A stretch of 52,407 nucleotides of DNA, the filler included, from Dirinaria sp. TL-2023a (Eukaryota): NCBI GenBank assembly GCA_051941275.1. It is 3 parts of 3 records of this genome, joined end to end, with 100 filler letters (N's around TTAATTAATTAA, not from the genome) between each part and the next. Parts side by side here need not be neighbours in the genome. Positions count along the whole stretch, not along the records: positions 35,028 to 52,407 come from JAVEBF010000431.1; 2 more parts are not named here. One strand, written 5' to 3'. The notes beneath the pieces are model-generated. The model searched no databases. It was not told where the DNA came from and saw only the letters and a program-made list of their open reading frames with translations. Of the stretch, positions 1 through 52,407 are shown one piece after another. The position numbers and the translations under genes are program-made. How positions within the stretch are numbered: position 1 is the first letter of the stretch; every line of letters begins with the position of its first letter.

Positions 1-190
1 TCATATTACTGTGATTCCAATCGCTAGACGACAGCCTGCTCCTTAACCCCAGTTTTACGAAATCCTACCTAAGCAGCGAGTTCATTCGTAAAGTAGGGTA
101 TACATAGATAGATCCCCCTTCCCCCCTGCCCCAAATGCCAATGAAACCCATTTGCGTAGCCTCAACCTGAGAACACACGACCCTCGTCTG

Positions 191-2416
191 TCACGAGCTC
201 GCAGGATTCCAATCGCTGCACCAGATAAACGTGTGGCACCTCCACTGCGTATTGCTCTCCTTGGCGCCCGAAGGCCCCAGCGGCCGCGCACACATCCAGA
301 ACGAGCGCCCGCAGTTGATGCCGCTCTTCTTCGTCAGCAGGGTGATGCACGGCTCGTCGTGGCCCTCGCAGCGCGGGGCGACGGGTTTCGTGAACAGCTT
401 CGACCAGGACTCCTTCGATGCTATGGGGTCGTGGATGGGCGGCGACTCGGTCTTGGCTGCTGCTGCTGCCGCGCTCTTGTTGGCGGCTGCCGAAGGAGAT
501 GTTGTCGTGTGGGAAGGGGGAGGAGCATCGCTCTTCCCGGCTTGAGAGCTTCGAGCTATTGGGCTTGTTGTGGTAGTAGCAGCGGCTGGAATAGCTGGGG
601 AAAGCTCCGCAACGAGCTCGTCCATCGGCCTTTCGAGTATTGGCGCAGCTGGTTGCAGTTTCGGACTTACAGGGCCTCCGTTGTTGCTTTCCGCTCCTCG
701 CGTGGCGGCCTCTTCTATTACTGTGGGGCTGGCGTCGTTGCTTGTAGTGGCCTTGGGCTTAAAGAAGCCCTTTAAACTCTGCTGACCTTTGCCTGGCGCT
801 GGGGGCGCGGCAGCTGTAGAGGCGGACTTTGAGCGTTTTAGGGGCTTGTTCGAAGGAGTGTCTGCCGACGACCGCTTTTTGCCCGTGGACGCAGAAGGAG
901 CCGTCCCTACAGAAGACTCTCCGGTGGCGCTGAGGGGCGCGGTAGCAATCGTGTTTGGCTGCGAACTGGCCATTTCGACTTTGTCAGGTGCTGGAGATGT
1001 AGAAGACGGTTTGGCTGTCGTCACAGGATGCTCATCCGTGGTGGAGCGCTGGCGGGACAGCTTGCTGGTAAACATGTCACGTATACTTCTTCGACCGTCA
1101 AACTCAGGAATAAGCTTCCCAGAAAGAGGTAGAATGTCTTTTGTCAAGTACTGTCTTTGCCGTTGACCTTTGGAGAACATGCCTTCTGGGTTCATGTAAT
1201 CCAGCAAGTCCGCTTCTGCACCGTCCACAACAACCTTGTCCTTAATGACCGCATAGACCGGGCAATGATCAGATCCCTAGACTTATGTAAGTAGGCGCAG
1301 TTGTTGCAAGGCTGGCTGTTACTTACCATTAATCCCTCCTGTATGTTCGAGTCGGAGAACCACGCCCTCATATCCAAACTACATAATACGTAGTCAATCC
1401 TTGATCCGTGGTTGCCCGGTCGTGCATTGACCTTCTGTTCCCAACACGTGAACATCCCAGGCCGTGCTGGATGGAAGCCTCGACAGATATCCCACATGAC
1501 CGCCCTCTCCCTTCCTTCGTCTCTGGCCCCGAGCACTATTCCGCCCTGTAAGAGATGGTTGAAGAAGCGCCGACTGGGTGTAGAAATGTAATCGTCGACG
1601 GTCATCGCATTCTTTCGCATAGCAGCTTCCGGGTTGGCACTGTCCAGGGGCTCTCGCGAGATATTGAGATCTCCGGTCAAGATGACCCGTTTGCCCATCG
1701 CCACTAGATTTCGGACACGAGCGTCAAGGAGGTTGAGAAACCCCAACCGGAAATCGTCTCTTGATTCGTCCCTTGTCGCTGGGCTGTAGACTCCAAGAAG
1801 GACAAAGGCGGGGAATTCCAGAATCACACAACGGCCTTCGGAATCCAAGGTCCATGCATCCACTACAGAAGTGGCCATCTGCGCATTGGTGGGATATCCT
1901 CCAATCTGCTGCTCTTTGGGCTGATCCGCAAACGTCGTCGAGGAACTCGGTGGGCAAAGAACGCCAGTGATTCCTTCTTCGGCGCGAATTGGAGCGCATT
2001 TGGACTGTCTAGTATATATGACCACGCCGGAGTACCCTTGCGGGGCTCAGTAAGACATTCCAGTAGATTTGTGTACGCGCAAGCATACCTTTCTTGTGCC
2101 TTGGTAAGCTCCAGTAGCAGTCCCACCCTGGTACAAGTACCATGTCGTCGCTGAGGTCCTTGCGCTGTATCTTGGTTTCCTGGAAGACTACAATATCTGC
2201 TTCTAGAATATCGAACATAGCCGCAAAGGTGCGTTGATCGCGCCATGGTTGGTAGCCGAATGGGTTGCTGGCGATTATCAGCCCAGGTGATGGCCATTGC
2301 ACAACAGCAGAGATACAGACCGTATGCCATTGACTGCAAAACATTCAGCTGGGCAGCGATAATAACGAAATCAAGAGGCAAGACATACCATTCCAGGTCA
2401 CTATTCGAAACCCCAT
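191..2416 (-). CDS. APN2: Class II AP endonuclease 2 (ExoIII family) with PIP box and C-terminal GRF zinc finger; 5 exons, ~671 aa
   Basis: Exons 2416-2389, 2333-2321, 2267-2089, 2036-1327, 1276-191 join in frame. Motifs: TWNVNGIR, FQETK, GYSGV, GDLNISR, GSRIDYVL, GSDHCPV, PIP-like QQSLKGFF, and GRF finger CEGHDEPC...GRSFWMC...C. Confidence 0.95.
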
Positions 2417-2752
2417 GCTGGCAACCAGTCTTTTCGACGCTTCATGGTTCTCTACATGGACACGAAACGGAAGGATTTGTAAAAGAGCTCACTCAACACA
2501 GAGCGACCGAATGCGCGCCTGTTCCCTTCACGAAAACATGAAGTTAAAGGGGCGAGCTTCCTTCGAAAAGCTGCCTCAGTTTCTCTCACGCTCAGACTTG
2601 CCAAGCGTCTGAGCGCATCAATGCAATCGAAGAAGCGATCCGTGATTAGTCAGCCAGCCCATGTATGTCACTATCACGGCTTCCATTGCATCGATAGACT
2701 CCTGCAGACCTCGTCTCTACTTCACGTTTACTTCAGCCAATTCTCGAACAAC

Positions 2753-3558
2753 ATGCTCTCTCAACGCCTCCTTCAGCGCTCAGCGCAGTACGCTGTCCGC
2801 CAGTCCCGCCCGCCAGCCTTCCGCGGCCTCCTTCAGCAACGTTTCGCCAGTTCTGGCGGGCAGCCTCCACTCACTGGCGCAGCCGACAATGCCTTCAACA
2901 GAGAGCGTGCAGCGGTGAAGAAGCACGCAGCTGAATCCAGCGGTCAGTAATGTCTTCGGCTCGCGGGCCAGTCTCGGAACGAGATGTCTGCTGACTGTTC
3001 GTTAGACCTCTGGCGTAAAATCATATTATAGTTTGGACTCCCCGTTATCGAAGACCAATCCACCTTTCAGGGACTGACCTTCTTCAGTGTTTCAATCCCC
3101 GCGCTCATCCTAGCCACGATTAATGCGAGGAATTTGTGGGTCGAGCATTGGGAGCATGTAAAGCACAAGCCGCCGTTGGAGGAACGGATCTATTACCCCT
3201 ACCAAAACATAAGGACCAAAGCTTTCCCATGGGGCGATGGTGATCATGTAAGTCGTCCCACAATGATGCCTATTCGCCATTAAAAATACTAACATGAGCC
3301 ATTTTGCAGACTTTGTTGTGAGTAGCAATTCCTCTCCTGCCTTGCTGGCCCCTTCCCCTACCGATCAGTTCAAGCTGGGACTCGACGGCGCAAAAAGGAG
3401 CTCAAGAGGAGCACGCGTTGATGCAATCGTGAAAAACTCGGGCTCTGCATGTCAACAACATATCTGTGATGGGCGCGAGAGGATTTCTGCGTGGAATCAG
3501 GCTAACACCTCCGCATAGTTGGAACGACAAAGTGAACTACAAGCCCAAGGATGAGTAA
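2753..3558 (+). CDS. COX13: Cytochrome c oxidase subunit VIa, mitochondrial precursor; 5 exons, ~140 aa
   Basis: Exons 2753-2942, 3006-3030, 3088-3247, 3310-3317, 3519-3558. Arg-rich presequence, then NAFNRERAAVKKHA..DLWRKI, one TM helix, and [27 protein letters not shown], the COX6A signature. Confidence 0.93.
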
Positions 3559-3777
3559 GGGAGCAATAGTATTCGGTATTGTCGGTAGGGGTGCGAAGGT
3601 CGAGAGGCTAGGATGTCTACAGGTGGTAAAGTCGTTGAGTAGGTCATAAGCAAGGTAGATACTTTGTTGTGGATGACTTCACTATCCGTGGATGCTTCTT
3701 AATCCACCTTAGGCGGGCGATGTAGTGTATCGAGGAGAATCACAGGGAAGCGGAGCATCTGAACAGAAATTTGTTCC

Positions 3778-6372
3778 TCACATCTGCTCTTTTGCAGCTT
3801 TCTTGATGTCCAGATATTTCGCCGCACAGTCATTCGCTAGTACAGGATCACCATTTAGATGCATAATGGTGGCCTTCTTGGCCATCATCTCGCACTGGCC
3901 TTTAATGTCCTCCACCCTAGAGAACTCGTCAAACGAGCGATCAATAAATTCCAAAGCCTTCGTCAGTCGCTCCTTACGCTGCAGAGAGCTAGCATCCGCC
4001 TGCCCAGCCCGGCCCATGTGCGCATCTGCGAGGAAGGAGAAAGAGTGCGCTGCCAAGTTGCAGTCCTCGCACTCCAATACCTGTGGCATGATGCTTTCCA
4101 TCAGCTTCACAGCGGCTTCGAATTCTCTTAAGCTGATCAAGACGCAAGAAACTGCGCCTACTGCCTCCCACAGTGCCGGCAAGATACGGGCTTTATAAGC
4201 CATGCTTGCGGCGCGCAGAGCTACGGAGAAGCCTTTCTGTGGTGTGCCAGCTTTGTCCCAAATCCTCGCCTTCAACACCATTAGCTTGACTCGCTGGAAG
4301 ACATCTGCCTCTTGATCGCCGAGCTTCGTGGCCAGATCCTCGAGGCGATCCATCGCAGTCGGAAAATCTTGGCGTCGGATGATGAGATCGATTGCAAGGA
4401 TGGAAACGCTGAATGTCAAGTCCGAGTCGAGCTTCGTACCAGCGCGGAGTTGGGACAACACATGCTCCGCTGCCACGAGGCTGTCTCTAGTGTCCTGTTA
4501 GTAGAGATCGTAATGGTACTGGAATACATCTGACTTATGCAGGTGTCTCTGCAGCTTGAGTAAGCCCATGGAAGCTGTCCAGTACTGGTGGTGCTTAAGC
4601 GTCCGTATTGTCTCCTGATCGAGGTCTTCCATACGAGCCAACGCCTCTTCGTACCGGCCTCTCATGGCAAGCTGGCGAAGGTTTAGTATTGCAGACTGAT
4701 CCAGCACTGTCCAAAGTGGGAACGTACCAAATTGGCGCTCTTGCAGGTACAACGAACGATGTCCTCGAGAGGAGCTTTAACAGTGTGACATTGCAGAAAG
4801 AGATCTTCATACAAAGAGGCCTGGCAGCTAACACCTAATGCAGATTAATGGCGTGACTGTGGGCGTGCAGGATACAATCTCGATTCCTACCAAGCCTGCC
4901 GAAAATCGAAGATTGCATCGCCATCTGGCTGCCAACAACGTTGAGTATACGTTTCGTGACATTCAGGTGCGATGCTTTCGTTATGCACTCAAAGGCCGTA
5001 GGGATGCTTTCGCCCTGAGCATAGCCTCAAGAGCATCAGCATCACATAGCGTTGAAAACTGTAGAGAGGACTGCATACGCTAGTCAGTGCCAGCTTAGCT
5101 TCGCTCAGCAAAGTAGTGCTCAACAGACTCCACATGCTCGTTTCTTTGGCCTTTGTCTTGAGGAAAGCCAGTGCTTCCTTCTCTGTTCCAAGAACACCAC
5201 TCTTTCGTATCTCACCAATTTCTTCTGGATGCTCTTTGCCAAAGTGATAGAGCCAGCTAAGGCAGTAATTTAGGCATCCCATGTCATCGTTCTCTCTTGC
5301 TGTTGAGATGGCTTCCTGCATTGCAACAATCGCTTCGGAAAAACAGCCAAAGTCTGCTTGAAGAATGGCCAGGTTCAGAAGAGCATACTGGTAGAATGTA
5401 CGGTCCCGATGATGCATGGTGTAGTCGAAGTAGCGATGTAGATTGTCGAAGGACGAGGGATAGTCCCCAGCCTTCCATGCATCAAGAAAGCTAGCCAGCC
5501 ATTAGAGTCGTCATCAAGAAGCATGTTAGCCGGCACGTACGCTACGTAATGTGAGAGACTAGGCACCGTGACTCCTGACTCAACCATGGATCGAAAGTAG
5601 CCCTCCATGCCTTGCGGCATCCGATTACCGATCTCTAAGGCTTCATAAGTGATTTGCGAGAGAATATTTCCTTTTGCATCGGCTCACTTTGCATCTGGTC
5701 GACTTGAAATTCTAGCAGCTTCTCAACATCTTCCGTACTGACGCTGGAGGCCTCATGAGTCTGGGCCATAGAGCCACTATACGCGATATTCATAATACGT
5801 TGCGTGGACTTGGCGTCATCTTCCTGGAGGTTGATATCAATCGCTTTGGTCGCTCCATGATGCCTTCTCCTCCATAACGCCAGCGTTGGGTCGCGATAAG
5901 CCACGAAGCTCTTCCAAAGACTAACCCCATCGTGAAACTGTAGACGCGTAAATTCAAGCTGGGACCTCCTAACAAAAGCACCTAGTGGTGAAACCCGGGA
6001 CAAGCGTATACGTGGTAGTCCAGCGACGTTGTCTTCCTCGGTGCCTAGGTCGCCTTGGGGTCTTTGTAACAAGGAGGATAGATTATCAAAGAATACATGC
6101 AAAGCATCGAACGAATCGATCTCCCAAAGTTTGTTCAGGAGGAGATCCCAGACCGTTCTGCCAGGTATTCCAGAAGCATGGGTTATCGTAACCTGCTGTA
6201 GGGCATCGATTGAGGCCGAAACGCTGCGAGATAAAGTGGAAGTGGAAGGCAATACGTGAGAGACAAGGAAAGAGAGAATAGGAATGGTAGCAGCAGAGGG
6301 TATTACGGAGTCCGTATACAATCTTATCAGGGCCAGCAGACCAACCTTGGAGGGCGTGAGGTAGCGTGACAT
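3778..6372 (-). CDS. APC5: Anaphase-promoting complex subunit 5 (TPR-like); 7 exons
   Basis: Exons 6372-5688, 5634-5541, 5490-5079, 5014-4891, 4834-4728, 4671-4535, 4486-3778. Start MSRYLTPSKVGLLALIRLY, SPLGAFVRR..LEFTRLQF, and Apc5 domain FLDAWKAGDY...YQYALLNLAILQADFG..EA..AMQEAISTARENDD.CLNYCLSW. Confidence 0.9.
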
Positions 6373-6679
6373 CCTTAGGAACCCCTTACGCGGACAATTC
6401 GCTCCTCAGATCGAGGACAGGCACATCGATCTGGTTTATACCCAATTCGTCAGAGCATCATTGCTTGTCTAGCCGCTGATAGATTTAAGTCTCATCCATA
6501 AGGTTCTCTTGTCGGCTGTTACGTGACGCGGATGTGCAATGTTCAAGTATCATATTTAGTTACCGCATGATAGATCACATGCAAAACTATACACAGTCAA
6601 GAGGCTTGAATTGGCAATGCTGCCGTTTACAGATATTCTAGCTGCATGTTCGCAAATGTCAACATTACGGTCCTGATCA

Positions 6680-7520
6680 TTATCTCAATGCATCTTCCAC
6701 TTTCGCTTCCATGCTCCTTTTTGATTGGGGAGCCGATTCTATGCCCCCGTGCTCTAACGCGCTATCATCAAGTCCGTTCGTAGCCCATACTTTACTGATG
6801 GCCAGATCGTATGGGCCTGGCACTCGATCGGTCAAGCCTATACCCACTGTCCTGACCTTTTCGGTTGGCAACTCCGTCTGCGGTTCCACCACCTGACCAT
6901 AATTCGTGCGAACAAAATCTCTCCACTTGATGAGCACGGTTTCCCACTCTCCAGGCCGCCGCGTGTAAAGCCGATGTTGGTGAATGTCTGTGTACACAAG
7001 TGTCTCACTTTGCACATTGACAAAGTATTTTCTCCCATCCGATTTGACCCGCAACGCAAGAAATGCGTACGGGTCCATGTTCCAAAGGCTTTTTCCGAAT
7101 ATACTAGCAGGCCTGTCACGGTTTCGCCACGCTGCATAGCCAGTGCGCTGCACCTCGGGCCTATTACGTGGTAGATCGAGGGAAATGTTTCCGTGAAAGC
7201 GTGCGTGAGCAGGTTCGACGGTGGTTGCAGGGACGTGCTCCAAGGAGACCGTAGAGAAGCCACCCAGGTCGCCATCGGACATGGTTTTACACGAAGGAAT
7301 AGTATCGGGAGCCGTGAAATCGAGGAGTTGGTAGGGACCCGTCGGGGCCTTGATGCCTTCCATACTCACAACTGTGGTGCGCTTATGGTAAGCAACCACG
7401 ACATGTAGAGGGCAACTCGAGGACGCCGGCGAAACACATACCCATGTTACTCCACCGCTTGAGTTCCTCGATGCTTCGCTTCATCATGCCTGGCGCAAGC
7501 AAGCCCGCCGAGGGTCGCAT
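6680..7520 (-). CDS. CIA30: Complex I intermediate-associated protein 30 (NDUFAF1/CIA30 family); 2 exons
   Basis: Exons 7520-7442 and 7371-6680. Motifs MSDGDLGGFS, FHGNISLDLP, RTGYAAWR, LALRVKSDGRKYFVNVQ, HQHRLY, GEWETVLIKWRDFVRTNYG. N-terminus resembles a mitochondrial presequence. Confidence 0.92.
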
Positions 7521-8348
7521 GCTGCTGGTTTGCTTCGAGGAGGAGAGACCCAATTGAATTTGGAGGAAGCTTGAACGTCGCTATTTGATCGGTCCAAGAA
7601 TAGATCGAAGCATTCATGAACCGCTAGACTGTACCTCCCTGGTAGCAAAGTCGTTGGTCAGGCTTCCGACTCCGAGACTGCGACATTGAAAAAGTCTTGA
7701 CGTAAGGGTAGCTTCTGCCAGGCCGCGGTTACAGCAGCAATGTGGACGTGGATTTTGAGCCAGACTGATGGACAGCGTAGAAGTAATATGAGGCCATCGA
7801 CCTTCCACCTACCCTCGGTATCTTAACTCTACCGAGGGTACTCGGTATGCATCTTAAGGTAAAAGCAGAGCGACTGTTCAGCCCTGATATAACCCTATAT
7901 AGCCCACGATGAACTGATACCTGTACAGGACCTACCTTATGGTTGTGGGACTATCGCTGAAGTCATGCCCGCAGGAACTCCAGTATTACTACAGCACTGA
8001 GATGAGGTTTATATGCAAGTCTTTTTTTGTGTATTCACTTTATTTAATTGATGCAATTGACGAAGATGAAATGGTAAACCTCTGACGTTGAGACGCCATG
8101 ATGCATGCTATGCTTCCCACAAGAATTATGATCCTGTATAAGGGTATCAATATGCCAACTAACAGCGTCTCCAATGCCGCCATGTTGCTAAGTTTCTGCT
8201 ATATAATAGATCTGCTGAATACTGCGCGGTGTTGTAGCTTTACCCTTTTTTTGGGTAAAACCATGGGTCTAATGCTTCTAGGTACGGAAAATAGGGTATA
8301 TCATATTCAAAATCATGATCATCCAGACATGCACGTATGTCATCCGCC

Positions 8349-11300
8349 TCACAGGCATGATTTTCGAGCTCCAAACAATGTCAGGCTGAGACTGGTATCG
8401 TTCTCACCCATTACGGGTGTCGCGTCCTGCATCATCTCCCATCTACGCAATGGGAAAGATTGGGGTGTCGTTATAGAAGTCGGTGCATTCTCACTAGCCT
8501 TCGCTCCACTCCCGATGGAAGTGCCAGTGGATAACTGTAACCACTGATCATAGACGTCGTCAGGGTGACCAACTACGAAATATAATTGTGGGTCCGAGAC
8601 GTGGTGATGATCGCGCAGTGTGCGGACACAGCGACCACGGGTCTCCTCGCTTAAGGAGTCGGAGAAAAGTGCAATGAGATCGATCGTATAGGCGGCTAGC
8701 GATGCTCGGTCGCGAAAGAACGGGCTTGTTGATAGCAGGCTCAAGGATATCACAAGTTCATATAGAGCCGGTTGGGAGAATTCGGGGCGTTGCGGAGTAC
8801 ACTGCTGAACGGCAAGCAGGCGCAGCAGTACGTGTACACTAAGAATATCAGCTATCATCGCTAGAACGAGAAGGCGACGCGCAATGTTACCTAAAAGTTT
8901 CTTCGTGTAGAGGTATAGCACCGTCAACTTCGTTGATTAGTTCTCGCGAAGAGTACTGCGAAGGGAGGACACCGTTCAATTTCTCAGTAATTTCGCCTAT
9001 GGGAAAAGCAGCTGTGTCTAGAGGTCCAATGGTAGTCGCTTCTACAATTGATAGAAGCGTTTCGGCCAATTCTTTACTATCGCTGGTGAGTGCCTTCCCT
9101 TCACATAGGATGCCGGCTAGGATTTCATTCTCTGCATAGTGGCGCAACTGTAGCCATATTAGCTCCACTACAACCTCGGATCTTGAGGACTTGATTACCA
9201 CAGAGCTCTGATCGGCTACAAGTCCGGACACCAGGGCTGGCCACAATGACTTCGACGCTTGTTTGCACATGGACACCTCCTCTACCATTACTGAGTGTAA
9301 GGCGCCTATTGGGTCGGTCTCATTGTTTGTGGATTCTGAAAGCAGTGCCTGGAGCCGCGCCTGGCAGAATGGCATGTTGAAATCATTAACGGTGGCTAGT
9401 AGTAAGGCAAGCTCATGCCTGAGACTTCCTGAGGAAGAGTCTGGTGAAATTAGCAAGCGCTGAATGAGTGGGACATAGTAGCTCACCACGGTCACTGATT
9501 ATTGGGCTCAATTCGTCCCAGAGCTCGGAAGCTCCTAATGATCTGCTCAGCTCATTGAAGACTGGCAAGTTGTAGACAGCAAGATCGTTCACTAGATTCC
9601 GCAGCTCCTGACGATGGTCGGATGTGTGATGAGGCCTTGCGCGCTTTGCACCAATCGAATGGGTATCGAACACGGTTTGAAGACACGGAGCCACCAGGCC
9701 TGGACGCCGTCTCAGTGTACGCTCGTATTGCAGCCGAGGACGATAGCCTCTCTAAGACATTATTAGTGAACAGTAAGAGGAGGAGCTGAGTGACCGTACC
9801 GCAACAGCCCTGAGCGCCTTATCAGCGCTAATCGAAGCCAGTAATCCAATAACATTGGTAGCAAGTATTATTCGACGGTCTGCTGCGGTCAGGCTTTTCA
9901 GGGCCTTAGTCGTCGTATCAAGGAGCCCGCTCAATGCTAGACAGCCCGCGCAAATGAGCGGTAATAGAGTCTTTACAGGTGTAAAGCCTGTGAAGTCCTG
10001 CAGGACACGGCCAATCCAATCATGCATCAGTCCGTCGAAAGTTGCTCGACCGTACCGCCGCAATCGACCTAGCAGCTCAATAAATACAGCTGGCGGTTGC
10101 GTTGGCTCAGACCAGGACGTTTCCAGACGCGTTGTAATCGAAGTGAACAATTTTGTTAACATCCGCTTGTCGATACTGGTGCTAGTTGCGAGTATTTGCT
10201 CTAAATCGTCTCCCAAGCTTGATTCTGCACATTGCGAAGCTTCTACCATAGTGTCTGAGATAGGAGAGCACGCAATTATAGACGAGGCTTGCTGGTACAA
10301 GAGCGCTTGCTGTCTCAATCTGGTGGTGTCCTTTGCTGCAGCTGGGATACATTTGCCCAAGTCGATAAGTGAGTCCACGAAGGACTGGTCGACGGGCTTG
10401 GAATTGCGAATGCTGTCGTATTGTTGCATAAGATTGCGAAAGAGGCTGTTATGAGCTCCAATTGCAGCAAAAATGCCGAAGTGGTAGCTTACTGTGTTAC
10501 ACACGGCAGTGAGCACAGAAACATCCTCGCTTTCAGAAACGATGTTGAGGACATCTGCAAGTATAGCAAAATCTCCAAAATCTTCCAGAATGTTTCGTAT
10601 CTCCAGGAACTGATTCAACGTTATGGATGTGCAAGGGACATGCTCAGCTATGTTTGTGTTTCCGACTTCCGGGTTGGCGCTGGCGGTCTCTTTGGTCTCC
10701 TTGGGCTTGCCAGAACCAAATTGGGCAGCCACAGCTTGCCTGACGGAACTAGTAACTGTGAACTTGATTGCAATGCTGAATTCTGCCGGATGCAGGGAAT
10801 GAGTCGAAAATGTCGAAGAAGTTTCAGGTGGAGAAAAGAAGCCGGGAATCTTGCGTGCAATCTCTGCTTTAAGCGAAGCTACCGCATGGTCTTCATCTTT
10901 CGTCGACACCCCTATCTTTGATAAAAGAATCCGTCTCAGGTTCAGAATATGCAAGGGCATGCCTTGTATAGGCATCTCGGAAAGGTATTGAGCATCGACA
11001 GGAGCACCCTGGAGACGTTAGTCGGACGTGAGCAATATCCCAAAGAATGCCCAAGTACCTGGTTCGAACCCATACGCTCATGCAGTCTCCCTCGAGCCAT
11101 TAGCCAAGACAAAAATCGGCCTGCTGACAGGTGCTTCGAGCGAAGCAGTTCTGCAACTACTCTGTAAACCGCCGCCACGGACAAGCCTGGTAGCGTTGGC
11201 ATTGAACCAAGGAATCTCATGATCGATTCATCCAGCCCTGCCTGAAGAGCACTACATTGACGCAGTAACCGTGCGATCATATAGATTCTTGCCTCACCAT

Positions 11301-13192
11301 TCCTATGAATGCTCGCACTCCACTCGAAGCAAGTCGCTACAAGTAAATCAAAGTCGTCCGTTGTCTTCAGACATTCTTTTGAGAGCTTGACAAAATTACC
11401 ATCCACTGGCATAGTGTCTAGGAGATGGACAAGCCGTTTCCGAGGCGTGTTGAGCCGTTCCCAAGTATCTTCTCTTGAGGCACTCATGAAACGTGTGTTC
11501 CTCTCTGAGATCCGCTCGAAGCAGGCCAAAATATCTGCATCTGCTTCCCCTAGTCCCAAGCGCATAGTAGTTTCGTATTTGCCCCAAACCCTAGGCAGGA
11601 AGAAGCAATCTGGAGCACTAGTAATCATTGATATCAACACTCGCATGAGTGCCTGTATGACTGGACCATAGACTTCAGGATTTTGGGTCTCGCTCGCCTG
11701 TGCGCATACGGTCATTTACTGTCCAGTCAGTATGGATGCACGGATATAGCTTACCTTGCGCAACTGCTCCAAAAGGGCCTTTGCCAGACATTTACCACGT
11801 CTCCGTTGCCCAGTCAACTCATCAAATTGAAGTTGCATTATGAGTAACCACATGGGAAGATTCTCCAGGTCAGTGTCTTGCAATGATGTGAGAATCCAGC
11901 TCAGATAATGTTCTTGGTCGAGCAAGTGCTCCGAGATCAAGTGCGTGGTGAACCGCAATCTATTGGTGGGCTTAGCATGCATCTTCAAGATCTTAAAAGA
12001 ATATGTTACCCATAGTCGATGTGCGTCCTCCAATCACTACTGCCACAAGAGCTGATGATATGCTCGATAAATTGCTCGACATTTGATGTCCAGTCTTTAA
12101 TCCACTTGGACTCGCCGCCTATGGCAAAAGCGCCCCCAGCCCCCTTTCTCTTGAACGCGCGGATCTCGTTCGCCCCAACACATTTTGCCAACCATACCGC
12201 TCTAGGAATCGGAACCTTTTTTTCTAGACACTGATCCAAGAGCACTTTACCTCGAATTCCGTGTGGAATCGTCCGGCTCAAACGGCGGAGCGGAATATCC
12301 GGATTTGCAAGATCTCGAAGCCAAATCTCTCGTTTCGTGTCTGTTAGCGTGACTCTTGGAGGAGGTTTGAACGTGCAACTGGCGCTGACTATGCCGTGAG
12401 ACTGCCGTTGGTCCAATACTGAGACGAACAATGATGACAAGATCTGTAAGCCTGACTTATGCTTTAAACTTGGCAAAAGAGTAGGCTTCGCGGAAGCAGA
12501 TTCATTCTGGGAAGGGCGAAGTTTGTCATAGGACCCGCTCGTCATCGTCGTTTCGTTGAGTATGTCCTCTGGATGGTGGCCAGTCCATGGGTGGAAGTCC
12601 GCTGATCCTACAGCGAGCCTTAGCAAGCACACCTTTAGCGCTTCATCTTGTTGGACTCACCACTGTGCTTGAGACGAGGCGCAAGTGAAGGTGATTCAGC
12701 GACATAGGGTTTGGTTGAGACTTGACCCCTTGAGGCAGCGCGATCAGTTGTACTCAGAGCTTCACTGCTGCTCAGTCTGCCCTGTGGCCTTTTCCCTGGC
12801 CGCATAGGTAATATAGGCGACTTTGATCCTTTCCTCCGAGCTTTGTCATTACCGTGCGCCAGACTGCCTTGTGACTGCATGCTGTCCTCGGAATGTTTGG
12901 GCGAGACATTGTTGACAGACGAATTAGCTTTCTGAACAGACGCATGAGCTGAGGGTTGACGAGGTAGACCTGAGCCTGTGTTGAGTGACCCATCGTTCAA
13001 TCTCTGCCGTTTGACTGCTGGTTGAGAAGCCTTGCTCGGAGTAGCCGCGAGAGTAGCGGACTCGTAGAGATTCTCCCGGGGGAAGGACCTCGGAGTCTGC
13101 TGGTAGAAAGGAAAAACGGCGGTATTGACTGGCTTGGCGAACGCCGGGTTGGCTGTTCGAAGCCATTGATTGCCGGAGGTATTGCTGGTCAT
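8349..13192 (-). CDS. SRB8: Mediator kinase-module subunit 12 (Med12/Srb8); 8 exons
   Basis: Exons 13192-12661, 12607-12010, 11959-11755, 11697-11059, 11008-9800, 9751-9487, 9440-9199, 9147-8891 plus terminal exon 8838-8349 (9 if the 51-nt in-frame intron 9198-9148 is spliced). Med12 domain ADFHPWTGHHPED...FKPPPRVTLTDTKREIWLRDLANP..PLRRLSRTIPHGIRGKVLLDQC....VP..RAVWLAKCVGANE. C-terminal F.LRRWEMMQDATP..GENDTSLSLTLFGARK. Confidence 0.92.
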
Positions 13193-13973
13193 CGCTCTTT
13201 TCTCATTTTGACTGTGCAGTCAAGTCGCCGAGAGGCTCGAGAGGGCGAGAACATCTCATGCCAGGGGAGACGAGGTAGAGATGGGGAGGTTTGGACTTGA
13301 ATACATGAGGTCCGGAGAAGGATGCAAGAGGAAGTAGGTGGGTGTAAGATGGCAGCGAATGGGTCTAGATTAGGACTGCTGACGAAGAAGGCAGCGGTAT
13401 CTGTAGGTAGTGAGATGCAGGGTTTAGGTACATGCACTGTACTGGCATCGGAACCACTAGTACACTGGGGGGGCGCATCCCGAACGGTGGGCCCGAAAGG
13501 GCCATCCGCGGTGGTGGGGGGGAGCCACTTAGCGACGCTTGACTAAGCCCAGCTAGCTACGGGCGGAGTGCGCCATACTCTACCAGCGTAACATCATCAG
13601 GGCGGGTACCTAAGGTGTCTCGAATCTTGACCAAAACTTTGACCAAGGGACCGAAGTACCTAAGTACCTTAGACTCGCTCACTCGGTACCTACCTTAGGT
13701 ATTAATGTAATCTTACTATTACATTCACGTAGCGGCGGGCAGAAAGGACTTTTTCGAAAACCCTTATCATTATTTACTTTGACTCTACTTTACTCTTCCT
13801 TCGATTAATAATAATTAATACCGGTACATTTATCATTCCAATCCGCCTAGCCGTGCTTGCGGTTGTTTATCTAGCTCTTGATTTGTGTTTTCTCTGCTTC
13901 ATCAATGCTCTATTGACTTCAAATCCACACAATCATATACCCGTGGGGCTGACGAGCAACTATCTAGCAGACA

Positions 13974-14654
13974 ATGACCTCAAAGAGAGATATGAGAAGG
14001 CCAGACCTCGGTAAGCCCGTGGAAGGACTGCACGGTCTAAAGCTTACCTTAACCCGGTAGTCATACCCTATGTCGACCTATCAAAAGACAAGGATGATAA
14101 GGGTGACATGTCGAGCACTATGGCCAGTACGCTACCAATGGCTGCAGTAAGTATAGCAAGATGGGCTTCTCACGCTTAGGCTAAACAAGCCGACAGATGT
14201 TTACGAAGAACAAGTCAGTCCGAATAGCTGCGGTCAATGTGTACGCCATGTGCTAAATGTCCTCTCGCTTGGCAGGATGATCGGCTGGTATGCGATCACC
14301 ACGACTTCGTGTCATCGCCAGGATAATATTGATTTCGATTAGGGCCTCTCTGGTCTTTGCGATCCAAACATGGCTAGCTGAAACCCCGGAGCAAACGCGC
14401 AAAGCCGGGACTCCAAGCTATCTCAGCGTTGGCATGTCATGTACGCCGCAGTTCTTGTCCTAACCGAAGTCCGTTGAAGCTAACATGACGCTTTGTGCAG
14501 TAATGGCCGTTGCAGTGGTCAAATCTACCTATCTTTCCTCCGATCAATGTTATGACTGACTGTATCGCAGACATATTTACCACTTTTCTTGCCTCCGGGG
14601 CATGCGCGGAGAGGCACGGGCACCGAAGCACCTCCTGCTGCCCCACCACCATAA
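13974..14654 (+). CDS. Asterix/PAT10 (WDR83OS, UPF0139)-like ER membrane protein, PAT complex small subunit; 7 coding exons, ~116 aa
   Basis: Exons 13974-14010, 14061-14146, 14197-14213, 14276-14287, 14343-14440, 14501-14517, 14571-14654; all phases are consistent. Translation MTSKRDMRRPDLVIPY...DMSSTMASTLPMAAMFTKNKMIGWASLVFAIQTWLAE...SVGMSLMAVAVTYLPLFLPP matches the D.RRP N-terminus and short TM helices I recall for Asterix. A probable 5'UTR intron spans about 13824-13970. Confidence 0.8.
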
Positions 14655-15175
14655 TGAATGAGTCAAAGGGGGATCTATATTACTAAAGTTGATGGGAAAT
14701 GCTTATCCAAGTTGGATCCGTGCTACCAATTTCTCAGCCAAGCATCCGACGCCTCAACCTAGCAGCCAAGGCACATAGTAAAGTTTTACATCTGCTTCTA
14801 TGTAATGATGATTCTTAGACCTGCGATCCTGGAGCGGCATACTTTCTGCTCCTTCACTCTGCTTGCCATACGCGCGACGCTGTATCACTTTTTCCTAAGG
14901 TATGTTCACTGGATGAGGGTCGTTGTTCCGGGTATCACGATTGTTGTGTCGAGAGTCGTCGTTCTTGGCAGCTTACGTGATTAGTGCTGAATGATAAACC
15001 CCACATGTTCCAACCATTCCTTCGCATCTTCCTTCTCTTCCCTACAAACTTTCGCCATCGTCAATCTCCACTCTGTTGTGACTCAAAGAATCCCATTACA
15101 TAGAAGCCTACGATCGCATATCGTACTGTCATTCCATACACCTACACTAGCAAAGTCGTCGAAGAGAACGAGTTT

Positions 15176-15937
15176 ATGTCAATCGAAAACCTTAGGACGT
15201 TTGGTATGTGGGGAATCTTGTGGTCCTCGCCCCGGACCTCTTCACTCCTAGGGGCACATAGCCTCTGGAACTTCCTCTGTCAAGCACCATGGTTCATGTA
15301 CTAGCAATGCGGGATGGACTGGCTATGTCCCTCGAAAGGGCACTTTTTCTTCAAGTCGACGTTGCCGATGTGAATTGATCTTGGCTAACATCAACCTTCG
15401 TTATTAGATCCGTTCGCCGAAGCGGATGAAGATACCGGGGAGACCAAGCAGTCTCAGAACTACATCCATATACGCATCCAACGTACGTTCCGCACTTTCC
15501 ACTCGGTCCAAATGCCTTACTCCTCCGTGACCGCAAAACGCTGACATGTCCACACTCAGAGCGTAATGGTCGTAAGACTTTGACCACTGTACAGGGTCTT
15601 CCGAAGAAGTTCGATCAGAAAAAGATCCTGAAGGTCATCAAGAAGAAATTCGGTGGGTGAACTCCTATGGACTCCTATGGACTCTTGAAACTCCGCTGCC
15701 TCTCAGGAAACCACCGCTAATAGCGTTTTCAGCTTGCAATGGCACCATCGTCAATGATACGGAGATGGGCGAGGTGATCCAGCTTCAGGGCGACCAACGC
15801 AAAGATGTCCAAGAATTCTTGATCGACAAGAAGGAGGGGTTGGAGCTTGATGCCAAAACTATCAAGGTAGGTGTCATTGCCCCATTGATGCCGTGAGCAT
15901 TGCATCTCATTGTCCCGCACAGGTCCATGGCTTCTAA
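15176..15937 (+). CDS. SUI1: Translation initiation factor eIF1; 5 exons, ~114 aa
   Basis: Exons 15176-15203, 15408-15482, 15560-15652, 15733-15866, 15923-15937. Translation MSIENLRTFDPFAEAD...NYIHIRIQQRNGRKTLTTVQG...KKFACNGTIV..EMGEVIQLQGDQRK...IKVHGF. Confidence 0.97.
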
Positions 15938-16346
15938 GCCTTATCAACCACCACCCACCCCCTGAGCCGTCGTGAGCGGACAGATAGGAGTTCTATACAC
16001 GGTCGTTTTCCCTTAGACTTCTTGCTGCCCGCGGACGCACATAGTCGCACTTCGGCGCAGGGTGAGGCGTTGGTTGATACCCATGATAACGGAACCTGGC
16101 TACGGCAGCATCGAGGAAATTTTCTTTCAAAGGGTTTTGGACAACCAGGTTCCATGACTGATGGCTGTTGGTTGATGTATTTGATTATCGAGCATGCTCT
16201 AGTTTAAATCAGGCATTCTCGATGCCGCTAGCAAGCTTTTACTGTACACACTCTCAAGCCATGCCCCCTGGGCGTTTCGTGATCCATCATAATTCCTGCA
16301 AATGGCATTACCCCATCACTCGTTATCGTCAATCCCATTATGTATA

Positions 16347-17427
16347 TCAATTGCCACCCATCGCCAAGCCGTACAAACGCAGCCCCAAATCCCAAGCCGC
16401 CTGAAGGATCACGAAGAAAGGTACCACCGGGTCGTTTTCCCTCGTCAGATGCAACTGGAGCAGCAAGGAACACAGGCTCACGAAGCCGGCGATGGAGAAC
16501 ACACTGATGGACGCCGAAGTCTCCCTCTTGATGTCGATCTGCATCTGCAGCAGATGGTAGAGTGCAGTGAGGGTCTTTTCGTTTTTATTCCCCCAGGTCT
16601 CCATGTCAGCAGGCGTGGCATTTTTTAAATTAAAAGTGGGGGGGAGGATTTCCTCGCCACTTACGGTCGTGATGGATACCCAAGCCGGCAGCAGCATACG
16701 AGGATCCCTCAAAGCGCCCGACAGAAACAGGACCCAGGAAGTCGCTGACGCGATCAGAGCGTCGGTGGTGAGGAGACGAACGACGGTCGCGGAGGGGGAA
16801 TAACGCACCAGCCTGACCCGGTCAGCCCCATTCAAACTGAAACAGCGCCCACTCTCTTTTGAGACAGAGGAGGAAAGGAGGAAGACTCACCACCGTGACA
16901 TCAAACAATCCGTGAAAAAATAGGAAAGATATGCAGACGCCAAACACTGCCGACCGTAAGTAAGCACCAATTGAGTCCCTCCCCTCCCCTCCAACGTTCC
17001 CTGGGACCCCAGTAGATAGATAGACAGAGAGAAGGAGGAGGAGGAATATGTAAAACTTACATACCCAAAGAATAGCCAAAAATACCTCCGTGACGCGAAA
17101 CCTTTTCTCCACGCTCCACATCTGGCCGCTGCCCGGCCTCATCCCCATCCCCATCCCATCATCATCTCGAAGCAGCAGCTCGGCCAGGAACGTCAGCGCG
17201 CAACGTAGCCCCCACCATAGCGCCGGCGCCGTGCTCAGAGCGCGGCATATCAAGAGCGGGATATTCCAGCGAGCATTGACGCCCAGGAGGACGGCGACGC
17301 GAGGATGTGAGGCGGTCGAAGGACTGCGGGGGCGAGTGTCTCCTGATGGGGGGCTTTCTGATGGGGGTTCTTCTGATGGAGGGCTTTCTGATGGGGGATC
17401 TCCTGATGGGGGGCTTTCTGATGGGGG
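16347..17427 (-). CDS. EOS1-like ER membrane protein (N-glycosylation/oxidative stress family), 5' end lost at the contig break
   Basis: Exons <17427-17065, 16946-16891, 16812-16665, 16574-16347. HPRVAVLLGV..RW.IPLLICRALSTAPA...RFRVTEVFLAILWCLASAYLSYFFTDCLMSRWLVRYSPSATVVRLL...LLPAWVSITT, with several hydrophobic helices. Confidence 0.8.
17338..17427 (-). repeat. Coding minisatellite, 15-bp unit x ~6 (PPSES/PPSGD/PPSEE)
   Basis: Plus strand reads units like (c/t)ctgatggggggctt repeatedly up to the N-run. The array is in frame with the EOS1-like gene on the minus strand. Confidence 0.9.
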
Positions 17428-17527
17428 NNNNNNNNNNNNNNNNNNNNNNNNNNNNNNNNNNNNNNNNNNNNTTAATTAATTAANNNNNNNNNNNNNNNNN
17501 NNNNNNNNNNNNNNNNNNNNNNNNNNN
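17428..17527. other. Artificial contig spacer (44 N + TTAATTAATTAA + 44 N)
   Basis: Exactly 100 nt. The core at 17472-17483 is palindromic and gives TAA stops in all six frames. Confidence 0.98.
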
Positions 17528-17532
17528 TACTT

Positions 17533-17533
<1 letters not shown>

Positions 17534-17569
<36 letters not shown>
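17534..17569 (+). repeat. Poly(T) tract at the contig start
   Basis: Uninterrupted run of about 36 T right after the spacer. Confidence 0.95.
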
Positions 17570-17933
17570 CGAGATCGAGGAACGAGACGAGAGAGAGGGC
17601 GTAAATAAGAAAAGTACGAAGAGAGATGCTATGTCAAATAAACAAAAAGAGAAAGAAAAAATTTGAGAATATTGAGGTAGATCAGTTTCTTTTTAAAAGG
17701 AAGGAAGGAGAGGAGTGGGATAAATCTTCACATGCTGAGCTAACCTCAAACAAGAGGTGTGAGAGCAAAACGAGAGATAAGATAGGAGTACGAAGGGAAA
17801 GAACGATTTGATTTTCCATTTTTTTTACTTTTAGTCTATCTTAGCCTTATCAACAAATATCCTCACCGCGCGCTATTGTTCTTCTAATAAGATAAGAACG
17901 CTTCTAAAAAGCTCCTGACGAGAGATCCCTCCT

Positions 17934-20900
17934 CTAAATCTTCTTCCCCCTCCTCACAACCCTCAAAATCCGCTCCTCCATCCAATCCACCAACCGGCCC
18001 AACCCGCCAAACACATATCCAAACCCGAACCCCCACCGACGAATATGGCACGTGTAGATGAAGAAATAGACCAGCGCCCAATTGCTGATCACGAACCCCA
18101 GGAAGATGCCGAAATACGGCCACTTGTCCTTGGCGCTGACGTTCAGGCTGGCGATGTACTCGGCGCCGTTGGCGTACTGGCAGTAGCCGCAGTCGGCCGT
18201 GGCGGAAGGGTTGGTCAGGTAGCCTCGGTTGATGGATTGGACGAAGGCGCCCGCGTACTGGGCGCACGTTTGGCCGGGAGGCGGGTTGAAGCGGGCGGCT
18301 TCCTGCGGGGCGCAGGTGACGGTTCTGGAGGGCAGGACGGCGGCCATGACGCCGCCGATCCAGTAGGTCGAGGGGACGAGGTAGTAGAGCCAGTAGCGCC
18401 AGAAGACGGAGAGCATGTTGTAGGGCCGGATGACGCCGCAGAAGAGGCTGAACATGACCTGTAGTTCAGAAGGACGTTAGTAGGGATTTTAAGGGTAGGA
18501 TATAGGACAGGGAAGGTAGAGAGAAGGAGGTGGTGGCACGAACAAAGAAGAAAGGAAGGACGTTGCTGATGACGGTAAACGAAGGCGCGAAGGCGGTGAT
18601 CCATTGCCCCCAGCTGGCTTGGAAGAAGAAGAACAGCATCGTCATCAGGAAAACATAGCCGGCGGTGCTGCTATCCGTCGGTAGGCCTGTGGCATAGTAC
18701 CATAGCAGCCAATAGATGACCGAGGTGACGATGGAGGCGGGGATTTCGGTGACAACGCTGGCGGTGGAGAAGGCCACCCAGTTGTAAATCCGAGACGGGT
18801 GTTCGCGAGCTTCCCACAGTGCGAGGTTTTGGTAGAACTTGGGCACGACGGCATTGACGACCGTGGGCGGAATCAACACAATTAAAAAGCACGTAAACAT
18901 CGCGTCCTGCAAGTCGGCGACCGTGTTGCCGAGCTGCCAGAAAGTAAACCCGTTGAAGATTCCGATGATCACTGCAACAAAGATTTTGCCGTAGAGGTAT
19001 GAGGGCGACCGCCAGTGCTGGATGAACATCCTTCGAGTCAACATGGTGATCTGAAGCCAGACCGGTGACGCGAACTCGTGCTGCGTTTCGGCTTTTGGAG
19101 CTGGTAGCTTGGAGCGTTGCTCGTTGATCTGCTGGATTTCCGATAGCAAGGCAGCGTTCTCGGACGAGCGCCGCCACTCATCATTCCAGTTCAAACGTTT
19201 GCCGTCCGCACGCTTCCCACCCTTGGCGGCTGTCTCGAGTATGAATTCGGCAACATTCTTTTGTGGAGGGCAATGAACGCCACGGTCTGCGAAGTACTTG
19301 ATCACGGCGCTACCATTGTCGCCAACAGGACCAAAGTAGAACGTCTGCCCATTGGGGTTCAGAGCCAGGATCATATCGAACTGTTGGATCAACAGGGAAG
19401 AGGGTTGATGAATGGTGCAAATGATGCCATGGCCTGCCCGTGTCAGTTTGTTTAGAAAGCGAACGATGGAATAGGCTGATTGGGAGTCTAGGCCCGAGGT
19501 TGGCTCATCGAGGAATAGGAGCTGAGGTCTTGCGGCGAGTTCGACGGCTATGGTGACTCGTTTGCGTTGTTCGACACCAAGGGAGGAAATCAAGGCATCT
19601 TGGAGCTCTCCCAATTCTAGCAGATCAATGATCTCATCGACGTACGCAAGCTTTTCTGACTTAGGGATGTGTCGGTTTTGGCGAAGCACTGCAGAAAACT
19701 CAATACTTTCTCGGATGGTGGCTGTCATATCATGGAGATCCATCTGCTCGACAAAGCCAGTGCCGCGCTGAAATTCAGGTCCCAAGGGTCGACCATCGAC
19801 GAGCATTTCGCCCGAGACCACACCAATCCTTTGTCTCTGACTGAGAGTGTTGAGAAGCGTTGTTTTACCAGCTCCTGAGACGCGCATTAGCAGTTAATAC
19901 CGAAGCGGGGCTCCAGGCGCGGCATACCTGAGACTCCCATCAATGCAACCATGATACCGGCTTTGGCGTATCCGTGTACGTCAGTCAGTAATTGCCGTTG
20001 ACCTCCTTGATATGGAACGCTGTAATTGACGTCTGTCCATGTGAAAATACTTTCGTTGGCCGAGCTTTGAAGGATAGCGTCATCATTTGGGCTATTCGTG
20101 CGTGTCTGTTGGCTGGAGGCACTGCTATCACCTGGGTCTCCAGCCTTCTCCTCATCAGAGCTCCTGTTGTTTGCTGAAGCGGATTGCTTCTTAGCGCCTT
20201 TTTTGAACACAAGAGCCCCACCACCGCCAGCGACGAATGTGAACAGCTCAGAAGCTATAGCTGTCACGAGGATGTAGAGCACAGTCCAGGCGATCACGAC
20301 ACCAAAATTCCTCCATAGGTGGGACCGAGTACTAATATCTATGAGCATCTGGTATTCCAACGATAATATAAGACTCACTATTCATAAGTGACCTCCAGAT
20401 ATCGTTCACCGGAGACGGTATTACTACCGAGCTGAGCACCACTGATAGCGCATCCTTGATACTGGGGTTGGACACCAGGCCCCTGAGGTATCAGCTGTTC
20501 TGGAGAACAAGCCATCTGGCGCTTGTAAAATTCGTTCCCCAACACCGCTTCAAAAGAGTACGAAATTGGATTCACGTAGTAGAGCCATCCGAACCATATC
20601 TTTTGGCTAACCAGCGTAGGCTTGGCTATAACGTATCCGGTGTATACGATGAGAAGATTCAGCGCGGTTCCCGAAAATCGAACGGCGTCGTCTATAGTAG
20701 GCGACAATGCGGCAAACATGCGGTAGAGGGCTGTGATGTTTATGGTGCTGACATACACAAAGAGCGCGTATATGAAGAACTTCGATACATCTCGGTCCAG
20801 GTTGGTCATAAAATACATGATGATTGCGAAAAGGATAACCTGGACGAGGATCAATGGAAAATCAGCAATGACTCGGGCCATCGAAACAGCGCTGGGGCGA

Positions 20901-22906
20901 TAGAAGGCATATTCTCGATGCCTAGCAATGACCGCCCTTCCGCCGACGGCCTTCATCAATTCAGAAAGTTGCAGCCAGCCCAGGAAGAGAATTGAGAAAA
21001 ATGCCGTTCCACCCCGACTGAAAGCACTGTCGGTATCGCTAGACTGTCCGTAGAACAGAGAGCCGACGATCAAGCCGTTTGAGATTATAATGAATATCTT
21101 GGTCCACAATGTCGGTTTGTCGCCCCACACTAACCAGAATTCGCGACGTGTGCAAGCCAGAACTTGTCTTGAATAGCTGACAGTAAAGCTTGACTTCGTA
21201 GAGACCCTTTTGGACTGCTGTTCTTTGACACTTTGTTTGAACTCTCTAGCATCTTGATAGTCCGTTTCCGCAAGCCGCTTTTCATAGTCTTCGACATCGG
21301 CAAGAACCCGGCGATACGTCTCGCTATTTCTGTAGACCTTTTCGAATTCCTCCGCCGTCCTAGGGGCTTTCGCTTCGTATCCTTCGCGAACAATGCGTTG
21401 CTTTGGGTCAGTCACCGAGGTCAAAAAGTCGGCGGTAGTTTCTCTCTCCGGGCAATGAAAGCCAAGGTCAATCATGTACTGCTTCGCTTTTTTGGCGGGT
21501 CCTTGATATATCATGCGCCCTTCATCGATCAGGAGCACTTTGTCCATCAGCGCATAGATCCCCTCACCGGCTTGATAGAGGGTTACAAGAGTTGTGCGAT
21601 TACTGATATCGGTCATGATCCGCAGGGAGTTGGCGTAATCCAAAGCTGTCGATGCGTCAAGGCCTCTCGTCGAGTTATCCCAGCAAACCACTGTGGATTT
21701 CGTCGCTAAAGTCTCAGCAATGGAGACGCGCTTCCTCTCGCCACCTGATATACCGCGCACAAGTTCATTGCCAACCAGGGTCTTGCTCGTGTGGCTAATA
21801 CCGAACATTTTAAGCAAGGCTTGGATTATGATATTTATTTCTCCCTTTTCTCTTCTTTTCGTCTTATTCAGCAAAGAGAATTTCAGAGTTTGCCATACGT
21901 CGAGTGTCGGAAAGTGTTGATCATCTTCGGGGTTGTAATTGACTTCTCCTCTGTAGTGAGCATGCTGCTTATGTGCAGGTATGCCTCCATAAGTGACTTC
22001 TCCAGTGACCTGAGCGAAGTCGCCTCGCTGATTAGCAATAGCTTTGAGAAAAGTGGTGCATCCCGATCCCGGCCGACCAAGAACCAGCATCATTTCTCCG
22101 TCCCGTACGAGGCCCGTGAAGTCGTTCGTAAGCGTTCGCAACGGCGGATGAGCACCGAATCTTAGCGCAGGAATGAAACTGCAGAGTATGCGGTAGAGAT
22201 CTGGGCCGAAAGTTCCCAACACAGCGTTTGGCAGTGTACGGACGTAGTTCGCCGTACTGACAACGCCTTTGACAGTGAGGTTTTTGAATGTAACTCCGAC
22301 CTTCTTTGCAGAATCGCCGGTCTCGGTCCTCTTCTCGAAATGTCCTTCTTTGATGAATGGACCAAGCTCAAATTCTTCCTCTTTCTCCGCCATGCCTTCG
22401 GCGTCGCCTGCTTCAAGATCCGTGTCGGTCTCCGAGAAACTCCTCGTCGTAGACTTCGCACGCGCTCGTTGAGCTGTCGCCGATTCCGACTTTCGGCTTT
22501 TGTTTGTAAGGGTACGAAAAAGGCCTTGTGCTTCCCCTTTGCCGCTTTGTTGAGAGTGGGTTTTGGTGAGGTGCGTCAGCTCCTTGCGCATCTCTTCGTA
22601 ATCTTCCATTGCCATGCGGTGGCTAACAGGGGCCCCAACGTCCCGTTCGCCCCATGTACCATCTGCGTAAGAAGCAGAAGATGCCTCCGTACCGGGAACA
22701 GCAGTGGACATGGCGCCACTGGGCTCCGGCTCGCGCCTGCCTTCAGCTTCCTGCCCATGATTCTCCTCATCTGTAGGACGAATGTTGTGAAGTTCAGTAT
22801 CTGGGGCTTCAAACAGTTAGCGTCTCCCTTGAGGTTTCTCGATTGCGGGATTACCGCTCGAAACAGCCCTCAATTGATACAACTGCGGCGGATGTTGACT
22901 GAACAT
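17934..22906 (-). CDS. Full-size PDR/ABCG multidrug transporter, (NBD-TMD)2, AtrF-like; 5 exons, ~1577 aa
   Basis: Exons 22906-22855, 22800-20379, 20331-19928, 19874-18544, 18458-17934. NBD1 has GRPGSGCTT (PDR-type Cys in Walker A), ISGGERKRVSIAE and CWDNSTRGLD. NBD2 has MGVSGAGKTT, degenerate signature LGVEQRKRVTIAVEL and LFLDEPTSGLDSQ. PDR-CDR motif HLWRNFGVV. The first exon is inferred and less certain. Confidence 0.95.
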
Positions 22907-24281
22907 GATCAGTGCTTAGGTCAGTGGTCAGTAGACTAGTCACGAAGTCTATCACAAAATAGGATTTACACCAAGCGGCGCTTGGAGAGGATCATAAATC
23001 ACGACGTCTGAACGGTTTGCGGCGGGATTTGAAATCAAGCATGGGCATTAGCATCAACATAAATGGAGATTGGGAGCGTCTTATGCAGGTGGGATGCATG
23101 ATGGGGATGAATCATATCAGATTGGTAATACTGTATGGGATAGCACTACCCTAGCTTCCTAGCTTCCTGGCTTGAGGTTCCCTGCTTAGTCGTGGAATCC
23201 CTCCTGTGCAGTTGAGCGGTCTGAGAGTGACGTTCGTTCCGTCGGTTGAAGAGGGTGCATGAGGTAAGACGAGAGAACCAATGGATGGGATTTGATGACT
23301 GGTGTCATTGGTCCTCTGCTTAGGGTTCTGGGGTTGAGGGCTCACACCTCGACAAACCGGAAGCCTGACTTAGCTTAGGCTTCCCGGTGGACAACGGGCT
23401 TCTCACCCAGCTAACCAGTAAGCGAGTCATGAAGCCTTATCCAAATCTTCACCCTGACTCCGTAACTCTTATCATAACTCCGAAATCCTTGCGAATACCA
23501 GTAACTCCGTACGCTTGGTCTGATTGCGGACGAATTCGGACGAATGCTCCGCAGCAAGACCAAGTGCGTTATTACTGTACTCTACATATTGTGCGTGACT
23601 CATCTCATGGACTGCTTTCCCCTGTCAGTGCACAGGGATCGAAAGGATTGGATACCATCCCAGAGAACCCTGAATTATCAATTGTAGAGCGACCCAATTA
23701 AAAAAGTAATCAAGACTTTCCGATAGCTACAGTAGCATTCAGTGGCATGGGATGGGAAGATGGCTTCTTTATTTACATTTCTTCTTCTGTTGGCCAAGAG
23801 AAGATCTCGTAACTCTAGGTAGCTTGTTGCAATCTTCAATCTATCTTCAATTCGGGTACCAAAATCAGCTAAAACGTCCTTAGAGCACAAAGAGACCCCT
23901 AAGATCGGATAATCATCTACTGCTCAGCATGAGACTAATAAAGTGTGAGGAGGTATTGCTGCTGATGCTTGCTGTGAGTGTGACGGCTGTCCATGAAAGG
24001 TCCTCAGAGCATGCTGTATGGTGACTCATGCAACTGTTGGGGATATTCACGGCTAAAGGTAGAACTACTGTACTGTAAGTAGATGATGCACGAAGGCTTG
24101 AGAGGCTCGGCTTGATTAGATAATAATTAATGATACACGTTCCTTGGCGGTATCGCTATGCTGTGCTCGTCGCAGACATCGAGACTTTTCGCTATGCTCC
24201 ACTCCTAAAGCTCCAGAGCGCCTTCGCTGGGTGAAAAGCAGGCAGAGAAGAAAAAAAAAACAGGTAGAAAGACAAAGAGGA

Positions 24282-26063
24282 TCATGCCGTCCTCTTGATG
24301 ACAAACACGCCAACCTCAATCCCTCTCCGCGCCCCATCATGGGGTCCATACTCACGCGCTTTCACCCCGTCCAACACTTCTCTGGCCAGCCCGCCCTCCG
24401 TGATATCCTTCCGTTGGGGTAAGCGCGAGCCTCGCTTGTAGTATCGCCGCACCGCCTCTTTGACGCGCGGAGCCTCCTGCTGCAGCCACCATTCGGTCCA
24501 AGTACCGCGATCGACCTGGACGATCTGCTTCGAGGACTGCACGAGCGTGTACTTGCGTGGAGTGCTTGGGGATGACGTTGACGTGTTGCGGAGGCGCGGG
24601 AGCATGAACGTGATTTTCCGCACCATCTTCTCGAACGAGAACATTTCATCCACGGCGACCATTTTTCCGATATCTTGGCTTAGGTCGGTGGTCAGGCCGT
24701 GGATGCCGACCAAGGTGCGTAGTAGCGGGTCGAGAAGCGGGCCGAGATATCGAGAGGCGAATGTCGTGGCGCCGGCGAGTGTTGGGTAAATGAACAACAA
24801 GCTGCCTCCGTTGGGCGAAAGCTCGTCGAGACGATCAACGAGAGCAGAGGGGCCGTCGGACGAGAAAAGGTTCAGGTATTCAGATGTGGTGGTAGGCGGG
24901 ATGTAACGTTCGAGAAGAGCCACGCCCACTGTGTCCGGTGGGGCAACTTTACGGCAAGAAGGTGGTAGAGGAGATCGGAGAGCAGTTTCGTAGTCCAGGG
25001 CCACGGCTGCTTTGGGGAATACGCTGATACTGAAATAATCGATCTCGCCAGTCGTCGGGTTTGGCGTCCCCATGGGACTGGAAGGAAGGAGGCCCATGTT
25101 GAATTTGGGCGGAACAGCATGCGTGACGTCGATGTACTGTCCGGAAGCGAGTTGCGTCTGCAGACTCTCGACAATAGACCTCCAAGCGGTGATTCCAGGT
25201 CCGAGCTCATCGGGGATTGGGCTGGGTTGGGACTGGCAGAGCGTGGTGATAGTATTGCCTGAAGTACCGCTGCGAGGGACGTTGGTGACTGTTGCATGTA
25301 TGTGAGCATTTTTCGTCTGCGGGAGGCAAATTTTGGGCTGAATCAGATGCGATGTAAACCTACCTAGTGCGTCAACAGCTCTCTCGAGCCATACTGGCCC
25401 ACGGGGTGTATCTTCCTCGGAGCTACTGGAAGACTGACGAACTAGAGCTGGCTCGGCCAACGATGAGAAGTCCTGCCCCATGGTATCCCCTGATTGCGTA
25501 GGCTCCGGTGTCGGCGTGCTGGCTTTGTTGATACTACTTTCTTGCTGTGGATCGTCGCTGTCTTGAGGGGGGGTGGTTTGGTCTATGGATGCTATACCGA
25601 GGTTGGTAGCAACTGGTGCACTTCGAGGTATATTTGCAGCTTGTTGTGGAAGTAAGGAAGGGTTGAAGAGGCCGATGTCTGGTTCATCTGGTGGAGTCAA
25701 AAGATGATCTGGGTGTGGTAACGCGATGCCGAGACTTTTGAACGAGGGTAGACGCAAGTTTGGTCGCGCTGCCTGAGCTCTCTTCTGTAACAAGGTTGCC
25801 GAGCCGATGCTGTCTGTTTTTCCAATGATAGGCATGCTAATGGAGCGCGCTTGCTCTTTCATATCGTGAAGTCTGGGAACTCCAATGCTCAACTCCTTGA
25901 TATCATGCTGTCCCCTCAACGTCTGCTGCACCGACTGTTCTCCCATTCTCAAAGAGGCCTCTGAGCTGTGGAGCCGCACGGTATTCTCCAATGGATTCCC
26001 GCTTACTGTAGCCATATCTCCTTCGGATGGGAAAGGCTTTGTAGCGGTAGACATCCTGGTCAT
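24282..26063 (-). CDS. Uncharacterised protein: disordered S/P/T-rich N-half and globular alpha/beta C-terminal domain
   Basis: 593-codon ORF with a likely 75-nt in-frame intron at 25363-25289 (GTAGGT...GCTCAC...CAG). Motifs LRLPSFKSLGI, LLTPPDE, LLERYIPP, LVDRLDELSPNGGSLLFIYPT, YLGPLLDPLLR. Start may be Met1 or Met4. Confidence 0.8.
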   Translation of the reverse strand: MTRMSTATKPFPSEGDMATVSGNPLENTVRLHSSEASLRMGEQSVQQTLRGQHDIKELSIGVPRLHDMKEQARSISMPIIGKTDSIGSATLLQKRAQAARPNLRLPSFKSLGIALPHPDHLLTPPDEPDIGLFNPSLLPQQAANIPRSAPVATNLGIASIDQTTPPQDSDDPQQESSINKASTPTPEPTQSGDTMGQDFSSLAEPALVRQSSSSSEEDTPRGPVWLERAVDALGRFTSHLIQPKICLPQTKNAHIHATVTNVPRSGTSGNTITTLCQSQPSPIPDELGPGITAWRSIVESLQTQLASGQYIDVTHAVPPKFNMGLLPSSPMGTPNPTTGEIDYFSISVFPKAAVALDYETALRSPLPPSCRKVAPPDTVGVALLERYIPPTTTSEYLNLFSSDGPSALVDRLDELSPNGGSLLFIYPTLAGATTFASRYLGPLLDPLLRTLVGIHGLTTDLSQDIGKMVAVDEMFSFEKMVRKITFMLPRLRNTSTSSPSTPRKYTLVQSSKQIVQVDRGTWTEWWLQQEAPRVKEAVRRYYKRGSRLPQRKDITEGGLAREVLDGVKAREYGPHDGARRGIEVGVFVIKRTA

Positions 26064-27163
26064 CGGACGGTCAACATGGTTTGCCAGATCTTCAGCACAG
26101 CTCTCCAGCTTGTTTCCAACCCAGTTTATACAGCGTCTCTATGATCGGTTCTTGGAGTGTCTTGCTTTTCAACTCGTGCGTCGATGTTTGGATTGTTCAA
26201 GTTTTCTGTTTATGAATTTTCACAATCATATACGAAATACTGAGAGAACGAGTTTGAGTGGGTTAAACACTATAAAAGGCGGTCTGATCCGCCCAAGGCA
26301 GGAAGGAGTACTACAGAAAATGCACGAGATAATAATAATACCGGAGACTCGAGAATGGAAGCGCGAACACAAGGGAGAGCTATATTCCACACGGGCAAAC
26401 AGTTTTAGTTGTCCAAAGGGCCTTGGGCGAGTCTAGAAGGGCCCACGCGTGGCAGGCAGGGATGGGCAGGGAAATTCGAGTCAATTGAATTGCTTCTCAC
26501 CCGCCAACCGCGCAAGCTCCGTGCGGTGACTTGCATTAGTTACGAGCAACGGGGTCTTGGCCGAAGGCTCAGCCCGGATGCGGGTGCAACTAGCAATACC
26601 GTACAGTAGGTAAGGTAATGCTCGCTGTAGGTAGGCTGTACGGAGTACTGTAGGTAAGGTCTCTTCTGTCTCCTGATCTTCCTCGTTCCCATGATCCATC
26701 CATCGGCTAACCGAGATTTGGGGTTTTGCAGTAATAGGACGGCAAGGCTGCAGCATCTAATCTCCACATCCACGCCAGAATGGACGGAGAAGAGAAGAAG
26801 CCAAAATAATTGGCCAACGACATGTAACGGCTTCGGAATGTGCCGGTGGGAATAGTACAGTAAGGTACAGTACTGATTACTGCCCCGGTGTAGTAGTAAG
26901 GTAGTGTCGGTAAATACTACCTTACCTACTTGGACTTCTTGTTGTTCCTCACAGGACCTTCGAGTTCGCGTTTCAGCGAATAAAGTTTTTCGGCGACGGG
27001 CTGAGAAGAAACTGCAGTGACTGCACTATGTACCGGCAGGGATGTCGACCGTTGGAAATGGACCAAGAATTTTACGGCGGATCGTTGCGATTGCATGCCT
27101 CAAACCGCGGCTATTTTCGTAACTGGCAAGTGCATCGAGCAAATGATCGAGCACTTTCCCTTC

Positions 27164-27196
27164 CGTTCGCTCGCTCGCTCGTTCGCTCGCTCGCTC
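27164..27196 (+). repeat. (TCGC)n microsatellite, imperfect
   Basis: cgttcgctcgctcgctcgttcgctcgctcgctc in the long intergenic region. Confidence 0.85.
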
Positions 27197-28339
27197 TTCG
27201 CAGCCTGAGGGAGTCAGACGAAGACAGGCCGACTCTCAATATGCCTTGAATTCGTGGCCTAAAATGGACGCCTACGGGGTAACAGGAACAGTAGTGGCGG
27301 CATCCAGAGCAGTCGAATTCCCCAATCGCGAGCCAGGCAGCAGCCGAGAGGTACTACTACGCCGAACGTATTAATTAATTCACCGCAACCGTTATCATCG
27401 ACGGATTATTTGCTGATGGCTTGACTCTCGAGAGCCGGTACTACCTGGTAGCATGACTCAGCACGGTCGCAGCAATCGGGCTCGATGGATCAGTCGCACA
27501 AAACTACGGAGTATGATTCGGCGAGCCGTTTGTCGCGTTCGTGGGACTTACTTCATCTGCTCGAGTCTCTAGGGATCGTTCTGATGCTGGCTATAGATTA
27601 TACGTAAGTATACCAAAGTGACAAAGAATTATTCTCCCTTGCGCAGGGTGGTGGGAACAGGTCCAAATTTTCCGAGTCACGTACAAGTACGAGGTTACAT
27701 CTACAGTTAAGTAGTTTTACGGTTTTTTTCTCACTCAACACTCGCAAACACCATTGGCAACCGCATCTCCTGGGTGTCGAAGATCGAGTGGCTTAATTGA
27801 GTGTTCGCATAACGCTACGACACCGCAAATACATCTTCTTTCTCTTCAACATGATCTACAGCTCTGGGCAAAAACGGTAGAAGAATTTGACCTCTGTTGC
27901 AATGGCGGTTATGATTGATGATAATTTAATGCTGGCCTATTCCACGCTGCCAATATGTCATACTCGAGTTTTACATAATCTAGAGAAACACGGTGACGAT
28001 TGGGCGCTTCTAAAATATCTCCCTGATAAAATCCATATAAGCGTTCAGACTACGCTGCAAGAATGAAATGAGTCCGCGACGCCGCTGCTGACAGAGTTTA
28101 TAAAGTGGACTGACAAGTCGACGATTTAGCTAAATGGCTGGATGACCTACCAACCTGTGCCTTAGTTAAACCTTCAGGTCGTCATTCAGCTGAACATGTG
28201 AATGCTTCATTCACCTTACCTTGAGAAACCTTCAGTGTTAAGAGCATTAGAAATCAAGATGTTCAAAGAGCACATTAAAATATTGAGCAATATTAATTAA
28301 GCAACATTCGAGACTCCCAGACGCGTCTCCCCTTTGCCC

Positions 28340-29962
28340 ATGGTGCTTCCAAATTTTGTTAAATCGTTGTTGCATGGGCATCCGCGCGAAATCTGGCGTC
28401 GCCGAGCAGCTCATGACGCGAGTGGTCAGATGGATCCAATCACGCCTTTGAGTAGAACCTTTCCACTCTCTTTCGCCCCACCGCTAGATTCACCACCTCT
28501 TCTTCCACGAAGTATGAGCGATCACCAGCTTCCCGTAGGTGCTTCACCTGGGTTCGCTTTCCAAGAGAGAATGCAGTCGCGCCATCATCACACAAACATC
28601 GATCATCGTCGGCCCTATGTAATCGAGGCGAGCCGTTGTCTTCAGAATGCGCTGGATGTCCGCAACACCGACCCTTGGCCGATACCTCTCGCATTGGCCA
28701 GCTTTGGCCATGAAAACCCTCGCGTAGAAAGAAATGGTGAGACGATCAGGATGGCACTGCAAAATTGTGCACATTTAGGCGTAAGGATGAACCGAAGTTC
28801 ACCATTTCTTGACGCGACTTTCAATGATATTGAAGAGCGTAAGGCCAAATCGAGCAATCGGGTCCTCAAAGCAGGTTCAAGATCCCAGAGCACTGGACGC
28901 GTTCCCTCGATCAAGGTTGAGGACGAGAACCAGATAAAACAAGCATACCAGAACCAGACCAGCCTCGTACCAGCTCAACCAGCACCGTATCATCGCAACG
29001 AAACCAATGACCTGTCCGACGGTTGTACCACAGACCAAGCTAAGAGCCTCAGATCTTTTCCAGACCCATTGGAGATGCCTGGCAGCTTCACGGCTAACTT
29101 ATGTGCGCATTGCGACCTCGAGGTCCGCCCAATTTTGACCCTGACGCTCAGAAACGCAGTCTCTCGGGCCCATGGTCCGACACGACAACTGCTACGCCAC
29201 TTCGAAGTAGGGCTTAATGGTGTAGAAGGGATCGTTTACGGCGAAGTGGTTATGCAGGAAACCATCTCCTGGAAGAAGCGAGTACGTGAGCCGCGCCTGG
29301 GCAAGCTCGGATTTTCCAAAAAAGGTGATGGAGCGTACAGCAAAGAACTCGATCTAGCCCAGCGAGCGGCTGGCTGGGGACAAGGAAGATGGCTCTTCTT
29401 CGGTGTCAAGTGTAAGCAGATGCCGGAACAGGAAAGCAAGTCAGTAGGAAGATGGTTCTGCTTTGGAGCGCCAATAGAAGCCGTCGAACAATTACCTTCG
29501 ATCAAGCAGCTCGTGACCATCAAGGGCAGCAAAGACTCGTTGGGCAACGATATACCTGTGAAAGCAGTTAAATGCAATCGTTTGACCCACCGCTTTTCCC
29601 TCGGAGGTGCTGCATGCATGGACCGATGGGATGGGACGGAGCAGTGGGAAGACGACGTGTTTGACGACATTCACAATGCGATGGCCAATGTGGGTTTAAT
29701 AGTGGAGTCACTTCACCTTGTTGAAAAGCAGCTGCGCGTTTCATCGCCGCACAATAATAAAGCAGAGGCACCTAATAACTCATCGGCGACCGAGCCTCAG
29801 AGCTCGATGCGTGCTTCAGCTAGAAGCGTGACTACTGACTCAAATCAAGCAGCAGAGTTAGATGGACCCGATGAAACTCAGGCCAAACGGAAAAGAAGCT
29901 CAGCTCCAGACCTTTCACGAGATAAAAGTACAGGTCCAAAACGCAGGGTCGTAAGCTTCTAG
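28340..29962 (+). CDS. Hypothetical protein, ~540 aa, apparently intronless; start codon uncertain
   Basis: 1.6-kb uninterrupted ORF with first ATG at 28340. A structured-looking central region (GWGQGRWLFFGVKC, VGRWFCFGAPIEAV, HRFSLGGAACMDRWDG) lies between low-complexity flanks. Basic NLS-like C-terminus (KRKRS, PKRRVVSF). Confidence 0.7.
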   Translation: MVLPNFVKSLLHGHPREIWRRRAAHDASGQMDPITPLSRTFPLSFAPPLDSPPLLPRSMSDHQLPVGASPGFAFQERMQSRHHHTNIDHRRPYVIEASRCLQNALDVRNTDPWPIPLALASFGHENPRVERNGETIRMALQNCAHLGVRMNRSSPFLDATFNDIEERKAKSSNRVLKAGSRSQSTGRVPSIKVEDENQIKQAYQNQTSLVPAQPAPYHRNETNDLSDGCTTDQAKSLRSFPDPLEMPGSFTANLCAHCDLEVRPILTLTLRNAVSRAHGPTRQLLRHFEVGLNGVEGIVYGEVVMQETISWKKRVREPRLGKLGFSKKGDGAYSKELDLAQRAAGWGQGRWLFFGVKCKQMPEQESKSVGRWFCFGAPIEAVEQLPSIKQLVTIKGSKDSLGNDIPVKAVKCNRLTHRFSLGGAACMDRWDGTEQWEDDVFDDIHNAMANVGLIVESLHLVEKQLRVSSPHNNKAEAPNNSSATEPQSSMRASARSVTTDSNQAAELDGPDETQAKRKRSSAPDLSRDKSTGPKRRVVSF

Positions 29963-30749
29963 GCCACACCGAGCCCTGGCAAGGTGGATTGCGGACAAGC
30001 TTGCAATATCAAAAATGGAAATTCGACGCGCGACGACTGTCCTCTCACACATACATTCGAGATCCTTGCTTTCCGCGTAGTACTTCGGAGGCAGTGGCTA
30101 TAATCAATCACTCGTACCTTCGCTAAAAACGATCTGGTGTGCGGTCTTAAAGAAACATTATATGTGGAGCCTACGCAGAACACACTTCGTACTTGGCTCC
30201 GGCCCAGATATCAAGTCCAGCTGCCTGATACAACGAGAGTAATAATTTGATCGATTCAGAAGTCATCGGAAGCTATCAGGCTGCCTGGCTGTGTTTCTTC
30301 TTTCTTCTGTATTTGAGGGAAAATCTGGAGATCCCTCGGCGAAACATTATTCCTTGCGGCCTCGGCTTCCCCACCGTCATCGGGTTAATTCACTTCGCAA
30401 TGAAGTACACACAGTACAATAATACCTTAGCCAGCTGAATGAATACTTGTATCTTGTAATTAGCCAGCATTCTATCTACACCTGACCTCCACTTGTCTCG
30501 CCTCCCTCTTTCATCACCCTCTCCCTCCATTCTATGTCTCTTACTAAATCTCGGGCTTCCATTTTGTAACGTCTCCAATCTCATCAAAAGTGCGCTCACA
30601 AACGCCGCAGCTACTCCAACCACCGAAGCTAAGAGAACCTCCGAGTGCGGCCGCAACCTCGTTGTTGCTTCTCGACAGGCCAACCTTCCCTTGTATGGCA
30701 TCTTCATCTGGCCATCATTCCAAAGTCTCAAAGATCCTGAGTCGTCGCC

Positions 30750-32377
30750 ATGGCGTACTCACCCTCACCACAGCCAGCCGCCCTAGGGGGTATTGGCAAC
30801 TACTCGCATCAAGCTTTGGCATCGGTAACTCCTCCTCTCCCACATCAAGCTATCTCCAAGCGTGATAAGAAAATCAACGCTCTGTCCGAACGCTTGCACG
30901 ATATCAGCGCCAACTTCGCACAGAATCGTGACTCCCATTACCGTGCCCAGCTTCATAGCCTCCAGCTTGCCATGAACTTCATCAACAACTCGGAACCGTA
31001 CAATGATCGTCCACTAAACGACAACCCAAACGATATTTACGAGCAACTAAGCGCTGCGGTTACGGACAATGTGCAGCGCGACGCTCAAGCGGCTGCTCGG
31101 CTTAACATGCTTGAGGTGCCCCCAGGTACGGAGAAGTGGGCTGCGGCATACGTGCATGAGATCAACAATTGTCTAGAGACAAGGGATGCTACTTTGGCTG
31201 CGATCGCTGTAAGCACAAAGTCATGTATAGTTCCGAGAATCTGAATTGACACGAGACACAGGGCAGATACAACGATGCTATTGCTGTCATGGAAAGAGAC
31301 GCCGAATACCAAGTGGACGTGGCATGCATCGAACACGACCAGCTCACAAGCATGATCCGAGACCGAATATATCACGTAGTCAGCAAAAGAAGGGCAAAAC
31401 TTTTAGCCGAAAAAGACACACTCGAAATTGCCGATACCAACGCGGTCCTTTTCCACACCAACCAATTCAGCATCGCCCACCCCGCCAGCCCAGGCGGTCC
31501 ACAGAGTAATCGAAAAACTCGGCACACACGGCACAGACTGGAGGTTGACGAGATGGGCACCGTTGCCGAAAGCAACAAGAGAAAGCGCAAAACTGCTGAC
31601 CATACTGAGAATGGGTCGCCTGCCCGAGCTGTTGACTCCGACACCAATTACCCATGGAAAGAAGCGAACGCTAAGGCCGAAGCGCAACAGCTTGCTCCTC
31701 TCCTTACGCTTGACCGGCTCTTTAGCGAAAAAGACATCATCATAAGCCTCCAAAATGCATCGCGATCAGCCATCCAAAGAATGTCCAAGCGACGCAAAAT
31801 GATGGCCAATCAAGCCAACAAGCTCGGCAGAGCAAAGCCCGGGTTCAAGGGCAAAGGTACCGACGCCCCGCAGCAGACGGCATCAAGCTCGGAAGACTCT
31901 GAGAGTGAAGCCGAGCCGTCCGATCTTTCTCTTCACCCACAGCCTGATGCCGTCAGCAATGGCGACATTCGTCTCGAAGCTCCAGCAATGGACCGCACTG
32001 CCAGCTCTTCCTATCATGCGACTCGGTCCACGGGCGTCGTGCCCTCGGCGTCAATCAGCACATTCGCTAAAGATCTCGCAATGCCTGGGGATATAGTTGG
32101 CCGACGGTCCGCGATCGACTATCTAGGCACGCAGCGGGAAGGGCGGAAACGGGAGGACGAGTACCAGCGCGCGCCGCCACTCTCGGAAGCGGAGAAGGAG
32201 AAAGACCGAGAGGCGATGCGGCGAGCAATGGAGGATATGGAAAGAGGTAGAAGGACCAAGAGGAGTCAAATTCTGCTGTCCAACGCTGTCCGGGATCCGG
32301 TCGATCATATGAAGATTGCAGAGGAGCTGGCACAGGAAAGCAGCCTGCGGGAGACGTTGCGCGAAAGAAGTCTTTGA
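30750..32377 (+). CDS. SDS3: Sds3-like subunit of the Rpd3L/Sin3 histone deacetylase complex; 2 exons
   Basis: Exons 30750-31208 and 31262-32377 (GTAAGC...CAG). ISKRDKK..ALSERLHDISANFAQNRDSHYRAQL..LQ..MNFI....PY coiled-coil region, followed by EKDTLEIADTNAVLFH.NQFSI.HPASPGG.QSNRKTRHTRHR. Confidence 0.8.
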
Positions 32378-33165
32378 AGGTCGCGTGACCACGATCCAGG
32401 ATTTCTTGAACCCAGAATGTTGGATTTCCTAAGGCGTCAAAGGGACAAGAACGGTTATCGAAAGCATCAAGTCTGGCGTTCAAGATCTATGTGGCCAAAA
32501 GCGATATCTGACTGAGGGGGATTCAAGTCAGGTTTCATGAATCTACAAGGATGCATTATGCATTGAAGTGGGAATGGACAGCATCATGATGGCGTAGCTG
32601 GCAGTTTATAGGGTCGTATTGACAGAGTTCGATCTCGACGGATTCTAACCTATCTCTGTAGTCCACATGACTGAGGTATCATACTGAGGAATATGGAAAC
32701 CCTACACCCAGTCCCTAAGGTACCTTACCTTACCTTTCTGACCTTTATCTCACTGATGCTTGGATCACGTGCTCAGGACGATCTGAATGACGTGCGCGAG
32801 CTTGGCACAGCTCGGCGAAGCTTGGCAGATCTTGGCATAGCTTGGCTGCGGAAAAAGCTTTCGTTCGGCTCAGATTCAACGTTGTGACTCTCCCACTGAT
32901 GATTATGATATTCTCATCAGGATGAACAACACGTCCTCTACACCTCCCTGGTGCTTTGATCTATCCCAATGTATCCCCCAACTTCCACCATGCATGACTA
33001 CCTTTGATAATAATCCAATTGGTTTGGTTACAAGGGCAAACTACAAGAGACTAAAGTCGAGCCCCAACAACCCCACACCTCCCCCCTGATCTTCTGATAT
33101 CTGTTCTATCTGATTCACCATCGTTGGGTACTCCATTGTTGGGTACTCCTCGATAACTTGCAACC

Positions 33166-34594
33166 ATGGTCCGCAATATCGTTGTCCTTGGTGGCAGCTC
33201 CCATCCCCAATTGAACGAGAAAATCTGTGATCACCTCGGTATCCCTTCCGGCAATGTCCTCCTATCCAAATTCTCCGTCGGCGAGACACGAGTCGAGATC
33301 CAAGAGTCCGTCCGTGGGAAAGATGTTTACATTCTCCAATCTGGTGGTGGAAAGGTCAACGACCACCTGATGGAACTCCTGATCGCCATATCTGCTTGCA
33401 AGACTGCGTCGGCACGGAAAGTCACGGCAGTGCTCCCTCTATTCCCCTATTCGCGACAGAGCGATATACCCTATAACAAAACTGGCGCACCGCTGAGCAA
33501 AGCGAGCAATTGCTACAACAAACCAGACTTTCCTTACTCGTTTGAGAGTAAACCCCAAACGCCGCATCCGGATCTACCGCATACCGCCGGGCTCACGAAC
33601 GGCATCGAAGGCCTGCACAAGGGCTTGACGAAATTACACGTTGACGAGGCAATCTCACAAGCAAACAGCCCGAGCTCTTCTCGCTTTGCGCACTATGAGA
33701 AAGGCCCGCCGAAAAGAAGTGACACGATGGATTCTGCGCAATCCAATGGGGGTTTGTCGTCCCACAACCACAACTCCTCCATATCGTCTCTGACCAACGG
33801 CACTTCTCATGATGAGAATAGCAACAACAACTTCGTGAGCCCAAAGAAAGACCAATTCCAGCCTCGACCGGGATACAAGCAATGGGTCGCACAAGCGGGT
33901 ACACTTGTGGCAGACCTCCTCACCTGTGCTGGCGCCGATCATATCATCACTATGGATTTGCATGATCCCCAGTATCAAGGCTTCTTCGACATCCCAGTCG
34001 ACAACCTGTACGGGCGGCCTCTCCTGAAAAGATATATTCAATATCAAATCCCCGACTTCCAGCATGCGGTGATAGTCAGTCCAGATGCTGGCGGCGCGAA
34101 GAGAGCCACAGCAATTGCTGATGGATTGGGGATGCCATTTGCCTTGATCCATAAAGTCTGCTTTTCATTCACTTTACACCCTAGTGTAAATATGCTGATA
34201 ACCGCCTGATCAGGAACGACGGCCTACGAAAATCACCGACCGCCAAAACGCCACCATGATGCTCGTTGGCGACGTCTCGAACCGCCTCGCCATCCTCGTC
34301 GACGATCTCGCCGACACCTCCAACACAATCACCCGTGCCGCGAAACTTTTGAAGAAGGAAGGCGCGACGAAAGTCTACGCGCTCTTGACCCACGGCGTCC
34401 TCAGCGGCGACGCCATTGAGCGGATCAACGCCAGCGCCTTGGACAAAGTGGTCGTCACGAACAGCGTGCCGCAGGACGAACACCAGAAACGGTGTCCGAA
34501 ACTCGAGGTGTTGGATATTGGTGGCGTGTTTGCAGAGGCGATCCGGCGTGTGCATCACGGGGAGAGCATCAGCGTCCTGTTCCAGTATGACTGA
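33166..34594 (+). CDS. PRS5: Ribose-phosphate pyrophosphokinase, Prs5-type with N-domain insertion; 2 exons
   Basis: Exons 33166-34155 and 34214-34594. Motifs [27 protein letters not shown] followed by a ~125-aa low-complexity insert, then [54 protein letters not shown]. Insert position and flanks match yeast Prs5 as I recall it. Confidence 0.92.
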
Positions 34595-34927
34595 CCTTCG
34601 TCATGCAAGTCTCTTTTCTAGGAGAGGTCGAATTGAAACACGCATCGACATTGCGAATCATATACATGCATTCGAGCACCAAAAAAGTACGGCGGTGGCA
34701 ATCTGATAGAACATGAAGTTGCGCAGGAAAAAAAGTTGCGCTTGACCAAGTGCTGGGAGAAGGCGCGCGGGTTAATATGAAAAGGGATCATCCATATCAA
34801 AACCAATGACTTGAGAAAAGCGCTCTGGAAAGAACCAGATAAAAAAAAGGCATGATCGCATAGCTACCTTAGATAGATAGTTACTCTTAGCAATCAATTC
34901 CTCCACCCCCCCCAAAAAAAATCAACC

Positions 34928-35027
34928 NNNNNNNNNNNNNNNNNNNNNNNNNNNNNNNNNNNNNNNNNNNNTTAATTAATTAANNNNNNNNNNNNNNNNN
35001 NNNNNNNNNNNNNNNNNNNNNNNNNNN
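34928..35027. other. Artificial contig spacer (44 N + TTAATTAATTAA + 44 N)
   Basis: Identical to the spacer at 17428-17527; core at 34972-34983. Confidence 0.98.
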
Positions 35028-35847
35028 TTTCCGATCGCACCTGCCTGTCTATCTATCTATCTATTCAATATATAGATACAACGCTAATTCAAAAGTGCAA
35101 GGGTGCGAGTTAGTTTTGACGATGGTTCTTTTCATCTCATTTCATTCTTCTTGTCCAATCAGAAAGCAAATCTCAGTGATTATTGATTATTGGTGGTGGT
35201 GGTGGTGGGCAAACGATGAGATGGGAGGTTTCAGAGATGTCCCTGTAGATAGATATCTTAGATCAAAAATGAGGCGCATGTATGAAAATTCGTAAAGCCC
35301 CGCCTCCCTCTCTCTTCCCCCCCTCCCAAACTAGGGTTGAAATGGAGGTCCTGACTGATTCCTGAGTACCTAGTCCGAATAGATGATGATGATTAACTAC
35401 ACTCTGCTCTGCAGGACCGCAAGTATGTACGGGTTTTTAACCAGGTTTGCTGTGCGAGATATGATTTTCTGGTTTTACGAGAGGGGTTTGTTTGTTTCCA
35501 TGGAACACAACCAGCTTAAGGTATGTAGGCTTTCTTTCACAAAGTCTGGATTTTGGTGGTGAAAAAAGGGCAGGCAGGGAGAAATGAATGCTCTGCTGTT
35601 AGATTCATTGCTCTCTATTCATCAATTTCTATATATTTTCAACGTTTCGTTCGCGCTAGGTTTTATAAATTGCTATTTCTGAGTATCTATCTGTGTTCAG
35701 CCTGGGTGCCGCTAGGGTATTTTTTCTAAAGTCCGTTCCCCTCCGTTGATCCAGCTGACGCCATGATAAAAACCCTCAATTTTCTTCTGATCGTAACATT
35801 ATTGATTACCGTGTTTGGTCCTGAAAAGACGTGGACTCCGTTTAAGT

Positions 35848-36623
35848 CTAATGACGTGGATGAGGTGTTGCAGCAAGCACTCGCGTGAATGTTTTGGAGT
35901 AGAAGTGACCCCTGACCATTCTCGATTGCTCATCATCCGGGCAGATGAGCTCGCACACCCTTAGGCAGAAGTTCTGGCAGTCTTCCATGCCGACGCTGTA
36001 CCTTTCGCTGAACTCTGCGTCGAAGAGTCTACGCACTGTGACGTGTCAGTAGATTAGTCTGGATATGTGAAGGGATATATGGTCATACATACCTTCATTG
36101 TCAACATCCTCAGCCGAAAGCGTGGTATACGTGGTTTTCGAGATACTCTTTGGATCTTTCGTAAATGGCAAGGCAGAATGGATGCCTGTCACAGTTAGCT
36201 TTTTTGCTTTTCACCTTCGAAGAGCGTGGGGCTTTTGGGCGGGTACCGAGATCTGTTGGCGGCTCTTGCGACTCGTCGACCAGAAGCTCGTAATATCTGT
36301 CGCCAACCTTGCAAGCAACCAGCGTCAGCATTGCTTTGCCTGCTGAAGGATGAAGATGAATAGTCGCTTACCTGGACAGACCAGTGGCCGGTCGTCTTCC
36401 AGCTGATAAGGCGGGTTGCCGCAGAGTCTAGCGGTCGATACCAGATTGTAACGGGTAGACTCGCGCCGCTGTTGAGAAGTCTTTGAGGCTTTTGGAGTGG
36501 TTTCGGAGACCTCGTGAAAGGACGGGTGATCTTGCGCCATGTTCTTCATTCTAGGTTGTACCTCCAGTGCTCCAATTCCAAAGCGCCATAGTATGCTCGT
36601 TTTATGAGTCTTCCAGGACCCAT
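35848..36623 (-). CDS. Putative permuted papain-fold (PPPDE/DeSI/LRAT-like) peptidase; spliced, with an in-frame TGA in exon 1 (possible pseudogene or extra intron)
   Basis: Exons 36623-36372, 36307-36247, 36185-36093, 36035-35848 join in frame; the introns carry branch points GCTGAC, GCTAAC and ACTGAC/CTAAT. Translation ...PVTIWYRPL...GHWSVQVGDRYYEL...TTYTTLSAEDVDNEVRRLF...RYSVGMEDCQNFCLRVCELIC. His before Cys is the permuted-papain order. TGA at 36548-36546. Confidence 0.6.
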
Positions 36624-38117
36624 ATCTTGGAGCTTGGAACTGGAAACTGCGCAGAGAGATAGAAGGGAGAGCTATTCTGCTCAGAAAGTTGTAGTGAAAA
36701 GGGAAGAAGACCGCCTGGAGAACTTAAGTAAGGAATGATAGTTGGCATGCATGCTGCGATCGTATGGTATAGCGAGAGCATTTGCTTGCGACGCGTATCT
36801 CTGCCACATTCGATATAGAATCGCCACCCCACAGCCACTATCGACGGGAAATTCTATGCCAAGAAATGACAGCAACAGCAGGCTATTGGACGGATTGCTT
36901 TGGAGCCTCACGCGCCATCAGGCGTAGAAGGATGGCCAAGGATGGCCAAGGAAAGTCGATGTGGGCAAGCCAGCGCCGACGGCTGTCCCACCTGATCTAG
37001 AGAACTGCCATCCAACGAAATGATGAGGCTGCGTGCTTGGACGAACTCGTAGCGGCGATCTCGAAGCATCAGGGAACCCGCCGTACGTCAAAGACGCGCA
37101 ATCTGAAGAAACACGCGGCTCAGCTGCTGGTCTGAGGAGTCATTCCTCACGCCCCTACTCAGCTGAATTTCCCGTCGCACAGAAAGGAGTGGTTGCATTG
37201 CAACGTTCTTGCAGATCTCAATCTTGAAGCTGACATCCATCTTCAGTTGCTGCAAGGCGGTTTCTCAATGGAAATTGTGGTCAAGCAGTTGATAGAGCCC
37301 ATACCTACCTTGTACTGATGCGATGGTCACAGCCTCAGGAGAACTTCTAGAAACCGGGTGGAGAGTAATGTGGCAAACAGGCCGAAGCTAAGCCTAATCA
37401 GGCAGCCTGGTGCAAACCCACCAAACACATGTCACTACGCTACCTAATAATGTAAGCCTGGTATCGCGATGTGGTACACCAACAGAATAATGAGGATTTG
37501 GGGTTACGCTGGGCCCCCTCTATGTTCCGAGTGCTCTTTTCCGAACCGGGGCAACGACTACTTCGAGGGCAGCGAAGCGGAAGTTTGCGCTAAATGGAGG
37601 GTTGGGAAGCGAGCGATGCGGTGTACGGAGTACCTATCATCTGGGAGTTTACCGAGGTGGGGTGTGCTTGCCTTGACAAGTTCTTACTGGTGGCGTCTGG
37701 ATTGTTGGAACGATCTCATGAAGCTTGCAAGGTGTCAGGACCCCAACTCTGGGTTAGATGAGGTAGGTAAGTAGGTTTACCCAGGTCAAGGCCTTGGCAA
37801 CAATGGTAAGGTGGTTACCAAAAGACCAACGAAACCAAGTCAGCGACTTGGTTGCCTATCTTACTACTTGATGTTCCGAGATCGTAATACAAGGGGGGAT
37901 TATGGAAATGATTTACCTGCGTGTAATGCCACCTGTGTTTGATGACCATTGAATAGCAATTTCTTGAAATACTAGAATACATGTTGAGGTCATGATGTGG
38001 TTTCTTGGTAGTTGCTGCAACGTATCTACAACCAGCATCACGGAGATAACATCGCTATTTCCTTGGAGTTCATCGTCTAATGCTCGGCATCTGTTCCTGC
38101 GTACAACCACTCTCCTT

Positions 38118-41100
38118 TCACCCATCAAACGCATCCTCGTCTAAGACCTGCCCACTCAGCATCTGTCCAACATGGCTCTGCATGAAATTCTGCCCGTGTC
38201 GACGGATTGCCATCCATTCCCTCATGAAAGGCAAGACCCAGGTTGCCTGCGAAAGATCCTCCAACGCCTCGCGATATTCTGCATCTGAATCGAAGTAGAG
38301 CTGCCCTGCAAAGAAGTGGAGCTGGCGGCGTAGTGCCGGACGGAGCCTCAGCCAATCACGATTTGACTGTAAGTTTGCTGCGATGGCTGACTCCATTGAA
38401 TGCATCGATCTGGCGACTCGGGGCTCATAACTGTGGAGTACAACTTGCGAGGAAGTTTGTCTGATCTCGTCCATCATGACGTTGACTTCGTACTGGGAAA
38501 GGACTAGCATTCCTTGGGAATTGATGTCGGTTTTACTTGTCAAGATCCAATTGACTGGTCGGAGGTGGTCATCATGAGCTGCAGAGACCGGAAGTTTCAC
38601 AGTGTACATAAAGCCCCGCGTGACTCGAATATCGTTCCATAACCCATGCGACGGCATGATCAGATGCGCAGCAGATGATCTTCGTGCAATCGCGTTTACT
38701 GCAAGTTCAAAACGGCCTAAGCTTTCTGCGGACCCTGAAGTGATAAAGTGCTTGAGTCTCTCATCAAAGATAGGTTTTAATGCATCCGCTGATGACGGTC
38801 GCTCGTTTTCTTTTTCCTGCTCTTTTTCATGTGCAATCTCTCGTTCCTGTTCCTCTTCCACATTCGCATTCTGTGCTGCAGTGAGACCCAAAACTTTCCA
38901 TTTTTGAACCAAAGCTTGAACGGCAGGATTGGTACTTTGTGCACTAACTTTCAGTAGACTCATAGTGGAGCTATCACTATCCGTCATGGAAGTAGGTGCG
39001 TAGAGGTGGTGAAGACTCTGCAATTCCGTTTCAATGAAGGAGGTTGCGGTGGTATTCCCAGCGGAATATTCTTCAGCGACCTGTTGGCGACGGTAGAAGG
39101 CGAGTCCCTGCATGATTTGTAGAGGCTGGTTCCTCTCTATGTTCAGACAGCTCTGCTCGAGCGCCCAAGTCATGACATCTTCGCCGTTCAACATTGCGTC
39201 CTTGCCCTTGCCAGTAACTTTCAACATGTCGTTATGTACTTCTGGCGGCGCTACGAAAAGAAGAGTCTGACCGTGGGCCAGACGTCGAAGTCTCATGCAA
39301 GCTGTAATTTGTCAGTGGAGTTAGCCGTCGGAGCAATGGCAGTGTACATACCTTGAACAAGGCGGTCCTTGGTAAGGCGAGGCCCTAGTGTCACGAAGGC
39401 GCGAGCATCTGTTGGTAGTTTAAGGTCAATTCCTCGGGTGTGCACTTCGTCAAGGTAGACCAGGCAGCTATCCATTCGAGTCTGGTAAGAGGAGGAGTTA
39501 AAGGCTTCTACTGTCCAGCCTTCGCGGGTCAACACCTTGATGTTGTCGTCGGTATCGAAGAAGATGCCCGCGTCGGCTTCAGGCACTCGTGTGATCCACT
39601 TCTTCATTACCTCTTCGTTACCCATCTCTAACACTTGCGCGCCAACATCGATAAGCACCCGAGCTTTAGAGTCTGTGCTAGTGATGAAGTCGAGAAGCGC
39701 TTCAGCATCAAGTTGCCGTCCGTCTTGGTCCTTGGCACACTCATAACGAAGGTTTTGCGGCTTAAGAACGTAGTCAAGGACCTTAGCACTCGTGTGTTGC
39801 AGCTCCGTCAGATCTCTCTGCGTTATTGAAGACGGTAGCAGGAATCTGTTGTCATTGGTACCACTGAACCCGGTGGTAGAAGACGGCCCTGCAGGGTCGA
39901 AAGGAATATCCCATCCAGAAGTCGACAATTTCTGGTCAAACTCTCTCCCCTCACGCGGGAAAACCACTTTTGCCATGAAGAAATCGGCCACCTTCTTGAT
40001 GTAGCGGAGCGCTGGAAACAGAGTGTTGATGCACTGGTCTTCGTCGTCTAGATTGATACATTCCCAAATTCGCAGGAACAACGGCAAGGAAGCGCAATTT
40101 TGTGTCCAGGAGCGGTACTCCTGTGAAGGATTGTCGGTTTTTGAGAGGATTTCGAAGCATTGACGTAGCTGGACGTCGGTTAGCCCTCTATAGTAGTAGC
40201 TCAAGCATGTCAATGTAATCGTAACGTCCGGATGACCGAAGTCAGCAGTACCAGCAGGTACTCCTTTTGCACGGTATGGAACCGCAATAAGGCATCTATC
40301 CGGATGGTGACCGTAATTTACCAACCAACGCTTCCTCTGTAATATAAACAGTAAGATTCCATAAGCAAAGAGACCCCGGAAAAGGAGGAACTTCTTGATC
40401 ATAGCTGGATCTCCTTGGGTGATTCTCTCTACTCGCTGGCAGTCAATCTGAGCAACATCCATGTGCTCCATAAACGCAATAATCGCCTTCCTGTCATCGT
40501 TCGTGTACTTCTCAAGGTTGATCCCGGGAATTTTGCTTCGTTCAAGGTCCTCAAGCAGCTTTTTGAGAAGCATGTCTCCAACATCTGGGACGAGCATTTG
40601 GATCGTCGGGAAACTTAAGCCCGTACGCTTCTGTACTTGAATGAGTTCTGAGTGAGAGTATGCCAAAGCTTCTGCGTGCTTTGCGACTAGGCCGAGGATG
40701 CTTTGTATCAGAAGCCAACGTTCTGGTTGGCCATCGACACTCCGCTGACTTCCCAAAGTATATATCAGTTGGAACTTGACGTCAAGGATCTCATCGCTCT
40801 CGTCGAGCAAATCTCTCGCTGTAACATTCAACCACTGCTGAATGTCAAAGAGTCTCGTAGCGATGGCATGGTCACCTGCACTCATCCGCTCGAGACCCTT
40901 GAGCTTGAAGGATAAAAGGAATTCGGGCTGCGTGAGAAGGACTCCACGGTTCGTCACACATTCCTCCTGCAGTATCTGCAGTTGTAATAGTAGCTCCTTA
41001 GTGACAGATGTCTTCCTTGAGAAGGGCATGTAGTAGACTTGACGGCGGACAAGGCTCCCAATACGTGCGCTTAGAAGGTCTTTCATCTGTTTCGACAGAG

Positions 41101-44100
41101 ACTTCAGTACTAGAACCCTCGAAAGCTGCGTGCTATCCGCTAGTGCTGTCGCAATTAGAGGAACGATAACTGAAGACTTGCCCTCCTGTGGAGATTTAGT
41201 ACAACTCCTTCGAAGGGGAAGGACCACTTACGCCCATATTCAATTGCGTCAGGGTGTTGCTTCGTGCTGCCGGCTGTATCATCTCCAGAGCTACAATTGC
41301 TTGGGTATGTCGAATCAATAGATCATTTTCCACTTCTATCAACAGCCAGTCCCGCCATTTTTTAGGATCCCATGAGGATCGACCCGTATTCTCGATTTCT
41401 GCCCAGAATGTGGAGTAGTCGTTCTTTTCCGCGGCTAGTAATAAGCGTCTATCGCGCTGGCAGTAGGTGATCATCTCGGCAAGACCTACAAGGCGTTCAA
41501 TCCAATCGTCACTGATAAAGCGATCATTCGAGGACGAGAGCAATCGTAGCAGGTCAACTTGAGTGGCTCTGGGCGCCAAGCCTCCCATTTCAAGCAAATT
41601 CAAAGAATGTCGCAAAGGATGACAGGAATAGAAATGGGCTAGTCGAAAACAGTTGGTGTTCTCCCCAAGACTCTGGGCTATCTCTTCGGTGTTATAAGGC
41701 AACTCCATTGCATCTGCCAGTTCCTGATAAGTCCAATAGCTATTATAACTTGCAACTAGATCCTGAATGTACTGTCGGCGTATCGTGTTTGCCGAAGCAG
41801 GGTCGGGAATTTTCTTAAATTTAGACAGGACATTACGCAGATGGTTGTTCCTTAGCGGTGTGCTTGCTGGTCTTGTCGCATGAAGTTGGCTTGGTATTAT
41901 CCACTGAGATGGAGCAGTTGCAGATAACATTGACTCAAGGGTTGGCAGAGAACATGCTTCGTGGGCGATTGATACTTTCTGGACTTGCAACCAGTTCTTG
42001 GGAGCAGCGACGCGTTTTGCCACGTGAATGCTGTTCAAGATTCCCTGAGCCGATCGAAGTGCGGTTTCCAATTTTCTATTTTGCCACCATTGGTTGAATG
42101 CTGAAAGAACACGATCGCTCATCTGTGAAAGGTCAAACAGCCCTGTCAACTCGGCCGTAGGTAATTGGGGCTCTCGGCAGGGCCACTGCTGCATAAGGTG
42201 GTTGGTAATGTCATTGGCCCGGTCAGTGAGCGTACGCTGATTTTCGGTTGACTGGTCCTTGCGCTGCGTAATAGATAAACCATGGCTAGACGACCGAAAC
42301 GACTTCGAGCTGGCCATGATCTGGGCTTTGAGATGTTCTTGCTCTGGTGCACTACGCAATGGAAATTCGAAGACTCCTGGTCCAAAATGCAAATCGATAT
42401 CGCGCAATTCTGGATTAATCGCGAACGCGCAGAGGGTTTGAAGATCCACCAAAGACGTCAGAGCATCACCGTATGCTATGGTGGCAAACAAAAACAACAT
42501 CGTGTGTTCGTGCTCGGCTTGAGTGCAATCGATGCAAAATCGATGTAACTTGGCCCACGAAGTCTTGAAATCGATGTTCAGGAGTTCTGCTAAGGATGCC
42601 GAAGTTTGAAATTTAGAGCCGAATCCTGACACCTCCCCCCATGCTCGGAGATTATTTATGACGCGCTTTGATACCTCGATGCGTGCAGGCCACTTGCGAA
42701 TGAGACAGCCCATATTGAAGCTCCGCTTGCCTCTGTCAGAGAGTGGAAGTCTATCGCGTGATTCGTAATTCATGTCATTAGCAACGATGTCAATATTTCC
42801 ACCAAATTGCGGTCTCCGAAAAGCCGAGCGACGAATTTGTGCCCTTAACAGAAGGTGGGAACTTCCACGAACTTTCAATGGTGGTATTCGGGCACAGTCG
42901 GGGTAAAACAGATTGAAACGATCACTAGCTGTCTGTATTGCGGCGCAGTGAGTGGCAAAATCGTCGTGCTGGCAATAGTGTGGTAGTATTCGGTTCCACG
43001 ACACGTCCTCCATGACCTCCAGATGAACGGGATAAAATTCCCGTTTAGGCGTTAAATTTGCGAGCTGCCTCAACATCTCCGCCACCTCCTCATCAAGCGG
43101 GGACGAAGAATACACTAATTCGGTCTGAAGCATGTCCAGAGCTTGCTCGGTGCCTGTCCGTCCTGTTAAAGGGTCGGCGCAAATGTAAGAGGTAGTCGCA
43201 TGTAGATAGGCTAGGTAAAGCCTACTCAACATGATACTATGGCCCCGAAGCCGACCCAATTGCGAATCGATTTGGTATGTGAAGAATCTCACGCTCTCGA
43301 AGGGATATGAGATCTGGATTTCTACATGATGTGTGCTGCTCTTGCAGCAGCTAATTGACCCCTGTGGAACTAACAGTAAGCGATCGTGCTCGCGCCCAAA
43401 TTCTCCTGGGGAACAAAGAACCAATTTGCTCTTCAGGCCGATCAACGTTCCGATGCTTTGGTTGGGGTCCACAATCTTACGAAGTTCTAAACATTCCAAT
43501 TCACCCGATCTGTTGGTGAAGAAATGTAAGCGCAGGCGCGGCAAGTATACTTCGACTGAGCCTTTGGTGGAGCTGGTAATATGCATGTGAGGTAAGGCCT
43601 CTATCGGGCCGAGAATTTGGAATACAGATTGACTCGTTGAGCTGCGTATGTCGACCAACTTCTGGGCTCCCCGGATACAAACGCTGCGACCGGCAGAGTC
43701 ATACTGTAGCTGCCAATTTGACGCATTTGGACACAGAGGCCGCTCTGACGGCCGGAATTCGACGGTACGAGCCGACAAATCCAACCAATGGATGTGTCTG
43801 TTGACGAAATCTTGCGGAAAGTCGCCGTCGAAGTATTCGCTGGGGATCGCCTCCATTATATGGTGGGGTGTTTTCAGCCTTATGATAACCTGGTGATCGC
43901 GCCTTCCGAAATGCACCTCATAACCTTGAACATTCTGAGCGGACATGTATTGCATTCCCGGCATATTCGATGCACAAACAGAGAAGACCTGGGATCCAAA
44001 TATGCGTCGGAACAAGTCGGTGTCATACATCCTCTTCGGTAAATGACCCAACGGCTTTCCGTTAACGAGCAATTTCCCTTGAAGGAGATTATAGCTCACA

Positions 44101-47100
44101 AATTGGGATCCTTGTTCAAGTGCAGCTGAGGTCTTAGTAGTTACCCAGCGGCCATTGGGAGCCGGTAATGACGTCCACGGTTCAGAGTGGGGCTCAAACT
44201 TGGGCCAGACTTTCGTTATTGCTTGTACCAGTCCAAAGCCATTGCTGTCTATGATCAGCTTACGCAATTTCCCACATATTGTGGATGATAGCTTCTGATC
44301 CTTGAGAAGCAGACGCTGCAGTCCTTGAGGAAGGGCCGCAATTGATCCTGGTACATTGTCGTGAATGACCATGGATGCGCGTACCCAGCATTGTACGTCG
44401 GAAAGTTGAAGCAATGCGTCCATTTGCATGATGTCGAGGTCATAAGTCATCTTTGCCAACAACGCGACTTTTAGGAGTTTGGACCGGACCTCCTGTGCGC
44501 GTCTGGGATCAACTGTCTGTCTCAGGATTTTGCTTAAATTGTCGATCCAGGTGGATGTAATAGTTCGACATCTTTGAAGGAGCGATACCCCAATATCGAA
44601 CACTTTCCTGTTCTTTGTAAGCGAGACAACTCGGAGAACTAGTGCTACCAATAAACTCAGCGTCTGCTGGCTTGTCCAGTTTCCTTCGGCCGTATCAATG
44701 ATTGTACGTATCGTGGAAAGAAGATCGTTGCAGAAAGACGCAGATTGCAATGGCTGGTGGGAGCGTCTGTATATCGTATCACTGCTCGATCCAACTTGCC
44801 AAGCTGCTTGTACGATAACCGTGACGACAGCCTCCGAATTGAGAGACAGATTGGGCGCGCCAAGCTCGCGCTTGATATTCAACCATTGCGTTTGCTCGCC
44901 ATCCGCCCTCAGGGAGCCAAAAGCCTTGTATTCCTGTAGCGTCATCTCTTCACTGCAGAGAGACTGCTCTGCCAGCGTGCGGTTCTGAGAATGATTGGTC
45001 GAATAGACGGCATATTGAAGGTTCTTGTATGGCCCTTCCGGAAGAGATGTAATGCAACGGGGCAAGAAACTCCGAATTCCTTTTTGTGAGGATGTCCAGA
45101 TGTTGTTGAAGGTGTCATAGTACTGATAGACTAGGGGATTCTCACGAAAAACCTCTGTCACTTTCACAGGGAATTTTGTTGTAAGGTAATGAGTCTTCGT
45201 GTGCGATTTCATATCTGAGGCTAATGTTATCCGCGACTCGCAATGAGTACGGTAGGCTTGCAGACCGTCGTAAGTCAGAACCGTATCGCGTGGCCTATAA
45301 GAGGAAGCTTCATAAACTTGCGCAAGATCTTTAACGATCATCCATGTCACATTGCGCCAAGTCGCTAGAGCCGTTGGACATCTTAATTCGACTACGGCAG
45401 CTCTGCATTCGTTTTCTGATTTCGGCAACGGCCATTCCATAAACTCAATTTGAATGGATCCGGTGTCTTTTTCAAGCCGGCATTTCTCGCATTCAGAAGC
45501 ATTATGAGATCCCTTTTCATCATTGCATTTAAGAGCTGCAGCTTGGGATCGAAGCTCTTCAAACGACTCCTGCTTAGTCTGCCACTCCTCTTTCTTCCTG
45601 TTTGTGAGTCTCTCCGCATCTGCTTCGATTCGAGTCCTCAGAATTTGATGCTCTTGTGAAGATTCGAACAGCTCAGCTGCGAATTGGGGCGAGGTTAGTA
45701 CAGAAGGATTCTCTCGTTTGGCAATCGCTTTTCGCCAAGATATGTGGCGCTCAATCCCCATCAAGCGCCCCATATCCGTTTCCTTCGGTAAAAGCAGAGG
45801 GCAGAAGAGTTCTTCAGAGAGCTCAGGAGAGTATTCTCCGAGCAACGGAATGAGGGCGACAGCAAGGATGTCCAGCGCCCGCCATAGTTCTCCGATTGTA
45901 AGGATAGCCGTGGACGTTTGCTCAGGCGCCTCGTGATAGACTCCTGGCACACCACCCTTTCCGAGTACGCTCTGTTTATATTCATAACACAGCGACGCTA
46001 TGTTGGCGCAGTGCTCGTCGGTTGGTGCCTTCTTACTTTCCATCACCCAGTGCCACAAATTATCACGCACCCAGCTTTCAAATTGCTGGAACGCAAATAC
46101 CCGATCATCGCCCTTGAGCGAGAATACAGAGCTGTCGGGAAGGCCATCCGGGCGAAGGATCATTAGTCGAGGACACTTGGGCGAAAAGTGAATGGGAGCA
46201 CCGCCTCTGCCAGACTTGACCTTTAGTACGCGATCAAGGTAGAAATTGGAAGAAGTCAAAGCGATGTGGGTATCTTCCTCAATGCGGCAGATGTCGACCG
46301 TGTTACCATATGAAGCATCTGCGTCTTGAATTTTGTTCCACAGCTGCCCCTGTGCGAAACTGAACTCCTGAGCAAGCTCCAAAGCTCTCTTCTCTATTGG
46401 CGAAAAGATATGAGTTCGAAGCTTGTAAGCGCGACGAGAGATCTTGGCTTGGACTGTGAAAAGTATCTCTCTTGGGAGGCTCAGAGACGTTGCCAATTCC
46501 ATAATGTTGGTTAGTAGGAATAGCACGAAGTTCTTGTACTCACGTCGCGCTTGTTCTGCGGATAGAGTCTGCGTGAGTAGTAACTGAATTGTCACTCTGA
46601 GAGCGAGCCATTGAGGAGATCGGCGCCATGGTAGAAGCGTCTTATGCCACAATGATTCATCTCTTGTACGCTTCTCGATTTGACGGACTCTTATAGGCTC
46701 TCCCACAGCTCCAAGGGTCGCCATGAGCATTTCGGTCACGAGCCTTGGATGGACAGTATCCCTTACTTCAGGCGTCTCCGCTTCGGCCTTTATAGCGACA
46801 GGCATCATCTCTTTCACTTTTTCGGAGGCCAGTTTCCTAAGTTGTTCGCCTAGCTCAAGCTGGAAAAGATGGTTAGTGAAGATTTGATCTGGAACGGATA
46901 CTGCGTGGGCCGGAAACTGTCGGCGGAGAGCTCCCTTGCAAGCAAGGACCGCGCTGGTGTAAGGTGAGAGCTCGAAGCACTCGAATACAGCGCCGCTCGC
47001 TGTTTTGCGTATGACCAAAGCGGCATTCTGTGCCTTGATTACTAGGGCAAGGGAATCTATGTCGTGTTAGATCAAATGGGGTCGACTATCGAGTAACTTA

Positions 47101-47390
47101 CCACCGGAGCTCAATGATGATAGCGTTTGCAGGAATGTGTCGACTACTAAAGTATCGTCGGCACTCAATAGGAGCCATTGCGCCAGCATCCGCTCCACAC
47201 TTTCCCAAGTCACAGCAGCTTCTGGTGATGTATGTTGGATAAATTCTTGTGCCGAAGAATGGATCAGCTGTAAAAGGTCTCGCTCTGCGCACAAAGCAGC
47301 GCTTTCGGGCTCGGCCTTCGAGGGAAGCCGTGGGGGTAAGACGACATGGTTGACGATATAGTCGAGCGATTCTCGTGTGATGCTTACCAT
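38118..47390 (-). CDS. Giant DUF6606/DUF3638/DUF3645-type protein with SF2-helicase-like P-loop NTPase; 4 exons, ~3043 aa
   Basis: Exons 47390-47102, 47056-41232, 41185-39352, 39301-38118 total 9132 nt with consistent phases. N-terminal LDYIVNHVVLPPRLP and IKAQNAALVIR; Walker A QLNMGEGKSSVIVP; Walker B LLDESDEILD; AVPYRAKGVP..ADFGHPDVTITLTCLSYYY; GFSGTND; LIDVGAQVLE; YLDEVHTRGIDLKLP; DRLVQACMRLRRL; EEEQEREIAHEKEQE. Confidence 0.9.
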
Positions 47391-49551
47391 CTTGAGATAT
47401 TTATGCTGGATGTAGCCAGGTGCTGAGTGGAAGGCTTGGTGGAAAACAAGGTGCTGAGGGTCTTTGATTTGGTTGATTAGTGGGTTTTAACCGAGCACTT
47501 GCCCGATCAGGATGTGAACAGGCAGGGCAAAAGATGCCGCCTACCTTTGATCAATCCTCTCATGGATCCACGAGATACTAGATATGTCCGTCCAGCAACA
47601 AAGAGCATCAACGAAAGAAGAAAGAACGGAGTTGCATCTTTGCGGAAAACATACACAAGCAAAAAGCAACATTAATGCGCGTTCTTTGAACGTTTTGTAG
47701 TAAACACTCTGGACTAAGATCTGTGGAAGCATGCAGCTAACACTAGTACCAGGTATTCCCATTCGGATCTCGGAGTCGGCACACAATAGGATTCAAGAAG
47801 CAACGCTATTCGGTACAGCTCGGAAGACCATTCAAGATAGCAATCAAGCGGTTGCTATCATGCTGACATCTTAAATACTTGAGCTGCAAGGACAGTGTCT
47901 TTGGTCTTTCGTATCTTTCCCCGGCTTATGCAGGCTCCAATGCTCGGAGTAGTTATCCGCAGCATAGATTGCTGTGCCTACTTGCGAGATGTGAAGAATA
48001 TTGATGCGCATGATAGCACCTCCTCGGCGATATCGAAATGCTCGCCTCATCTCAGGAACAAAGGACACCTGATAGTCCATGATTCTCTAGGAGAAGGCTA
48101 AAGGACGAAAGAGTTACTATACCTCGCACATTCACAGCGCTCAACTAGAGCACTCTTGTGATGTTGATCATGTTCGAGTCAGGAGAGTCTTGGAGGTTGC
48201 TTCTGGCGTCCCAGATCGTGGACTTTCAGCTACTTTCAAGACCAATACTCTGTATGTGGAATGAGGAGAGCCATTTCGGTTACCAGATCTTCTGTAGTGG
48301 CCATTTTACCTGTACGAGACTCGAAGTATTAGCATTTGGACTTATCCAGCTGAGTTCTTCCTAAACTGACCCAAATTGACATACTGACGGTAACATCTTG
48401 ACTATAGTGTCTAGAAAATCACATACCGGCTGTTCACTAGGAGTCTGTGGTCTACCTCACCAGATCCAAACAACCAATGGGCACGATGTATCAAAGGCCG
48501 GACATCTGGCTCATAGGTGCAACAACAACACCATAAGATATGGATGTTAGGAAACTTCACGCGGCCATCCCTGTGTCATTCTTGCATCTCTCTGCCATAG
48601 AGACTGCCGGACTGTGCAACCCCTTTACTGCGGTTATTCCATTTCTCATGTTTCCGTGAGCGGCAATGCATCGTCCCAGTTCAAGGCATAAGGGCCAAAA
48701 GAGACAAAGAGCGTAGCTCCAGAAAAGTCCAAACGTCTCGCTTCTCTTCACAGGTGTCACTCTTTATCGCCTCGAATCTGAATGGGCTGAGAACATGAAG
48801 AAACTTAGTGTTGGTACACACCTGCTTTCTTTTCTTTCTGCTGTATACCGCCAGCAGCAGCGATGGGTGTCATCCATGCCGGCCTAAGCAGCATATTTTC
48901 CTTACCTATCTCTCTACCTTCACTTTGCCTCTTGGCATACTTACCACTGCCATCCACAGTGGAGCAGATCCATGCCTGCATCAGCAATCGGTCTTCTTCC
49001 ATAGCTGATCTCAAGCAAATCGGTTCCGCGGATGCTATGCAATCTTCGAGCAAAGGCGTTGATGTTGTGGGGGAGCTGATCATTTTAGGTGCAGGTAGTT
49101 TGAGCTTAGTAGGTACCTTAAGACGTCATCTGCATGATCGTGTTCACCCGATGAGCTTAGCATAGCCGAGGTACCAAAGACTCAGTGCACGTGATTGACT
49201 CTTTGTGGTAAAGCGTGTCTTGCAGCCTTACCTTAAGGTACCCTTTTGCTTCGAGCTCCCAGTATCTTCATTGCGGCTCCCCATTTCTGGAAAGTGTATT
49301 CATATCTTCTCAAGGCATACAAATACGATATTCACTTTTTCTCTACGAAATTTGACCATTCGCATCTTCAGCCAATGTCCACAAACTTGTGTGTTTTTTT
49401 TAAGGCCAGATAGAATGCATGTCTACTTCAGAAGCTACGAAAAGGGGGATAGAGGCTGTGCAGGTGTGGGATTATAGAAGCTAGAATCTAATTACTCAAT
49501 CGTCTTAGGTAGTAATTCGAAGTTAGATACAGAATATGTTGGAAACTACCT

Positions 49552-50156
49552 ATGGTTTCTGTTGAAAAGATCCGTGCTGCAAGCCTCCACACTCCCGTTG
49601 AGCGGACACAACAAATACAGCATACTCGGCGCAATGACCGCCGACTTCATTGCGTGCCCCGTCCCCTCTGCATACGGCGCACTCTTCTTGAATTATTCAT
49701 ACACTACAGCATCGAATTCTGCAACTGCTGTTCCACGTCCGCCGGAGCTACTTGATCGTCAACTATCGACAGAACGCATTGGCGGATCACCTTTTGCAAG
49801 CCATCCAAGACCGCAAGGATGATCCAAATGGTGTTACAGGTTCGTCGACGCCTTTAACAAATGTGCAGAAGATGGCCGCGGAGTGTGCGAATCTGAAGTT
49901 TGATTTAGCCTTCCGATTTTGGTTTGGTTGTTTGATGCAACAGGCTTTGCCGCAAGAAGGGGATATTACGCCGGCTCGAAAAGAGGTTGACTGGGTAGTC
50001 AACAATAGGCACTTCCTCGCAGCAAGGCATGCAGCATCACGAATCAATTGTGATGACATGCCAGAATGTTTACTTAGTTGAATGTCTACGCAGGAGATGA
50101 AAGAGCTCATCGCTATGTGCGAGTGGATCGTTCAGACCCTAGACGGTAGCCTGTAG
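49552..50156 (+). CDS. Possible small orphan protein (~158 aa, helical); tentative 3-exon model
   Basis: Tentative exons 49552-49653, 49710-50021, 50094-50156. The core reads HRILQLLFHVRRSYLIVNYRQNALADHLLQAIQ...DLAFRFWFGCLMQQALP. The model needs weak donors (GTGCCC and a GC donor GCAAGG). Confidence 0.35.
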
Positions 50157-50782
50157 GAAGAGCAGCGCTTGCTAACTCTAGTATGTTACTGCGTCCAGAT
50201 CGATTTTAGAATCTGTATGTGAACTATGTGCAGTAAACGCTTCATAACATAAGGTCCATACAGTCGCGAGGACGCGGATGCACAATCATCAAAAATTTTC
50301 GGCCGAACATTTCGCCACGCTGCATGACATCTTTTCAATTGTGAGAGTGACAATCTTGTAAATAGGACCTGCGAGTACGATGTAGAGGAGTATCTCAATG
50401 CCTCTTCACTGCTGAGCCACGTTGAACGAGATTTGAGGAACCTAACTTAGTCCTACATCTTGAGCTTCTAACGCCCAGGTATTGGGCGTCGAAATCACTC
50501 CCTTGATCATGCTGGACATGCAGAGCCTCTTTATATGGCGTCATTCCGGTAACAAAGGCAGTGTGAGATCCGAGCTATCATATGGTACTTGATCCACGCT
50601 ACATGGCAAAAGGTTGTTAGAGTGAGTGAGAGATGAAGCTTAAGGTAGAGAGTACTTTAGGTCAAGGGTCCTCAAACGCCAAGCTCTCTATCAAATTATG
50701 CATACACTAAATAGGCGCGTCCCACGCGTTGACCAACCAGAGCATGATCAGACTTTCCAATCCACTTGGGACGATGATCCAG

Positions 50783-52407
50783 ATGCCTTTAAGAGCTCTT
50801 CGACTCTCTGCCGCGCATTCTAATGCAGTCGCAGAGCCGTTCATCTGTTTGCCATGTCGCTATCGTAGAGCGCTATCCATTGCAGCTCAAGCAGCCAAAC
50901 CGCAATCCACAGCCCCTCTTCGGACGTCTCGCCTACGAAAAGCTTCAACATTATCATCAGTCACTACCGTCAATGCGTCTAAGCAGATACTTCCAGCCGC
51001 TCGAGATCTGTATGAAGCGCTTGGGGTTCTGAAAGAGGAAGCTGGTGTCTACACCAGCCTCATTCAGCTTCAATTGGCTCTGAAGGGCTTAGAATCTCAG
51101 AATGCGGTCACCAAGGTAGCTTGTGAGCGACCAGCAGGGCATACAATGCAAGCTTTACATGGCTGATACTCAGCAGTAATCGGCGCCAATGGACTCGATG
51201 GAGTCAAAAGGCTGGCAAGAGTCTTGCTAGCAGATCCTTTGGCCCCTGAATCCGAATGGGAAAAACGACTTGTGGCAGCTGAACATGCAGATGAACGAGC
51301 GGTGCTACTACGGTAAGTAGACGCTACGTGATTCGTCCTTGTAGCTGACCTATTCTCGAAGCTATGAAGACAACGACTCTTACGATGGAAGGCATCCGCT
51401 TTTGCGGCAATTAGGAATCCCGGCGCCAGTCCTTCGTAGAAACAACCTGGAAATCTTAGTACAAGCCATTTCACCAACTACTTCAACTAACACCGACGTA
51501 CACGCTCTCCTGACCCCAAACCTGGAATTAGCTCCTTCACCAACAGCTCGATACGCTGTCGTGACAAACGCAATGCACAAGGCGTTGGTCTATAGTGAAG
51601 GGTTACAAAACCTGCCCGTCTACACGCCGGTCATAGAGGCGGAAGGTGCAGAAAAGGAGATGGTCAAAGGTGCAATCAACATACGCGATAGCGGACCCCA
51701 CGTTCCCGAGGAGGCGTCTCCCATTGTTCAGATCAACATTGAACGAGCCGAAGCCGCCCTACAAACAATCCGCAACTCGCTCGACAACTCAATCGACTAC
51801 GAGCAACTATGGTTCTCCAGCGGTCTCCCTGCCCTCTCATCCTGGCTCCAAGAAGGCACAGCCTCTGACCAATCAGCAATCAAGCCTACCGTCCAGCGAC
51901 TCATCGAGTCCCTGCTCTCAATCACAGATGCTCGCATTAGAACCGCAGAGACGGAACATCTCCAAAGACTCGCCTCCACGGCAATAACGCCCACCACTCG
52001 CTCGAACCTCTCCGCGCTCCTCGCCCAATGGTCGGAAAACGCACACACGGAGCTCCGCGACCAGCTGGATGTAACCTTCGACAGCCCCAGCTGGCGAAAA
52101 CTCGCGTGGTGGAAGCTTCCGTGGCGAGTGGATGACGTGGCCATGATCGCCGCGGATGTACTGCAGCGATCTTTCCTCACGAGGGCCGAAAAAGAATTGG
52201 CGTGGCTAGTGGGGAGAATCGAGCAAGCCGGGTTATACGTCCCACCAGTACCGAAACCCACCGTAGAAAAGGATACCACGGAAGGCGAGATCCCTCCCAC
52301 GCGACAATCAGCACTCATCACCCCGTCCCTCGTATCCCTAGAACTTGAATCAACCCCTCCAACTTCCACTGTCCCGAACCCTTCCCTAAAACCCCCCACA
52401 TCAACAC
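50783..52407 (+). CDS. Mmc1-domain-like mitochondrial protein, 3' end truncated by the window end
   Basis: Exons 50783-51122, 51177-51312, 51362->52407 (alternative ATG at 50774). Arg/Ser-rich presequence, LQLALKGLE, RLARVLLADPL..E..WE, YEQLWFSSGLPALSSWL, WSENAHTELRDQLD, WRKLAWWKLPWRVDDV, AEKELAWLVGRIEQAG. Confidence 0.75.

What the first reader, a model, noticed from the sequence alone, without database searches (positions are those of the whole stretch)
38118..47390. Intact ~3043-aa giant protein with a full SF2-helicase-like motif set and unknown function
Seen: a Q-motif-like LLIRHTQ, Walker A MGEGKS (split exactly by an intron at 41231-41186), PEFLLS, Walker B DESD, motif III-like SGT, motif V-like HTRGIDL and motif VI-like QACMRLRR. 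It also has a Cys/His cluster (CNDEKGSHNASECEKC) after a coiled coil and about 2000 aa of N-terminal sequence with no evident function. From memory: DUF3638/DUF3645 proteins are patchily distributed, often multi-copy, and automatically labelled ubiquitinyl hydrolase, but I see no OTU or USP catalytic boxes here. Inference: an active nucleic-acid- or protein-translocating ATPase, plausibly for defence or non-self surveillance, by loose analogy with other giant immune ATPases.
Basis: partly seen in the sequence, partly recalled or inferred. Interest (0 to 1): 0.7.

Follow-up and report, generated by a model that had tools for sequence, protein, structure and literature searches.

The report
Giant SecA-like ATPase, protease-like head
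This lichen-fungus gene is real, intact and transcribed, and it is one more member of a very large but never-studied family of 3,000-residue proteins that join a working-looking ATP motor to a protease-shaped head that has lost its catalytic cysteine.

Summary
RNA contigs from a closely related lichen show introns 2 and 3 spliced out.

It is an ordinary member of the Pfam DUF6606-DUF3638-DUF3645 family (3,287 representative clusters). This scan has met the family before on other DNA (e1-7577896, e1-632314, e1-671077).

The model of residues 1901-3043 has a tandem RecA motor. Its best structural matches are SecA, with DEAD-box and RIG-I helicases tied on Z. Like SecA it has a GEGK[ST] P-loop and about 310 residues between Walker B and the xGT motif. 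All ATP-site residues are conserved.

Residues 1-345 (DUF6606) fold like the cysteine-protease-like plus cap domains of Legionella AnkH/AnkD/LegA15 (Z about 15). No cysteine is conserved, so the "ubiquitinyl hydrolase" label is not supported. The Cys/His cluster is a conserved, probably zinc-binding site.

The defence idea is neither shown nor refuted. Relatives occur as tandem paralogs, beside transposons and once fused to HET. This copy, however, lies among housekeeping genes and its tree follows taxonomy. Function is still unknown.

The parts
38118..47390 (-). Whole gene: ATG at 47390, stop codon 38120-38118; 3,043 codons in 4 exons
   Evidence: Identical to database protein P0004.
47102..47390 (-). 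Exon 1 (residues 1-96 plus the first base of codon 97)
   Evidence: DUF6606 profile positions 1-80 lie here.
47057..47101 (-). Intron 1, 45 nt, GT..AG
   Evidence: No RNA cover. Supported by the DUF6606 profile running on across it and by alignment with relatives.
41232..47056 (-). Exon 2 (residues 97-2038)
41186..41231 (-). Intron 2, 46 nt, GT..AG; splits Walker A as MG|EGKS
   Evidence: RNA contigs of runs X1 and X3 skip it (table 5).
39352..41185 (-). Exon 3 (residues 2039-2649 plus the first base of codon 2650)
39302..39351 (-). Intron 3, 50 nt, GT..AG; splits motif VI (Q|ACMRLRR region)
   Evidence: RNA contigs of X1, X2 and X3 skip it (table 5).
38118..39301 (-). Exon 4 (rest of codon 2650 to residue 3043, plus the stop)
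46311..47390 (-). Head, residues 1-345 (includes intron 1). Pfam DUF6606 covers 12-282. Protease-like fold plus helical cap. Invariant H15, Q106-N107, E125, T197; no conserved Cys.
   Evidence: Pfam. Model pLDDT 90.4. LegA15 Z 15.7 and AnkH Z 14.8; AnkD Z 14.8. Conservation.
45537..46310 (-). Helical scaffold, residues 346-603, ending in a 40-residue helix (564-603)
   Evidence: Model. Only weak matches to helical repeats, Z 6-8.
44736..45536 (-). Cys/His-rich alpha/beta domain, residues 604-870. Tetrad 1 is C607/H614/C619/C622 (45480-45527). Candidate tetrad 2 is H719/C764/C797/H863. EWPLP 637-641 is conserved.
   Evidence: C619 and C622 41/41; position 607 C or H in 40/41; position 614 H or C in 37/41; H719 39/42; C764 41/42; C797 40/41; H863 42/42.
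41379..44735 (-). Middle region, residues 871-1989. No Pfam family. Only 871-900 and 1901-1989 were modelled.
   Evidence: no family. 27-39% identity to relatives. The Atlas look-up gave only noise.
40664..41378 (-). RecA-like domain 1 = Pfam DUF3638, residues 1990-2212 (includes intron 2). Contains Q-motif R2012/Q2015, Walker A 2037-2042, PEFLLS 2125-2130 and Walker B DESD 2166-2169 (40793-40804).
39947..40663 (-). All-helical insertion between the two RecA domains, residues 2213-2451. Holds Pfam DUF3645 (2332-2364; 40208-40306).
   Evidence: The DUF3645 loop is highly conserved (V2340, P2341, K2345 and H2356 invariant) but modelled at pLDDT 51-67.
39210..39946 (-). RecA-like domain 2, residues 2452-2680 (includes intron 3). 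Contains TGFSGTN with SGT 2479-2481, DVGAQ 2551-2555, HTRGIDL 2620-2626 and QACMRLRR 2649-2656.
39063..39185 (-). 41-residue helix after RecA2, residues 2689-2729. It lies within the model range that the SecA alignments span.
   Evidence: Model helix 789-829. SecA alignments run from model residue 28 to 865-906.
38121..39062 (-). C-terminal region, residues 2730-3043: an acidic helix (about 2775-2802) and an alpha/beta domain (about 2830-3043). Fold not identified.
   Evidence: Model. Conserved RPVxW, FAGQLY and RRxG..H.G. The Atlas gave its own family at 0.98 and only a 0.78 lead to Strawberry-notch Helicase_C_4.

Best explanation
SHOWN. The gene is intact, spliced as read, and transcribed in a closely related lichen. 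It encodes a 3,043-residue member of the DUF6606-DUF3638-DUF3645 family.

Its last third is a two-RecA ATP motor in which every ATP-site residue is conserved. These are the Q-motif R/Q, the GEGKS lysine, DESD, the motif V arginine and the two motif VI arginines. The motor is laid out like SecA. It has a GEGK[ST] P-loop, about 310 residues of inserted domain between Walker B and an xGT motif, an RG[TI]D[IL]KL motif V, and a long helix after RecA2.

Its first 345 residues fold like the cysteine-protease-like plus cap domains of the Legionella effectors AnkH, AnkD and LegA15. No cysteine is conserved there.

Between head and motor lie a helical scaffold, a domain with two conserved Cys/His tetrads, and about 1,000 residues that I could not model.

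INFERRED. By strand position and by spacing, the invariant N107, E125 and T197 sit where AnkH/LegA15 have His, Asp/Asn and Cys (18 and 72 residues apart here, against 22 and 71 in LegA15). So the head is most likely a non-proteolytic recognition module, or an enzyme of some other chemistry, and not a deubiquitinase.

I propose that ATP hydrolysis in the motor pulls on or remodels a polymer that the head and the zinc domain recognise. I favour a polypeptide or protein complex over nucleic acid, because of the SecA-type layout and the protease-derived head.

The biological role is unknown. The family as a whole behaves like accessory, conflict-type genes. This copy behaves like a vertically inherited but fast-changing gene.
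For: Gene and splicing.

Family: Pfam E 8e-87, 9.2e-83 and 2.3e-14. 3,287 representative clusters at E <= 1e-3, of which 1,281 at <= 1e-30.

Motor. The model of 1901-3043 has pLDDT 82.0 and pTM 0.74. Foldseek against PDB gave 87 matches at E <= 1e-3. The 14 rows shown at ranks 1-14 are all SecA or SecA2 (best 1.3e-8), followed by MDA5, DinG, RapA, RIG-I and XPD. VIA gave SecA 3jv2_A Z 16.9 with 415 aligned and 6itc_A Z 16.0 with 559 aligned, against Dbp5 Z 16.0 with 350 aligned.

Invariant in 64 of 64 aligned sequences: R2012, Q2015, D2166, E2167, D2169, G2477-T2481, R2622, R2653 and R2655. G2038 and E2039-K2041 are at >= 90%.

Motif spacing read from sequences fetched here. In the giant, I to II is 128 residues, II to xGT 313, and xGT to RGxD 143. 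In SecA of locus L086 the same gaps are 105, 312 and 118. In the DEAD-box protein of L087, II to SAT is only 31.

Head. The model of 1-900 has pLDDT 90.4. LegA15 7xql_A gave Z 15.7, rmsd 3.9 and 262 aligned over model 5..338; AnkH 6mca gave Z 14.8. An independent scan of 48,161 chains put AnkD 7ew8_A and AnkH on top at Z 14.8, with the next match at Z 9.1. The N-terminal parts of giant-virus DUF3638 proteins match at E 9.5e-5 and 3.9e-4.

Head conservation: N107 53/53, E125 58/58, T197 61/66, H15 26/26, and no Cys column at >= 80%.

Triads of the Legionella proteins, from passages I read: H243-D258-C324 in AnkH (PMC6712400) and H268-N290-C361 in LegA15 (PMC9757750).

Zinc-type tetrads.
Against: No sequence-level link to any solved protein. 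phmmer and family profiles against PDB found nothing. hhalign of the family profile against a SecA sequence found nothing, and against a DEAD-box protein only 15 residues at Walker B, with probability 2%.

By Z-score SecA, DEAD-box and RIG-I are tied (16.9, 16.0 and 15.3). 'SecA-like' therefore rests on aligned length, Foldseek order and motif spacing.

The inserted domain is all-helical in the model. From memory, SecA's preprotein-binding domain is not.

The P-loop stretch (model 131-150, pLDDT 66 and 56) and the DUF3645 loop (pLDDT 51-67) are the least confident parts of the motor.

For the head, Foldseek's own E-value was only 0.046, and classical clan CE proteases were not among the 50 rows shown.

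The N107-E125-T197 mapping has no residue-level superposition behind it, because the tools give ranges only.

Three invariant residues at a 'dead' site could mean a live enzyme of another chemistry. LegA15 is reported to be an atypical GTPase that uses its cysteine (PMC9757750).

Nothing here shows what the motor moves.
Confidence: 0.4

Rival explanations
1. It is a nucleic-acid-dependent SF2 helicase or translocase. It would act as a giant RIG-I/MDA5-style sensor or effector of non-self RNA or DNA, used in fungal defence or allorecognition.
For: RIG-I, MDA5, LGP2, DEAD-box, DinG, XPD and FANCM all match the motor at Z 14-16, tied with SecA.

The only profile-level sequence match is to a DEAD-box Walker B.

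The head carries many invariant basic residues: K225, R241, R242, K271, K301, R305 and K308.

Family behaviour fits conflict genes:
- Second copies within 20 kb in 4 of 81 loci.
- Two >90% identical copies on one Kalaharituber contig.
- Neighbours that include DUF3435, gag/pol and an integrase.
- One DUF6606+HET fusion, P0307.
- A strain-specific copy in an A. oryzae table (PMC6237848).
- A DUF3638-bearing family listed among the large gene families of microsporidia (figure legend of PMC5423893).
- A gene ranked among the most polymorphic of a Plasmodiophora effector set (preprint 10.64898/2026.10.14.759018).
Against: No nucleic-acid-binding domain was found by Pfam.

There are about 313 residues between Walker B and the xGT motif, as in SecA (312). 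The DEAD-box protein I compared has 31.

No PADLOC match, and no NACHT or NB-ARC domain.

This copy lies among housekeeping genes. The tree of the best named relatives follows taxonomy, and each named lichen MAG appears once in the hit list.

One HET fusion out of 56 short hits is thin evidence.
Confidence: 0.25
2. The head is a live enzyme. It could be a deubiquitinase or ubiquitin-like protease, as the automatic 'ubiquitinyl hydrolase 1' label says. Or it could be a LegA15-like nucleotide hydrolase using T197, E125, N107 and H15. The motor would then feed substrates to it.
For: The fold matches a protease-like domain at Z about 15.

H15, Q106, N107, E125 and T197 are invariant or nearly so.

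The AnkH triad is reported as needed for function in vivo (PMC6712400).

LegA15 is reported as a GTPase (PMC9757750).

Giant-virus relatives that share the N-terminal architecture carry the hydrolase label.
Against: No conserved cysteine anywhere in DUF6606. No OTU or UCH domain.

AnkH itself showed no protease activity in vitro (PMC6712400).

As far as I could see the label is automatic. No paper in the library studies the family: there are 7 incidental mentions of DUF3638/DUF3645 and none of DUF6606.
Confidence: 0.12
3. It is a conserved housekeeping scaffold or remodeller with no role in conflict, for example in protein quality control or assembly of ribonucleoprotein complexes. Its low conservation would simply reflect a large, loosely constrained protein.
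For: Its neighbours are housekeeping genes: PRPP synthetase, Sds3, Med12, CIA30 and Mmc1.

The gene tree of 32 named relatives follows taxonomy. Caliciales are sister to a monophyletic Teloschistaceae, and the Penicillium/Aspergillus and Botryosphaeriales clades are separate. Each named lichen MAG appears once in the hit list.

Transcripts are present in a natural thallus.

The family reaches Pezizomycetes and Orbiliomycetes.
Against: Overall identity is only 48% to Heterodermia, which I recall as the same order, and 40-43% to Teloschistaceae.

Terminal branches are 0.4-0.5 changes per site even in the best-conserved core.

Of the 34 differences listed against the RNA contigs, 23 change the residue. 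These are 34 of 324, a chosen subset, mostly in the tail.

There are tandem paralogs and transposon neighbours elsewhere.

None of the 80 related metagenome loci shares any neighbour with this window.
Confidence: 0.2

Closest known systems
Pfam DUF6606 (PF20255) - DUF3638 (PF12340) - DUF3645 (PF12359) giant proteins of fungi and other eukaryotes, e.g. P0005 (Heterodermia), P0064 (Aplosporella prunicola), P0313 (Fulvia fulva, UniRef 'ubiquitinyl hydrolase 1')
   Same: It has all three domains in the same order, the same length of about 3,000 residues, and aligns collinearly end to end. It is a member.
   Different: Nothing of kind. Identity to the nearest named relative is only 48%. No member has a tested function in the library searched.
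SecA, the bacterial preprotein-translocase ATPase (PDB 1tf2, 3jv2, 6itc, 5eul)
   Same: It is the best structural match of the motor: Foldseek 1.3e-8, and Z 16.9 with 415-559 residues aligned. They share a GEGK[ST] P-loop, DE[VS]D[SE]IL at Walker B, about 312 residues between Walker B and xGT, RG[TI]D[IL]KL, and a long helix after RecA2.
   Different: No Pfam SecA family is matched and hhalign finds nothing. The inserted domain is all-helical. The motor sits in a 3,043-residue eukaryotic protein behind 2,000 other residues. No sign of a membrane channel partner was seen.
DEAD-box and RIG-I-like SF2 helicases (Dbp5 3fht, eIF4A 9avr, RIG-I 7jl3, MDA5 5jcf)
   Same: Tandem RecA fold, with Z 15-16 and about 350 residues aligned. 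Walker B context ILDE[SA]D..LD.
   Different: There is no SAT-type motif about 30 residues after Walker B. The xGT motif lies 313 residues downstream instead. Pfam gives no helicase family hit.
Cysteine-protease-like (clan CE-type) plus cap domains of Legionella effectors AnkH/LegA3, AnkD and LegA15 (PDB 6mca, 7ew8, 7kj6, 7xql)
   Same: The fold of residues about 3-345: Z 14.8-15.7 with 252-265 residues aligned, well clear of the next match at Z 9. The spacing of the three candidate site residues is similar.
   Different: No ankyrin repeats. The His-Asp/Asn-Cys triad is not kept: there is no conserved Cys, and N107, E125 and T197 are invariant instead. Sequence identity is 8-10%, and profiles find no match.
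N-terminal parts of giant-virus DUF3638 proteins (BFVD A0A3G5A476 Harvfovirus, A0A1V0SH35 Hokovirus)
   Same: The N-terminal architecture matches over 607-642 alignment columns, at E 9.5e-5 and 3.9e-4.
   Different: I did not see their sequences. A scan of IMG/VR using motifs from the fungal alignment found no relative.

Membership tests
DUF6606-DUF3638-DUF3645 giant proteins (Pfam) | All three Pfam families above their curated cut-offs, in N-to-C order | tested here: met
   PF20255 at 278.1 bits (cut-off 27), residues 12-282. PF12340 at 290.7 bits (31), residues 1990-2212. PF12359 at 52.8 bits (25), residues 2332-2364.
DUF6606-DUF3638-DUF3645 giant proteins (Pfam) | About 3,000 residues, collinear with full-length relatives | tested here: met
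   aligned over 2,786-2,985 of 3,043 residues with four full-length relatives.
SF2-type (DEAD-motor) ATPases | Two tandem RecA-like domains | tested here: met
   Model. 87 PDB matches at E <= 1e-3; the rows shown are SecA/SecA2 or SF2-type ATPases. Z 14-17 across both domains.
SF2-type (DEAD-motor) ATPases | Conserved Walker A lysine, Walker B DExD and motif VI arginines | tested here: met
   D2166, E2167, D2169, R2622, R2653 and R2655 invariant in 64/64; K2041 at >= 90%.
SF2-type (DEAD-motor) ATPases | Nucleic-acid-stimulated ATPase or unwinding activity | not testable with these tools
   Needs biochemistry.
SecA family | Sequence membership (Pfam SecA_DEAD and related models) | tested here: not met
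   No SecA family at E <= 5. hhalign of the family profile against the SecA of L086 found nothing.
SecA family | Large domain inserted between Walker B and the xGT motif | tested here: met
   313 residues here and 312 in SecA of L086, against 31 in the DEAD-box protein of L087.
SecA family | Preprotein-binding (PPXD) fold of the insertion, and helical scaffold domain | tested here: inconclusive
   The insertion is all-helical in the model. SecA alignments reach 559 residues and span the 41-residue helix after RecA2.
Clan CE / AnkH-type cysteine-protease-like domain | Fold | tested here: met
   LegA15 Z 15.7, AnkH Z 14.8 and AnkD Z 14.8. Classical CE proteases themselves are not among the rows shown, so the link to clan CE rests on the AnkH paper (PMC6712400).
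Clan CE / AnkH-type cysteine-protease-like domain | Conserved His - Asp/Asn/Glu - Cys catalytic triad | tested here: not met
   no Cys column at >= 80% among 66 DUF6606 sequences. The only conserved His is H15, in the N-terminal helix. N107, E125 and T197 are invariant at the positions inferred to be equivalent.
OTU / USP deubiquitinases ('ubiquitinyl hydrolase 1' label) | OTU or UCH catalytic domain | tested here: not met
   only the three DUF families at E <= 5.
Fungal NLR / STAND receptors | NACHT or NB-ARC NTPase domain | tested here: not met
   none.
Known prokaryotic anti-phage defence proteins (PADLOC) | Match to any PADLOC model | tested here: not met
   0 families at E <= 1.

The most novel reading that the evidence does not exclude
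These proteins are a eukaryotic, cytosolic descendant of a SecA-type polypeptide motor. The motor has been coupled to a protease-derived head that has lost its nucleophile, and the whole works as a conflict or surveillance machine: the head and zinc domain recognise a foreign or modified protein, perhaps one tagged with ubiquitin or a ubiquitin-like protein, and the motor unfolds or extracts it. The same head would have been borrowed by intracellular bacteria (the Legionella AnkH/AnkD/LegA15 effectors). Whole genes occur in giant viruses and in Coxiellaceae and chlamydial symbionts, which would make the family a traded weapon between protists or fungi and their parasites.
Probability: 0.12. 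Interest if true: 0.8.

Novelty: new member of a known kind. Interest (0 to 1): 0.45.

Why it matters
The family is very large: 3,287 clusters at 50% identity match the motor. It is found across Pezizomycotina and in protists, giant viruses and intracellular bacteria. In the library searched it has no experimental paper.

This copy adds nothing new in kind, but the work here makes the family more testable:
- The ATPase is predicted to be active, and point mutants can be named.
- The automatic 'deubiquitinase' label does not fit the fungal head.
- The head's nearest solved relatives are three Legionella effector structures.
- The Cys/His cluster is a conserved metal-type site.
- A lichen transcript confirms two of the three introns.

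If the motor acts on polypeptides, it would be a cytosolic eukaryotic counterpart of SecA-type motors.

Tried and rejected
1. VTD deubiquitinases. I recalled that the VTD family (PMC9741609) might include these giants. The passages I read describe fungal VTDs fused to RBR ligases and contain no occurrence of 'ATPase' or 'P-loop'. Recollection dropped.
2. Sequence searches of PDB with exons 2 and 3 and with profiles A2 and A3 gave only chance rows at E >= 0.037.
3. PADLOC: no match.
4. The whole genome of the window is not held, so copy number, synteny and isolate variation could not be done.
5. ESM Atlas. The C-terminal exon gave its own family plus a 0.78 lead to Strawberry-notch Helicase_C_4. 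Residues 900-1900 gave 0.78 noise, integrase-like clusters. Neither was used.
6. The IMG/VR scan with A2 found no relative; 19 pattern hits were unconfirmed. The metagenome scan with the single exon-3 protein found none.
7. Synteny. No homologue of 8 ORFs from the window's neighbouring genes was found in the 80 related metagenome loci (tblastn 1e-5). These loci are only 34-51% identical, so this says little about orthologues.
8. hhalign of the N-terminal profile against the first 500 residues of a Parachlamydiaceae relative gave nothing. hhalign of the motor profile against one SecA and one DEAD-box sequence gave nothing useful.
9. The paper search for 'ubiquitinyl hydrolase 1' with 'giant', 'P-loop' and 'fungi' listed nothing on the family among the 10 rows shown of 92.
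10. RNA contigs leave 47056-47382 and parts of the 5' half uncovered. That is no evidence about those parts.
11. I looked at two neighbouring ORFs as yardsticks for evolutionary rate. Both look partly disordered, so I dropped the comparison. The 'fast-evolving' statement is therefore not calibrated against other genes of these species.
12. The careful tree search did not finish in 288 s. The tree cited is the quick one, with SH-aLRT support only.

Full report
**1. The observation**

The region holds four long minus-strand frames. I joined them at three short GT..AG introns: 47101-47057, 41231-41186 and 39351-39302. This gives one ORF of 3,043 codons running from ATG 47390 to a stop ending at 38118.

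The product is identical to a database protein, P0004, 'MAG: hypothetical protein Q9191_003594 [Dirinaria sp. TL-2023a]'.

- Intron 3 splits motif VI.

Four RNA runs of one lichen sample hold contigs that are 95-99% alike to the gene. They come from a close relative, not this strain. They cover 23-25 of 30 bins in three of the runs. They skip exactly the 50-nt intron 3 in 3 of 4 runs and the 46-nt intron 2 in 2 of 4 runs.

Intron 1 has no RNA cover. It is supported by the DUF6606 profile running on from exon 1 into exon 2 and by alignment with relatives.

**2. The family**

Pfam finds DUF6606 (12-282, E 9.2e-83), DUF3638 (1990-2212, E 8e-87) and DUF3645 (2332-2364, E 2.3e-14), and nothing else at E <= 5.

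| Search | Result |
|---|---|
| Exon 3 (611 aa) against 1.84 billion representatives | 3,287 hits at E <= 1e-3; 1,281 at <= 1e-30 |
| Word-index search, longer proteins | 1,305 hits at E <= 1e-5 among 7,999 scored |

The best word-index hits are lichen-forming Lecanoromycetes, then Penicillium, Diplodia and others. Several carry UniRef's 'ubiquitinyl hydrolase 1' label. Named members also come from Pezizomycetes, Orbiliomycetes and Dothideomycetes.

Five bacterial loci encode relatives of the motor. They are MAGs (metagenome-assembled genome bins) of Coxiellaceae, Parachlamydiaceae, a gammaproteobacterium, Chlamydiae and Parachlamydiales. Three have open frames of 2,463-3,237 residues that hit DUF3638 only.

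The literature library holds 7 papers that mention DUF3638 or DUF3645, all in passing, and none that mentions DUF6606.

This scan has met the family before on other DNA. Notes e1-7577896, e1-632314 and e1-671077 call the motor SecA-like. Notes e1-5462056 and e1-4870350 describe a cysteine-enzyme head in a giant virus and a chlamydia. I treated these as leads and tested them here.

**3. The motor**

I folded residues 1901-3043 with a 40-sequence alignment. The model has pLDDT 82.0 and pTM 0.74. It shows:

- a RecA-like domain that carries Walker A and DESD;
- an all-helical insertion that contains DUF3645;
- a second RecA-like domain that carries TGFSGTN, DVGAQ, HTRGIDL and QACMRLRR;
- a 41-residue helix after that;
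- an acidic helix and a final alpha/beta domain.

Foldseek against PDB gave 87 matches at E <= 1e-3. The 14 rows shown at ranks 1-14 are all SecA or SecA2 (best 1.3e-8). MDA5, DinG, RapA, RIG-I and XPD follow.

| Match (VIA second look) | Z | Residues aligned |
|---|---|---|
| SecA 3jv2_A | 16.9 | 415 |
| SecA 6itc_A | 16.0 | 559 |
| Dbp5 | 16.0 | 350 |
| eIF4A | 15.6 | not noted |
| RIG-I | 15.3 | not noted |

By Z these are tied. SecA stands out only by aligned length and by Foldseek order.

To check the SecA likeness on sequence, I fetched a SecA and a DEAD-box gene from the Parachlamydiaceae genome behind L082. hhalign of the family profile against either found nothing beyond 15 residues at the DEAD-box Walker B. 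The motif layout, however, agrees with SecA:

| Feature | This protein | SecA (L086) | DEAD-box (L087) |
|---|---|---|---|
| P-loop | GEGKS | GEGKT | GTGKT |
| Walker B to xGT / SAT | 313 residues | 312 | 31 |
| Motif V context | RGIDLKL | RGTDIKL | not compared |

In 64 aligned family members R2012, Q2015, D2166, E2167, D2169, G2477-T2481, R2622, R2653 and R2655 are invariant, and G2038 and E2039-K2041 are at >= 90%. I conclude that this is an active ATPase of the DEAD-motor type, arranged like SecA.

Caveat: the P-loop stretch and the DUF3645 loop are the least confident parts of the model, with pLDDT 51-67.

**4. The head**

I folded residues 1-900 with 66 sequences. The model has pLDDT 90.4.

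- Foldseek against PDB gave no E <= 1e-3. Its top real rows were Legionella LegA15 (E 0.046, probability 1.00) and AnkH.
- VIA gave LegA15 7xql_A Z 15.7 (rmsd 3.9, 262 aligned, model 5..338 against chain 166..460), 7kj6_A Z 15.2 and AnkH 6mca Z 14.8. The next row had Z 9.0 and covered only short helices.
- An independent scan of 48,161 chain representatives put AnkD 7ew8_A and AnkH first, both at Z 14.8, with the next at Z 9.1.

From the AnkH paper (passages read, PMC6712400):

- The domain is a clan CE-type (XopD/Ulp1-like) cysteine-protease-like domain plus a cap.
- Its triad is H243-D258-C324.
- No protease activity was detected in vitro.

From the LegA15 paper (passages read, PMC9757750):

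- The putative triad is H268-N290-C361.
- The protein is reported as an atypical GTPase that needs C361.

In 66 DUF6606 sequences no cysteine column reaches 80%. The invariant residues are:

| Residue | Conserved in |
|---|---|
| H15 | 26/26 |
| Q106, N107 | 53/53 each |
| E125 | 58/58 |
| T197 | 61/66 |
| P200 | 65/66 |
| K225 | 65/66 |
| W240-S243 | 64-65 of 65 |
| K271 | 65/65 |
| K301, R305 | 63/64 each |
| K308 | 64/64 |

In the model N107 opens a strand (108-114), E125 closes the next strand (118-125), and T197 precedes helix 201-214. These are the places the AnkH paper describes for His, Asp and Cys. The spacings are 18 and 72 residues, against 22 and 71 in LegA15 and 15 and 66 in AnkH.

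This mapping is an inference. The tools give alignment ranges, not residue pairs.

I therefore read the fungal head as a protease-derived module without the thiol nucleophile, and the 'ubiquitinyl hydrolase' label as unsupported for this protein.

The first 900 residues also match the N-terminal parts of giant-virus DUF3638 proteins (Harvfovirus E 9.5e-5, Hokovirus E 3.9e-4). The N-terminal architecture is therefore family-wide.

**5. The Cys/His cluster**

After a 40-residue helix (564-603) come C607, H614, C619 and C622. Conservation:

| Position | Conserved in |
|---|---|
| 607 | C or H in 40/41 |
| 614 | H or C in 37/41 |
| C619, C622 | 41/41 each |
| H719 | 39/42 |
| C764 | 41/42 |
| C797 | 40/41 |
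| H863 | 42/42 |

The first four form one tetrad and the last four a second candidate set. That both bind zinc is inference.

Residues 871-1989 have no Pfam family, and only their two ends were modelled.

**6. Is it a defence gene?**

*For, from relatives.*

- Among 81 related loci, 4 hold a second motor copy within 20 kb (L045, L057, L058, L063). L026 and L063 lie on one 36-kb contig.
- Kalaharituber has two >90% identical copies on one contig.
- Downstream neighbours include DUF3435, gag/pol and an integrase. They also include ordinary genes.
- One 936-residue protein, P0307, joins DUF6606 to a HET domain.

*For, from this gene.*

- Overall identity is 48% to Heterodermia and 40-43% to Teloschistaceae. 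The motor is at 54-68% and the middle at 33-39%.
- Of the 34 differences listed against the RNA contigs, 23 change the residue. These are 34 of 324, a chosen subset, mostly in the tail.

*Against.*

- The window's other genes are housekeeping.
- A quick tree of the 32 named relatives follows taxonomy.
- Each of the 17 named lichen MAGs appears once among the 120 listed hits.
- Transcripts are present in a natural thallus.
- There is no PADLOC, NACHT or HET match in this protein.

Copy number and synteny in its own genome could not be tested. The idea stays open.

**7. Verdict**

- Its interpretation is right about the ATPase and untested on defence.
- The gene is a new member of a known, catalogued family whose function is unknown.
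- My preferred mechanism is a SecA-type motor that remodels a protein substrate recognised by a nucleophile-less protease-like head and a zinc domain. I give it a confidence of 0.4. A nucleic-acid helicase or sensor is the main rival.

Noticed in passing
window 38050-38087: RNA contigs of three runs skip 38 nt just downstream of the stop codon. The ends are CA..GG on the plus strand, which is not a canonical intron on either strand. It is probably an indel between the window's strain and the RNA's source.
   Followed up: no
window 41810, 43521 (also 40633, 42097, 42636): Some RNA contigs carry single-base gaps or an extra base inside the coding sequence, at depth about 5. Two of these recur in three runs of the same sample, and in X3 they occur beside an ungapped form. 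Two sit in short homopolymers. If real, one haplotype of the relative would be frameshifted.
   Followed up: partly
P0307 (JGI metagenome protein, 936 aa): DUF6606 (residues 5-195) is followed by a HET heterokaryon-incompatibility domain (430-585) in one open frame. It is the only such fusion among 56 short DUF6606 hits.
   Followed up: partly
L045:6215-15439 (-), L057:6522-15840 (+), L058:12543-14438 (+), L026 and L063 (one contig): Family members sit next to a second copy, either tail-to-tail or in tandem. In L058 the two motor cores are only 5.5 kb apart, so the second copy may lack most of the N-terminal region.
   Followed up: partly
L011:14591-15625 and 19247-19909; L014:11767-12876: Family members lie next to a DUF3435 protein (which I recall as the tyrosine-recombinase family of Crypton/Starship elements), gag/pol fragments and an integrase-core protein.
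   Followed up: no
L005:16716-17456, L010:11143-13227: Dynamin-family genes lie downstream of two different family members. L005 also has a UvrD-type helicase at 20172-23501.
   Followed up: no
G001 (genome behind L082): C2:973268-973816, C1:95366-95914, C1:59939-60487: This Parachlamydiaceae genome has three more open frames of 3,062-3,085 residues with weak Pfam DEAD hits, besides the 3,237-residue DUF3638 protein. They may be further giant paralogs.
   Followed up: no
window 18466-22816 (-): A PDR/CDR-type ABC transporter is read as two long frames (475 and 812 aa), presumably one gene with an intron. Elsewhere in the window there are Med12/SRB8 (9752-12656), CIA30 (6680-7480), Sds3 (30741-32377), PRPP synthetase (33157-34209) and Mmc1 (50711-52406).
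   Followed up: partly
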